Virus record (IMG/VR): IMGVR_UViG_3300028549_002200
Strand: one strand, 5' to 3'
Origin: a virus
Length of the DNA: 50,224 bases
Below the pieces are notes generated by a model. That model worked only from the letters and a program-made list of their open reading frames with translations, searched no databases and was not told where the DNA came from. Below, one piece after another: positions 1 through 50,224 of this stretch. The number at the start of each line of letters is the position of its first letter. Position 1 is the stretch's first letter. The translations under genes and the position numbers were made by a program.

Positions 1-200
1 GTCAAAAATCTGTGGTGAAGCCTTGGTACCATTTTACCAAAGGCTATGATATCTTCTTTGATTTTTCCTAAAACAATTTCTCCGTCGAGTTTTACGAGTT
101 CTCGCTTGTCTTTTGAAAGATATTCTTTTATATTCTTGAATATCTTTTCTGATAGCTCTTCTCCGATTTGCTCATCGAGTTTTTCTTTTTCTGTTTTCAT
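1..200 (-). CDS. Duplicate partial copy (5' part) of the 100-aa hypothetical gene annotated at 49867..50169
   Basis: Lies inside the terminal repeat. The start codon at 200..198 corresponds to 50169..50167. Confidence 0.5.
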   Translation of the reverse strand, partial: MKTEKEKLDEQIGEELSEKIFKNIKEYLSKDKRELVKLDGEIVLGKIKEDIIAFGKMVPRLHHRFL

Positions 201-255
201 GACATACTCACCATCTTTAACATCATAAGTATTGACATAATTGTCAACACCACAA
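1..255. repeat. Left copy of an exact 255-bp direct repeat, identical to 49970..50224. Likely a circular or circularly permuted assembly overlap; unit genome length 49,969 bp.
   Basis: Base-by-base identity read in the sequence. The ORF-track entries 46..228 and 50015..50197 have identical translations, offset by 49969. The repeat lies inside coding sequence. Confidence 0.9.
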
Positions 256-391
256 TGTCAAATTTCTTTTTAATTGCATACCACATTTTTGATACTCCTT
301 TCTTTATCAAATCTTTCAGTAAATAGATCATTTCCCATGTTTTAATCATGAGAAATCGAATCCCCTCTTGCATTGCCTCCTGATGTTCCAT
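197..391 (-). CDS. Hypothetical 64-aa protein
   Basis: The sequence AAAGGAGGAAG lies 3 nt upstream of the ATG. ATGA start/stop overlap with the next leftward gene. Confidence 0.5.
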   Translation of the reverse strand: MEHQEAMQEGIRFLMIKTWEMIYLLKDLIKKGVSKMWYAIKKKFDIVVLTIMSILMMLKMVSMS

Positions 392-548
392 TTTCTTCCT
401 CCTTTATTGTTAGGTTTTCCATTGTTAGAATAAGAAAATCACCGCCTGTTATTATTTCTGTTTTTACGTTCTGTTTATCATTGTTAAAGAGAAAATCAAA
501 GATGATCGGAGAAAGGATATATATTGTTTTTTCCGGTGGGTAACAGAT

Positions 549-674
549 CTATTGTTCTGTAAGTATTTTATCTGGTATTTTTACAAATTGCCCCGTGTCC
601 GTCGGACACATATAACAAGTTTTACTGTCAATACATGTAATGTCGCATCTTTGGATTTGTTCTTTGTATTCCAT
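549..674 (-). CDS. Hypothetical 41-aa Cys-rich peptide (MEYKEQIQRCDITCIDSKTCYMCPTDTGQFVKIPDKILTEQ)
   Basis: Translated by hand; it is below the ORF-track size cutoff. AAGGAAG lies upstream of the ATG. Contains four Cys as CxxxC and CxxC. Confidence 0.3.
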   Translation of the reverse strand: MEYKEQIQRCDITCIDSKTCYMCPTDTGQFVKIPDKILTEQ

Positions 675-685
675 TTTTTACTTCC

Positions 686-937
686 TTATGGTCTTTCAAA
701 AACTCTATCATATTCTAAGTGATGTTTTTGGCATAACAATCTGAGGTTTTGGATATCAGAATTGTTCCCATGTCTCATGTGTGCTACCGTCAAAATAACT
801 CTTGTTCCATTTGGTAATATCTCGTAATTTTTTACATCGCACCACTGACATTTATTATTATAAAACGATTTCATGAAAATAACAATTTCCTTCCAACATT
901 TCGGATAGTTTTTTTTATTTTTCGGTTTTATTGGCAT
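686..937 (-). CDS. HNH endonuclease
   Basis: The sequence CQWCDVKN...TVAHMRHGNNSDIQNLRLLCQKHHLEYD fits the HNH/His-Me finger pattern (CxxC, H, N, CxxHH). Confidence 0.8.
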   Translation of the reverse strand: MPIKPKNKKNYPKCWKEIVIFMKSFYNNKCQWCDVKNYEILPNGTRVILTVAHMRHGNNSDIQNLRLLCQKHHLEYDRVFERP

Positions 938-1586
938 CTTGTAATGTCTTTCCGAATGGCATTCCGTTAGGGTGTGTGCATATGATTAATAATTTTTCAT
1001 AACCTATCCATGATGGAAAATCGTTTTTCATACAAACCCCATCATAGTCCTGAGCCGTAATTTCCGTTGCTTTTCCTGTTTCTCGTATTATCAACCGCTT
1101 TCCTAATAAATGATCTTCTTTCGTGTATGGCGTTACCTGATATTTTAGGCGATCGTAAAACAACAAAGGCCGCACATTATAGCTTAATAAATATTCTTTT
1201 GAATATACTTCTTCGGATGTTGTAGGGTTATTATATTTGCTAAAACTTTGTGTGTTTCCGTATTTTCCATTATAATACAATACTTTTGAATGTCCGCCTA
1301 TAGTTACTTCGCACATGGTTCCTTGTGGTATCTTGTCCCAATCATACAAGCAAAGCTTGTTATTCTTTGATATAATTTCTAATTGATTGTAATTAAACCA
1401 TCCCATCACTTTTTTTTCCGTTTTAACAAGGCAATAATCCGTTTCGTCTACTTCGATTATTATACCAATATCTCCGGCTTCAATCCAGTTTCTTGATGCT
1501 TTTTTCTTTTTATTAATTCTTACTTTGACACCTTTTTTGTAGTTGCTTTTCTGGTAATGTTCTTTTACTAATTCTTTTATTTCCAT
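915..1586 (-). CDS. Hypothetical protein, 223 aa
   Basis: Start moved to the internal MEIKELV codon, which has GGAGGA upstream and lies 2 nt after the preceding stop. Co-oriented with the operon. Confidence 0.6.
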   Translation of the reverse strand: MEIKELVKEHYQKSNYKKGVKVRINKKKKASRNWIEAGDIGIIIEVDETDYCLVKTEKKVMGWFNYNQLEIISKNNKLCLYDWDKIPQGTMCEVTIGGHSKVLYYNGKYGNTQSFSKYNNPTTSEEVYSKEYLLSYNVRPLLFYDRLKYQVTPYTKEDHLLGKRLIIRETGKATEITAQDYDGVCMKNDFPSWIGYEKLLIICTHPNGMPFGKTLQDANKTEK

Positions 1587-1588
1587 GT

Positions 1589-1834
1589 TTATTCCTCCTC
1601 TGGTTTTCTTTTTTTGTTCATCATCTTTTTGGTTATCTTTATAACTTTGCCGTATAATTCTTGTGCGCACTCACGACATAGGTCAAGTTTGTGAGAGCAT
1701 TGTAAAGCAGGATGACGCTTGAAGTCTATAAAGACTGATTCAATCGCATCTGTCCAATGGCGTTTTACTTTATCATCGGAACGGTATTCGACATGACATA
1801 TATCACACTTGTTTACTAAATATTCTTTCTTCAT
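1589..1834 (-). CDS. Small zinc-finger protein, 81 aa, treble-clef/RING-like ligand spacing
   Basis: Ligand pattern is CDIC (C10, C13), then C46-x-H48, then C53-x2-C56, followed by a basic tail. Confidence 0.55.
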   Translation of the reverse strand: MKKEYLVNKCDICHVEYRSDDKVKRHWTDAIESVFIDFKRHPALQCSHKLDLCRECAQELYGKVIKITKKMMNKKRKPEEE

Positions 1835-1839
1835 ATTTA

Positions 1840-2151
1840 TTACCTCTTATAATCTGTGAATCGTTTAGTCCGCAGTAATTCAAGAGCCTTGTTACTCGTT
1901 GCCATATACATTATGTTAAGACTGACAACATCCTTAACTCCGTCGTCATATCCGAGTTGGTATGCAGATTGCTTTGCTTCTGACAAAGCCGTGTCGTATT
2001 CTGTTTTTATTTTAGCAACCTCCTTTTTGTATATCGACACGTATGCATGCTTCTCTATTGCAAGCATTGTAAAAAAATATGCAATCGAAAGTAATACAAT
2101 AATGCCGGCGGATATCATTGTCCTTAAAAGAGTGTCAAAACTAATCTTCAT
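1840..2151 (-). CDS. Small membrane protein, 103 aa, one N-terminal TM helix
   Basis: Start moved to MKISFDTLL, which has AAAGGAG upstream. Hydrophobic segment ISAGIIVLLSIAYFFTMLAI. Confidence 0.6.
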   Translation of the reverse strand: MKISFDTLLRTMISAGIIVLLSIAYFFTMLAIEKHAYVSIYKKEVAKIKTEYDTALSEAKQSAYQLGYDDGVKDVVSLNIMYMATSNKALELLRTKRFTDYKR

Positions 2152-2167
2152 ATGCTTCTCCTTTCTG

Positions 2168-3880
2168 TTACCATTGTTCTTCGTCCCACTTTTCATCTTG
2201 GTTCGACTGTACAAGTCTTGGGAATTCGTTTAGTGAAACTACTTCCTCATAAATAGGAGCATACACAAGATATTCTATTGATTCAGTCAAAAGCGTTTCC
2301 GGTATTAATGTTTTTAGTATTATATCTGATAATAGTTTGCCTGAATAATAATTACAATATTCCGTCTTGAATTTTGTTTCTATTTCTTTTCCGATGTCTT
2401 TTAACTGACAATATGCTGAGCCAAGATTCCATTTTTCTAATCTGTCTTCATATTCCTCTTTTACAAGACTGAATCCTGTTTGTTTGCTTTCGTTTATATC
2501 TCCTTGACAGAAGTTTCCATATCCATATTGGATTTTTCTTATTCTGTCATTGTTTGGGAATGGAAATGTGAATTGTATAATGTCATTTTGTCTTAAAGTG
2601 ACATGAGGCCTTAGATTTATGTTTGGGACAGCAAAAGACGATTGGTATCTTATTCTTGGGTTTATTTTTTTCACTAATACACTGTTATTAAAAAAGAAAT
2701 CATATAAATCGGTATTGTTATTATTTTCTAAGACATCTTTTTTAAATAAAACATTTTCCGTATATAATTCGTCAATAAGTCTATGAAAGCTCGTCCTGTC
2801 TTTTTCAGAAAATTTTTTGTATAATTCACTGTTTTCATCACATATTTCGTTTAAAATTTCATGTATTTCTAATTGAAGATTTTTGTTTAATCTTGTATAA
2901 ACATCGTATGTTATTAACGGTATTTTTACAAGAACATTTGCTGAAAACGTGCCTCCGTTACCAATGCTTACATGTGGCTTGGTTATAAAATTCATGTCTG
3001 TATTTAATTCTATGAATATTATTTCGGGAGCATACGATTTATTGATTTTATAAACAGTGTCCGAATCTTCATACAAATTAATTGTTTTTAACATTGGCAT
3101 AATGAAAGTTTTAACGCTTCTTGTAGTAATCTGATCTATTTCTTTTTGTGGATGTTCGTTTTTCCAATCGTCTTGTCCTTGCATGTGTAATAAAATTAAT
3201 TTTCTTATATCTGTGTATTCTATGTTGTTTCCAATGATGAAGTCTTGTAATCTGTTGGCAACAACTTGTTCCCTTGACACATCGTTTTCTATCATTTGTT
3301 TTGCTTCTTCCATTTCACGTTTTATTTCTTGTCTTGTTTTTACCTCTTTGATTAATAAGCCTTTCACGATTTCTTTTGTGTCAGGGTCTATTTGCGGTGC
3401 TTTTAAAACAGGCATTTCGTGCGTGATAAATTTAATTTCAGTTTCGATTTTAAAGAACTGTCCAAAAGTTAATATTACGGAAAAAATGTAATGGAACAAT
3501 GAATTTTCTGCAAAGCCATCATGAACATTAAGACGCACTTTGTTTTTTGTCAAAATAAGAACAGTTATTTGTTGAAGATAATTTTCTTGTCTTAAATTAT
3601 CTCCTTTGACTGGAGTTCTTAATGCTTTGATAAATATTGTCCCACCTAATATTTCTGTCACAAAGCTTAAATGGATTAAGTCTCCCGTCATTCCATAACC
3701 AAATTCACGAGTATTAGAGGTGTTAATTTTGAATATTCCGTCCCAATTTGACAGTGTCTCTTCAAGCATTTCGTGTATCTTTTCTATTCCCGACTGATTT
3801 AATTGCACTGATTTTTTTTCGAACATATAATAATTGTCATATGTGTTCATTACCCGATTATCTCTTCCAATTAATAACAT
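2168..3880 (-). CDS. Hypothetical 570-aa protein in the E1-like/JAB operon
   Basis: AAAGGAG upstream of the ATG. Starts 16 nt after the E1-like stop codon. No motif recognised by eye. Confidence 0.7.
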   Translation of the reverse strand: MLLIGRDNRVMNTYDNYYMFEKKSVQLNQSGIEKIHEMLEETLSNWDGIFKINTSNTREFGYGMTGDLIHLSFVTEILGGTIFIKALRTPVKGDNLRQENYLQQITVLILTKNKVRLNVHDGFAENSLFHYIFSVILTFGQFFKIETEIKFITHEMPVLKAPQIDPDTKEIVKGLLIKEVKTRQEIKREMEEAKQMIENDVSREQVVANRLQDFIIGNNIEYTDIRKLILLHMQGQDDWKNEHPQKEIDQITTRSVKTFIMPMLKTINLYEDSDTVYKINKSYAPEIIFIELNTDMNFITKPHVSIGNGGTFSANVLVKIPLITYDVYTRLNKNLQLEIHEILNEICDENSELYKKFSEKDRTSFHRLIDELYTENVLFKKDVLENNNNTDLYDFFFNNSVLVKKINPRIRYQSSFAVPNINLRPHVTLRQNDIIQFTFPFPNNDRIRKIQYGYGNFCQGDINESKQTGFSLVKEEYEDRLEKWNLGSAYCQLKDIGKEIETKFKTEYCNYYSGKLLSDIILKTLIPETLLTESIEYLVYAPIYEEVVSLNEFPRLVQSNQDEKWDEEQW

Positions 3881-3895
3881 ATTTTTCTCCTTTTG

Positions 3896-5245
3896 TTAAA
3901 ATGGTAATTGCTCTTCTATTTGATCAAATGTTTTGGCTTCTATGATTTTTTTTACGCTTGTCAAAAATAACGTATTTAAGTCTTGCTCTTGATGTCGTGC
4001 GAATAAAGATAATTTTTTATATTCTTCGAAATCAAAACACGATGCCTGTTCATAGGCGATCTTATTTTCTTTAATTTCGCATATAGATTCTTTTAGCTTT
4101 TTAAATGCTATTTCTATATTATTCAAAGCATCTACTGTTGCGTATTGCTTGGTTGCATTATCTACATAGTCCATGTCCAGTTCGTCAAGGTCATTGATGA
4201 TAAAATCATCAAACTGGTCAAGAAATGTTGGTTCAGGACACAGGTCTTCGCTTACCGCAACCCTGATTTTTAATATCTCGATTAAGTCTCTTGCTTTTTG
4301 AATATTCTGGTTTATTAGCAAAGAAACTATAATCATTAAAACATTTCGAAGAGTTCTCGTGTCAACGATTAGGTTAAATGCGCTTTTCAAAAAAGATTCT
4401 TCTGCTAATTCTTCATCATAAGCAAGACGTCTTATTAAATTTGACCAAAATATATTTTCACGGAAATTCTTTTCCGGCAAAAAAGGATTAAACGTTTTCA
4501 TTTTATGAAAATTAATTTTCAGTTCCGGGAATGACATTGATTTTGTATACTCGAAAATTCCGTCAGGCACATCAATGCTTTCATAAAATGTTTCTTTTTC
4601 ATTTCTGACAAAATTTTGTAACATTTCGTTTTCTGCTTTTAACAACTTCCAATAATATGCACCGGCCACAACAGAACTGATCGAAGTTCTTGGTTGAAGA
4701 TAATTTACCTGCATTCCTGTATTTACCCACAAAGAATCAAGATTTCTTGCCGGGAAAAGCTTAAAGCTTTCCCCGTCATACCCAAACGACAATAAACTTG
4801 TTGCATAGTCGTTGTTTTTGAATGTTTCTTCAAGTATCAACATGTCCGATGCGTCTCTCCCCTCTATTATATACACACCGTTGTCCCATGATACCTTGTT
4901 CATAAATCCTTCTTTTGCTCTTTCGAAGAATGGTTTTATTGTCACTAATGGTCTTTGTTTAAGGCCTCGCTTGTATCGATCTCCGATCATGCTTATTATA
5001 TAATCCTTGAATGCCAAAACCTTTGGTAATCCCACGTTAGATGGATTCGCATAAGCAAGCGTTTCTATGTTTTTTCTTGAAACAATATCATCGTCAAACA
5101 ATGTGATAATTATGTTCTTCGAAGAGTGTCTGACGGGGTTTAATATCACGTCTTTTACAAAATGATATGCTACTTGCGATGATAAGCTCCCACATCCTAT
5201 GAATACATAAGAATCACACATTATTCCCGTTTTACAATTTATCAT
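3896..5245 (-). CDS. ThiF/MoeB/E1-like adenylyltransferase superfamily protein, divergent
   Basis: N-terminal Rossmann signature VFIGCGSLSS (GxGxxS). It is followed by ITLFDDDIVSRKNI, which matches the ThiF pattern D-x-D-x-V-x3-N-L/I position for position. VGLPKVLAFKDYI and IIEGRDASD follow in the expected order. The canonical RQ pair is absent. Confidence 0.6.
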   Translation of the reverse strand: MINCKTGIMCDSYVFIGCGSLSSQVAYHFVKDVILNPVRHSSKNIIITLFDDDIVSRKNIETLAYANPSNVGLPKVLAFKDYIISMIGDRYKRGLKQRPLVTIKPFFERAKEGFMNKVSWDNGVYIIEGRDASDMLILEETFKNNDYATSLLSFGYDGESFKLFPARNLDSLWVNTGMQVNYLQPRTSISSVVAGAYYWKLLKAENEMLQNFVRNEKETFYESIDVPDGIFEYTKSMSFPELKINFHKMKTFNPFLPEKNFRENIFWSNLIRRLAYDEELAEESFLKSAFNLIVDTRTLRNVLMIIVSLLINQNIQKARDLIEILKIRVAVSEDLCPEPTFLDQFDDFIINDLDELDMDYVDNATKQYATVDALNNIEIAFKKLKESICEIKENKIAYEQASCFDFEEYKKLSLFARHQEQDLNTLFLTSVKKIIEAKTFDQIEEQLPF

Positions 5246-5256
5246 TTTATTCTCCT

Positions 5257-6762
5257 TTATTCTTGGAAAAATCCCGACAAACCATCGTAGCTATCTCGAT
5301 TGTTTGTTGCCAATGTCTTTTTATAGCTATCTTTATATAGCTCGCTGTATTTCGTTTCGTATGTATACGTTTTTTCTTTTATGTTTTCAATTCCGTCAAC
5401 CTGTATTTCTGAGGTTACATTTATCACAAATGCATTTTTGTCAAGAAGCAAGTAGTCTGAGTCCGAGAGCTTGACTTGATAGCTTAGATCGCATAATTGT
5501 GCATCTGAGTTGAATAATATCGAGAGATCATGGTTTTCGTTTATTGTCCTTCTGTCTGTGGTTGAAAATGATGTTGATCCTCCTCCCGGATGTGTGTGTA
5601 TTATTGCATACATATCTGGTATTTTCGTTGAGTCGTCGATGTAGTTTACTGCTGCTGCTGAGTTTTCCTGTTTTGGTATGATGTATTTTCTGTCTCCGTC
5701 AATGTCCATGACTTCTATTTCTAACCCATTTACTTTATACGGAACAAAAATAGATATTTCTATTCTTTTTCCTGTTTTTTCAAGGCATTTCCTTACTATT
5801 TTGACGACATTATCGTCAATGGACATTTTCATTTTAGGTTCTATTTTAATTCTATGATTTGTCCATTCTAACTCTTCTTCTTTGATTAGCGCGGTTTGTC
5901 CGTATTCTTTTTCATTTCCATTTCCATTTTCATTGTTTAATTTATCAAACAATTCGTTTCCATGTTCTATCATGTCAAAGATTTCTATTTCAGTTTCTTG
6001 CGAAAATTCTATTAACTCGTCACTTAGAAATAATTGTAATTCGTCTGCGTTGTTCTTTGTGAAAAAATCCATAAGGATATCTTTTTGTTCTGTCTCTGCT
6101 ACAAATTCTCCATATCCAAGATCTTTGATGTGTTTGTCTAAAGTCATTTCTGATCCTGTTCCTGATATTGTTTCTACTGGAGATTGAAATCCGTTATACA
6201 GTATCATAAGTTCAAGGGTGAACATTGTTATAAGTTTCGCGGGTAGGCTCTTTTCCGTAAGCAGCCCTCTTATTATGCTTATTTCATTTGAAAGTATTGA
6301 AAATGTTTGTGCTGCGTATTCTCCTAATAACGCATTGTATATGCCCTGTGCCTCTATATTTGTTTGCTCTGCTATTTTGCTGATTGTCTTGATCATTATT
6401 AAACACAATAGTATTGTCATTCTTTTTCTTGAAAACCACTCAGAATTGAACATGTCTTTTGGTTTGTAGTTAAAATCATTAACTTGCTTGTACATGCTTT
6501 GACAGATTAACCCTGTATTGCATTTTACTTTTTGCTTTTTTAATATTTCGCAGATTGTTGTCGTGAAGGCATATGCAATTTCCATCATAACCATATTGAC
6601 CGATGTTGTGTGTCTTCCCGGTTCTGTTATTTTTTTAATGTCTTTCATTGCGTAATATTTTACCCCCATTGTCCCTAAAACAAGTTTCACTGATGCGCTT
6701 GTTGTATCTTGTTTTCCCTTTAATACTTCAATGCATGTAGGTTCAGTTAATAATGTATACAT
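5257..6762 (-). CDS. Protein with a C-terminal JAB/MPN (JAMM) metallo-isopeptidase-like domain, 501 aa
   Basis: IIHTHPGGGSTSFSTTD reads as H-x-H-x8-S-x2-D, one residue longer than canonical JAMM. An upstream Glu is available in RIEISIF. The N-terminal ~320 aa are unassigned. Confidence 0.6.
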   Translation of the reverse strand: MYTLLTEPTCIEVLKGKQDTTSASVKLVLGTMGVKYYAMKDIKKITEPGRHTTSVNMVMMEIAYAFTTTICEILKKQKVKCNTGLICQSMYKQVNDFNYKPKDMFNSEWFSRKRMTILLCLIMIKTISKIAEQTNIEAQGIYNALLGEYAAQTFSILSNEISIIRGLLTEKSLPAKLITMFTLELMILYNGFQSPVETISGTGSEMTLDKHIKDLGYGEFVAETEQKDILMDFFTKNNADELQLFLSDELIEFSQETEIEIFDMIEHGNELFDKLNNENGNGNEKEYGQTALIKEEELEWTNHRIKIEPKMKMSIDDNVVKIVRKCLEKTGKRIEISIFVPYKVNGLEIEVMDIDGDRKYIIPKQENSAAAVNYIDDSTKIPDMYAIIHTHPGGGSTSFSTTDRRTINENHDLSILFNSDAQLCDLSYQVKLSDSDYLLLDKNAFVINVTSEIQVDGIENIKEKTYTYETKYSELYKDSYKKTLATNNRDSYDGLSGFFQE

Positions 6763-6766
6763 TTTG

Positions 6767-7003
6767 TTATCCTTTCGTTTGGTTTAGCTCGAGCCACATG
6801 ATCAAACCTTTCATCAAACCGAGGTTAAAGGCATCTAATTCCTCCTTTGTTTTGAATTCTGCGAGTTTGTATTCTTCATTGCTTGGTTTTTCTTTGTCTT
6901 TATATACAAGCAATGCCACGTTATCCTTGTTGTAATAAGTAAAGCATGGAATAAGCGTGCTTAAAATTCCGCTTATTGCTTCGTCGATGGTTACAAACTC
7001 CAT
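6767..7003 (-). CDS. Hypothetical 78-aa protein ending in ...NQTKG (C-terminal Gly)
   Basis: TAGGAGGAC lies 3 nt upstream of the ATG. Its stop codon is 4 nt before the start of the JAB gene. Confidence 0.65.
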   Translation of the reverse strand: MEFVTIDEAISGILSTLIPCFTYYNKDNVALLVYKDKEKPSNEEYKLAEFKTKEELDAFNLGLMKGLIMWLELNQTKG

Positions 7004-7025
7004 TTTGTCCTCCTATTTTTTTTAA

Positions 7026-7058
7026 GGGAGCAGGTTTTTCTGCTCCCTAACCGGTTAG
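7026..7058. promoter_or_regulatory. 8-bp stem hairpin (GGGAGCAG-gttttt-CTGCTCCC) abutting a perfect 12-bp palindrome CTAACCGGTTAG
   Basis: Read directly in the sequence. Sits in the 58-nt gap between the 72-aa gene and the first gene of the E1-like/JAB operon. No U-tract follows it on the transcribed (minus) strand. Confidence 0.5.
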
Positions 7059-7061
7059 GTG

Positions 7062-7280
7062 TTAGTTTCTTGGCTGATCTCTATTCTCGATTACAAGTTC
7101 CTGTATTGTGTCAAATCGTTCTGCAATTTCTCTTGGCGAAACTCGCTCCCCATTGAGTTTCACGTTGTAGTTTTTGATTTTGAGATCAAAGGTTATGTCC
7201 GAAATTGCTGTTTTTAGTTCTTTTATGTCTGCTACGTTTTTGATGTAAGTTTCGTTACCTACTTTAATTTTTAATTCCAT
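7062..7280 (-). CDS. Hypothetical 72-aa protein with a beta-grasp-like (ThiS/MoaD/Ub-like) pattern
   Basis: Start moved to MELKIKV, with AAAGGAG 6 nt upstream. The alternation strand-strand-helix-strand (KLNGERV)-...-strand (ELVIEN) resembles ThiS. The protein ends DQPRN, with no terminal Gly. Confidence 0.55.
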   Translation of the reverse strand: MELKIKVGNETYIKNVADIKELKTAISDITFDLKIKNYNVKLNGERVSPREIAERFDTIQELVIENRDQPRN

Positions 7281-7299
7281 TTTATGCTCCTTTTGTTGG

Positions 7300-7668
7300 T
7301 TAGTTCCATGAATCTTCAAGTGTTGGTTTTGTTGCTTTTGCCGGCTTTGCCTTTTTTGCTCCCCAATTGTCATCTTCTTCCTCTACTTGTTTCTGTCTTG
7401 GTTGTGCTGCTGGCAAAGCTATTCTTTCCGATCCTGATGTGATTGCGTTTTCCGGCTTCTTTCTTGAATCTTTCTCGATTGACAATACGACTCCCGGCAT
7501 ACATGCAAGCGTGATAAAACTTCCTGTTTCGTCTTCTTGCCATGCGATACACTTGTGATTACAGTCTACCATCGGGTTCTTGTGGCACTTTGCCTTGATA
7601 TACCGTCCTGCTTTTACCAAGTTTACGTTGCCTTGTCCGTTCACATACACGTTTTGAATGTTTTCCAT
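7300..7668 (-). CDS. Hypothetical 122-aa protein, 4 Cys, basic C-terminus
   Basis: TAGGAGGG upstream of the ATG. Part of the co-oriented gene array. Confidence 0.55.
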   Translation of the reverse strand: MENIQNVYVNGQGNVNLVKAGRYIKAKCHKNPMVDCNHKCIAWQEDETGSFITLACMPGVVLSIEKDSRKKPENAITSGSERIALPAAQPRQKQVEEEDDNWGAKKAKPAKATKPTLEDSWN

Positions 7669-7669
7669 T

Positions 7670-7918
7670 TTACCCTCCTATTGGGTTTTTTGTTATTTCT
7701 TTGAACTCTTTTGCAACCGTTGGCATTCTCCTTTCTATGGCTACAAGCCGGTATACCAAGATTGCGTGTGGGAACATATCTACGCCTGTTTCTTTTTCTT
7801 TTTCTCTTTCTGTTTGCATTGCTTCTTCGATGTTTTCTGCTTCTATCATTCTTTGTAGCTTGTATTTTGGTTCCTCGTCCCATGTTTCTGTTGCTTTTAT
7901 AATTGCATAGCTTTCCAT
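7670..7918 (-). CDS. Hypothetical 82-aa protein
   Basis: ORF in the co-oriented gene array. Its stop abuts the next start. Confidence 0.5.
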   Translation of the reverse strand: MESYAIIKATETWDEEPKYKLQRMIEAENIEEAMQTEREKEKETGVDMFPHAILVYRLVAIERRMPTVAKEFKEITKNPIGG

Positions 7919-7928
7919 ATTTTACTTC

Positions 7929-8090
7929 TTATCCTTGTATGTATTTGAATCCGTGTTTAGTGAGTGCGCCTATTGCGCTCCATCTTTTAAGACCGATCTG
8001 GTCTTTGATGATGATGATTTTTTTGTCCATGTCAATATCTGCGAATCTTTCAACTCGTCTCAATGCTTCTTTAAAATCTAAGTGTTTCAT
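7929..8090 (-). CDS. Hypothetical 53-aa protein (MKHLDFKEALRRVERF...)
   Basis: Translated by hand. AGGAG lies 5 nt upstream of the ATG. ATGA overlap with the upstream small ORF. Confidence 0.4.
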   Translation of the reverse strand: MKHLDFKEALRRVERFADIDMDKKIIIIKDQIGLKRWSAIGALTKHGFKYIQG

Positions 8091-8248
8091 ATGATCTCCT
8101 TTATTTTATAATACACTCTTTTGGATAATCTTGTTGTTTCCCATATTGCCAATCTTGCTACCTGATATGTTAATGTTACGATGTATGCCACGAAAAATGC
8201 TGTTGCCATTCCCGCCATTATTACAAAAAACAAAGTTATTTCACCCAT
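8087..8248 (-). CDS. Hypothetical 53-aa single-TM peptide (MGEITLFFVIMAGMATAFFVAYIV...)
   Basis: Translated by hand. GGAG lies 8 nt upstream. Overlaps both neighbouring genes. Confidence 0.4.
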   Translation of the reverse strand: MGEITLFFVIMAGMATAFFVAYIVTLTYQVARLAIWETTRLSKRVYYKIKEII

Positions 8249-8588
8249 GACATTTTCTCCTTTTTCTTTGTTTGAACATTATCATTAAGCTTACCACTGC
8301 TGATACGATTGACCCTGCCACCATTCCTGCCAATCCTGTTACTCCGAATAACCATCCGTAAAATACCAAACAAGCTGTTCCCAGTGCAAAGAATCTGAAA
8401 TGCCATACTGCTTTTGCCGCCCATTTTATTCCTTTGATAGACATTGGGATTACTGTGTATATTTCCCATTTTTTTAACTGTATTTTTTCTTTGCTTGCGT
8501 CCTTCCATGCGGCCATTAACTCGCATATATCTATGATCATTGCGAATACCGTTGCTCCGACCGCAATAATCATGAACGTTGCGTTCAT
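8241..8588 (-). CDS. Membrane protein, 115 aa, about 3 TM segments
   Basis: GGAGGTG upstream of the ATG. Hydrophobic segments at the N-terminus and in LGTACLVFYGWLFGVTGLAGMVAGSIVSAVVSLMIMF. Confidence 0.6.
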   Translation of the reverse strand: MNATFMIIAVGATVFAMIIDICELMAAWKDASKEKIQLKKWEIYTVIPMSIKGIKWAAKAVWHFRFFALGTACLVFYGWLFGVTGLAGMVAGSIVSAVVSLMIMFKQRKRRKCHG

Positions 8589-8812
8589 ATAAACACCTCC
8601 GTTCTTGCTATTTCGTTTGAGTCGTGATAACCCGCTTCTTTAGTTACGCGGAACTTGATCTCATAGATCTTTAGTCTATCTTTACCCATTAACTCTTCTT
8701 TGGCACGCCATGAGAAGCAATGTTCTCTCGGCCCGATGAAGAGTTCTGTGAATAATCCTCTTTCTTTGTCTATCCTGCATACGCAGAATTTGGAGAAAGT
8801 ATAGCTCTTCAT
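8585..8812 (-). CDS. Hypothetical 75-aa protein
   Basis: ORF with ATGA overlaps at both ends. Confidence 0.5.
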   Translation of the reverse strand: MKSYTFSKFCVCRIDKERGLFTELFIGPREHCFSWRAKEELMGKDRLKIYEIKFRVTKEAGYHDSNEIARTEVFI

Positions 8813-9069
8813 TTTAGATCTTCTCTCTCTATGTTAGAAATTATCCCTTTGATTTTTTCCAACTGTACTTGGTTGATTGCAAGCGTTATTGCATTTACGA
8901 ATGATTGTGCCATTGTTTCTGCCTGTTCTTTATCATTCGCGATCACTGTCATATCCATTTCTTCTCTATCGATATACGCTATCAGCCTTACTTGCGGGGT
9001 CATTTCCAAGCCCGCATCGCCTGTTTCAGCGATCTCTCCATCTATGATTTCAAAATATTTCATCGTCAT
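8809..9069 (-). CDS. Hypothetical acidic 86-aa protein
   Basis: Start set at the ATG that has AGGAAG 5 nt upstream; the ORF-track start at 9072 is a GTG. Confidence 0.5.
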   Translation of the reverse strand: MTMKYFEIIDGEIAETGDAGLEMTPQVRLIAYIDREEMDMTVIANDKEQAETMAQSFVNAITLAINQVQLEKIKGIISNIEREDLK

Positions 9070-9307
9070 CACATCTTCCTATTGCTTCGAATATTACTTC
9101 TGCCCATTTTCCTGTTAGCGTATCAACGATGTTTTTTTTCTTTAGGACTGTTATTTCTCCTCCGGCTAAGTCATATCCTTTTGCGTCTCCATTTTCATAG
9201 AGAACGCCTATGATAAAAACGTTATCTCCGTCTTTATCTTTTGCATGCACTAATGCCGGTTCTTGTTTTCCCCTGAATATCCGTTTGAAGTTTTCGATCG
9301 GGTTCAT
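9050..9307 (-). CDS. Hypothetical 85-aa protein
   Basis: Start moved to MNPIENF, which has AAAGGAAGGG upstream. It is the first gene after the 9445..9477 terminator. Confidence 0.55.
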   Translation of the reverse strand: MNPIENFKRIFRGKQEPALVHAKDKDGDNVFIIGVLYENGDAKGYDLAGGEITVLKKKNIVDTLTGKWAEVIFEAIGRCDDDEIF

Positions 9308-9444
9308 TTTACCCTTCCTTTCTGAGATGGTCTGGTCTTCATCTCGATAAGAACAAACGAGAACACACAACAACACAAATAAGTAAGCAGGAAAAAAGGC
9401 TGTTCTCTTGCCAACCAATGGCATTTCTTGCTATCCTTCCCATT

Positions 9445-9477
9445 AAAAAAAAGGGAGAGGGGTTTAATCCTCTCTCT
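9445..9477 (-). terminator. Rho-independent terminator for leftward transcription, possibly bidirectional
   Basis: On the minus strand, a stem GAGAGG/CCTCTC with an 8-nt loop is followed by T8. The plus strand also has a T-rich tract after the stem. Confidence 0.45.
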
Positions 9478-9546
9478 CTTTTTCATTTTCAGTGAATACT
9501 TCTTCAATTTTTTCCAACAACGCTTCGATAATTTTATCTTCCATTT

Positions 9547-9786
9547 TTATTCCTCCTTTCTGAGCTGTTCGTTCAGCTCTTTTTCCACCATGTCTATTGC
9601 GCATGCATAAATATGATCGTCTTGATTATACTCACCTGTCGCTGCTTCGTAGATCCTGTCGTCTACGATTCTACAGGCCACAACTCTAAATGTTCCGTTT
9701 TCTTTTGCTATGATAAAGATCGAGCCGTATTCGCTTATTTTAGTTCCCGGGTATTCTTTACGTAAATATTCTTTTTCCTTTGTCAT
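9547..9786 (-). CDS. Hypothetical 79-aa protein
   Basis: AAGGAG upstream of the ATG. Confidence 0.55.
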   Translation of the reverse strand: MTKEKEYLRKEYPGTKISEYGSIFIIAKENGTFRVVACRIVDDRIYEAATGEYNQDDHIYACAIDMVEKELNEQLRKEE

Positions 9787-9801
9787 TTTTTCTCCTTTTT
9801 A

Positions 9802-9863
9802 AGGGCATTTCTATGATGCCCTCTGTTTTAGAAGATAGGGAGAAGGCGAAGCCGACTCCCTAT
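9802..9863. other. Two adjacent stem-loops: AGGGCAT/ATGCCCT (9802..9822), and ATAGGGAG/CTCCCTAT (9835..9863) with a nested GGC-GAA-GCC element
   Basis: Read directly. They lie between the 105-aa and 79-aa genes. No U-tract follows either on the minus strand. Confidence 0.5.
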
Positions 9864-9870
9864 ATTTCTT

Positions 9871-10188
9871 TTACCACAACTTTGTCTTTTTGACTGCTTT
9901 TGCGTCTTGGCTCTTGGCAAAGGTTACTACCTTTGTCAATTTTAGGGCTGTTAAGATATTATCCACAACTGCCTTATCGACAGTCGGGTCTATTACAACC
10001 TTGACGGTGCTGTTGGCTGCCTCCTTTTTGACGGCCGCGACGAATCTCTCGAGATATTCGTCGGGGACTTCACTGTCTTGTCCCAATGTTACCAGGAGGA
10101 TTCTGTTTCCTAATTGAGAGACTCTCGCCTCTCCACTAAAGAACGTTCTTTGATTCTGTGCCTGAGTGAACAGTAATGTGGTTGCCAT
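9871..10188 (-). CDS. Hypothetical 105-aa protein, first gene of the leftward arm
   Basis: Start moved to MATTLLF, which has GAAAGGAAC upstream. Visibly more GC-rich than its neighbours. Confidence 0.55.
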   Translation of the reverse strand: MATTLLFTQAQNQRTFFSGEARVSQLGNRILLVTLGQDSEVPDEYLERFVAAVKKEAANSTVKVVIDPTVDKAVVDNILTALKLTKVVTFAKSQDAKAVKKTKLW

Positions 10189-10223
10189 ACAAGTTCCTTT
10201 CCGCCATTCTTTCATTCTTTGAT

Positions 10224-10471
10224 GGCTGTTAGGTTCATCAAGCACCATGCCCAATGAACATAGACAAGTAGACAGGAAATAAAAGGCTGTTAGGCTGTCC
10301 GTTATGCCGATGTGTAGGTGTCATCGAGGACATATGATGCGAGGTGGACAAGGGGTTACGGCTGTCGTCCGTCGCTCCTCACGTGAGAACACGGCGTGCT
10401 CTGGTTAAAGGAAGGCTTGAGAGGCTGTCCGTGTTTCCACACCCGACGAAGGAGGGGGGGGAGGGCTGTCC
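10224..10471. repeat. Six dispersed copies of GGCTGT(T/C) in a GC-rich non-coding island
   Basis: Copies at 10224, 10285, 10293, 10360, 10423 and 10464. Four of them extend to GGCTGTC(GT)CC. The island also contains a G8 run at 10454..10461. Confidence 0.7.
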
Positions 10472-10500
10472 CTGTTGCGATAGCGAACAAAAAAGCCTCT

Positions 10501-10528
10501 CTCACATTTTGCGATAAACAAATGTGAG
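10501..10528. other. Perfect 9-bp stem hairpin CTCACATTT-(10 nt)-AAATGTGAG
   Basis: Read directly. Lies between the GC-rich island and the AT-rich tract 10596..10740. Confidence 0.5.
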
Positions 10529-10854
10529 TTATGTGGTAAAGCGTTTCCCAAGCATGCTTGTATTCTATACTGCTTCCACGTGAGGGCTAAGGAACGAAAA
10601 AAATAAAAAAATGATTTTATTATTTTATAAGGCATCCTTATTAATAAGATATAATACGATATCCTTAATTATATGTTATTAATATTAAGAGCAGGTGTTG
10701 TGCCAAACTGTGTGGTGTAAAATATTTTTTTATCGAATATGTGGATATTGTTATAGATAGGATAAACGGCGGCGGATGTGGTGGTGTCTGATTTTCCAAT
10801 GTTTGACAGGAAGTTGGCAGGAAATGCTCTTGTAAATTATTGATATTGTGGTAG

Positions 10855-10893
10855 TTGCCAATTTTGGCAGAACATGTTGCCGAAATTTGGCAG
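10855..10893. promoter_or_regulatory. Two tandem near-palindromic sites, TTGCCAATTTTGGCAG (10855..10870) and TTGCCGAAATTTGGCAG (10877..10893)
   Basis: Read directly. A half-site TTGGCAG lies at 10814. Related copies lie at 42699..42714, 42749..42767 and 9407..9422. Confidence 0.55.
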
Positions 10894-10922
10894 GGATTGG
10901 CGTGTATATTTTTTATTGGGTA

Positions 10923-10951
10923 TTGACTTAATGGGAGGATGTCGGTATTCT
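10923..10951 (+). promoter_or_regulatory. Sigma70-like promoter candidate for the rightward late block
   Basis: TTGACT, then 17 nt, then TATTCT. Lies about 23 nt upstream of the TerS-like ATG and its GAGGAGAGAGGTG ribosome-binding site. Confidence 0.35.
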
Positions 10952-10973
10952 TTACGAGGAGAGAGGTGATGGC

Positions 10974-11570
10974 ATGGCTAAAAAGGCACCTGTGATTGAC
11001 AGTGAATATTTAGAACTCGATACATTATTAGAAGAGGTAATGGTTGAGTTTGAGACGAATCCGCAATATTTTCAGGCGATGGAAATATTTGTGAAGCGGA
11101 GAATATCATACCGTGATTTCGAGCGGCGGATCGCTAACTACCCGGAAATAAAAAAGAAGATGGATATTTTAGAGGAAATGGAAGAGGCCCGGATAATCGA
11201 GAAAGGCATGCTCCGCAAGGGCGATCCATACATGTCGCAGTTTATTCTCGAAAGAAAATACGGATACAACGAACCGCGGAAAAAGATTAAATCGAGCCGA
11301 GAACTCGTAGAGGACATGATTACTGATGTAGCCGCGCGCAGATCGACGGCCGGTGGTAAATTCGCGGAAGAAGAAGATACTTTCGACATACTTGCGGAAG
11401 GTGGTGATGATGATGACGGAGACGATCTCAGCGATGACGAGCCACTCAATGCAGAAATTGAAGAAGAAACAGCCCGTGGAAAAGCGATTGAAGTTGCCGA
11501 GGACGATTACGACGAAGACGCCGATTTCCAAGCCAGAAAAGTCGCAGCGAATAAAAAGAGTAAGCGATAG
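10974..11570 (+). CDS. terS: Putative terminase small subunit, 198 aa, very acidic C-terminal tail
   Basis: First gene of the rightward block, immediately upstream of TerL. The helical N-terminal half includes FILERKYGY. The call rests mainly on position. Confidence 0.5.
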   Translation: MAKKAPVIDSEYLELDTLLEEVMVEFETNPQYFQAMEIFVKRRISYRDFERRIANYPEIKKKMDILEEMEEARIIEKGMLRKGDPYMSQFILERKYGYNEPRKKIKSSRELVEDMITDVAARRSTAGGKFAEEEDTFDILAEGGDDDDGDDLSDDEPLNAEIEEETARGKAIEVAEDDYDEDADFQARKVAANKKSKR

Positions 11571-13068
11571 TGTTCGTGAATACATATCAAATGTCACCGA
11601 TGACATCCATTTAACGCCAGAGACATCACTCCAAGAGGTTTACGAGTATTTTTGGAACATAGAAAATTTTGCTAAGTTGTTCCCGGAGCATTGTTACTAT
11701 GATTTCTGTGATATGCACCGGGAAATACATGCCGACCTTGAAGAATGGCCTAAACTCTATGCGGTGGCGGCACCGCGCGGAACCGCAAAATCAACCAATA
11801 TAACATTTTTAAGAACAATGCACGCGATCGCATTCAGGTTGGAAGAATTTATCCTCGTTATTTCCGGGACAGAAGAGCAGTCTGTTGCGTTTTTGCAGGA
11901 CTTGCGAAACGAGTTTTCTACCAATGACATCTTTTGCGAACTGTTTGATCTGACTCTCACCAGAGAATCGATGACCGTCCTTGAAATTAACGGTAAAATG
12001 TTTATTCAGGCACGCGGCCGTGGTCAAAAGATACGTGGAAGACGTTACAAACATTTAAGACCAACATTGATTCTTCTTGATGACGCGGAAGACGATGAGA
12101 GCGTATCTACTCCTGAGCAGCGCGAAAAGGTTGATAGATGGTTTTGGAGACAGGTGTTCCCGGCAATCCATCGTCAAAAAGGGAAAATATGGGTCGTTGG
12201 AACTATTCTTGAAAGCCATTCGTTGCTTGCCAAGCTGATCAAAAATAAGTCATTCAAAAGCAAGTTGTTTTCAATTACTACAAACGGGAAAATTGACGGT
12301 GAATCAATATGGCCGGACATGTTCCCTAAAAAAGTAATAATGTCTATGTACAACGCCATGAAGCGCAGCGGGAGAGAGCAAGACTTCTTTACTGAAATGA
12401 TGAATAAGCCGTTGATGGATGAGAACCGCCGCTTCAAAGCATCTTATCTTGATTTTTATGATTATAAAACTCGCCATGAATTGATGTCTGAGTGTAGGGT
12501 TTATATGACTGTCGATCTTGCGAGAAAAGCCGGTGCCAATAACGATGACACTGCTATTGTCATTGTTGCAGTGCATCCAGATGGAGGTAGATATGTTCTC
12601 TCAATTGATGCGGACAAAACTGATGCTCCTGAAACGGTTAAAAGAGTTGTGGATGCTATTGCTACTTACCGCCCTCATGCCGTGGGTATTGAAGAAGAAG
12701 CGTTCTATCTTGGATTAAAAGGGCAGATAGATTCCGAGTTGCGTAGGCGTAGATTGTATGTTATAATCGAACCCATAAAGCACGACAACAAAAGGAAGAC
12801 CGACAGGATTATGAATACGCTTCTGCCGCAATTCAAATTGAAGGAATGGAAATTCCCGAAAAACAAACCGGCTTGGTATATGGATTTCTTAAGCCAATAT
12901 CTTGAATTTAACCACACGATCAAAGAAAATGAAGCGGATGATATCTTGGATGCAATGGCAATGTTGGAAAAGCTATTGATTGCTTATCCAACACAGCGTT
13001 ACGCAAGCTCTGCGGAAAGCGCAACGAGCATACGCGGAACTGCTATCAAAAAATATATTGGGAGGTAA
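11407..13068 (+). CDS. terL: Terminase large subunit
   Basis: Walker A-like AAPRGTAKST and Walker B-like TLILLDDAEDDE. Nuclease-domain acidic motifs MTVDLA...DDTAIVIVA and DDILDAMAM. Start is uncertain: ATG triplet at 11407..11415 after GGAAGGTGG, while the ORF is open from 11353. Confidence 0.85.
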   Translation: MMMTETISAMTSHSMQKLKKKQPVEKRLKLPRTITTKTPISKPEKSQRIKRVSDSVREYISNVTDDIHLTPETSLQEVYEYFWNIENFAKLFPEHCYYDFCDMHREIHADLEEWPKLYAVAAPRGTAKSTNITFLRTMHAIAFRLEEFILVISGTEEQSVAFLQDLRNEFSTNDIFCELFDLTLTRESMTVLEINGKMFIQARGRGQKIRGRRYKHLRPTLILLDDAEDDESVSTPEQREKVDRWFWRQVFPAIHRQKGKIWVVGTILESHSLLAKLIKNKSFKSKLFSITTNGKIDGESIWPDMFPKKVIMSMYNAMKRSGREQDFFTEMMNKPLMDENRRFKASYLDFYDYKTRHELMSECRVYMTVDLARKAGANNDDTAIVIVAVHPDGGRYVLSIDADKTDAPETVKRVVDAIATYRPHAVGIEEEAFYLGLKGQIDSELRRRRLYVIIEPIKHDNKRKTDRIMNTLLPQFKLKEWKFPKNKPAWYMDFLSQYLEFNHTIKENEADDILDAMAMLEKLLIAYPTQRYASSAESATSIRGTAIKKYIGR

Positions 13069-13070
13069 AT

Positions 13071-15173
13071 ATGGACAGGAAAACCGATTCAGATAACGAT
13101 GTTGATGTTAGTAGAATACGCGAAAAATTTATGAGCGAAGGGCGTATTGCAATAGTTAATGAAGAAAATGCTATTGATGTTCTGCTTGAAGACCTTGCGA
13201 TGGGCGAAAAGGCATGGGACAGCGTAAAAGGCAAGGTAATGGCATGGCGCGATCTTTATGAGCCTGAGTTGTCGCCGGAGGATCCGCCGGCCGATGGAGA
13301 CGACGCTGATGAAGAAGAAGAATTATCGAAGCTTCATATCCATGATGTTGCGCGGACGACGCGATGGATTGTAGCGAATGTAAAAGAAGTTTTTATGAAA
13401 AACGATCTTATCAAGCTGATGCCGCATTTGCAGCGCGAACAGGTTGTTGTTGGATATGATCAAAAGATAGTGAACAAAATTTTTGACAGAATGATTAACA
13501 AAGAGAAATTTTTTTCCGATCTTGTCGTTGCGTGGGCAAAAGATGGAACGGCTTGCGTAAGAGTCGGTTGGAATACCGAAATTGAATATGTTGATAAAGA
13601 AGAATTTGAATCCATGACCGAAGAAGATTTTATCATGAAATCGCAAGAAAAAGAATTGCTTGACGGCGGCGAAATTGTCGCTATCGGAATGAGAGGGTAT
13701 TGTAAGTTCGGCGTTAAAGTAATCCATGAGGATTGCTTTGATATGAAGCTTATAAATCTTGACGATGTCAGAATGGATCCTCGCTTATATGTCAGGGACA
13801 AAGAGCGTTGCTACTTCATAGAATACCAGAGTACCATCGCTGATCTTATTAAAAATGATAAAGCTCGTGATGCGCAGGGCAAGTTCTCAAATGTAGCGGA
13901 TATTTTCGCAAATGAATTACCTGTATTTTTAAGCGGTGCCGAAGGAGAAGATAAAACTGCTACTGATTTGTCTTTGGAAGAATACGGAATGGATGCAAAC
14001 GCGTTCCCGACAGACTTTTATCGTCATCCGGTGACTCTTGTCGAGGGATGGGACTGGATTGTTGACTCAGAAGATGGCGTTTCAAAGCCATATCACTTCA
14101 TTTTTTCGAAAGAACACAAAAAGGTTTTGCTTATGGAGCGTAATGATTTGCCGGACAATTTGCCGCCGATAATTATTTTGCCATTTTGCTCTGAGCCTTT
14201 TGTTAATTATGGCAAGTCGATGGGGGCATTGATAGGCGATTATCAGTTAAATAGACGGAGTATATTGAGATTGCTTATGAACAGCGCAATGCTCCAAACC
14301 GACAATGTTAAGATTGTCGAAGCTGATCTTTTGGATAGAACAAATTTCAGTGTTTTATCGAAAAATGCGCCGGGTTCTGTGTGTGTCACAAAAAATCCGT
14401 TGCCAAAGGCGATCGGTGATTCTGTATTCCAGTTGCAGTCGAACCCACTCGATCCTATGTATTATAATTTATGGGGTTTGCTTGGCGACTTGGAGCAAGA
14501 TGAATCGGGTGTGACAAAATATACTCAGGGCAATGACGCATCCGGGATGACCGATACAGCATCCGGCATATCAATGATAATGAACAAGGCGCAAAAACGT
14601 TTGGCTGAATTGATATACAGACTGCAATATAGTCTTTTGCATGTTGTTGTCAAAAAAGCTGTATTGTATGCGGCCGCTTATATGCAGCGTGAGACTTTTA
14701 TGTCTATTTGCGGCGAGGATGCCGATTTTGGGTTATTCCAAAGGCAAACAAAGGCAAATTTTGATATTAATATGTCAATAAATTTCGCCGGACAGGATGA
14801 TTTTAAGATCAACCAATATATTCAACTTCTTGGTGTTATTAAGCCTTTTCAGGACGGCGGGCAGGTTGGTGGATATTTTACAAATATTATCTTGGCTGAT
14901 ATTTTTGAACTTCGTGGAAAAGAAGATTTTGCTGATGAATTCAGGAAACTTGCATTAGCGTCTGTTCAGGAAGAGCGTGCGCAAAAGCAGATGCAAGCAA
15001 TGATGATGCAAAAAGAGCTTGAAGGCAAAGAACGTGAATTTAATCTGAAAGAGCGCGAGGTTGCTACTAAAGAAGAAAAGGTTAAAGGGGAGTTGGCGAA
15101 AATTGCTTCTGAAATGGCGGGGCCGGTAACGTCAACGCCTGAAATCGGAAGTGCGAAAGGAGCTACGCAATGA
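13071..15173 (+). CDS. Portal protein, 700 aa
   Basis: Size, position directly after TerL, GGGAGG ribosome-binding site, and a coiled-coil charged C-terminus. Confidence 0.7.
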   Translation: MDRKTDSDNDVDVSRIREKFMSEGRIAIVNEENAIDVLLEDLAMGEKAWDSVKGKVMAWRDLYEPELSPEDPPADGDDADEEEELSKLHIHDVARTTRWIVANVKEVFMKNDLIKLMPHLQREQVVVGYDQKIVNKIFDRMINKEKFFSDLVVAWAKDGTACVRVGWNTEIEYVDKEEFESMTEEDFIMKSQEKELLDGGEIVAIGMRGYCKFGVKVIHEDCFDMKLINLDDVRMDPRLYVRDKERCYFIEYQSTIADLIKNDKARDAQGKFSNVADIFANELPVFLSGAEGEDKTATDLSLEEYGMDANAFPTDFYRHPVTLVEGWDWIVDSEDGVSKPYHFIFSKEHKKVLLMERNDLPDNLPPIIILPFCSEPFVNYGKSMGALIGDYQLNRRSILRLLMNSAMLQTDNVKIVEADLLDRTNFSVLSKNAPGSVCVTKNPLPKAIGDSVFQLQSNPLDPMYYNLWGLLGDLEQDESGVTKYTQGNDASGMTDTASGISMIMNKAQKRLAELIYRLQYSLLHVVVKKAVLYAAAYMQRETFMSICGEDADFGLFQRQTKANFDINMSINFAGQDDFKINQYIQLLGVIKPFQDGGQVGGYFTNIILADIFELRGKEDFADEFRKLALASVQEERAQKQMQAMMMQKELEGKEREFNLKEREVATKEEKVKGELAKIASEMAGPVTSTPEIGSAKGATQ

Positions 15174-15517
15174 ATAAGCGTCAAATTGTAAATGAGACTT
15201 TATGCCCGAACACCTTGATGCCGGAGACTCCGGCACATAAAAAATACGAAGAGGTTCGGGCTGTTTCTTCGTTGTTGCAAAACAATCCCGTATTTAAAAA
15301 TGTTTTCGTTGACCATTTTACAGAGGAGCTTTTGTCCGCGCTAAATTATTTGTATATCTCTAAAATGGGCAATGATGCTAATGGGATCGAGATTGCTGTT
15401 AATCGTATTTTTGCTGTGTTGAGGTATGAGGCAATATCATTTAATTCTGTTTTTGATGAAGAAGGGGAAAAATCGGTTATTAAAAACAGGCTTATGATAG
15501 AAAAAAAAGGCTTATAA
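15170..15517 (+). CDS. Hypothetical 115-aa head-module protein
   Basis: ATGA overlap with the portal stop. Confidence 0.55.
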   Translation: MNKRQIVNETLCPNTLMPETPAHKKYEEVRAVSSLLQNNPVFKNVFVDHFTEELLSALNYLYISKMGNDANGIEIAVNRIFAVLRYEAISFNSVFDEEGEKSVIKNRLMIEKKGL

Positions 15518-15529
15518 GGAGGTCATTTT

Positions 15530-16954
15530 ATGGCAGAACGTAAAGAGTCAGTTGCAAATCGTATACCGGGAGCAGGGTCGAAAATTGGTCGGTCTATTTC
15601 AGAGGCCGAATATAATACCATTATGGCGGAAAAAGAAAAAGAAGAAGCTGTCCCTGTTGAAGAGGTTACACCTGATATCGTGGAAGACGAAGTGGAACAG
15701 GAAGAGCCTGAGCGTCCGCCAAAACGGTACAAAGCACCTGTCCAAGAAGAAAATGAAGATGACGATGTGCCGGCGGATGAAGATGAAGACGAGTTGTCTG
15801 ATGAAGAATTCGAGAAAATGAAGGCAAGTTTGAGCGAAGTGGAGGAGTCGAATGATAATGAAGACGAGGTGTTTAAAGACTTTGATGAGAATGAAGATGA
15901 GCCTGTTGAAAAAAAGCCTGATGAAAAACAAAATGATGACGTTAAAAATAATGAAACAGATAAAAAGGAATTATCAACTTTCAACTTGTCACCAGAGCAG
16001 GAACAAGCTTTCTTAAAACAAATGCCTTTACTTCGGAACGGGAGAACAATTTTTGCTAAGAGTTTAAAAGAATTGCAAGACTTATCTCAGTGCGGCATTG
16101 ATTTTACTGTCAAAACGATGATGTTGTCAGATGACGTTAAGCTTGCAAGAGCTGTTAAGGCTGAAAACATTAGCCATGCCGATCTTGATCTATTGAGTGC
16201 TATAAAGAAAAAAGATACCAATGCAGTTGCGTCTATTCTGACTCAGTATGGCGTTCCTCTCACAGAACTGGTTCAAACGGATGCATTCTTATCTGACACG
16301 GAAACACCGGAACAACGCCGCTATGCAGAAGAAATTTCTGCTAAAATGCAAAACGTGCTTGGCGCACAGAAGCAGCCTGAGTTTGATAGGCGTGTCGTTG
16401 CTGACTATAGCCTCATGCGTGCAGAAGACACTCAGTTCGCGGATAGAATGCGTGACGCTGAATTAAGTTTCCCGAAAGAACTTCGCGATGAAATGGTTCG
16501 TAATTATGATTTTTATAAAGAAGTTAAAAGGCATGTTAGCACCGGAGCATTTGATGTTGCGATCAGTGGTGTTCAAAATCGTCTCATGAAAATGGATAAA
16601 AACACTCGAGATATGATTTTAGAAGACCCTGTTCAATTTTTACATCTTTACGATTCGCAAATTAGTGCTATACTTGAACAGGAAGGGAATGGCTTTGCGG
16701 CCAATTCCGGTCAATCGGACTCTCGCGGAACATCACAGTCAACCGCAAGCCGGAAACCGGAATCGACAGAAATGCAGCAAAATGCTACCCCCGTAAAAAC
16801 AGAAATTAGGAAAACTCCTCCGTCTACTGCTCCCACAGGAGTGAAAGAACAGATGAGAAGGAGAGCATATGAGGACGAGGTTGCTCGTATCAATAATGAT
16901 GACGAGTATTTTAAAGAGTTGTTCAAAAGAGCAACGGGAAGAGATTTTAGCTGA
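15530..16954 (+). CDS. Putative scaffolding protein, 474 aa
   Basis: Lies between the portal and capsid genes. Has a long Glu/Asp-rich low-complexity N-terminal region and a helical remainder. Confidence 0.55.
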   Translation: MAERKESVANRIPGAGSKIGRSISEAEYNTIMAEKEKEEAVPVEEVTPDIVEDEVEQEEPERPPKRYKAPVQEENEDDDVPADEDEDELSDEEFEKMKASLSEVEESNDNEDEVFKDFDENEDEPVEKKPDEKQNDDVKNNETDKKELSTFNLSPEQEQAFLKQMPLLRNGRTIFAKSLKELQDLSQCGIDFTVKTMMLSDDVKLARAVKAENISHADLDLLSAIKKKDTNAVASILTQYGVPLTELVQTDAFLSDTETPEQRRYAEEISAKMQNVLGAQKQPEFDRRVVADYSLMRAEDTQFADRMRDAELSFPKELRDEMVRNYDFYKEVKRHVSTGAFDVAISGVQNRLMKMDKNTRDMILEDPVQFLHLYDSQISAILEQEGNGFAANSGQSDSRGTSQSTASRKPESTEMQQNATPVKTEIRKTPPSTAPTGVKEQMRRRAYEDEVARINNDDEYFKELFKRATGRDFS

Positions 16955-16967
16955 AAGGAGTTAAAAT

Positions 16968-18113
16968 ATGGCAACAAGTGGCTTTGTTGGTTATCAAACC
17001 ACGTTTACCGGTTCAAGCGCACCTGCGCAATTTGAGCCGGGTATGCAGAGCACGCTGACTGTAAATGGTGTTCAGCGTAAAATTAATGCGTTTTATAATA
17101 AGGTGTTTTTGGAACGTTTTTCCAAAGACGCTCTTTTGGATCTGTTTGCTGATTTTCATAAACACAAACAGAACGAGACAGAGGCTATCATTTCTCGCGG
17201 ATATAATCGTATCTATGATTCGATGACAGCCGGTAATAGCCCTATTCAGAACACTTTGCCGGAAGAAGAGACCGTATTGAATAAACAACGTTTTACAATC
17301 ACCGAGACTGCCGATTATATCGAAGAGCTTGGTGCATGGATTCCTATTGCAAAACGTGTTAATTTACTTGCGATTGATTCCGTTCTGACAGAAGTTACTG
17401 AACTTATGGGTGAGTTTGCTACCGAGATTATGGAAAAGTATTGGTTTGCTCGGTTGCGTGAACGTATTTCTTCTGAGATATTCTTGGCAGGAAATGCACC
17501 GACGGCTCTCTATACTACTCCGACATGGATCGAAGGAACTGATACTGATTTAACAACTGCATCTGTTGATCCTGCCGTAGTTGCAGACGTATCGCGCTTG
17601 CCGAATGCGTATGATTTCCGCCGTATTAAAATCGACTTCCGCAATAACAGTATTCGTAAGTTTACTCGTATGTTGAAGTCTGAGAACAAATACGCTACGT
17701 TCCCTATCAAGGCGGCTCATATGGTCATCACTACTCCTGATATGTGTGATGCGCTTGAACATACGCTTGGCAGCACGCAGCATCCTGTTTTTTCTACTGA
17801 GCAATATCCTAACCAGACGCTTGTTCATGAAAATGAAGAGTTTGCATGGAATGGATTTCGCTTTGTGTCTCACAACTTCCTGACTACAGAAACAGGAAAT
17901 AGCTGCACTGCGCATCCGCTTTTGATTCCGTCTCCGCACTCTTATAAGCTTTTGTCATTGCGCGGCACTAAAGCAAAAACGATAGAATACGTTCCGCCTA
18001 CAAAACAGCTTAATGATGTCTACGGACATATGGGCTTTTTGGTTTGGAACGCATGGTCTGGCGTTTCTGTTCCGCAGCAAGAGCGCATCAAGCTCATGTG
18101 GGGTGGCCTGTAA
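16968..18113 (+). CDS. Major capsid protein, 381 aa
   Basis: Position after the scaffold gene, typical size, AAAGGAG ribosome-binding site, and an intrinsic terminator directly downstream. Confidence 0.7.
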   Translation: MATSGFVGYQTTFTGSSAPAQFEPGMQSTLTVNGVQRKINAFYNKVFLERFSKDALLDLFADFHKHKQNETEAIISRGYNRIYDSMTAGNSPIQNTLPEEETVLNKQRFTITETADYIEELGAWIPIAKRVNLLAIDSVLTEVTELMGEFATEIMEKYWFARLRERISSEIFLAGNAPTALYTTPTWIEGTDTDLTTASVDPAVVADVSRLPNAYDFRRIKIDFRNNSIRKFTRMLKSENKYATFPIKAAHMVITTPDMCDALEHTLGSTQHPVFSTEQYPNQTLVHENEEFAWNGFRFVSHNFLTTETGNSCTAHPLLIPSPHSYKLLSLRGTKAKTIEYVPPTKQLNDVYGHMGFLVWNAWSGVSVPQQERIKLMWGGL

Positions 18114-18122
18114 TATAACAAG

Positions 18123-18149
18123 AGAGGGGGGAACCCCTCTCGTATTTTT
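18123..18149 (+). terminator. Rho-independent terminator after the capsid gene
   Basis: Stem AGAGGGG-ggaa-CCCCTCT, followed by cgTATTTTT. Confidence 0.6.
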
Positions 18150-18161
18150 GAAAGGGGAATT

Positions 18162-18572
18162 ATGGCTATTAAAAAACTCAATGACATTACTGATGACTTT
18201 GAAGCTATTGCTTCTGAGGAAAAAGCACAAGCTGAAACATATAATAAAAAAACTCGTTCTCGCAGTTCTGCCCCGGCACCTGACATCGATGAAGACATGG
18301 AAGATCGCGTTGAGATGACTAAGCGCGCAAAAAAGAATTTGCAGCCAGTCAAGCGCACGAATGGAATGAAGAACGTTGTTGTCGAGTCACATCTTGGGAC
18401 ATTCCGTGGAACGTTTTACATTGACACCGGCTATTTTAAGACACGTATTACTGAAAAAGCTCCGCAAGAACTCCCATTGTCTGTTATTGCTTATTTGAAA
18501 AACAAAACGCATGTTGTGCAAGAAAATGGCCAAGCTGTTCGTAGACGCACTTTTTCCGTAACGGAAGTATAA
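18162..18572 (+). CDS. Hypothetical virion-module protein, 136 aa
   Basis: ORF with a GAAAGGGG ribosome-binding site, downstream of the capsid gene. Confidence 0.55.
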   Translation: MAIKKLNDITDDFEAIASEEKAQAETYNKKTRSRSSAPAPDIDEDMEDRVEMTKRAKKNLQPVKRTNGMKNVVVESHLGTFRGTFYIDTGYFKTRITEKAPQELPLSVIAYLKNKTHVVQENGQAVRRRTFSVTEV

Positions 18573-18581
18573 GGTGCTTTT

Positions 18582-19301
18582 ATGACGCTCGCAGAAGTCC
18601 GTGATAAAATACACCTTTTGCTTGATGAAGAACTTGGGTCGGAAGATTATTTCCGGGATGCGTTGTTGAACTCGTTTATCAATGAGGGCATTAATGAGTT
18701 TAACCGGCTCACAAAATTGTCTATACTTCTTTATCCGCGTCAATGCTCTACTGAGGTGAATTATCTTTATACCGAGGCAGATTTGCGTGGTATCAATAAA
18801 ATCATCGGTGTTTATTCTACCAATGGGAAACTCATGGAAATGATTAGCCCCGAACACGCACCTGATATAATTGGGTCTGATTGGAGGACAAGGACAACCA
18901 ATGGCGCGCCTACCCATGTTATCACGGAATTCTGCGATATCACAACTCCGGGTGAGCAAGAGGCTGATCCTGATGTTATTACTCGTTATTTCGGATATGT
19001 TTATCCTAAAGTTCAAGGAACTGAAACAATCGACGGTGTCGAAACAACCGTTGATGTGACGCTTGATATGAATTGCTCAGAAATCCCATTCGTTGAGCTT
19101 GGTGATGATGATGATGTTGTTCCTGTCAACAACGAGATTCTTTCAGCGATCGCTTATTATGCTGCTGCATGGTCATTGTATAAAACCGATCTGCAAGAGG
19201 ATATTGCCAAAGCCGACCGGTATCTTGGCGTATATATCAATAAATTACGAGATTATGGTGTTGAATCATATACCAATAAGCCCGTAATTAGCGAGAGGTG
19301 A
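18582..19301 (+). CDS. Putative head-tail connector/adaptor protein, 239 aa
   Basis: Call rests on position only. Confidence 0.4.
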   Translation: MTLAEVRDKIHLLLDEELGSEDYFRDALLNSFINEGINEFNRLTKLSILLYPRQCSTEVNYLYTEADLRGINKIIGVYSTNGKLMEMISPEHAPDIIGSDWRTRTTNGAPTHVITEFCDITTPGEQEADPDVITRYFGYVYPKVQGTETIDGVETTVDVTLDMNCSEIPFVELGDDDDVVPVNNEILSAIAYYAAAWSLYKTDLQEDIAKADRYLGVYINKLRDYGVESYTNKPVISER

Positions 19302-19303
19302 TT

Positions 19304-20191
19304 ATGACGAAAAAAGAGATAATCGAGCGTGGAATGCGGCTGCTTAGGCGGCATATACAGGTTGTCAATAAAGCAAGAATTAATGATTATTGGAAACGCG
19401 AGGATTTTGAGGATGGTTTTGAGGAAGGGTTGCAGGAATATGTAAGAGACTCCGGCTTTATTTTTAAGACACAGACCATCACTTCTACTGTTTATAACGG
19501 ATTTTATTTTTATCTTCCGAATGATATTTCAAGAGATTTGCAGATTTTTTGTAATAATCGTCTGCTTGCCATTAAAACGCCGGCACAAGTAGTTCGTGAG
19601 TATGGCAGTGGGTGGCGTGCGGTTGTTGGGACTCCGATAATTGCTGTCATTGATTATCCGTATGAAAATGAAGCAATGGGCATGACTGATTTTTACGGGT
19701 CGAATGAGGGAAATCGAATCCCGATCAGGCTATTCCCGCGTCCACCGACTTATTCAGAGCAGGGGCACGCTGTTATTTCTGACGATGAACGCGCTGATTT
19801 TATCACAAATTATCTTAAATATGAGCTTGGTATCATTGATAATGGCGGAACATACGGAGATCCGGCATTAACATTTACACAAATAATTGCTGCGCTTGCT
19901 GCAACTCCTGCGTTTTTTACTGCATCCAATGTTGAGATAAGGGCTGAATACGTCCCTATTAACGTCGTGGTTGCAGAAGATGCAAGCCCTGCGTTGCCCG
20001 AACCTGCGCACATGGGAATTGCATACTATTGCGCTTATTATGTTGCCGCAATGTCTCCTGATGAACATGAAAGAGCTTTGGCAGCAGAGTTCTATTCGCG
20101 CTATAAGCGGACATTAGTTACCTACAATTCTGATAACATGCTTGGTGTTAAGAGAAAAATTCGTAGAAATGCAGCTTTTAGGGGTGTATGA
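19304..20191 (+). CDS. Putative virion structural protein, 295 aa
   Basis: ATG at 19304 after GAGAGGTG; the ORF-track start at 19298 is a GTG. Confidence 0.5.
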   Translation: MTKKEIIERGMRLLRRHIQVVNKARINDYWKREDFEDGFEEGLQEYVRDSGFIFKTQTITSTVYNGFYFYLPNDISRDLQIFCNNRLLAIKTPAQVVREYGSGWRAVVGTPIIAVIDYPYENEAMGMTDFYGSNEGNRIPIRLFPRPPTYSEQGHAVISDDERADFITNYLKYELGIIDNGGTYGDPALTFTQIIAALAATPAFFTASNVEIRAEYVPINVVVAEDASPALPEPAHMGIAYYCAYYVAAMSPDEHERALAAEFYSRYKRTLVTYNSDNMLGVKRKIRRNAAFRGV

Positions 20192-20706
20192 TGAGAATGA
20201 TTGTCAAAGATGGTGCAGGGCAAAAAGATGTCGATTTCGAAAGTAACGTAAAGCGTATTATTGCCGAGTATACACAAGTATCTAAAATGGTCACGTCCGG
20301 CGAAATCCCCGCAAGCTTGCAGGATTTGCTCAATGCCTTTGCCGATCATGCAAGCGATGACGCAATTCATGTGACCGGGCTTGAGTCTGCGCAATTATCA
20401 TCTGCATATCAACACTCGATCACACACCATTTCGATCTTGGTGTTGAATATTTTACACTTACGGCAACTGATATTTCAAATAAACATGTGCTTTTGTCAG
20501 GCCTTCCTGCGAGTAGGTCTGTTGCACATGATGATCAAGGCAATAATTTAATCATGCTGTTATGCGAGGCTGCTCCTTTTCTCATGAGATCGATTGATTA
20601 TTGTCAAAACGATATCAACCCACAAATGATTGAATGGGGTTCTTTAATGTTGGAAGACATATTGCAAGAAGGCGACAATATTGTCATTTTTTATGAAAAG
20701 GAGTAA
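20188..20706 (+). CDS. Putative virion structural protein, 172 aa
   Basis: ATGA overlap with the upstream gene. Confidence 0.5.
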   Translation: MMRMIVKDGAGQKDVDFESNVKRIIAEYTQVSKMVTSGEIPASLQDLLNAFADHASDDAIHVTGLESAQLSSAYQHSITHHFDLGVEYFTLTATDISNKHVLLSGLPASRSVAHDDQGNNLIMLLCEAAPFLMRSIDYCQNDINPQMIEWGSLMLEDILQEGDNIVIFYEKE

Positions 20707-20708
20707 TT

Positions 20709-21578
20709 ATGCCTAAGATTATACCAAAATGGATTTCACTTGATACATCCAATCCTTCTTTAGAAGATAATAGTGGGAAATTGCGTGTAAAAGTTGATGG
20801 CACCACTATAGAACGCGGAGCAAGCGGGTTGAATGTAAAAGATAACTTGTATGTTCCTCAGACATATCTTGACACAGACATCAATCTTGCAGCAAACTCC
20901 GACGTCAAGATTGCAACACAGAAGGCTGTCAAGACGTATATTGATGCTTTGCTCGCTGCAAACGATGCAATGGTGTTTAAGGGAACTGTCGGCTCTGGCG
21001 GGACGTATGAAATAGCGGCGTTCAATTCGTTGGCAACTTATCAAACCGGGCATGCCTATAAAATCGTCGAAGGCGGAACGGTGAAGGGTAAGGCGTGCGA
21101 GATAGGTGATATGGTAATTGCTACAGTTGATCGTGCCGGGTCTGGCAATCTTGATGGTGACTGGATTGTTGTGCAAGCAAATCTCGATGGAGCCGTAACT
21201 GGCCCCTCATCGGCAACATCAGCCGCAATAGCCATTTTTAGCGGAGTTTCAGGCAAAGTTATTGCAAATAGCGGCCATACGATGGATGTTGTTTGGCATA
21301 AAACATATATGCACAAAATAACTGCTGCCGAAGTGACCGCAGGAAAGTTTGCGTTGCCAACCGGGTTTATATCGGCGTCATATTTGTCTGCGCTTGTTGT
21401 AGGCGGAATTGAATTGACAAGTGCCCATCGCGTCGAATCAACAGGAGCAATGCCTGATTACAAGATTGTCTCTGAGCATTTTTGTTTTAAGACTGCAACA
21501 GCCGGCGAAACCGTTTCCGAAATACTTGGAGAGAACGATATTGTTGTTCTGCATGGCAATAATAGCGTGTCATTATAG
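20709..21578 (+). CDS. Tail fibre/fibre-like protein, 289 aa
   Basis: The N-terminus MPKIIPKWISLD is paralogous to that of the next gene. Contains SDVKIATQKAVKTYIDALL, a motif common in phage fibre and collar proteins. Confidence 0.5.
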   Translation: MPKIIPKWISLDTSNPSLEDNSGKLRVKVDGTTIERGASGLNVKDNLYVPQTYLDTDINLAANSDVKIATQKAVKTYIDALLAANDAMVFKGTVGSGGTYEIAAFNSLATYQTGHAYKIVEGGTVKGKACEIGDMVIATVDRAGSGNLDGDWIVVQANLDGAVTGPSSATSAAIAIFSGVSGKVIANSGHTMDVVWHKTYMHKITAAEVTAGKFALPTGFISASYLSALVVGGIELTSAHRVESTGAMPDYKIVSEHFCFKTATAGETVSEILGENDIVVLHGNNSVSL

Positions 21579-21587
21579 GGAGATCTT

Positions 21588-22565
21588 ATGCCTAAAATGA
21601 ATGGTAAGTGGATCGAAGATGGAACAATAGCGGCTGAAAAGCTTTCCGGCGTTATAGACCTTGGCGTGTCAGGCAATATCAATAATTTGACATTGACCGG
21701 CAATTATTATGTTGGCGCAAGCGGGACAACGTTACCATCAGCACATGCATATTATATACAGCATATAAATTATGATGCGAACAACGCTTTGCAAATAGCA
21801 TCATTTTATGCGCCCTCAACAGTAAGCACCATGTATAGACGCGTTAAGGTTGCCGGCGCATGGAAAACGTGGTATCGGTGGAGAAGCGACGCCGAAACCG
21901 GATATATAGGCAATCCTGATTTAACCGATATGGCCGCAAACACAATTAAAGGGCGTGTCACAGCAAGCACCGGAGACCCGGAAGATCTAACGGTTGCACA
22001 AGCGATTTCTGTGCTTTCAAGCACAAGGACTGGTTTTGTGCCTCGTCCAGTTTACAATTTTTCTACTGGCGTGTTGGTGGCAACCAATATTCCTGACAAT
22101 CAAAACACTATGGCTGTTATAGAAATCAAAGGGTCTGTCGGTGATTCCGGTGGTAGCGGAGCAAAAATAATTAATGTTGTTGGATTCGTATATGCTTATA
22201 CTTCTTCTATTACATGGAATACCGCCGTTTCAACAGGACAATATGCTCCGGTCATAGATGCTTTTTATTACAACGGATATCTTCACTTTTTCTTTGAACA
22301 ACCGAGTCTGTATTGTGGATTTTTAGTTACAGTAAAAAAAACGTTTGTAAATGGTGGCACTGCTTATGGAGAAAATTGCTTAACCGATATTACAAATGCT
22401 GCGAAGCCATCTTCCGGTGTAACATACAGTATTGTAACGACAGCAGGAAGTATTAGGGTCCAGTCTGCATCGTCCTTGCCAACCGCAAGCAATAGGCCGC
22501 ATGAACTTTTGGGTTATGATAATAAACTATATTGGTCAAACGGTACTTCTTGGGTGGAGAAATAA
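21588..22565 (+). CDS. Tail fibre/receptor-binding-like protein, 325 aa
   Basis: The N-terminus MPKMNGKWIEDGTIAAEKLSGV is typical of fibre N-termini. The remainder is beta-rich. Confidence 0.5.
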   Translation: MPKMNGKWIEDGTIAAEKLSGVIDLGVSGNINNLTLTGNYYVGASGTTLPSAHAYYIQHINYDANNALQIASFYAPSTVSTMYRRVKVAGAWKTWYRWRSDAETGYIGNPDLTDMAANTIKGRVTASTGDPEDLTVAQAISVLSSTRTGFVPRPVYNFSTGVLVATNIPDNQNTMAVIEIKGSVGDSGGSGAKIINVVGFVYAYTSSITWNTAVSTGQYAPVIDAFYYNGYLHFFFEQPSLYCGFLVTVKKTFVNGGTAYGENCLTDITNAAKPSSGVTYSIVTTAGSIRVQSASSLPTASNRPHELLGYDNKLYWSNGTSWVEK

Positions 22566-22567
22566 GT

Positions 22568-23140
22568 ATGGCAGTAGGAGACGCTTGCACTGTTGGTACG
22601 CGTACTAAAAAAGACGGATATTGGTATGAATGCACAGCTACCAATGTATGGTCAAGGGTGCAGCCAACCTGCGCAGAGTGTACAAAATTTACCGGTGGAA
22701 CTCTTAATAATGGAGGCTATACCTTTGCGAGTTCAAGCCCACCAAATGGAGCAAAAATAGCCGGGGATTATCCATCAAGCGGGACGCGCTATTGTTGGGT
22801 ATACAACTCTTCTCTTAGTGCTTGGGAAAAGAAAACCGATGCTGATTGTGGAACAGAAGCGAGTGGTGGTGCTTGGTATGGTTGCACGGTTACGAGTTGT
22901 GTAGCCGAGGGGGGTACATGTACAGTAGTCACGGAGTGCTGTGATGACGACGGTTCTGGTGCATACTTATGTGAGCCATTATATGGTAGTGCTACTAAAA
23001 AATGTATAACTTGCCCTGACTGTGTAGACTCTTGGCTTGGGAGGTTTTGTGCAACAGACGGAGCGTATAAATGTGGTAATGCTTTAAAATGTATAGACAA
23101 CGCTTGGGAAATTTGGGGCACTTGCCCACCACCATATTAA
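22568..23140 (+). CDS. Cysteine-rich protein, 190 aa, about 20 Cys, Gly/Trp/Tyr-rich
   Basis: Start set at MAVGDACTV, just after the upstream stop. Repeated C...DG.(W)Y.C....W.....C patterns at both ends. Confidence 0.6.
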   Translation: MAVGDACTVGTRTKKDGYWYECTATNVWSRVQPTCAECTKFTGGTLNNGGYTFASSSPPNGAKIAGDYPSSGTRYCWVYNSSLSAWEKKTDADCGTEASGGAWYGCTVTSCVAEGGTCTVVTECCDDDGSGAYLCEPLYGSATKKCITCPDCVDSWLGRFCATDGAYKCGNALKCIDNAWEIWGTCPPPY

Positions 23141-23151
23141 GAAGGAGAGCT

Positions 23152-23445
23152 ATGGAAATTACATTATTTACAAAAGACGGATGCCAGTATTGCGACATGA
23201 TGGAGCGCGCTATCATGAAGGAGCCAAGCATTCCTGATGGAGCAATTTTTAAGTGTGAGCAAATCACAAAAGATAATATCGATTTTCATAAAGCCGAGTT
23301 AATAGAGGCAACAGGATCGCAAAACATAGGATTCCCTATAACGAAAGTTGTCTCTTTTTCAGATGACACAAGATACGTTGATTATATAGTTGGGTATGAT
23401 ATCGAGAATTTTGGCAAAATTCTTGCAAAAAGAAGCGGAGGATAA
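23152..23445 (+). CDS. Glutaredoxin/NrdH-like thioredoxin-fold protein, 97 aa
   Basis: MEITLFTKDGCQYCDMM shows a CxxC directly after the first beta-strand. GGAGAGCT ribosome-binding site. Confidence 0.6.
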   Translation: MEITLFTKDGCQYCDMMERAIMKEPSIPDGAIFKCEQITKDNIDFHKAELIEATGSQNIGFPITKVVSFSDDTRYVDYIVGYDIENFGKILAKRSGG

Positions 23446-23449
23446 ACAC

Positions 23450-24130
23450 ATGGATGCTCTCATCATTGGCGCGCTTGTCCCTATCATTTTAGCACTTATT
23501 GCTCACTGGACTAAAGTTGTTGAATTCAGAGCATTTGGGTACGCAAAAAAAGAACAAAAACGTCTTGCGAAACTTGTCCACAATGAACTGTTTAATGATA
23601 TTGCTACATATATAAGTCATTCAAAACAGTCCTTACAGATCAAAGACAAAGGAAAACAGACGATTGCACAATATTTATTTGAACATAAGTGCAAGACGTG
23701 GGCAAGAGTTTTGTATGAAATAGCCAGTTATATAGATCATTGTGATAAGAATTGTTCCGAAGCCATTGAGACAAATCATATTTACAACATGAACATTGAT
23801 GCCTTGAACAAAGGTGTCCAATTAACAAATATGGTAGTAAGTAATCCTGATCTAAACGCAGATGACAAAGCTGCCCTGTCTGTGTTTTTGGATAAATTCA
23901 ACGCAAAGCATGAGGCCAAGGTTCAGTTCATGCAAAACGTCATCAAAGACATTGCTTATTCTTCGTTTATTCAGGGGTGTAAAGCAAAGCAGCACATGAT
24001 ACTGCTTGCATATGACTTAGCCCTCGGAATGACCCTTTCTGACCTCGAAAAAACGCTCCAAGATATCAACGGTGATCTCTTTGGTTATTCGTTTAAAGGG
24101 AATCTCTTTTTAGAGCATGAGGAGGCGTAA
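23450..24130 (+). CDS. Membrane-anchored protein, 226 aa, N-terminal TM helix
   Basis: Starts MDALIIGALVPIILALIAHW, then a helical soluble part. Lies directly upstream of the holin-like gene. Confidence 0.55.
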   Translation: MDALIIGALVPIILALIAHWTKVVEFRAFGYAKKEQKRLAKLVHNELFNDIATYISHSKQSLQIKDKGKQTIAQYLFEHKCKTWARVLYEIASYIDHCDKNCSEAIETNHIYNMNIDALNKGVQLTNMVVSNPDLNADDKAALSVFLDKFNAKHEAKVQFMQNVIKDIAYSSFIQGCKAKQHMILLAYDLALGMTLSDLEKTLQDINGDLFGYSFKGNLFLEHEEA

Positions 24131-24132
24131 AA

Positions 24133-24348
24133 ATGCAAAAATGGTTTGTTTTGAAAGTGAACGTTTCTATAGGGAGAAAGCTTTTTTTGGCTTTGCTGAT
24201 CCTCGGACTATCAACGATGTTTGTGTTGAAAGGATTGATGTCTGGCGAGACATTTGCTTTTCTTGTCTCTGCCCTGTTCGGTTTTGTGGCCGGTGCCGTT
24301 TCTTACGACAAAATGACGGTGAGGAAAAGTGGTGGGAACGATGAATAA
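24133..24348 (+). CDS. Holin-like protein, 71 aa, two TM segments, charged C-terminus
   Basis: Two hydrophobic segments (LFLALLILGLSTMFVL and FAFLVSALFGFVAGAV). GAGGAGG ribosome-binding site. Precedes the endolysin gene. Confidence 0.55.
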   Translation: MQKWFVLKVNVSIGRKLFLALLILGLSTMFVLKGLMSGETFAFLVSALFGFVAGAVSYDKMTVRKSGGNDE

Positions 24349-24856
24349 ACAATCTTTTATGCGCATTTATGACAATAAACAAACAAGGCTCCATTACGCG
24401 CTTATTCATGACGCAATACTAAGCAAGCAAATGGAAATGTCAGAATTTTGTATTTTTGATCCGGCTCACTTCGAAGATGGCGATGCGACAACAACACATG
24501 AGCATACCGGGAAAATGATCATCGATCTCGTTTTGCATCTTCGAAAAGAATATAACGAACCAACGTTAAAACTTCCGATTACATCATTATACCGCAAAGG
24601 ATTTTCTCTTATCGGCCCTCCGGGACATGTGAAAAAAATTGATTATCTTGACATGACTGTTGAAGCGCGCCTTGCTCATTATGGTCTTGCATTTGACGTT
24701 TCCTTTAGGATGTGGGTAAATGACATGAACAAAAGTATGCCATTGCTTCAAACAAGATTGAAAGAGTTCGGATTTGAGCAGCCATTTGCGTGGGAATTGC
24801 ATCATTATTGCCCAAAAGAAGACGTTACGATAAAACGGTTTGGACTTTTGATGTGA
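24341..24856 (+). CDS. Endolysin, peptidase M15 (VanY / L-Ala-D-Glu peptidase)-like
   Basis: SLYR, AHYGLAFDV (H..G.A.D-like) and ELHHY appear in the expected order. Overlaps the holin stop. Confidence 0.6.
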   Translation: MNKQSFMRIYDNKQTRLHYALIHDAILSKQMEMSEFCIFDPAHFEDGDATTTHEHTGKMIIDLVLHLRKEYNEPTLKLPITSLYRKGFSLIGPPGHVKKIDYLDMTVEARLAHYGLAFDVSFRMWVNDMNKSMPLLQTRLKEFGFEQPFAWELHHYCPKEDVTIKRFGLLM

Positions 24857-24956
24857 ATGTGCTATACTTTACTTAGGGCGGTGTAGGTGTAGCCGTTTGT
24901 CATCCACCCTGTAACGAGAGCGCAGCCGCCCTGCTCTCATGTAAAAAAGGAGTAAC
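24857..24956 (+). other. GC-rich, self-complementary 100-nt spacer with a TATACT box; candidate structured leader or small RNA
   Basis: GGGCGG pairs with CCGCCC at long range, enclosing a GAGAGC-(11 nt)-GCTCTC hairpin. This is the longest non-coding gap in the late block. Confidence 0.3.
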
Positions 24957-25466
24957 ATGTCTATCGCTAACAAGGTGTCTCGCGAAGAAGCAAGACGACT
25001 CCTTGGGCTTTCGATGCCTACAAAACAACCTCCCTGCAAAAAGGCCTCTTGGAAATATACAAAAGAAAAAAACATTTCATACGGCACTCCTTCTGATTAC
25101 ATTAAGCCACAAAAAGAGAAACTCAGAAAATCTTGCTGTGAACTTAATACCGGAAAACTCGCAATCGAAGACGCATTGCGCAAACATTGTGGCAATATTG
25201 AGTGGTATGGCGAATATCGCTTTTGCGCAGAGCGTGAATGGAGATTTGACTATGCAATACCTTCACTAAAAATTGCTATCGAATATGAGGGCAATACGTT
25301 TCAAAAAAGCCGACATACGTCCGGGGTTGGTTTCGCAAACGATACCGTAAAATATAATGCCGCCGCTTTGCTTGGATGGAAAATATTACGCTATGAAGCA
25401 TCGCTTGTTTTCGATAGGATCGATCTTGAGCTACAAATGGCTGTTACGCCTGATGGGTTGATATGA
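24957..25466 (+). CDS. PD-(D/E)xK-type (DUF559/Vsr-like) endonuclease-fold protein, 169 aa
   Basis: The C-terminal half reads WRFDYAIPSLKIAIEYEGNTF...DTVKYNAAALLGWKILRY. Confidence 0.45.
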   Translation: MSIANKVSREEARRLLGLSMPTKQPPCKKASWKYTKEKNISYGTPSDYIKPQKEKLRKSCCELNTGKLAIEDALRKHCGNIEWYGEYRFCAEREWRFDYAIPSLKIAIEYEGNTFQKSRHTSGVGFANDTVKYNAAALLGWKILRYEASLVFDRIDLELQMAVTPDGLI

Positions 25467-26002
25467 AAGAGCGCATCCTAATATATCTTCCTCTTTTGCT
25501 CTTTATTGCCGCTTTTATTTACATAATGTTTATGTTTGAACTTCCAATAACAAAAGATATTGTAATCTTTGAAAAGAAGGTTGACAGAATAATTATAAAA
25601 GGGAGCGTTGTGTCAACAGACAAAAAAACACTTCGAGACGAAACATTCAAATATGAGCTAAATCTTGTTAAAAAACCCGGCGAGGAAAAGTTCGCGCTCG
25701 ACTACGACAAGTCGCTTCTTCCCCGAGTGATGACCGTTGACAGCGTTATTACAGAAACAAAATATGATTTCCTCGCCCCCTTCCGCATTGGTATTGGCGT
25801 AAATTATAAAGAAGAGAGACTTGACAAAGACCTGATTTGTGCGTATCTTTTTATTAGGAAGGCTCGATTTGAACTCGGGCCAATGACTGACTTTGAATCT
25901 TTGGGTCTGATGGTATCACATAGGACAGGCAACATGTCTTTCGGTGGATATGCGACGCTTGCCGGAACGCTCGGAATAGGGGTAGGTTTTAAGCCGTTCT
26001 GA
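25463..26002 (+). CDS. Membrane-anchored beta-rich protein, 179 aa, ending GVGFKPF
   Basis: N-terminal TM segment ILIYLPLLLFIAAFIYIMFMF. C-terminal aromatic terminus. ATGA overlap with the upstream gene. Confidence 0.55.
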   Translation: MKERILIYLPLLLFIAAFIYIMFMFELPITKDIVIFEKKVDRIIIKGSVVSTDKKTLRDETFKYELNLVKKPGEEKFALDYDKSLLPRVMTVDSVITETKYDFLAPFRIGIGVNYKEERLDKDLICAYLFIRKARFELGPMTDFESLGLMVSHRTGNMSFGGYATLAGTLGIGVGFKPF

Positions 26003-26014
26003 CAAGGAGGACAT

Positions 26015-29000
26015 ATGCCATTTGGTTATATAGATAGATCGAGGGACACGAAACTTGCGCCCGCAAGCTCTTCAAGTGTCGCAATTAATACTGAAATTTT
26101 TAAAGGAACTCTTGAATATGACCGTATTTCTACAATGTTATACGAATATTTGCAGCATGCAAAAATAGGCAATTACAATCTCGACATTGTTTCAAGTCAT
26201 GTGTATTCCACTCATGTTGATTCTACTACCGGGTCTATCGTTGGGATTGACGACATTGACGTTTCTCCACAAGCTTATATCGAGTCGCAATCTTTCATCG
26301 GCATGGAGAACATGATGGATGACTCTTTTTATAAAAATATATTGCAAATGGGTAATACTTTGGCTGTCCCGTATCACGGCCCGGAGTTATTTATAAAAAA
26401 CATTATTGCTCTCGAAACACGGCATTCTGCGTCTTATGACGGAACGCTTGTCGGTGGTATTACTGCTTCTCAAACTACTGTTTCTGTTGCCTTTGATTCT
26501 TCTCTTGACTCTCAGGCAAAAATTCATGCCGTTGCGGTGAGTGCGCAAGTTACGATCAAGATTGGCAGTGAGTTTATTTTGTGTTCTACATTAGAGGCAG
26601 ATTGTACTGATAATGCCGGCGTTGTTACTTTTACCAATGTTACGAGGTCGGCTCACCATTCAACGGCTGCGGTTGCAAGCAATGGAGCAAATTGCTATCT
26701 CACATGGTTTTATATGTTTCCGTTTTGGCTCGGGGCTGATTACGGGTCTTCTGGTTCTTTTGCTGACTATCCTACTTATTTGGGAAAATGGAAAAACATG
26801 GCATGGTGCGGGCTTGAAGTTGGGAGTAACTCCGATGAATCCAAAGGATTGGTCATTCGTGGTCTGCCAACTTCGACTGATATGCAGATCATCAAAACAG
26901 ATAGTGTTACATATGGCGGCTTATATGTTTCGAAGCAAGCAGATCCGTATGGTAGTTACTTGACGGGTGGATGGGATTATTACACAACAACAGGGACATC
27001 CGTAGTTACAGCAACGAATAGCGATAAATGGACAAAAATACACACTTATAGCCCGTATTCGTCTGAGTTTGATGCGCTGCACACTACCACAATAACGGCT
27101 TCTGGTATTACAAACAACATTCAATCTGTTATGGTCGTGTTTAGGCAAGCAATTATTGGCTATAGGAAAAGAATAATGACCGGCTCTTCTCCGTCCAGAC
27201 AATATTATGTTCCTTTGTATTTTGTTGTTTCGGAAGACATTATTGAGTCTCAATCTTCTCTCGACACTATGTTTGCAACGTGGGGAGAACTTGATGATTC
27301 CGAACAAAGCATGATTTCTACCATAAACGGAGTGACGATTGGCCCGTCACAAGAAAAACTTGAATATTCAGGGCTTCTTAACATTTTGTCTGTGTTGCGC
27401 CGTCGTTCTGATATTACTGAAACATCGCAGTCTGTCGCAAGTTCGACGCACGTTGTTGGCGTCTTAAAACAGGGAAATATACCTCGACAAACGTATTTCC
27501 CAAACATTTCGTCTTCTCATACATACGCAAAGCATGTTCGTCGTTTTATTGATCTTGGAGCGTCTCCGGTTCTGTCAGAAAAACATTCACAGACTGGCAC
27601 AATTTATTATTCGATTGCTCATTATAATGAAGTTGATGAAAACGTTGTATTGACAGGCGCGCCAACCAATGAGGCTGTTGTCGTAATTAACGAAACGGCA
27701 TTGGCTGCCGGCGTAACGCTGCGTATTAAGAGGTGTGATAGAAACAGTTCCGGCGTTGTTACGAAATGGTATATCAACGAAAATTATACGGGGCTTAAAA
27801 TCATGAAACGCACGATTGTCCAAGTTGGAACATTCGTAATTCATAAAATCGACTTTTCAGACACGTCAACATATGCTTTTTTAAGTCTTCCTGCTGCCAA
27901 TGGCGGGACTACGGAATATTACGAATGGACTGATACTGATAAAATATCAAACATGTTGTATGACGATGCTATTGAGGTGGCCGATAATTTTAATAACCAT
28001 TCTCCTCCTGACGCAAAGTATATTGCTGAGTTTGCAAATAAGCTGTTTGTTGTTGGGACAACTCGCAATAAAATAAAAATAACCGTGCTTGACGGTGGTA
28101 TTGTGAAGACTGAAAAACTTGATGAAATAGAAGATGTGTCAAATTATCTTTTCTTTTCACGTGAGGACTCGTTTCATTATTTCCCTTGGACAAATATGAT
28201 TCGCTTTCCGGGCGCAATCAGAGGTTTGGCTTCTTGTAAAACGCATTTATATGTTGGCACTGATGCAGGAATATACATAGTGTGGGGTTATGACAATTTT
28301 GAAGTTCAGCGTATCGACGGCAATTACATGACAATGCCCGGAACGATGATGGCTATTAACGGTCTGTGTTATCTTGCGACTCGCGCAAATATTACCGATG
28401 ATACTGCCGCAATGAACGGAATCTTTAGGTTTAGTGGCGATAATCCTCAGCCGCTATATCATGAGCTTTCCGGGCTTTTCGAATATGGTGTCGAGAATGA
28501 CGGATATAATTGCGAGTTCCAAGACAATAGATATTATGTGATACGACAAGAAATACCGGAAATCAACTCCGGGTATCATTACGATTATTTAGTATACGAC
28601 GTATGGCTTGGCGGATGGAGACTTGATCAGTCCTACACTTTTTCAAGAATACTGAACGAGCAAACGCAACAGTATGTTGTTACACAGGGTTTTTACTGGA
28701 AGGGCAACAAAGAAATGCTGTTAGAGCGATTTCTTAAAGATGGCGATGTGTATCAGCGAGATTTTGGACATTTACCAAAGCAGATTTATAAAATTGTTGT
28801 TGAGGCATATGGCGAATTTATCATCAATATCTATCGCGACGAAGAATCGTCTCCAATCAAAACTATTCATAAAACGTTTACTACTCGTTCAATGAAAAAG
28901 TTTTATGGAAGTTGGAAGAAAGGCCAAAACTTTACTATTGAAATATTAGGGAAAGACGGTACAATTATTTATGCCGTTAATCCAATAATGATCGCGCCGT

Positions 29001-29050
29001 TTGCGTTAAGCGAAAACACAGGAACAGTGCCGGATCCGCCGGTAGCATAA
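26015..29050 (+). CDS. Large tail/nozzle-type structural protein, 1011 aa
   Basis: Size, beta-rich composition, AAGGAGG ribosome-binding site, and position before the internal-virion-like block. Confidence 0.5.
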   Translation: MPFGYIDRSRDTKLAPASSSSVAINTEIFKGTLEYDRISTMLYEYLQHAKIGNYNLDIVSSHVYSTHVDSTTGSIVGIDDIDVSPQAYIESQSFIGMENMMDDSFYKNILQMGNTLAVPYHGPELFIKNIIALETRHSASYDGTLVGGITASQTTVSVAFDSSLDSQAKIHAVAVSAQVTIKIGSEFILCSTLEADCTDNAGVVTFTNVTRSAHHSTAAVASNGANCYLTWFYMFPFWLGADYGSSGSFADYPTYLGKWKNMAWCGLEVGSNSDESKGLVIRGLPTSTDMQIIKTDSVTYGGLYVSKQADPYGSYLTGGWDYYTTTGTSVVTATNSDKWTKIHTYSPYSSEFDALHTTTITASGITNNIQSVMVVFRQAIIGYRKRIMTGSSPSRQYYVPLYFVVSEDIIESQSSLDTMFATWGELDDSEQSMISTINGVTIGPSQEKLEYSGLLNILSVLRRRSDITETSQSVASSTHVVGVLKQGNIPRQTYFPNISSSHTYAKHVRRFIDLGASPVLSEKHSQTGTIYYSIAHYNEVDENVVLTGAPTNEAVVVINETALAAGVTLRIKRCDRNSSGVVTKWYINENYTGLKIMKRTIVQVGTFVIHKIDFSDTSTYAFLSLPAANGGTTEYYEWTDTDKISNMLYDDAIEVADNFNNHSPPDAKYIAEFANKLFVVGTTRNKIKITVLDGGIVKTEKLDEIEDVSNYLFFSREDSFHYFPWTNMIRFPGAIRGLASCKTHLYVGTDAGIYIVWGYDNFEVQRIDGNYMTMPGTMMAINGLCYLATRANITDDTAAMNGIFRFSGDNPQPLYHELSGLFEYGVENDGYNCEFQDNRYYVIRQEIPEINSGYHYDYLVYDVWLGGWRLDQSYTFSRILNEQTQQYVVTQGFYWKGNKEMLLERFLKDGDVYQRDFGHLPKQIYKIVVEAYGEFIINIYRDEESSPIKTIHKTFTTRSMKKFYGSWKKGQNFTIEILGKDGTIIYAVNPIMIAPFALSENTGTVPDPPVA

Positions 29051-29059
29051 GGAGGAGTT

Positions 29060-29830
29060 ATGATAGGAGCAATTATTGGTGGTGGATTAGGGCTGCTTGG
29101 AAGTCTTTTTGGAGCATCCGCAGCAAACAAACAAGCCCGTGCTGCTGAAAGAATGCACCAAGCACAGCTTGCTAATGCAAAGCGATGGGAACACAAAATG
29201 TTGCCTTATATGGCAATGAATGATAGGATGATCTATAACCCAGAAACAACATCACTTTATAATAATATTATGGGTGGGTCAGAGCAATCGTCAAACCAAA
29301 CATTACGCCAACTTGCATCTTTGTTTGGTGGGCGTGGTTACAATGGCGCAGTTGAAAGCGGTGCTACTGCCGAGGCAATGGGTAATGCTAACCGTGATAT
29401 TTTCAATAATGCCGCAATGTCTATTACCGGCGCACAGAATGATGCGCAAAATCAAAACATGGGCATTTCTAATAGCTTGATGTCTATGTATGCAGGAATG
29501 GGGCACGATGCAGGGATGAATGCCGTCCCGTTTGCAGGTGGCAGCGATGGCGTTTGGAGCAATTTGTTGTCCGGTGCAGGTGGAGGAATGATGAACTATG
29601 CGTTTGGAAAAATGGCAGATAATGACAGAATGAAACAGGTTAGCACTTTGCTTGATCGTTATAAAGGCGATACAAGCGGACAGATAGGCTCTCCCGGTTA
29701 TCTTGGTCCAAATTGGCCTCCAAAAAGTGCTGATTTTAGCGGAGCAAATGGTGACTTTGGTTTGGATTTTAATAAATATAATTTTGGGCGGACTAACTAT
29801 CAAAACCTTTCAAATCTTTTTGGGAAGTAG
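29060..29830 (+). CDS. Gly/Asn/Met-rich internal-virion-like protein, 256 aa
   Basis: Hydrophobic Gly-rich N-terminus MIGAIIGGGLGLLGSLFGASAA. The remainder is low-complexity. Confidence 0.5.
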   Translation: MIGAIIGGGLGLLGSLFGASAANKQARAAERMHQAQLANAKRWEHKMLPYMAMNDRMIYNPETTSLYNNIMGGSEQSSNQTLRQLASLFGGRGYNGAVESGATAEAMGNANRDIFNNAAMSITGAQNDAQNQNMGISNSLMSMYAGMGHDAGMNAVPFAGGSDGVWSNLLSGAGGGMMNYAFGKMADNDRMKQVSTLLDRYKGDTSGQIGSPGYLGPNWPPKSADFSGANGDFGLDFNKYNFGRTNYQNLSNLFGK

Positions 29831-29839
29831 GAGGGTAAT

Positions 29840-31417
29840 ATGACTACTTTTGGTGATTCTCTTTTACAGCTTGGAATGACTAAATTCCAAAATTCCTTGG
29901 ATCAAAACAACAAAATATCCATGATCAACACTATGGATGCGTTGCAAAAATCCAAGCTTGACTCTGCTCTTATGCAGACAAAAATAAGATCAGAAGACTT
30001 AAAAAATAAAGCTACTGAAATGGCATTACGTCAAAAAGAAATGACTATGGAGCGTAACGCATATAATGCGTATCAAAAATGGCAGGAAAGTCCTGATAAA
30101 TATAAGCAATATGACAAGTTTTTCAAAGGCGCAGACGAAAAAACCGCGACACAGAATTTTATAACAAACAACCCAAATGCGTCTTTCGGTTTTAACGACT
30201 CGGTGCTTGATCAGTTACAGATGCACTCTGCCCCTATAGTGAATTATGCTACCGGAGAAATCAGCGATAACAATCTTGCGAGTAATCCGAATTTTGATGC
30301 AAGCATGTTGAATGACCCGCGCATAACCAACCAACAGTTTGCTCGACAGGGCAACAAATATGATTGGTCAGATGACTATACAATGACTAACCGCGTGGAC
30401 GCTCAGGGAAGGGAAATGCTTGGCAATTATTCTGAAACGCCAAACATGGATATGTATGCTGCTAATCAACAAGAAGCTTCTCGCAACAAAGCTCTTAAAA
30501 TGCAGCTGCTTGGCAGCAAACCTTCTCTTCCGATCAATCTCAGTGAGATGACACGGACGATTGAGACAAGTGAGCTTTCAAGACAAAAAAAAGATGATCT
30601 TCGTTCATATATAATGACTTATATAAACGCGGTATCGCACAACGATAGTATTGAGGCGCAACATGCTGCACTGGATGGCCTTACACACGGAATTAGAGGC
30701 ATACTTGGAAATCAAGCAAGCGAAGACCTTGTCCAACAACTTAATACTGCTTATGGCGCGATGCAAAAATGGGGCGAAGATATGTCTGCGTGGAAATCTA
30801 TGGGCCAACAAATTGGTGCTACAGGAGAACTTGATCGTGTAATAACAAGCCAGTATGGCGCAGAGAATAAAAGTAACTTAGAAGCACTGAGGCTGACTGC
30901 CGATCAATCAAACATGACCATGGATTTGTCTAAAAATCCTTTATATCAAAAGGTATTTGAACTCAGACAAAAGGCAGACAAAATGGTTAGAAACGAAGCT
31001 GACGACTATGGGATTACTCGCTTTATCAAAGGAGCTTGGAATGAGGTTGTTCCGTCATTTACTCCGACAGAAAGAAAAATCCTTTTTGATGTTTACCAAG
31101 GTGATGTGTCAAAACTGCCGCGGAACACGCGCAAAGATATTGTTAATAAAAGAAACGAAAAAGGTAATATTGAAGAATTTTTTAAATACGGTGCGCAAAA
31201 AACACCATATTATCCGTGGAACGTACCGGAGGACACTCGCTCAAAGTCGCAACTTGATGTATTATTTAACCAAAGCACTTCTGATGAACAGCGCGCCATG
31301 ATTGAGGCTGCAATGAAACACCTCCACAACGAGAACACAGATGGCGACTTTAATGAGTCAAATTTATCGAAATACTATTCCGAGAAAATTAGCGGCAAAT
31401 CGCAAAAGGGGTTCTAA
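29840..31417 (+). CDS. Internal-virion-like coiled-coil protein, 525 aa
   Basis: Position in the block and helical, charged composition. Confidence 0.45.
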   Translation: MTTFGDSLLQLGMTKFQNSLDQNNKISMINTMDALQKSKLDSALMQTKIRSEDLKNKATEMALRQKEMTMERNAYNAYQKWQESPDKYKQYDKFFKGADEKTATQNFITNNPNASFGFNDSVLDQLQMHSAPIVNYATGEISDNNLASNPNFDASMLNDPRITNQQFARQGNKYDWSDDYTMTNRVDAQGREMLGNYSETPNMDMYAANQQEASRNKALKMQLLGSKPSLPINLSEMTRTIETSELSRQKKDDLRSYIMTYINAVSHNDSIEAQHAALDGLTHGIRGILGNQASEDLVQQLNTAYGAMQKWGEDMSAWKSMGQQIGATGELDRVITSQYGAENKSNLEALRLTADQSNMTMDLSKNPLYQKVFELRQKADKMVRNEADDYGITRFIKGAWNEVVPSFTPTERKILFDVYQGDVSKLPRNTRKDIVNKRNEKGNIEEFFKYGAQKTPYYPWNVPEDTRSKSQLDVLFNQSTSDEQRAMIEAAMKHLHNENTDGDFNESNLSKYYSEKISGKSQKGF

Positions 31418-31418
31418 G

Positions 31419-34400
31419 ATGCAAGATCCTTTTTTAAATTCACCCATTAGCTCTCAGTTTCAGCAAAGCGTGCCTGTTGTTCAACAAGACAATATGCAGG
31501 TTCAGGTCAGTAATGACTTTGATCCATTAAACCTGAGTAAAACATTAGCGTATGGAAGACCAATTCCGTATGTCGGTGCTGAGAATGTTGATGAACAAAA
31601 TGCGGCATTTAAAGACAAGATAAAGCAAATCCGCAGCATGGCAATCGATTCAAATCAAAAGAAGGAAATGATCGAAGCGTCTATCCGCGATTATGCGACA
31701 GCCCTTGAAGGAACAAAAATTCGGAGTGCAGGAAATCAGGTTGATTCATGGGTAAAGAGTCTTGCTACCGGTGCATGGGATAGTGTTGTGGGGACGGCAT
31801 TGGTCGTTCCCGACATACTCGGAAAGGTCTTGGCAACCGTTGGACTTGGTAGCAACCTATATAATCCCGGAGAAGCTTTGAGGCAAGCGCAGCAAGAAGC
31901 ATTTGAGCTTGATAAAAACAGAGTCAGAGAAATCATGAAAGAGCGTGGAACGTATAGTTGGTTTTCTGATAAAGGAGCCAATATCGTCGGCAGCATTGTC
32001 CCCGACTTACTTATGACAGTCCTTGCAACCGTTGCAACAAGCGGAGTCGCAACTGCCCCTGTCGCATCTGCCGCCGCAGCGAAATATGGTCTCGTAGGAA
32101 GTAAGGTTGCAAAAGGCGCAAAAGCCTTAATGACAACAAAAAACATGACAAAGGCTTTGATCGCAAAAAATACCATGATGTCAATGTCACAAGGACAAGG
32201 TGGATTTACCGGATCAGATCTTCTTAAAGGTGCCGGAACGTTTGCGGCCACATACACCGGTATGCGTTCTCCGATCTTTACAAGCAATATGAACCACTTC
32301 AAAGCATGGGCTATAGATAATGCTATCTCTTTTGTTGGAGATACGTTTCAGAACGTAATAGATCCTGATATCAAGACTGGACAACAATGGATGGATAACT
32401 ATGTTGCCGGTTTTATTGGTAATAATATGTTTTGGACAAAAGGCAGGATTTTCGATGGTCATATAAAATCTTCTATGCAAATCCAAAATATCTTAGGGCA
32501 GGACTTTTCAAAAGCTGATAACACTATTAAAAGAAAATATACTATATTGGGGCAAGATGGAAAGCCCGTTGAAGTTGAAATGACCGCCGCTGAAAAAATG
32601 AAAAAAGACACCGTTGCTGAGTTCATGGATATTATGCTTAATAATGACATTACTCCTGCGTCAAAAGAAGAAGCTTTCCGTAAAATCAATAATCATTTGG
32701 TCAAGTTCGATGGAACCGAGAACGTTATGGCTGCAATGACGCATTCAATGGCGGCGTTACGCCATTCAACTGATGGCATTAAAAATTCAATGTCGGACAT
32801 GAATGCTTTCAAACGTCTTTATTTACAATTAACAAAAGACTTGACAGAAAATCCTGTAAAGCCGGAAATCATGGCAAGCACTTATCTTAAATCACTTGTT
32901 GATAAAATGGACTCTGGTGCGTTGTCAGAGATTGAAAAAGCCGTGCTATATCGTTCTTTTGTAAAAAATAACGAAGCGATGAAGGGGCCGTTTGACAATG
33001 TTGACGGGGACGGACTTGTAGCTCAGGCACTCCGCCTTACGCCAGAAAGCGTCGAATATATTAACTCAAAATCTGATGTAGCATTGCAAGCATTGCTTAT
33101 GAGATCATATACAGAGCAAAAGTCGAATCCCGAACATGCTACTCGGTATGCTGATGAAAATGGCGCAAGCAGGATTGGTCTTGATACACCAGAAGGCAGG
33201 TATGCTGAAATTCTTCGTGCTATGCAGAGTGCAGATAACCCAAATGTTCGCACAGCGACCGGAGAAGGAGTCGTTGCATCTCGAAAACACGAAGAATACA
33301 CCCCTCCAACACAGAAACAAGGATCAAAGGTTGTTGACGAACCTGATGAAATAAAAAACATTGTCCGTAATGCTATCGATGGGCTTTTGCCAAGCGAAAC
33401 CGACAAGACGATGGCTTCTGATGCCGAGTTTATGACAAAGCTTGACTTGGGAAACGCCCGTGTTGTGATTCATAAAAGCGAAGCTGCGGCAAACCAACAT
33501 CGTCCAAAAAAAGGCGTTGACGCATGGTATGATGCTTCAACCCATACTCTTCATTTTGTTAATAAAAAGACCGGTCTCGACAACACAAACGTGCTACACG
33601 AATTTGCACACGCAGTTACTCATGGAAAATACGAGTCTGACCCGAAGTTTCGTGGCGAAATAGATAAAATTGCGTCCGAAATCAAAGATGTCCTCGGTCT
33701 TGATATTGCGCCAAAAGAACTTTTAGCAGAAGCCTTTAGCAATAAATCGTTCCGAGAGTCTTTACGAAATGCGTATGCACCGGATAAACAAACCTTCTTT
33801 GGTAAGTTGGTCGGCGCGATCGGAAGACTATTCAGCCGCATTACAGGTGTTCCTGTGAAAAAATCTTTCCTTGAACGGATAGTATCTGAAACACACGAAT
33901 CTGTTAAAGACGTTGTTGAGCCTGTCTTGAAACCTGAAAAACTTTTAAAAGACAATACCAACGACAATAAACCTGACTTAGATTATATTACTGCCAAAAA
34001 AAATGTATTCAAAATAACTGCTTCTAATCAAATCGATAAAAAGGCAGAAGTAAAAGGAAGTATTGCAACGAAATTTATAGGCTTTGGTTTTTCAGACAAA
34101 AAAAGCGAAACTCATGGATATTCAGTTCAGGCAGGAAAGCATGCCAATACCGGCTCTTACAACGCCAAAGACGTTGTATTCGTTAGTGTTCCCGGGAAAC
34201 GCCATGATAAAACAGAACGAACAATATTACAAGACAAGACAATCGCAGAAGCAATAAAAGCAATTAACGCTAATGCCGTATTAATTACAGACAATTCAAG
34301 TCATCTTGCAAAAAATGATTACAATGAAGGCGAGCTTATGCTTGCAAAAAAATTGCGCGAAATGGGACATAAGTATTTTGAAATTGAAGTTGACGGCACG

Positions 34401-37400
34401 GTTCTTGGCACATGGACAATGGGCACAAAAAAAAGACCCCCTGTTGCAAGAAACTCTTCTTATGCTACAAGAGCAAAAGAAATTGATCTTGGTGCAACGA
34501 ATAAGTCCATTGACAATTTTTTCATTATTGGAGAAAAAACAGACGGGATTACGGATCGAAGCCTTGCGGAAATGTCAAAAGCAGCCACTATAGGTGGTCT
34601 TCCGATTTCATCGTTTTATGGTAGTGAAAACACTAAAGCTATCCCTTCTATTATCTCTGATTTTTTAGGGAAACAAGTTCTCGCATCCGATACTGTCACG
34701 AAAGAGTTAAATGGCTTTAAAATACAGCGTAGCGTTGGTTTTACGCGCATATCACAAGATACCAAAACGTTCTTGCAGCACTCTATGGTTGATGAACTTG
34801 TTACAAAAAAAATAAACGGGCAAGAAAGGAAAGTTAAACAGTTTCCAATAGAATACGAAGAGCTTGCTATGAAATTTGCAATAGAGCGAGCCGTAGCGTC
34901 TCGCTTGATATCTAAATTATTCCCTGATGCAAAAGGAAAAGAAAAGATCAGCAAGGTGCATAAAGCAATGGGGCTTATACATGGATTTTCCGGTTATAAA
35001 GACAAATTTGGCAATATCATAAAAAAACCATTTGACATGACAACCATTATGACAAAAGAAGGTTTGGCTGATTTCGTTAAATCTATCGAAAGAATGACAG
35101 AAGAGCCTGTTTTCGATCGTAAATACATCGATAAGTTTTGGATATCTACAAGCCAAATGGAGACGCTGCACAATTACTTAAAAGATAATAGGTTTGGCGG
35201 CGTTGCTTCTGACAAACTTTTATCACTTACAAGGGCATCTGCCTCAAAAATGATTACGCAAATACGCGCAAATGATCCATATTTTTCTTTGGTTGACAAA
35301 ATACTACCAATGCTTGATTTTCAAACCGAACATCAAGCCGATCATGCACATCGAGTCCTTGAAGGAATCGGCATGGTCGAAGCAGTGCTTAAAACAAACA
35401 TGCCTTTACTCTCTTCGTTCGGTGATGGCAGATTAAAAGGCACTGAGGTTTACAAAATGTTTGACAGTATAAAACATTTGTTTGGTGATGAAAACATAAT
35501 CAAAATAGATCGCGATACCGATGTTGAAGAAGCTGTTGGGTATGTTTTAGATCACTATTCCGCTTTCGATGGTAGATTTGTATTTTTGACAAATGATGGG
35601 GATGTTAAGCCTGATGATTATAAAAGCATTGCCTCTTCATATAATTTTCGAAAGTATAGAGAGATACGCGCTCTTGTATATCGCAGATTATGGCTTCATG
35701 GTAATGAGAACAGCTACCAATCATTATTAGATGGCTCCGTTGAGTATGCTCACGGAGTTAATGTCGATACAATGTTGTTTTCGGACACTCTTGGCGGCGG
35801 TCTCTCTAAGCCATCTTTTGGCCAACACGAAAAGTTTTTTATCATAGGGCAAGTATCTGATCCAAAATTACGATCTTCAATATTCAGGGCGAGCAATGCT
35901 GCTGTCTTCGACCCGAAAACATCGCAGTTTTATACTGTAGAGTTTTCTGATTCAAGAAAAATCGCAGCATATTCTGAGGCTGAATTCGAAACATATGGAA
36001 GTAAAAGTTTCCCATATGTTCGCGCTTTAACACAAGCCAACTCGATGAGAACCCCGGAAGATATATATAATGAAATGTCTTTTGGAAAGCAAAGCAAAGA
36101 GATGGTTGAAGATTATATTAGAGATGTTTATATGTCAACAAGCGTAGTAAGAAGCTTTGCAAAAGAACATAAATGGTTTTTGTATAATGACAAAACATCT
36201 GATTCTGAAAAGGAAGATGCGATCAAAAAAGGATTACGCGCAATGCACGAAGATAAAGCATATAAATATGTTTTGGAAGAATCGCTTAAATTTCCTGAGA
36301 GTTTTGAAGAAGATGCTAAAACCTATTACTTGTCTAAGTCAATGGAAGACTCATACGAAACTGTTTTAATGCCACACGCTTCTGCGAAAATTGAAGATAT
36401 AAAAGGAACCATTTTGCTTACAGGAAATATGACGTATGAGCAACAGCAAAATGCTTTCAATTTTTTGTCACGCAATGTCGCCACGGCTTCTTCTGATTCT
36501 GCGCCAAGGGATTCGCACAAGGCATTGTTTAACAAAGAAGTTGTTGTTAAGAATGAGATCAAAGACCAATACGTTGATGAGCCGGAGGTTTCTGTTAATT
36601 CAGCAGCTTATCCGCACGTATATGAAAAATTAAAAAATGGCGATTATGTTGCAATAGAAACTGTTCATGGCAAAACCATTGATATTCTTTTTGATCGGAT
36701 AAGCGAAAAGCTCGCAGACAAAACTACCGGCATGCAGGATTTGCTTAAAGAACTGTCAAACAAAGAACATGATGCCTTTATCAAAAAAACGATTTCGGCA
36801 ATCATTGCTGAGTTTGATGAATCTGTAATCGCACCTGAGTTAAAAGCTCAGGCCATGCGTTCATTCGATGAAGTTAGCAAGCGGTTCGCTGATAAGCTTG
36901 CAGCTGCCAATCCTACTCCGCGGTTCCCTGCTGATTCGCGTGAAGTCGATATTGCAGAACAGGCTTTCAAAGAAAAATTCCATGACATTGATTTCGGCTT
37001 AATCCAATATAATATAGCTGAATTTGATAAAGATGCAAAGCTCCGCGGAACAGATGGACAACGCTTTTTGATTGTTCTCGAAAATGATAATGGAGAACAC
37101 AACGCCTACCCTCTTGATCTAAAGCAGTATTCTGAGCTTGCAAAAGCGAGAGACCATGAAGAGCTTGCTTCTATTTTGCAAAATGGCATTATTTCATCGA
37201 AAAAAAATCCAAAAGTTTTTGATGACATGGAGCTTGAATCGCTGCGAATTATCAGTGGCGGCTTTGGCACAAAGCAGTCCGATGAAGAAGTTGACTATAA
37301 AGATGAAGATACAGGAGAGTATAAGGCAAACGTAAAAGAAGAGACTGGCGAAGACCGCACAAATTACTTTGAAGAAAATGTTTATGAAACGATTGCTATT

Positions 37401-38456
37401 AAGCATAGTTCTATTGAAAAAGACTTGGGAATGATGCGTATTGAAAAAGCCCATAAACGCATTCTTGATGCACAAAAGCATAATAATGTTGAAGAACAGA
37501 AATTTGCCTTGCGAGATGCGTCTTATGATATTGCTACTGATATCAGTGTTAGTCCCGATGTTCGCATGAGAGCAATCGCCTTTCTTGATGTTTTGTCGCG
37601 AGGTGACTCTGATTATGATTTGTTTATAAAAAATAATATCGAGGTAGTTGTTGATGCTTTAAGAATGGAAATGCCAACAGCAAAAGATACACGTCAAACG
37701 TCTGCATTTTTGGCCGGGCAAAAGTTGTCTGAAACGATTGCTCCGCGTAATGATTTGAAGATTTCGTTGGAGAAAATTTCGCAAGAATTAGGAAAGCAGT
37801 TTGATACCGGCGTCATTAAAGAGCATCGAGACGCTTTGGTACAAAGCTTAAAAGACATAAAAGACGAGCGTATAAAAGAGCTAATTGAAGATGTGTCAGA
37901 TAAAATCGATGCTTTGGCGTCTGTTGAGGCAAAAGGTGGCTTAGACAAAGTAAAGGATGCGCTTATTGCAAAAATCGAAACATCTATCGAGCAGATCGGC
38001 AAAATAATGAATACGCCATTATACCAAAAGCGAGTTGAAAATCAAGATGTTCTGCAAAAACATGCAATGACATATATTAAAAATGGTAAGATATCAAAAG
38101 ATACGCAAGCGCAATTCGAGAGAACGTTAAGAATGATTGTTTCTCGTATTGGTACCGGACATGACTATTCTACAAGGCTTAATAATGCGTTGGCCCGTAT
38201 GGAAAACCTGAGTAGTTTGTCAGACATTGATGCACGGTTCAATAACGTCATTGATAGACTTGACATTATCGATAAATTGTCTACAATAAAAGACGTGGAC
38301 ACATCTGATTCTATTAAATTGATTGAGCGTAAAATCAATGCTGAGCTTAAAGCGTTGAGCAAAATCATTAAAGGCAACGGGTATATTGTCAATTCAAGCA
38401 ATGGTAAAAGCAACAATGCTTATGTCGTAAAAAATGACGATTTTGATGGTTGCTAA
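31419..38456 (+). CDS. Giant multidomain virion/ejection-type protein, 2345 aa, with an HExxH zincin-like motif
   Basis: Start set at MQDPFLN, 1 nt after the upstream stop. Hydrophobic Ala/Val/Gly-rich segments near residues 120-240. LHEFAHAVTHG at nt 33597..33611. An unassigned alpha/beta module at about 34050..34420. Long helical C-terminal part. Confidence 0.75.
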   Translation: MQDPFLNSPISSQFQQSVPVVQQDNMQVQVSNDFDPLNLSKTLAYGRPIPYVGAENVDEQNAAFKDKIKQIRSMAIDSNQKKEMIEASIRDYATALEGTKIRSAGNQVDSWVKSLATGAWDSVVGTALVVPDILGKVLATVGLGSNLYNPGEALRQAQQEAFELDKNRVREIMKERGTYSWFSDKGANIVGSIVPDLLMTVLATVATSGVATAPVASAAAAKYGLVGSKVAKGAKALMTTKNMTKALIAKNTMMSMSQGQGGFTGSDLLKGAGTFAATYTGMRSPIFTSNMNHFKAWAIDNAISFVGDTFQNVIDPDIKTGQQWMDNYVAGFIGNNMFWTKGRIFDGHIKSSMQIQNILGQDFSKADNTIKRKYTILGQDGKPVEVEMTAAEKMKKDTVAEFMDIMLNNDITPASKEEAFRKINNHLVKFDGTENVMAAMTHSMAALRHSTDGIKNSMSDMNAFKRLYLQLTKDLTENPVKPEIMASTYLKSLVDKMDSGALSEIEKAVLYRSFVKNNEAMKGPFDNVDGDGLVAQALRLTPESVEYINSKSDVALQALLMRSYTEQKSNPEHATRYADENGASRIGLDTPEGRYAEILRAMQSADNPNVRTATGEGVVASRKHEEYTPPTQKQGSKVVDEPDEIKNIVRNAIDGLLPSETDKTMASDAEFMTKLDLGNARVVIHKSEAAANQHRPKKGVDAWYDASTHTLHFVNKKTGLDNTNVLHEFAHAVTHGKYESDPKFRGEIDKIASEIKDVLGLDIAPKELLAEAFSNKSFRESLRNAYAPDKQTFFGKLVGAIGRLFSRITGVPVKKSFLERIVSETHESVKDVVEPVLKPEKLLKDNTNDNKPDLDYITAKKNVFKITASNQIDKKAEVKGSIATKFIGFGFSDKKSETHGYSVQAGKHANTGSYNAKDVVFVSVPGKRHDKTERTILQDKTIAEAIKAINANAVLITDNSSHLAKNDYNEGELMLAKKLREMGHKYFEIEVDGTVLGTWTMGTKKRPPVARNSSYATRAKEIDLGATNKSIDNFFIIGEKTDGITDRSLAEMSKAATIGGLPISSFYGSENTKAIPSIISDFLGKQVLASDTVTKELNGFKIQRSVGFTRISQDTKTFLQHSMVDELVTKKINGQERKVKQFPIEYEELAMKFAIERAVASRLISKLFPDAKGKEKISKVHKAMGLIHGFSGYKDKFGNIIKKPFDMTTIMTKEGLADFVKSIERMTEEPVFDRKYIDKFWISTSQMETLHNYLKDNRFGGVASDKLLSLTRASASKMITQIRANDPYFSLVDKILPMLDFQTEHQADHAHRVLEGIGMVEAVLKTNMPLLSSFGDGRLKGTEVYKMFDSIKHLFGDENIIKIDRDTDVEEAVGYVLDHYSAFDGRFVFLTNDGDVKPDDYKSIASSYNFRKYREIRALVYRRLWLHGNENSYQSLLDGSVEYAHGVNVDTMLFSDTLGGGLSKPSFGQHEKFFIIGQVSDPKLRSSIFRASNAAVFDPKTSQFYTVEFSDSRKIAAYSEAEFETYGSKSFPYVRALTQANSMRTPEDIYNEMSFGKQSKEMVEDYIRDVYMSTSVVRSFAKEHKWFLYNDKTSDSEKEDAIKKGLRAMHEDKAYKYVLEESLKFPESFEEDAKTYYLSKSMEDSYETVLMPHASAKIEDIKGTILLTGNMTYEQQQNAFNFLSRNVATASSDSAPRDSHKALFNKEVVVKNEIKDQYVDEPEVSVNSAAYPHVYEKLKNGDYVAIETVHGKTIDILFDRISEKLADKTTGMQDLLKELSNKEHDAFIKKTISAIIAEFDESVIAPELKAQAMRSFDEVSKRFADKLAAANPTPRFPADSREVDIAEQAFKEKFHDIDFGLIQYNIAEFDKDAKLRGTDGQRFLIVLENDNGEHNAYPLDLKQYSELAKARDHEELASILQNGIISSKKNPKVFDDMELESLRIISGGFGTKQSDEEVDYKDEDTGEYKANVKEETGEDRTNYFEENVYETIAIKHSSIEKDLGMMRIEKAHKRILDAQKHNNVEEQKFALRDASYDIATDISVSPDVRMRAIAFLDVLSRGDSDYDLFIKNNIEVVVDALRMEMPTAKDTRQTSAFLAGQKLSETIAPRNDLKISLEKISQELGKQFDTGVIKEHRDALVQSLKDIKDERIKELIEDVSDKIDALASVEAKGGLDKVKDALIAKIETSIEQIGKIMNTPLYQKRVENQDVLQKHAMTYIKNGKISKDTQAQFERTLRMIVSRIGTGHDYSTRLNNALARMENLSSLSDIDARFNNVIDRLDIIDKLSTIKDVDTSDSIKLIERKINAELKALSKIIKGNGYIVNSSNGKSNNAYVVKNDDFDGC

Positions 38457-38465
38457 GGAGGATGT

Positions 38466-41444
38466 ATGGCAAGAACATGTAAGTTTGAAACGAATAAGGA
38501 TTTTAAAGATGCTTATTACAAAACACCTTCCGCAGATGCGGTCTTTGATAGATCTGAAATAGAAATGCGTGTTGATAAAAGTGCTATTCACCCTCGGCAA
38601 ACAGTTGAGTCATTGTTGTCTACCAGAGAAAATCTTGATCAGTCTTATTCTGCTTTTCAGGGAAGTAAAGTCACCGGCCATGATTTTGTTGACAAAGTCA
38701 TCGATAAAGTGCTTATAAAAATGTCTGACTTTGAGGAAAAAAAACTCCCATATGATCGAGACGCTGCTGTTAAAAAAGAAATGCACGATCGGAAATTATA
38801 TGATTTTAAGCAGAAGCTTACTATTCTTGAACGCGAAACAAACCGATTAAACACTAACATCAAAGGGAAAGAACTCGCATTAAGCAAATTGGATAAAGAT
38901 ACCAATAAAAAAAACTTTGACCGTCTTACCAAAGAAGTTGATAAACTAAAATCGGAATACAATAAAATTGTAAAATCACGCGATCTTATGCAAGAACGAG
39001 TTGATCATGTTTTAAAAGCCTCGTATGGGGCCGCTAATCAGTTCGGGTTGCGTCCGTATACCGCACGTTTTTTGGACTTTATGAGACAGATCATTGAAAC
39101 TCCAAACACAAGTCAATCAAAAGCATTGCGTTCTATGTTTGACATCGCCACCGGCGTTCAGCGGAAATGGTCTACTTTTGCAAACCAAACCATTAAAACG
39201 CATGTGCCAGAAGGTTCCGCGTTATACAAAATGATGATGGATATTTCATCGGATAGAAAACCTCTGAGCTTTGCAAGCAAGCAGACTCGCCAAAACATGG
39301 CGACATTGCGTCTTATGCTTTACGTAAGAAATGATCCTTCTTTTCAGACAAAAGAATTTGACGAGAATAACCCGATTGATCGATTTTCGCCACTCAACGG
39401 ATTGCGGCTTGATTCTGAGATTATTCAAAAATTTATTGCACATGAAGAACTGCCAAAGTCTGAAATAGAAGATTTGTTGTTAGGAGATAGTGTTGTAGTC
39501 CGGCAAGAAGCAGAAGAAGCTTATACTCAACTTAGAAGACTATTTGATTCTCTTTATCCTCAATATAAGCAATTAAGCTTGAAGCATGACATTACTACCA
39601 TGAGTGATGTTAAGCGAAACTATTGGGTTGAAACCCGTGATGAAAGATTTTTGCTTTTTGAAAAAGATCAAAATGGTAAGGCTGTATGGGTAAGAGACTA
39701 TAAAACAAAAGCCGAAGCCGAAGTTGCTATGGCGCAACGCAAATTATCTGTTCCTGTTGGGAACAACAAACATACGTTTTCTGTAATGGATAGGTTCTCA
39801 GAAGACGAAAGAGGGTCAATGGAACACGGCTCTTTCGCTTCTGCAATGCAGTATCAAGGCGTTCCCGGTGCGAGGATAGGCAACCCAATATTGCGTGTAT
39901 TTGGGCAAACTGGTTATCTTACGAAAATGACAAGCGCATTACAAAAATCCGAAACACAAGAACGCTTTGCAGATTATGTTTCTGATTTATTGAAAGCAAA
40001 TGACGGCAAGCTTAGTCAAGATGAATTACGCAATATTAAACAATATTCCAACTATTTGTTAAAAGATGATTACTCTTCTATGAACCATTTTGTCGATAGT
40101 ATAAGATCGGCAATGTTTCTTAAATATGTAGTTGGAAATTTCATCAACTATTATGGTAACGTTTTTCAGTCGATGCATTTCGCCCCACAGGAAATATCGG
40201 CAAGAACAGGGATAAACCCTTTTAAGGTTGCTCCATATATGATTGAAGCAAACAAAGATGCCCTTTTTTATCTCAAACAATCATGGCACCCAAATGTTTC
40301 CGGTTTGATAGGCAGTAAAAAAAATGACCAAATACGCGAGTTTTTTAAAAAACCTGATAATAAACATTTTACTGCTGACGAACTTTCGTTTCTTAACGCA
40401 ATGTCTGATGCCGGTGTTTTTGGCAATGCAATAGCTGATGAAGCGAAGGGGCAATATGGCAACAAAATACTCCAGTATCTTGCCGACAAGGGCGGCTTTA
40501 TGTTTGAGCAATTTGATAAGCAAACACGAATTGCTACTGCCTTGGGGTATTATCGGTTGCTAAAAACCAAACATGGTTTTGAATCAAAAACTCCACAAGA
40601 GATTTTAGATGAAATTTCAAATCTTGTGTATAAGACCAATTTTTATTACGGAAAAGCAAATCATCCTCAGTTTATACAACACCACGGCGGAGTGAATAAA
40701 TTTTTAAGACTTGCTAATATGTTTTCTAACTATCAAAGAAGTGTTGTCGCTTTTTATGTTGATGCCGTAAAGCAGTTTCAGTCCGGTGAAAAGACCGGGA
40801 AACAAATGGTCGATGAACTTGCATATGGAACGGTGTCTGCTGCTGTTCTTGGCGGATGGAAATCAATTCCATTTATTCTTCTCGGCACAAGCGCGGCAAA
40901 CATACTTTCGGCAGATGACATCGATCGCGAGATAGATGAAGCATTGCTATCTACCCCTGTCATTGGCAACTTCTTATATGGTGGACTTCCCGGCGCACTT
41001 GGCATTGACCCCGGAAAGCGTTTATCTGCTCCGTATTCGGTATCTTCTTCCTTCTTCAACCCACTATCACCTGATACCCCACTGTATCGCTTTGCATACG
41101 ACACTGGTGATTCTGTCCATCAAATTTTGCAAGGAAAAATAGTAGATGGTGGAAAAAGTCTCGTCCTTCCGGTTGCTTATCAAAAAAGAACGTCAGGCGT
41201 GAAAGCATTTGTCTCTGATGAAACAAAGAAAAAGGTATATGATCCTGTCTCGCAGCAAGTCTTTTATGTCGATCAATCTTTTTCTGATAAACTAATCATG
41301 TCTTTTGGACTAACTCCTATCAGTCAAAAAAAAGATATGCTTTTACAATCCGCAAATAGGGATCGTAGTTATAAAGAAAAAGGGAAAGAATTTAAACGTC
41401 ACTACGAGTCAAAGGGAATGAAATATGAACACAAAAAAAAATAG
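38466..41444 (+). CDS. Large internal-virion/ejection-type protein, 992 aa
   Basis: AAGGAGG ribosome-binding site. Coiled-coil N-terminal region. Hydrophobic segment GTVSAAVLGGWKSIPFILLGTSAANIL near the C-terminus. Last gene of the late block. Confidence 0.55.
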   Translation: MARTCKFETNKDFKDAYYKTPSADAVFDRSEIEMRVDKSAIHPRQTVESLLSTRENLDQSYSAFQGSKVTGHDFVDKVIDKVLIKMSDFEEKKLPYDRDAAVKKEMHDRKLYDFKQKLTILERETNRLNTNIKGKELALSKLDKDTNKKNFDRLTKEVDKLKSEYNKIVKSRDLMQERVDHVLKASYGAANQFGLRPYTARFLDFMRQIIETPNTSQSKALRSMFDIATGVQRKWSTFANQTIKTHVPEGSALYKMMMDISSDRKPLSFASKQTRQNMATLRLMLYVRNDPSFQTKEFDENNPIDRFSPLNGLRLDSEIIQKFIAHEELPKSEIEDLLLGDSVVVRQEAEEAYTQLRRLFDSLYPQYKQLSLKHDITTMSDVKRNYWVETRDERFLLFEKDQNGKAVWVRDYKTKAEAEVAMAQRKLSVPVGNNKHTFSVMDRFSEDERGSMEHGSFASAMQYQGVPGARIGNPILRVFGQTGYLTKMTSALQKSETQERFADYVSDLLKANDGKLSQDELRNIKQYSNYLLKDDYSSMNHFVDSIRSAMFLKYVVGNFINYYGNVFQSMHFAPQEISARTGINPFKVAPYMIEANKDALFYLKQSWHPNVSGLIGSKKNDQIREFFKKPDNKHFTADELSFLNAMSDAGVFGNAIADEAKGQYGNKILQYLADKGGFMFEQFDKQTRIATALGYYRLLKTKHGFESKTPQEILDEISNLVYKTNFYYGKANHPQFIQHHGGVNKFLRLANMFSNYQRSVVAFYVDAVKQFQSGEKTGKQMVDELAYGTVSAAVLGGWKSIPFILLGTSAANILSADDIDREIDEALLSTPVIGNFLYGGLPGALGIDPGKRLSAPYSVSSSFFNPLSPDTPLYRFAYDTGDSVHQILQGKIVDGGKSLVLPVAYQKRTSGVKAFVSDETKKKVYDPVSQQVFYVDQSFSDKLIMSFGLTPISQKKDMLLQSANRDRSYKEKGKEFKRHYESKGMKYEHKKK

Positions 41445-41445
41445 A

Positions 41446-41465
41446 AGGTAGGGTTTCCCCTACCT
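41446..41465. terminator. Bidirectional rho-independent terminator between convergent blocks
   Basis: Stem AGGTAGGG-tttc-CCCTACCT, with an A9 run upstream and cc-TTTTT downstream. Confidence 0.65.
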
Positions 41466-41470
41466 CCTTT

Positions 41471-42187
41471 TTATATTCTTTTACCAAAAAAGACTCTATT
41501 CACAATTTGAGTGTGTAATTCTCCTTGTTCGTGATTCTCATCAAATATCGTTCCGCCATTAGGATCATTATACTTAAACATTGTTTTTTCATGAGCTTTG
41601 CATAAGATTTTGATATTTTGTTCAAAACATACTTTTGAAAACAAAATGTCTGCCATGTTTTTAAAAACAAAATCTCGATAATGTAAATCAAGTTGTTCAT
41701 TATCCCATCCCATTACTCCTGTTCCGCCGACATGAACATAACTGTCATTAATTTGTGTTCCCAAACACCGGAATCTCGTGACTGACGGATCCTTGAAATA
41801 GTTAAATACAGGTTGCTTAAAAACTTTTCCGTGATACGTAATGACACATTTGGATTCATCGATAAATGACCGTGTTTTTGCTATATAGTCAGCAGGATAA
41901 ACAAGATCATCATCACAAGTATATACATAGTCCGGTATTTCATGTATATTCCAGTATCTTTCACCGGCCCCACGAAAATTGTTTCGATGAATATAATAAA
42001 TTAGTGTTTTCCTGTAATCGGTTGATGCAATTAATTCATCGAGCCATTTATAAGGTTGTTTTGAGTCAAATCCATTTAACACAATTTGCATTTTATCAAC
42101 TTGTCCGATCAAAGACATTACCGTTTCTTTTAATCCTGATTCTCGCTTAGGCACTGTTGCTATGATAGCAGTATTTTGTTTTGTCAT
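41471..42187 (-). CDS. GT-A fold glycosyltransferase, 238 aa
   Basis: The N-terminal AIIATVPKRESGLKETVMSLIGQVD matches the usual N-terminal strand/helix of GT-A enzymes. DxD-type motif in YTCDDDLVYPADY. Confidence 0.6.
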   Translation of the reverse strand: MTKQNTAIIATVPKRESGLKETVMSLIGQVDKMQIVLNGFDSKQPYKWLDELIASTDYRKTLIYYIHRNNFRGAGERYWNIHEIPDYVYTCDDDLVYPADYIAKTRSFIDESKCVITYHGKVFKQPVFNYFKDPSVTRFRCLGTQINDSYVHVGGTGVMGWDNEQLDLHYRDFVFKNMADILFSKVCFEQNIKILCKAHEKTMFKYNDPNGGTIFDENHEQGELHTQIVNRVFFGKRI

Positions 42188-42681
42188 GTTTTATTCTCTT
42201 TTCTTTTGTCTTCATCTATTGTCATCGCCATCAAAAGATTGCATGCCGCAATACCAAAAGCATGCAAATTATCATGTTCGGGATCATAAATCTTTCCATT
42301 AAAATAATTTTCGATATGTCTCATTGCTGCTGCGAAATAATCTTCTTTTGATACATTCTTTCTCCATGACTCTTCTTTATATCCTTTTTTATTTCCATAA
42401 GTCATGTTTTTTGCCATGAAAGCATACCAATCAAATGGAACAAGGTCATACCGTAATTTTCCTGTGTTTGTTTTTGACATTTTAGCTTCGCATTTTGGAC
42501 AAAGAATGAAGGCTCGCTGTGCCATGATTGCTGTTACGTCTGCTAATTTACACGAATAATATGTTCCCGTTTCTCCGCATAATGTGCCTATTACACCGTC
42601 TGCATCTATGTGTAAAATGTTTGTTGTAGGACTGTGATTTTGTAAAAGATTAACATATTCGCTTGCTGTTATTTTTGCCAT
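42184..42681 (-). CDS. dATP/dGTP diphosphohydrolase-like (all-alpha MazG-like NTP pyrophosphohydrolase) domain protein with an N-terminal CxxC region
   Basis: KLRYDLVPFDWYAFMAKNMTYGNKKGY..ESWRK......AAAMRHIENYF.G..YDPE..NLHAFGIAACNLLMAM matches the family pattern as I recall it: R-[WY]-D-L-[LV]-P ... G..KY..NW.KG ... RH ... D.ESG..HL.H...N. Start set at MAKITASE. Confidence 0.55.
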   Translation of the reverse strand: MAKITASEYVNLLQNHSPTTNILHIDADGVIGTLCGETGTYYSCKLADVTAIMAQRAFILCPKCEAKMSKTNTGKLRYDLVPFDWYAFMAKNMTYGNKKGYKEESWRKNVSKEDYFAAAMRHIENYFNGKIYDPEHDNLHAFGIAACNLLMAMTIDEDKRKENKT

Positions 42682-42698
42682 ATTTCTGCCGTTCCTTT

Positions 42699-42767
42699 CT
42701 GCCAAATTTGGCAAGTTGTTATTATTTGATAAATTACCAATCCCTTTTCTGCCAAATTATTGCCAAT
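42699..42767. promoter_or_regulatory. Two further copies of the TTGCCAAATTTGGCAG-type motif (42699..42714 and 42749..42767)
   Basis: Both copies share the 13-mer TTTCTGCCAAATT. GCCAAATTTGGC is a perfect 12-bp palindrome. The proximal copy abuts the ribosome-binding site of the 42681 gene. Confidence 0.55.
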
Positions 42768-42973
42768 TCAAATAATAAGAAATTAAAAACAAGTCTCTTT
42801 TCATCATAATAGTTTTTATCTAAAGATTTAAAAGAGGCCTGTGCAAGATAAAATGACAGTGTTGGGATAATAAAAAACTTTCCTGAAAAAGACGTTACAA
42901 ATGAGTTGTCTTGAATATTACCCCATGTTATTCTGTGTTGACACCTAATTTTCATGTGTTTTAATTTAATCAT
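42734..42973 (-). CDS. Hypothetical 79-aa protein
   Basis: Start moved to MIKLKHM, with GAAGGAG 6 nt upstream. ATGA overlap with the lipoprotein stop. Confidence 0.45.
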   Translation of the reverse strand: MIKLKHMKIRCQHRITWGNIQDNSFVTSFSGKFFIIPTLSFYLAQASFKSLDKNYYDEKRLVFNFLLFELAIIWQKRDW

Positions 42974-43317
42974 TTTGAACTCCTTCTTTCTGAATATGCC
43001 CAATCGCTATATAATCCTTTCCAGTGGTATCTTATTCTAAAACGAGCAGTATCAGTATAGGCTACAGGATATGTAACAATATCTCGATCGGTGTTTATTT
43101 GAGGTTCCCATAATGAATCTGTGTTTTCTTGAATCTCAATCTCTGTTTCATAAAGAGGGTTATCAAATTTTAATTCTAAAAACACAACGACATAATGACA
43201 ATCGCGATCATATTTTTCTATTTCAAAAACAGGGTTTCGTAATTTGAATTCGTGTTTTGGCCCCGTGACACAACTGATTAAAACAAGAATCCCTAATAGT
43301 AAAATAATCATTTTCAT
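42970..43317 (-). CDS. Lipoprotein, 115 aa
   Basis: Signal peptide with a lipobox: MKMIILLLGILVLISC. Confidence 0.6.
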   Translation of the reverse strand: MKMIILLLGILVLISCVTGPKHEFKLRNPVFEIEKYDRDCHYVVVFLELKFDNPLYETEIEIQENTDSLWEPQINTDRDIVTYPVAYTDTARFRIRYHWKGLYSDWAYSERRSSK

Positions 43318-43319
43318 AT

Positions 43320-44438
43320 TTATCCCCTTTCTTTTGAGGCTATTATTTTGTCGATGTGTTTTGATCTTGTCATATATGCTTGTCGATGTAGGTTTTCAAT
43401 TTCTTTTTTCTCGCTTAAATATCTGCTTCTTTTTTGAGTAGGATTTTTAAAGAAGTTGTCACATGCGAGTAAAAAGCGTGTCATTTCTTCCATTGCAAGC
43501 TTAGGGTTCTTTTGCTCTATTGCATTGATCATAAGCATGTAATGAGCGTCCGGGTGGTCTTCATATTGTAATGCTTTTTTTACATAGCTATACATGTGTT
43601 CCATTTTCTTTTTTTCTAACATGATTCTTGCTATGTAAACGTATGCTTGGCACTTAAAAGTGTCATCAGGCATACGCTTTAAGGCATTTTTAAAACAATA
43701 TACCGGATTGTGAAGCAAAACATCATCTACCTCCATCTGCATATTTAAGACTCCTAATTCATACCAATACATCCATTTCAGTTCTTTTTCTTTCTCAGTT
43801 GTCTTTTCGTCAAAAAGCACATCTTTTAACAAATCTCTTGTTTGTATTTTTCTCATTTCTCTGTGCGCAATGCTTTCGTCATCAGAATAATCAATTCCAA
43901 AATGCACAAATTTTACACTGTTTACGTATGTAAGATTTTGTAAATTAGGTATTTGATTATGCACTCTTCCTTCGAAAACAAATCCTTTTTTTACTAATCT
44001 TGCATTTGTGGCACAGCTTGATGTGATAATAAAATTTGGTTTTTCTCCGGGTGGTGTAAAGTTGTCTTTGTTGACAAAAGGAAAAGCGACACCATTGACA
44101 TCCATGTTGTCGACAATGTCGTGAAATGGTTTTTCTCTTTCTGTTTCAATGATCTCATCTGCATCAATTATTACATTGTAATCAGCATCAGATAATGACA
44201 AAACATGATTTCTTGCTTCTGAGAAATTGAACTTTTTCTTTTCAGGGCAAATATAAATATGAACTTTCGATACCATAAATTGTTGTAATGAATAAATTAA
44301 TTCTACTGTTTTGTCTTCTGATCCGGTATCGTATATAAGAATTTCGTCAACCTTTCCATCGATGCTTTCCAAGCATCTTCTAATGCGCTTTTCCTCGTTT
44401 TTAACTATCATGGTTGCGTTAATTTTCATTTTTTCCAT
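43320..44438 (-). CDS. Family-2-type (GT-A) glycosyltransferase with a helical-repeat C-terminal half, 372 aa
   Basis: ATMIVKNEEKRIRRCLESI...DEILIYDTGSEDKT and IIDADE. The start may instead be at 44429. Confidence 0.65.
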   Translation of the reverse strand: MEKMKINATMIVKNEEKRIRRCLESIDGKVDEILIYDTGSEDKTVELIYSLQQFMVSKVHIYICPEKKKFNFSEARNHVLSLSDADYNVIIDADEIIETEREKPFHDIVDNMDVNGVAFPFVNKDNFTPPGEKPNFIITSSCATNARLVKKGFVFEGRVHNQIPNLQNLTYVNSVKFVHFGIDYSDDESIAHREMRKIQTRDLLKDVLFDEKTTEKEKELKWMYWYELGVLNMQMEVDDVLLHNPVYCFKNALKRMPDDTFKCQAYVYIARIMLEKKKMEHMYSYVKKALQYEDHPDAHYMLMINAIEQKNPKLAMEEMTRFLLACDNFFKNPTQKRSRYLSEKKEIENLHRQAYMTRSKHIDKIIASKERG

Positions 44439-44689
44439 CCTTCCCGAATCATTTTTCGTAATTCTTTGATTCTATCTTTAAACATTTTTTCTACATACCC
44501 CATAGCATCAGTGTCAACCCATTTTTTATGCACAGTATTCATTTTGTCTAAAAAGAATTCGAATTGGTTAATTGTTTTGTGTAGTATTACATGTGCCTCC
44601 TCTCTGTTTCGCGGGTTGCTTATTGGACACCCGAATTTGTCTTTTAGCACTTGAAACTGCTTGTTTTCTGTAGTGTTTTTCCAATCCAT
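44426..44689 (-). CDS. Hypothetical 87-aa protein
   Basis: ORF starting 4 nt after the DnaB stop. Co-oriented with the block. Confidence 0.5.
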   Translation of the reverse strand: MDWKNTTENKQFQVLKDKFGCPISNPRNREEAHVILHKTINQFEFFLDKMNTVHKKWVDTDAMGYVEKMFKDRIKELRKMIREGWKK

Positions 44690-44692
44690 TTT

Positions 44693-46264
44693 TCACACTC
44701 CTTCAAATTCTGTTTTTGAGGTATCGAACACTCTGAAATATCGTTTGTCTAATTCAAGCATTGCTTTTCCTATAGCACCATTTCTATTTTTTGCTATAAA
44801 AATACCAAGCTTGTCCGGCCCCGGTAAATACAATAACAGCACTACGTGCGCATCTTGCTCTATAGCCCCTGAGTCTCTTAGCTCTTTTAATGCCGGTGGA
44901 TATTTATCGATTTCCGTGTTTTGCGTTCCCGTTACGGAAGTTGGTCTTGCAAGTTGAGATAAAAGAATTGTAAAAACGTTTAAATCTTTTGCTACTTTTT
45001 TCATTCTGTTTGAAAATGCTGTTACCATATCATTTCTGTTTGAAAATTTTCCTCTTTCATAACAAATTTGTATGTAGTCAACGCATAAGATTTTTACTTT
45101 TTTACCTTTTTCCCATTGATACTTGCTAACTGATGCTCGAATTGTTGTTGAATCCATTGTTGATGAATCGTCGATTTCTATTGGCATTTCATAAATCTTT
45201 GCAAATGTGTCGTCAAATTTTCTTCGCTGTTCAAGGCTTAATTGGTTATGGTGTAATTCTTGTGTAGTTACTTTTAAAAGCATACATACATAACGCTCAA
45301 TTATTTCTTCCTTTGACATTTCTACGGAACAAAAATAAATCACTTCTCCGGGTAATAATTGTGGGATATAGCCTATCATTAAATTTAATAACAATAGGGT
45401 TTTCCCTACCCCGGGTCGCGCTCCAATAACCATGATCTGTTTTGGCATTGTTTCGCCTAATATCTTATTGAGGCTTTCATACGGTGTCCTTAATAAGCGC
45501 AATCCGTTTTCATTGTTCCATGTTTTGTGAAGTAATTCAACGTAATTTAATATGCCTTGTTGCATAGAAGTTAAATTATCATTGTTCACACTTGCGCCCT
45601 TTACTTCGCTTTGTACCATGTCGAATCCGGCTATTAACTGTTCTGTTTGATACTCTTCTTCGATTGCTTGATCAAGCGTCATTGTGTACAAAGAAAAAGT
45701 TTTTCTTGCAAGATATTTTTGCTTTAATTCGTTTGCGAACATATCAATAGATTGAATTTCTTTTGCGTCTTGTATAATCTCTTGAAGTCTTGATGCTTCT
45801 TCTTTGCTATATTCGCTTTTGCTTAAAGTAATAATTTCTTTGTGACTTTTTTTTGCGTTAAACTGATCTATATTATCCATTATAACAGTCCACGTTTTTC
45901 TGCAAAAATTATCAAAGAATACTTTTTCGTCTACTTCTCCCAAAAGCCTGAGTATATTTTTTGTTTCTTCCGGTTTATTTATGATATATCCTATTACTGA
46001 TTCTTCGATGTTTTTATCATAAAATCGTGTGTTATGCTCAAATATTTGATTTGCGCTTTGCAAAAAATTTCCCATTTCATTCGCTAAAAACAGATCATTT
46101 CCTCTAAGAATGATTTCTTTGTTTTGTAGCATTTCATCTAATGCTCTGTAAAAGGTTCGTTCAGGAATTTGTTGTTGAGTAATACAAAACTGTTTTGTTG
46201 CTGTTTTTGAGAGCTTCTTTTTTGCACAATTATATATCCAGTATTGTGCTTGTGATTTGCTCAT
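44693..46264 (-). CDS. dnaB: DnaB-family replicative helicase with an extra N-terminal region
   Basis: Walker A GARPGVGKT, Walker B ILCVDYIQ, LLSQLAR, and LRDSGAIEQDAHVVLLLY. Confidence 0.9.
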   Translation of the reverse strand: MSKSQAQYWIYNCAKKKLSKTATKQFCITQQQIPERTFYRALDEMLQNKEIILRGNDLFLANEMGNFLQSANQIFEHNTRFYDKNIEESVIGYIINKPEETKNILRLLGEVDEKVFFDNFCRKTWTVIMDNIDQFNAKKSHKEIITLSKSEYSKEEASRLQEIIQDAKEIQSIDMFANELKQKYLARKTFSLYTMTLDQAIEEEYQTEQLIAGFDMVQSEVKGASVNNDNLTSMQQGILNYVELLHKTWNNENGLRLLRTPYESLNKILGETMPKQIMVIGARPGVGKTLLLLNLMIGYIPQLLPGEVIYFCSVEMSKEEIIERYVCMLLKVTTQELHHNQLSLEQRRKFDDTFAKIYEMPIEIDDSSTMDSTTIRASVSKYQWEKGKKVKILCVDYIQICYERGKFSNRNDMVTAFSNRMKKVAKDLNVFTILLSQLARPTSVTGTQNTEIDKYPPALKELRDSGAIEQDAHVVLLLYLPGPDKLGIFIAKNRNGAIGKAMLELDKRYFRVFDTSKTEFEGV

Positions 46265-46665
46265 ATCATTTTCCTTTTAGTTTTGATAAGTTTTTCTAAT
46301 AATTCCTGAACGTGTTCATGTAGCATTGATCTTTTTGGCTTTACGTTCCTTTTTAACAAAAGAGAATAGCTTACGATTTCTTCGATGTATAATTTTATCC
46401 ACTTGTTAATTGTTTGCTCGTCAGTAAACCCTTTTGCAAGAATACTTTTCTTTGTTATTAAACCAGAAAAAAGCAAGACTTTTAATATATGCCAATACCA
46501 TTGTCTTTTTTGTCCATGAAGTCTTGCTAAGGTTCCAAGCTTAATTGTCATTTCTGGTGTTTTAATCCATCGATATACTAAAAAGTAATCTTTGCTTGGC
46601 AAGGCATTTAAGATTATTTCTTCTGTTACTAATCCGATATCGCTACTCTTTATGTCCTTTTTCAT
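46261..46665 (-). CDS. Hypothetical 134-aa protein; a replication accessory role is possible from position only
   Basis: ATGA overlap with the dnaB start. Confidence 0.5.
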   Translation of the reverse strand: MKKDIKSSDIGLVTEEIILNALPSKDYFLVYRWIKTPEMTIKLGTLARLHGQKRQWYWHILKVLLFSGLITKKSILAKGFTDEQTINKWIKLYIEEIVSYSLLLKRNVKPKRSMLHEHVQELLEKLIKTKRKMI

Positions 46666-46987
46666 TGTTAATTAACTCCTTTATTTGGATTAATTCTTCT
46701 TTTGCGCGTTGCATTGCTGCTTTTAAATGCTCTTTTAGTTCAGGGAATTCTATGTATAATTCTTGCTGTAACATTTCTGAATATACATATTCCCATAAAT
46801 CGATTTTGTCATTTTCTCTTTTAATGCTAAATCCTTTACAACCTCCTTTGTCGTCCGTATAAAACATCACATTTAATACGTTTTGTTCTTTATCATACAT
46901 CAGTGACAAGTAATAGTAGCCTTTTAAGAGTTGGAAACACTTAAAAAGTAGTGTTCGCTCTTCTTTGTTTAATAGGGTTGTTCTCAT
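46643..46987 (-). CDS. Hypothetical 114-aa protein
   Basis: GGAGAA ribosome-binding site. Co-oriented with the block. Confidence 0.5.
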   Translation of the reverse strand: MRTTLLNKEERTLLFKCFQLLKGYYYLSLMYDKEQNVLNVMFYTDDKGGCKGFSIKRENDKIDLWEYVYSEMLQQELYIEFPELKEHLKAAMQRAKEELIQIKELINNEKGHKE

Positions 46988-47384
46988 TTAATGATTCTCC
47001 TTTCCTGTTTGTGATTATTATTTCCATGATCGTTGCGTCTTTTTCTCCCATTTCTTTTTTAATATTTAATTCAAATATTTGATTTGCTTTGGTGCCCAAG
47101 CTGTTTTCAATAATTTGATTAAAAGTTTCTGCTATTATCTCTCGATTAAACTGTGCCCTTGATTCACATTGTAATATTACATTTACTTTAAAAGCAAAAA
47201 AAGCATCTACATATTTAAAGTTATGCTTTGAAAAAATCACCTTTTGCATTGCGTAAATAAAGTTTTTCGCTTCTGTAGTAAAATTTATAAAGGCAGGGGT
47301 TGATGCCCCCCTGCCAAATGTTCCAACTCTTTCAAGCGTCTTTGTATACGTCGAAGGAGGAAGTTTGTTCAATTCAAAGGTCAT
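46941..47384 (-). CDS. Hypothetical 147-aa protein; weak RusA-like N-terminal resemblance
   Basis: FELNKLPPSTY resembles the RusA PPS.N start, but the expected catalytic Asp residues are not evident. Confidence 0.45.
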   Translation of the reverse strand: MTFELNKLPPSTYTKTLERVGTFGRGASTPAFINFTTEAKNFIYAMQKVIFSKHNFKYVDAFFAFKVNVILQCESRAQFNREIIAETFNQIIENSLGTKANQIFELNIKKEMGEKDATIMEIIITNRKGESLNENNPIKQRRANTTF

Positions 47385-47860
47385 TCTTCACCTGCTGTTT
47401 GACTTGTTCCCGTATACTGTCTTGTCGTTGGCATACTTTCCCCTGCTGCATCTGTTTTTTGTACTAAGACGTAAACGTTCCATAATATTCCGGGTGTTCC
47501 CGGTAATACACAATCTGGATTTCCCTTAAATATACATGAATAAGAAAGGCCGTTTATTGTTATGTTTCCTCTGTAATTTGAGGAATTTGCATAAATAGAA
47601 CCTATCCTTTTCTTGTCTTCATAGATTGCATATGCCGCGTCTTTGTGCGTTTTCCTGTAATCATTGGTAAGAACAGTAAAATTGTTATACTGTTCTTCTC
47701 CGTCAAATTTTACATATCCTCCAACATAAATAGAACCCTTCTTGGATAGTTTTGCAGAAACCGCTCCTAATCGCTTGTATATTTCTTTTATACCATCGGA
47801 ACTTTTTAGGATAATCTTGTCGTCTTTTGAATATTCTTCATATGTCTTTCTGTCTGCCAT
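47381..47860 (-). CDS. Hypothetical 159-aa beta-rich protein
   Basis: AAGGAGGAAAT ribosome-binding site. Lies between the HTH gene and the recombination genes. Confidence 0.55.
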   Translation of the reverse strand: MADRKTYEEYSKDDKIILKSSDGIKEIYKRLGAVSAKLSKKGSIYVGGYVKFDGEEQYNNFTVLTNDYRKTHKDAAYAIYEDKKRIGSIYANSSNYRGNITINGLSYSCIFKGNPDCVLPGTPGILWNVYVLVQKTDAAGESMPTTRQYTGTSQTAGEE

Positions 47861-47869
47861 ATTTCCTCC

Positions 47870-48139
47870 TTAAAAATATTTTGCCAAATCTTCAAACGCC
47901 ATAACTCCTCCACATAAATCAGGCAATGCGTTTGCTTTAAAACCAAGCGCATCTATGATTGCAAAAACATCTTTTATTAAACAATGATCGATTGAAGCTT
48001 GATTCATAATTCTTGCAACTTTGCTTTTATTCATAGAGGTCATATAAGCCAAATCCTGTTGACTTATATTTTTTGCCATAGCAAAGCTTTTTAAATTCAT
48101 CGCAAGATTATACGTCAAAGTCTTCCGGGATGTCATCAT
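47870..48139 (-). CDS. XRE-type helix-turn-helix protein, 89 aa
   Basis: KNISQQDLAYMTSMNKSKVARIMNQ fits the HTH pattern. AAGGAGG ribosome-binding site. Confidence 0.6.
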   Translation of the reverse strand: MMTSRKTLTYNLAMNLKSFAMAKNISQQDLAYMTSMNKSKVARIMNQASIDHCLIKDVFAIIDALGFKANALPDLCGGVMAFEDLAKYF

Positions 48140-48767
48140 TGCCGCCTCCTTTTTTTTCAGTATCTTTAGGTGTAACTATTTCAGCGTTAAAAGTTTTCTT
48201 AATTTCTTCTATGCGTTTTTTTTCTTCGATAAAAGGGTTTTCTTCTTCGGGATTGTCTTGTGTAATGACCGACGTCTTTGCAAACGGGCCTTTTTTCTCT
48301 TTTATTACAGGCGCAATCGTTGCTTTTTCTTCTTTTAAAACAAACTGTTCTCCGTCAGGATCGACAATTTCATTCGTAGGTATCATGAACATTGTAAATA
48401 AACAATATTTATGAGCAATGGAAATTGATTTTGACGTTGATTTGTCACCACTATCCATGCCTTCCCCTACCATGATTGCCGAAACAAAAGACCCATCATC
48501 TGATAAAAACGTGAATCTTATTTCTGTCGTTTTATGAAGGGTTATTCCCTTATCTGTCTTTCTTTCATAAAGTTCCGTTCTTAACACTTCCGGGATGGTT
48601 ACAACCCTGTGTTTTACGAAAATCCCTGAAAGCGCATTGTAAACCTGATCAATTCCTCGATAATTAAACGTAAATGTCCCCTTACTTTGTGCGTCTTTTG
48701 AAATTGCGGGAATCTCTGCTGCAATATCACAAAGCTTTTGAAAAATGTTTCCTTCCTTGTAATCCAT
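48108..48767 (-). CDS. erf: ERF-family single-strand annealing protein, 219 aa, with an acidic SSB-like C-terminal tail
   Basis: FTFNYRGIDQVYNALSGIFVKHRVV...SISIAHKYCLFTMFMIP resembles the ERF core. The tail reads GGGNDDIPEDFDV. Start set at MDYKEGN after AGGAGGAAAT. Confidence 0.6.
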   Translation of the reverse strand: MDYKEGNIFQKLCDIAAEIPAISKDAQSKGTFTFNYRGIDQVYNALSGIFVKHRVVTIPEVLRTELYERKTDKGITLHKTTEIRFTFLSDDGSFVSAIMVGEGMDSGDKSTSKSISIAHKYCLFTMFMIPTNEIVDPDGEQFVLKEEKATIAPVIKEKKGPFAKTSVITQDNPEEENPFIEEKKRIEEIKKTFNAEIVTPKDTEKKGGGNDDIPEDFDV

Positions 48768-48809
48768 ATTTCCTCCTATGTTTTCGTTGACGTTATTATA
48801 CATGAAGCA

Positions 48810-49898
48810 CTATTCTTCGTCAACCGTTTTGTTGATTTTCTCAATGACTTTTTGAATTTCTTTTGTGCCTACCTCTTTCTTTTTTATTGAAAATCTTCTT
48901 GTCATTGGTTTCTTTGATGCGTTAATTATTTCCGGGTGATCTTCTTCGAATTTCTTCCAGTTTATCTCTGTTCTGTATGCGGCAAGTTCAGGAGCGTATG
49001 CCGTTTCAATACTTTCTTTATCAATTCCTTTTACCGGAGTATATGAGAATTGATACAGTACAATGGTCTTTTTGTCTAATTCATGCATGCAATAAGCTTT
49101 AACATTGTTTTGCATGACTTCCTTGTATTGTGCTTCTCTTGTCTTGACAAAATCCGTCAATAAAGCCAACTCCTCTTTTGCTTTCAGATAATTTTCAATA
49201 TCAAGGTCTTCAAAGACAAGTTCCTTTACAGCATTGTCTGATGGAACAATCGCATTAAAGGTTTTCGAGTCATTTGCCTCAATTAATTTAGGCGGTGTTT
49301 TGCTTTTTACAAGATCGAAAAGTAGCCGTTCTGCCTCAACGAGGTCTTTAGACTCGGTGGGGAAGTCTGTTGAATCAAGAAAAAACCGTCGTAACGTGTT
49401 GCCCCCGATCAGGACTGCAAACACACACGGAACGCCGTAAAAGATTGAGTGGTGTAAACCTTGCCAAAAATATTTTTCATCAACACCATTATTCCAACAG
49501 TGTGCTTGATCGAGAGCAATGTTCTTGACCTCGATTACCGCCTCTATAGTGCCGTCTTTTCCCATTACAAATCCATCAGGGTTGTCTGCCATATAAGGCA
49601 AATCAACACTTGAATAAACGTATTTTGAAGGCACTGCAAGGCATTTGAACTTATGCGCAAACATGTCTATGATTCCTTTTTCGAGTTTGACTCCGGCCAT
49701 CATTCTTTCAGTTTCTTCAATCTTGAAGTGTTCTCGATTCATCATAGCATTAAATGTTTGTTGCAATGTCATGAACTTTGATCCGGTATAACCTTTTAGT
49801 TTTATTGCCTGTGCTGCGGCTGTGCTTGAAATATAATCAAAATGATAATCAAACGTTTTCTCTGCTTCACTTTTTGACATTAACTTGATAAATTGCAT
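48810..49898 (-). CDS. YqaJ/lambda-Exo-like PD-(D/E)xK recombination exonuclease
   Basis: NPDGFVMGKDGTIEAVIEVKN gives the D...E-x-K arrangement. Lies directly upstream of the ERF gene. AAGGAGGTGG ribosome-binding site. Confidence 0.6.
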   Translation of the reverse strand: MQFIKLMSKSEAEKTFDYHFDYISSTAAAQAIKLKGYTGSKFMTLQQTFNAMMNREHFKIEETERMMAGVKLEKGIIDMFAHKFKCLAVPSKYVYSSVDLPYMADNPDGFVMGKDGTIEAVIEVKNIALDQAHCWNNGVDEKYFWQGLHHSIFYGVPCVFAVLIGGNTLRRFFLDSTDFPTESKDLVEAERLLFDLVKSKTPPKLIEANDSKTFNAIVPSDNAVKELVFEDLDIENYLKAKEELALLTDFVKTREAQYKEVMQNNVKAYCMHELDKKTIVLYQFSYTPVKGIDKESIETAYAPELAAYRTEINWKKFEEDHPEIINASKKPMTRRFSIKKKEVGTKEIQKVIEKINKTVDEE

Positions 49899-50169
49899 TG
49901 TGCCACCTCCTTACATATGCAAATTTTGACTTTAACAACCGATATAGCTTTTCTATATTGGTATGTTTCGTCAAAAATCTGTGGTGAAGCCTTGGTACCA
50001 TTTTACCAAAGGCTATGATATCTTCTTTGATTTTTCCTAAAACAATTTCTCCGTCGAGTTTTACGAGTTCTCGCTTGTCTTTTGAAAGATATTCTTTTAT
50101 ATTCTTGAATATCTTTTCTGATAGCTCTTCTCCGATTTGCTCATCGAGTTTTTCTTTTTCTGTTTTCAT
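49867..50169 (-). CDS. Hypothetical 100-aa protein
   Basis: ORF overlapping the exonuclease start by 32 nt. Its 5' part is duplicated at 1..200. Confidence 0.5.
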   Translation of the reverse strand: MKTEKEKLDEQIGEELSEKIFKNIKEYLSKDKRELVKLDGEIVLGKIKEDIIAFGKMVPRLHHRFLTKHTNIEKLYRLLKSKFAYVRRWHNAIYQVNVKK

Positions 50170-50224
50170 GACATACTCACCATCTTTAACATCATAAGTA
50201 TTGACATAATTGTCAACACCACAA
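49970..50224. repeat. Right copy of the exact 255-bp direct repeat
   Basis: Identical to 1..255. Also contains the 3' end of a second copy of the 64-aa gene (50166..50224). Confidence 0.9.

Follow-up and report, generated by a model that had tools for sequence, protein, structure and literature searches.

Does a phage carry its own machinery for activating and processing a ubiquitin-like (Ubl) modifier? The question is raised by two adjacent genes in IMG/VR virus record IMGVR_UViG_3300028549_002200, all 50,224 nucleotides of which are here called the window. Gene products of the window include terminase, portal, major head protein, a DnaB-like helicase, Erf and a RecE-like exonuclease, and its ends form an exact direct terminal repeat of 255 bp, which indicates a complete genome; it is thus a complete, uncultivated 50-kb phage genome. 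An earlier note on this DNA had recognized an E1-like and a JAB-like protein in the two genes, and both open reading frames have the lengths and the 11-nt spacer given there.

3896..5245, minus strand: 449-residue E1-like protein, an N-terminal ThiF/E1-type adenylation domain and an orphan C-terminal region
4634-5212, minus strand (residues 12-204): ThiF/E1-type adenylation domain of the 449-residue protein, by profile match
Residues about 205-449, minus strand: orphan C-terminal region of the 449-residue protein, predicted to be helical
5257..6762, minus strand: 501-residue JAB protein, an orphan N-terminal region and a C-terminal JAMM/MPN+ domain
Residues 1 to about 273, minus strand: orphan N-terminal region of the 501-residue protein
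5260-5943, minus strand (residues 274-501): JAMM/MPN+ (JAB) metalloprotease domain of the 501-residue protein

Sequence and model both identify the C-terminal part of the 501-residue protein as an active-type JAMM/MPN+ metalloprotease domain. An exhaustive HMMER search of 1.84 billion representatives returned 143 relatives (E down to 1e-56), all matched in this domain only and almost exclusively from viral and metagenomic contigs. The JAMM motif picked out earlier, HTHPGGGSTSFSTTD, is present at residues 389-403, and the predicted catalytic residues (E335, H389, H391, S400 and D403) occupy invariant columns in the 59 relatives aligned, 23 of which match Pfam Prok-JAB. The AF2 model (pLDDT 82.5) shows the MPN fold, and its JAMM site is complete, as the earlier note had supposed from the motif. 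The best 50 Foldseek matches listed from the PDB are all MPN-fold proteins (E from 2e-6); nearly all are JAMM Ub/Ubl isopeptidases (Rpn11, AMSH, BubCD, BilC, CSN5), the exceptions being a few MPN paralogues without catalytic activity (CSN6, Prp8 Jab1). BubCD (9ea4) ranks third and the BilC-Ubl complex 8tyx_B sixth.

The 449-residue protein is far more diverged. A direct search of 1.84 billion proteins found no relative, Pfam ThiF aligns only to residues 47-84 with E = 0.029, and the three top NCBIfam matches are all E1-type models with E about 0.1; taken alone, each of the two proteins falls below its Pfam gathering score. Profiles built from viral ThiF proteins, with the query excluded, are more sensitive: 7 sequences give 29.5 bits, and 17 sequences give 37.2 bits (E = 1.3e-13, residues 12-204), against 10.3 bits for the best of 3,000 shuffles and at most 7.9 bits for other ORFs of the window. 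In the PDB, the family profile matches E1-superfamily chains only, among the matches listed, down to E = 1e-22, the best being MccB (1.1e-22), ThiF (2.4e-21) and MoeB (8e-21), with Cap2 at 2e-14 and further matches to UBA1/5/6/7 and SAE2; BubCD is not among the best 60 sequence matches. A single-sequence AF2 model reaches a pLDDT of only 35.5, too low to confirm the E1 fold. The profile evidence thus indicates that the N-terminus is homologous to ThiF/E1 adenylation domains, if very divergent.

The residues agree with this assignment in part. The Rossmann start VFIGCGSLSS (residues 14-23) and the segment DDDIVSRKNI (residues 51-60), which fits the ThiF pattern D-x-D-x-V-x3-N-I, are both present as first read. 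Key positions are G17, G19, S22, D51, D53, N59, K75, D131 and Y182; D53, N59, K75 and D131 are invariant columns of the family, and D51 is also retained. An NAD(P)-dehydrogenase, the reading against which the E1 claim had been set, is not supported, given the retained Asp, Asn, Lys and Asp and the scores with both viral profiles. These four residues are in place, but the Arg of NLxR and a crossover-loop Cys are not. Residues 19-335, spanning the adenylation domain and some 130 residues after it, contain no Cys, the viral ThiF family has no conserved Cys, and the crossover-loop Tyr conserved in that family is retained. Lacking both the crossover-loop Cys and the NLxR Arg, the protein is not a canonical thioester-forming E1 and would instead be an adenylating enzyme of the ThiF/MoeB/BubCD type. 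The third P-loop Gly is also missing (GxGxxS), and with it and the Arg gone, adenylation activity is not assured.

These losses could mean that the E1-like domain is an inactive relic, a mere scaffold for a JAB whose substrate is a protein of the phage or of the host. The extreme divergence, the long orphan extensions and the barely recognizable partner genes would fit such decay, as would an in-frame TGA in the homologue found beside the closest JAB relative (locus L024). Against it, the four invariant ATP/Mg-binding residues and the crossover-loop Tyr are all kept, and the Arg is also absent from other family members (L020 and the second ThiF of L011). The gene itself is unbroken and preceded by a strong ribosome-binding site, and contigs of another assembly carry it with 99.8-99.9% identity. 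We regard decay as improbable, the least likely of the alternatives considered here.

The pairing of the two genes is specific within the window. Regular expressions for the JAMM and ThiF motifs each match once among six-frame ORFs of at least 60 residues (25,974 residues), and these sole matches fall in the adjacent 501- and 449-residue genes; 200 shuffled ORF sets gave means of 0.1 and 0.0 matches, respectively. From 7003 to 686 on the minus strand genes are tightly packed, either separated by 4, 11, 15 and 5 nt or slightly overlapping, which bears out the gap-free leftward operon described before, and a terminator scan predicts no minus-strand terminator between 9455 and 356. A Shine-Dalgarno site, taaAGGAGaataaaATG, lies inside the 11-nt spacer. 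Because each of the two genes has its own strong ribosome-binding site, the arrangement speaks for co-transcription in a compact operon and not for the translational coupling that the earlier note also proposed. The operon belongs to a leftward non-structural block adjoining the replication and recombination genes. PADLOC defence models match neither protein of the pair nor four other operon proteins (from the 78-residue ORF to the HNH gene), with weak endonuclease matches only for the terminal HNH ORF, and no CD-NTase was found in the operon, as had been stated.

Database comparison places the pair in a wider setting. In all 18 related loci with enough flanking sequence, a ThiF gene adjoins or lies near the JAB gene, and the encoded ThiF proteins are short and Cys-less. 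In L024, the gene order agrees with that of the window, the homologue of the 449-residue N-terminus following the JAB gene. An E2-like protein with an HPN...Cys site is encoded in 10 of the 18 cassettes; its family profile matches 69 PDB sequences, 57 of the 60 listed being E2 enzymes, which align at the HPN...Cys site, and Pfam UQ_con matches two of nine viral members (best E = 7.6e-4). A ThiS-like Ubl occurs in at least nine loci; its C-terminus is ...AG or ...KG, followed by 0-4 further residues. On this sequence evidence the pair belongs to a recurrent, previously unlisted and virus-restricted JAB-ThiF cassette, often accompanied by an E2-like protein and a Ubl, and the better-conserved relatives appear to encode a full Ubl-E2-E1-JAB conjugation system, a four-part, Bil-like gene set. 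A described phage operon of this composition, of which the earlier note knew none, was not found in the searchable literature.

A phage JAB might alternatively strip host immune conjugates, such as tail proteins carrying the Bil Ubl or cGAS conjugated by Cap2, with the E1-like protein acting as a decoy or sequestering the host modifier; a phage-encoded modifier would then not be needed. Bil and type II CBASS do rely on Ubl-type conjugation, the fold matches of the JAB include the bacterial immune deubiquitinases BilC (8tyx_B) and BubCD, the genes sit beside replication and recombination functions, and no convincing Ubl or E2 was found in the window. However, the related cassettes carry Ubl and E2-like genes of their own, which favors an autonomous conjugating system over a pure eraser. 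The E1-like protein also keeps ATP- and Mg-binding residues that a decoy would not need, and sequence similarity to the PADLOC models of Cap3, BilC and Cap2 is lacking. Counter-defense of this kind is unlikely, in our view.

Candidate modifier and E2-like components lie among the neighbors of the pair in this phage.

2168..3880, minus strand: 570-residue orphan protein, a candidate divergent E2-like protein, directly downstream of the 449-residue gene
2396-2647, minus strand (residues 412-495): E2-like segment of the 570-residue protein, FPN-x14-C-Q-G-D-x24-NLGSAY
6767..7003, minus strand: 78-residue orphan protein, encoded 4 nt upstream of the JAB gene, C-terminus ...LIMWLELNQTKG
7062..7280, minus strand: 72-residue ORF, MELKIKVGNETY...NGERVSP...ELVIENRDQPRN, the true start of a "103-aa" ORF
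7026..7047, minus strand: perfect 8-bp, GC-rich hairpin, GGGAGCAG-aaaaac-CTGCTCCC, read directly from the sequence
1589..1834, minus strand: 81-residue Cys/His-rich protein, C-x2-C-x42-C-x-H-x4-C-x2-C

The cassette of this phage is extremely diverged and its partners are weakly recognizable. The gene for the 570-residue protein has a strong ribosome-binding site 15 nt past the 449-residue stop codon. A segment of this protein aligns with the viral E2-like signature HPN...C-x-G-[DE]...N-x-D-S-x-Y, the His of HPN being replaced (FPN). It scores 6.6 to 8.9 bits with the E2-like profile, top of 169 real ORFs of the window (next, 4.3), a score equalled by 12 to 30 of 10,000 shuffles (p about 0.001); hhalign gives P = 0.0019 and a probability of 14.6%, and a homologue search found none. 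The C-terminal part is thus a candidate E2-like partner, and suggestive only. The remark that no E2 is recognizable stands for a convincing E2 in the window, but not for this weak motif.

Two small ORFs are candidate modifiers. The 72-residue ORF, with a ribosome-binding site (aaaGGAGcataaaATG) ahead of its ATG at 7280, gives 8.2 bits with the viral Ubl profile, top of the 169 real ORFs and equalled by 7 of 5,000 shuffles (p about 0.001), although hhalign gives only P = 0.039; it ends in Asn (...QPRN), without a C-terminal Gly, and its case for being a ThiS-like Ubl is a weak one. The 78-residue protein has a free C-terminal Gly and so may be a modifier or adaptor; it does not resemble the viral Ubl family in a profile comparison (-2.1 bits; hhalign P = 0.85), and no homologue was found by search. 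Its ORF lies inside a near-identical mosaic unit common to the window and ENA contig L001, and identity with that contig starts about 6 nt upstream of the 72-residue ATG. The mosaic junction exactly at the start of the 72-residue ORF suggests a unit running from there through at least the E1-like gene. The hairpin between the two small ORFs is followed by no U-tract and was not called by the terminator scan. Two genes downstream of the 570-residue gene, the 81-residue protein matches Pfam zf-RING_2 below threshold (E = 0.0036), and a homologue search found none; it is possibly a treble-clef or RING-like partner, and its membership of the cassette is speculative.

On balance, with slightly better than even confidence, we take the two genes to be the recognizable core of a phage-encoded cassette for Ubl activation and processing. 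The domain identities, the conserved catalytic residues, the conserved gene pairing and the viral context are established by the sequences; substrate, conjugation itself and biological role are our inferences. Expressed from the leftward non-structural block, the minimal Cys-less ThiF/E1-type protein would bind ATP and adenylate the C-terminus of a small operon-encoded protein, perhaps the 72- or 78-residue product. The C-terminal part of the 570-residue protein could serve as the E2-like partner, and the JAB would trim the C-terminus of the modifier, remove it from targets, or both. Host proteins, the phage's own or those of rival phages might be tagged in this way during infection.

The same core could serve chemistry other than conjugation: the ThiF-like enzyme would activate a small carrier protein at its C-terminus to form a thiocarboxylate (a sulfur-carrier route, as in ThiS-ThiF, CysO-MoeZ-Mec+ and TtuB-TtuC), or would nucleotidylate the C-terminus of a peptide as MccB does, and on both routes the JAB would trim the carrier. 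Such chemistry would yield a modified nucleic acid, a cofactor or a toxic peptide-nucleotide. Like ThiF, MoeB and MccB, to which the family profile gives its best PDB matches, the E1-like protein has no catalytic Cys. The viral Ubls are ThiS-like, and the 72-residue ORF ends in Asn. Several relatives (L005, L007-L009, L022, L023) lack an E2, and in L005 and L011 the cassette has PP-loop or QueC-like genes in its vicinity, which leaves room for sulfur-carrier chemistry. Yet 10 of the 18 cassettes encode an E2-like protein with a conserved Cys, a component foreign to sulfur-carrier and MccB systems; rhodanese, cysteine desulfurase, a ThiG/CysM-type acceptor and an MccB peptide-clamp domain were not detected in the window operon; and BubCD is a Cys-less E1 that still drives protein conjugation. 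We consider such chemistry quite unlikely, and a cassette for Ubl activation and processing remains our preferred reading.

Type II CBASS shares E1-type adenylation and a JAB isopeptidase with the cassette, and Cap2 is matched by the ThiF profile; however, the CD-NTase and E2-E1 fusion of CBASS were not found in the phage operon, and PADLOC models of Cap2 or Cap3 give no match. In CysO-MoeZ-Mec+ and QbsCDE, likewise built on a small single-domain E1, a JAB trims the C-terminus of a ThiS-like carrier (Iyer, Burroughs & Aravind 2006, PMC1779556), and ThiF/MoeB/MccB-type enzymes give the best sequence matches to the viral family profile in the PDB. The cassette differs in its viral context, in the E2-like protein of its relatives and in the missing NLxRQ Arg of the 449-residue protein, and sulfur-transfer or acceptor enzymes were not detected in the operon. 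The previously described link between JAB and Ubl in phages is that of gpK with the Ubl-like gpI in lambdoid/T1 tail assembly (Iyer et al. 2006). That module belongs to the tail cluster, has no E1 and has its JAB fused to NlpC/P60, whereas the present pair includes an E1-type enzyme and lies in the non-structural leftward block.

The closest parallels are with Bub and Bil. Type I Bub (BubAB, BubCD and BubE) combines a JAB/JAMM peptidase with a minimal homodimer-type E1, in which the crossover loop lacks a catalytic Cys and has a Tyr as its sole invariant residue (Ye, Gong, Chambers & Corbett, bioRxiv 2024, PMC11601596). The viral ThiF family and the 449-residue protein share this pattern, with a crossover Tyr that is conserved and no Cys that is, and among the structural matches of the JAB model BubCD ranks third. 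In contrast to the JAB-E1 fusion of Bub, the phage proteins are encoded by separate adjacent genes with large orphan extensions. Bub uses a Ubl-E2 fusion modifier and oxyester (Ser) intermediates, whereas the viral E2-like family keeps HPN...Cys; DUF6527/BubE protease was not detected here by domain profile searches, and Bub operons are bacterial, in mobile or defense loci, while the cassette is found in virus genomes. Type I/II BilABCD has the same four-gene logic as the viral relatives, with separate genes for Ubl, E2, JAB deubiquitinase and E1. Type II BilA Ubls carry a conserved Gly plus a few residues that are trimmed by the JAB (Hor et al. 2023/2024; Chambers et al. 2023/2024), and the viral Ubl has a matching end; the BilC-Ubl complex 8tyx_B comes sixth among the structural matches of the JAB model. 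PADLOC Bil models give no match here, and the viral E1 is a single Cys-less domain of about 200 residues. Type II BilB lacks HPN, whereas the HPN...Cys site of the viral E2-like proteins is like that of canonical UBC enzymes. Finally, Bil is a defense system of the host, whereas the JAB-ThiF cassette is encoded by the virus.

The 501-aa and 449-aa ORFs that the earlier note had described as coupled neighbors are both present on the minus strand, at 5257..6762(-) and 3896..5245(-), with the 11-nt spacing it gave; the gap contains a strong Shine-Dalgarno site, taaAGGAGaataaaATG. All of the peptides it quoted are found: VFIGCGSLSS at residues 14-23 and DDDIVSRKNI at residues 51-60 of the 449-aa protein, and the JAMM peptide HTHPGGGSTSFSTTD at residues 389-403 of the 501-aa protein. 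When all six-frame ORFs no shorter than 60 aa (25,974 aa) are scanned, the JAMM and ThiF regular expressions match once each, in these adjacent genes, and shuffled ORF sets yield on average 0.1 and 0.0 matches, respectively. Chance is effectively excluded as the source of the motif pair.

The surrounding genome encodes a terminase, portal, major head protein, DnaB-like helicase, Erf and RecE-like exonuclease. Because it carries an exact 255-bp direct terminal repeat (window 1-255 and 49970-50224), the window is a complete phage genome with about 49.97 kb of unique sequence, and the leftward blocks 686-10254 and 41471-50169 become contiguous once the map is circularized. The leftward block is compact. 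No minus-strand terminators are predicted between 9455 and 356, and one is predicted at 356-330, shortly after the HNH ORF. The features are, in transcription order:

7062-7280 (-), 72-aa ORF, first in order
7026-7047 (-), perfect 8-bp, GC-rich hairpin between the 72-aa and 78-aa ORFs, not followed by a U-tract
6767-7003 (-), 78-aa ORF, third in order, after the hairpin
5257..6762 (-), 501-aa ORF, orphan N-terminal domain followed by the predicted JAB domain, fourth in order
3896..5245 (-), 449-aa ORF, predicted E1-type domain followed by an orphan C-terminal domain, fifth in order
570-aa ORF, sixth in order, after the E1-like gene
124-aa membrane-like ORF, seventh in order
1589-1834 (-), 81-aa Cys/His-rich ORF, eighth in order, C-x2-C-x42-C-x-H-x4-C-x2-C, weak zf-RING_2 match (E = 0.0036)
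251-aa ORF, ninth in order
686-937 (-), HNH ORF (small endonuclease), tenth in order and end of the operon, PHROG matches down to 1.8e-7

The hairpin may act in RNA processing or attenuation and so set the small protein and the enzymes to different expression levels. For the 81-aa protein, a role in the cassette as a treble-clef or RING-like partner is possible, as is no connection with it. A concatenated search returned no relatives of the 570-, 103- (a longer call of the 72-aa ORF), 78-, 124-, 81-, 251- and 122-aa proteins. Deposited phage genomes gave no match to the operon by megablast or to the E1-like protein by tblastn, and PADLOC matched only the HNH ORF among the operon proteins. Base composition is markedly split between the genome halves, with 31-39% GC and negative GC skew in the non-structural leftward blocks (window 1-10000 and 42000-50000), and 38-44% GC and positive skew in the structural rightward block (window 10000-40000). 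The late region holds a single 2,371-aa ORF at 31341-38456 (+), which could encode a giant tail, fiber or virion-associated protein, followed by a 992-aa ORF.

Taken alone, both proteins fall below threshold in the Pfam searches that the earlier note had proposed. The 501-aa protein matches Prok-JAB (PF14464) with E = 0.0046, at 17.3 to 18.8 bits against a gathering cut-off of 25 bits. When 1.84 billion representatives were searched exhaustively with HMMER, using the concatenated 449-aa and 501-aa proteins as the query, 143 non-self relatives were returned, all aligned only to residues about 273-497 of the 501-aa protein. The N-terminal ~273 residues are an orphan in this search, as is the C-terminal half of the 449-aa protein, which as a whole has no relative in either this or a word-indexed search; the orphan extensions of the two proteins show no internal similarity to each other. 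PDB sequence searches with the two proteins gave only noise, and PHROGs had no match for the pair.

An alignment of 59 members of the JAB family has seven invariant residues (E62, P90, Q92, H116, H118, S127 and D130 in domain numbering), corresponding to E335, P363, Q365, H389, H391, S400 and D403 of the full 501-aa protein, so that the JAMM site E...HxH...S-x2-D is complete (E335, H389, H391, S400, D403). The AlphaFold2 model built on this alignment has a mean pLDDT of 82.5, with the core above 90. Foldseek aligns it with 118 PDB entries at E <= 0.001 (best 2e-6, probability 1.00), and the best 50 of the 118 are all MPN-fold proteins, nearly all of them JAMM ubiquitin or Ubl isopeptidases. 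Those listed include Rpn11, AMSH/STAMBP, CSN5, an archaeal Rpn11 homolog and, from bacteria, BilC (8tyx_B) and BubCD (9ea4); a few of the 50 are MPN paralogs that lack catalytic activity (CSN6, Prp8 Jab1). When the model is compared with predicted viral structures, MPN proteins from uncultivated gut phages, crAss-like viruses among them, rank best. Model and fold comparison agree on the MPN fold, and the alignment on the metal site, that the earlier note had expected at this C-terminus, which is assigned to the JAMM/MPN+ metalloprotease superfamily, with Zn2+ binding and isopeptidase activity predicted. Prok-JAB is matched by 23 of the 59 family members at E <= 0.01 (best 6.1e-5); by these scores the window JAB is a divergent sister group of Prok-JAB, not a curated member.

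The family has the signature E...IPxQ...HxHP...FSxxD...S-L and is encoded next to a short, Cys-less ThiF. Matches of the window JAB domain to its members have E values between 1e-56 and 1e-3, which places it in the family. ThiF adjoins or lies near JAB in 18 of 20 distinct loci, as it does in the window; in the other two, JAB sits at a cut contig edge. The conservation in phage and metagenome data that the earlier note had suggested looking for is therefore seen in all 18 loci with enough flank. Domain identities (for the E1 half, by sequence), conservation of the catalytic residues, pairing and viral context are what the analysis shows. The commonest gene order in related loci is ThiF then JAB, with the genes overlapping or abutting. 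The closest JAB relative (P0003, 52% identity), on a 948-bp contig (L024, JGI Ga0565083_078384), has the order of the window: about 14 nt beyond its JAB comes MLQRTNNRLYD-stop-YVIIGCGSLGAQMAYHLVKDIL..., a clear homolog of the window's MINCKTGIMCDSYVFIGCGSLSSQVAYHFVKDVIL... Codon 12 of the E1-like homolog at L024:791-948 is a TGA in frame, in place of the window's Ser; possible explanations are a sequencing error, a pseudogene and recoding of TGA in that phage.

The JAB family looks virus-restricted. It has one match in 185,579 species genomes, on a 16-kb MAG contig. Neither it (tblastn with four members) nor the JAB-ThiF cassette is found in about 50,000 deposited phage genomes, where tblastn with viral ThiF gave trivial matches only; the cassette is likewise absent from PADLOC and from PHROGs, in which the JAB family is essentially missing (1 of 59 members matched). 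Related cassettes sit among helicase, primase, SbcCD, RNR and MCM genes. In one such locus (L011), a 563-aa amidotransferase plus QueC-like PP-loop protein (PHROG 3.5e-30, 2.3e-17) is encoded at 8156-9847, directly downstream of the JAB gene, and a second, divergent ThiF lies at 10588-11193, about 2.6 kb past the JAB gene; these neighbors may tie some cassettes to nucleobase modification.

For the 449-aa protein, direct family searches give consistent hints: Pfam ThiF at E = 0.029 (13.9 bits against a 28.1-bit cut-off), and E1-type families as all three best NCBIfam matches (6A-MBL Cap2-like, PRTRC ThiF and ThiF; residues 12-88, E about 0.1). The decisive evidence comes from the genomic context of the JAB relatives. 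Of 38 neighboring ORFs in viral contigs, seven encode bona fide ThiF proteins (Pfam E down to 1.2e-27). A profile of these seven, built without the query, gives the 449-aa protein 29.5 bits across profile positions 26-193 (residues 12-196), compared with 10.3 bits for the best of 3,000 shuffles and 7.9 bits for the best other window ORF. A 17-member profile, also query-free, reaches 37.2 bits (per-sequence E = 1.3e-13, residues 12-204). Recruitment of the 449-aa protein into the ThiF profile by jackhmmer was discarded as evidence because inclusion is self-reinforcing, and the query-free profiles were used instead. A single-sequence AlphaFold2 model of this protein has a pLDDT of 35.5.

ATP- and Mg-binding positions of E1/ThiF enzymes are preserved. 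In an 18-sequence alignment, D53, N59, K75 and D131 are invariant and G17, G19 and D51 nearly so, and the 449-aa protein keeps all seven. This pattern supports a working nucleotide site; that the protein is instead a decayed pseudo-E1 serving as a scaffold is considered very unlikely. It departs from canonical E1s in its P-loop (GxGxxS, with S22 replacing the third Gly), and the Arg of the NLxR(Q) motif is absent (N59-I-E-T). Most viral ThiF relatives read NLNR; the Arg is also missing from one other locus (L020, NLPAQ) and from the second ThiF of L011 (NLPYL). The listed PDB matches of the viral ThiF family profile are exclusively E1-superfamily enzymes, down to 1e-22 (MccB, ThiF, MoeB, TcdA, UBA1/5/6/7, Uba4, NAE, SAE2 and Cap2), with no dehydrogenase among them. 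The earlier note had named an NAD(P)-dehydrogenase identity as what would speak against its Ubl-system reading; given the profile homology, the retained adenylation residues and the E1-only matches, that identity does not apply. The N-terminal domain is accordingly assigned by sequence to the E1/ThiF/MoeB adenylation-domain superfamily, as a predicted E1-type Rossmann domain.

The crossover-loop Cys that the earlier note had proposed to inspect for is lacking: there is no Cys between residues 19 and 335, so the protein is without the hallmark of the canonical thioester-forming E1s (UBA1, UBA5, BilD, Cap2). Nor is any Cys conserved in the viral ThiF family, two members of which are entirely Cys-free. 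A crossover-loop Tyr is conserved in the family (GY..TPS) and is matched by VNYLQPR in the 449-aa protein.

Clustering of the neighborhoods of related loci revealed two further recurrent components. The first is a 330-500-aa protein encoded upstream of ThiF in 10 related loci, with a C-terminal domain reading HPN-x(7-24)-C-x-G-[DE]...N-x-D-S-x-Y. Its profile finds 69 PDB sequences at E <= 10, and 57 of the 60 listed are ubiquitin-conjugating E2s aligned on the HPN...Cys site, at individual E values of 0.036 to about 1; Pfam UQ_con matches two of nine members (best 7.6e-4). On these alignments it is taken as E2-like. The second, present in at least nine related loci, is a ThiS-like protein of 70-90 aa (...ING...F...G..I.P...LEI.PYE[VE]AG or ...YNAPKG) ending at Gly or 1-4 residues past it. 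Related viral loci therefore encode a Ubl-E2-E1-JAB set. This autonomy weakens the proposal that the cassette is counter-defense, a pure eraser or decoy directed against host Bil or CBASS, which is regarded as unlikely.

Variation among these components includes a Ubl fused to the N-terminus of ThiF (L005:6512-7873, 453 aa) and another fused to a C-terminal Zn-ribbon-like segment (L016:3874-4272(-)). Four of nine viral Ubls have Lys at the conserved C-terminal Gly column (L002:6360-6596, L003:4968-5195, L010:2190-2429 and L012:4404-4649), with the ends ..YNAPK-G.., ..YSAPKQ, ..YNAPKVS and ..YHEAKQ; two of these lack any Gly near the C-terminus, which is unusual for a conjugatable Ubl. In three E2-less cassettes (L007:5146-6039, L008:6089-6988 and L009:5990-6850), a protein of about 290 aa (cluster c17) is encoded immediately upstream of ThiF. 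The Zeta_toxin and AAA_33 matches (three members each) of a batch Pfam scan that did not name the members probably come from this cluster.

Counterparts in the window are leads, not identifications. The earlier note had recognized no E2, which needs qualifying, as the 570-aa protein carries a weak E2-like motif. It is the top real window ORF against the viral E2-like profile (6.6 to 8.9 bits; next real ORF 4.3), a score reached by 12 to 30 of 10,000 shuffles (p about 0.001), and hhalign gives P = 0.0019 with a probability of 14.6%. The match sits on FPN-x14-C-Q-G-D-x24-NLGSAY. Against the viral Ubl profile the top real ORF is the 72-aa ORF (8.2 bits; seven of 5,000 shuffles as high, p about 0.001; hhalign P = 0.039), although its C-terminus, ...QPRN, has no Gly. 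The 78-aa ORF ends in a free Gly (...NQTKG) and shows no similarity to that profile.

That the 72-aa ORF ends in Asn would suit sulfur-carrier or MccB-like chemistry, in which direction the Cys-less E1, the best PDB matches of the ThiF profile (MccB, ThiF and MoeB) and the PP-loop or QueC-like genes near some cassettes also point. Such chemistry is nevertheless judged quite unlikely, as relatives carry E2-like genes and sulfur-transfer partners are not found in the window operon.

A near-identical strain helps to delimit the unit. ENA contig k141_134770 (L001, sample ERZ27248460) is 99.8% identical to the window from 4753 to about 7285, and a mosaic junction (L001:1-60 against window about 7281-7295) leaves the two unrelated from about 6 nt upstream of the ATG at 7280, which fixes the start of the 72-aa ORF. 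The junction suggests a mosaic block that moves as one unit and reaches from the 72-aa ORF at least as far as the E1-like gene. Only two internal differences separate the strains, and each changes a residue of the JAB protein (W300R, where the Trp is almost invariant, and H411Q); with the remaining mismatch being the mosaic junction, this number is uninformative on purifying selection. In a second contig from the sample (L025), which matches window 3627-4611 at 99.9%, the initial 231 nt are unrelated and look non-coding. The break, at window about 4611, falls at about residue 212 of the E1-like protein, where the adenylation domain gives way to the orphan C-terminal region, and could reflect assembly chimerism or a real domain-boundary rearrangement.

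The reading preferred here, and held to be somewhat probable, is that the window pair forms a system, encoded by the phage, for Ubl-type activation and processing. The E1-like enzyme would adenylate a small protein of the operon at its C-terminus, this modifier would be handed on, possibly via the Cys of the 570-aa protein, and the JAB would mature the modifier or strip it from its targets; substrate, conjugation and target are what we infer for this cassette. A wider proposal is offered more tentatively, as a possibility short of an even chance: tailed viruses of bacteria, and possibly archaea, would encode a complete Ubl conjugation machinery of their own (Ubl, HPN-Cys E2, minimal Cys-less E1 and JAMM protease), of a lineage distinct from Bil, Bub and CBASS, that tags host or competitor proteins during infection, and the version in the window phage would be highly diverged and include new accessory domains.

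Prokaryotic Ubl conjugation (Bil, Bub and type II CBASS) is currently viewed as host immunity against phages, and eukaryotic viruses encode both ubiquitin ligases and deubiquitinases. A recurrent virus-borne Ubl-E2-E1-JAB cassette would mean that phages themselves use Ubl chemistry, in parallel with eukaryotic viruses, and, if the wider proposal is true, Ubl conjugation would be a weapon for both sides of the phage-host conflict. The window version, with no direct sequence relatives, illustrates how far such systems can drift with their catalytic residues kept. In the searchable literature, which is incomplete and lacks most subscription-journal papers, no phage-encoded E1/JAB cassette is described, in line with the earlier note, which knew of no phage operon of such composition.

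Judged by what defines Bil, Bub and CBASS, and as far as sequence can place it, the window cassette belongs to none of the three. As the earlier note had said of the CD-NTase, neither this enzyme nor the Cap2 E2-E1 fusion of type II CBASS is found among the operon proteins (Pfam, PADLOC, NCBIfam), the one trace of Cap2 being an insignificant 6A-MBL Cap2-like match (E = 0.09). Type I Bub has a JAB-E1 fusion, whereas the window has a Cys-less E1 beside JAB as separate genes, JAB then E1, 11 nt apart; the Ubl-E2 fusion (BubAB) and the DUF6527 serine protease (BubE) are absent from the operon proteins (Pfam, NCBIfam). In BilABCD the E1, BilD, is a large IAD-AAD-CYS enzyme, in contrast to the single adenylation domain without a Cys domain in the window, which has no PADLOC match; for the Ubl with a C-terminal Gly and the E2, the window offers only the weak candidates of 72, 78 and 570 aa. 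The related viral loci do have a Bil-like gene set, and their Ubls end in Gly plus a few residues exactly like Type II BilA, from which the JAB DUB BilC removes the few residues that come after a conserved Gly (Bil papers, Hor et al. / Chambers et al.). The viral E1 resembles BubCD rather than BilD, as the BubCD E1 shares the lack of a catalytic crossover-loop Cys and has a Tyr as the sole invariant residue of that loop (PMC11601596). After BubCD, the viral E1 is a second and independent case of a Cys-less E1 that has a JAB peptidase as its partner. In contrast to Bub, it goes with a Cys-type E2, which raises the question of how the modifier passes from the adenylate to the E2. By analogy, the window cassette would work most like a hybrid, a Bil gene set with a BubCD-like Cys-less E1.
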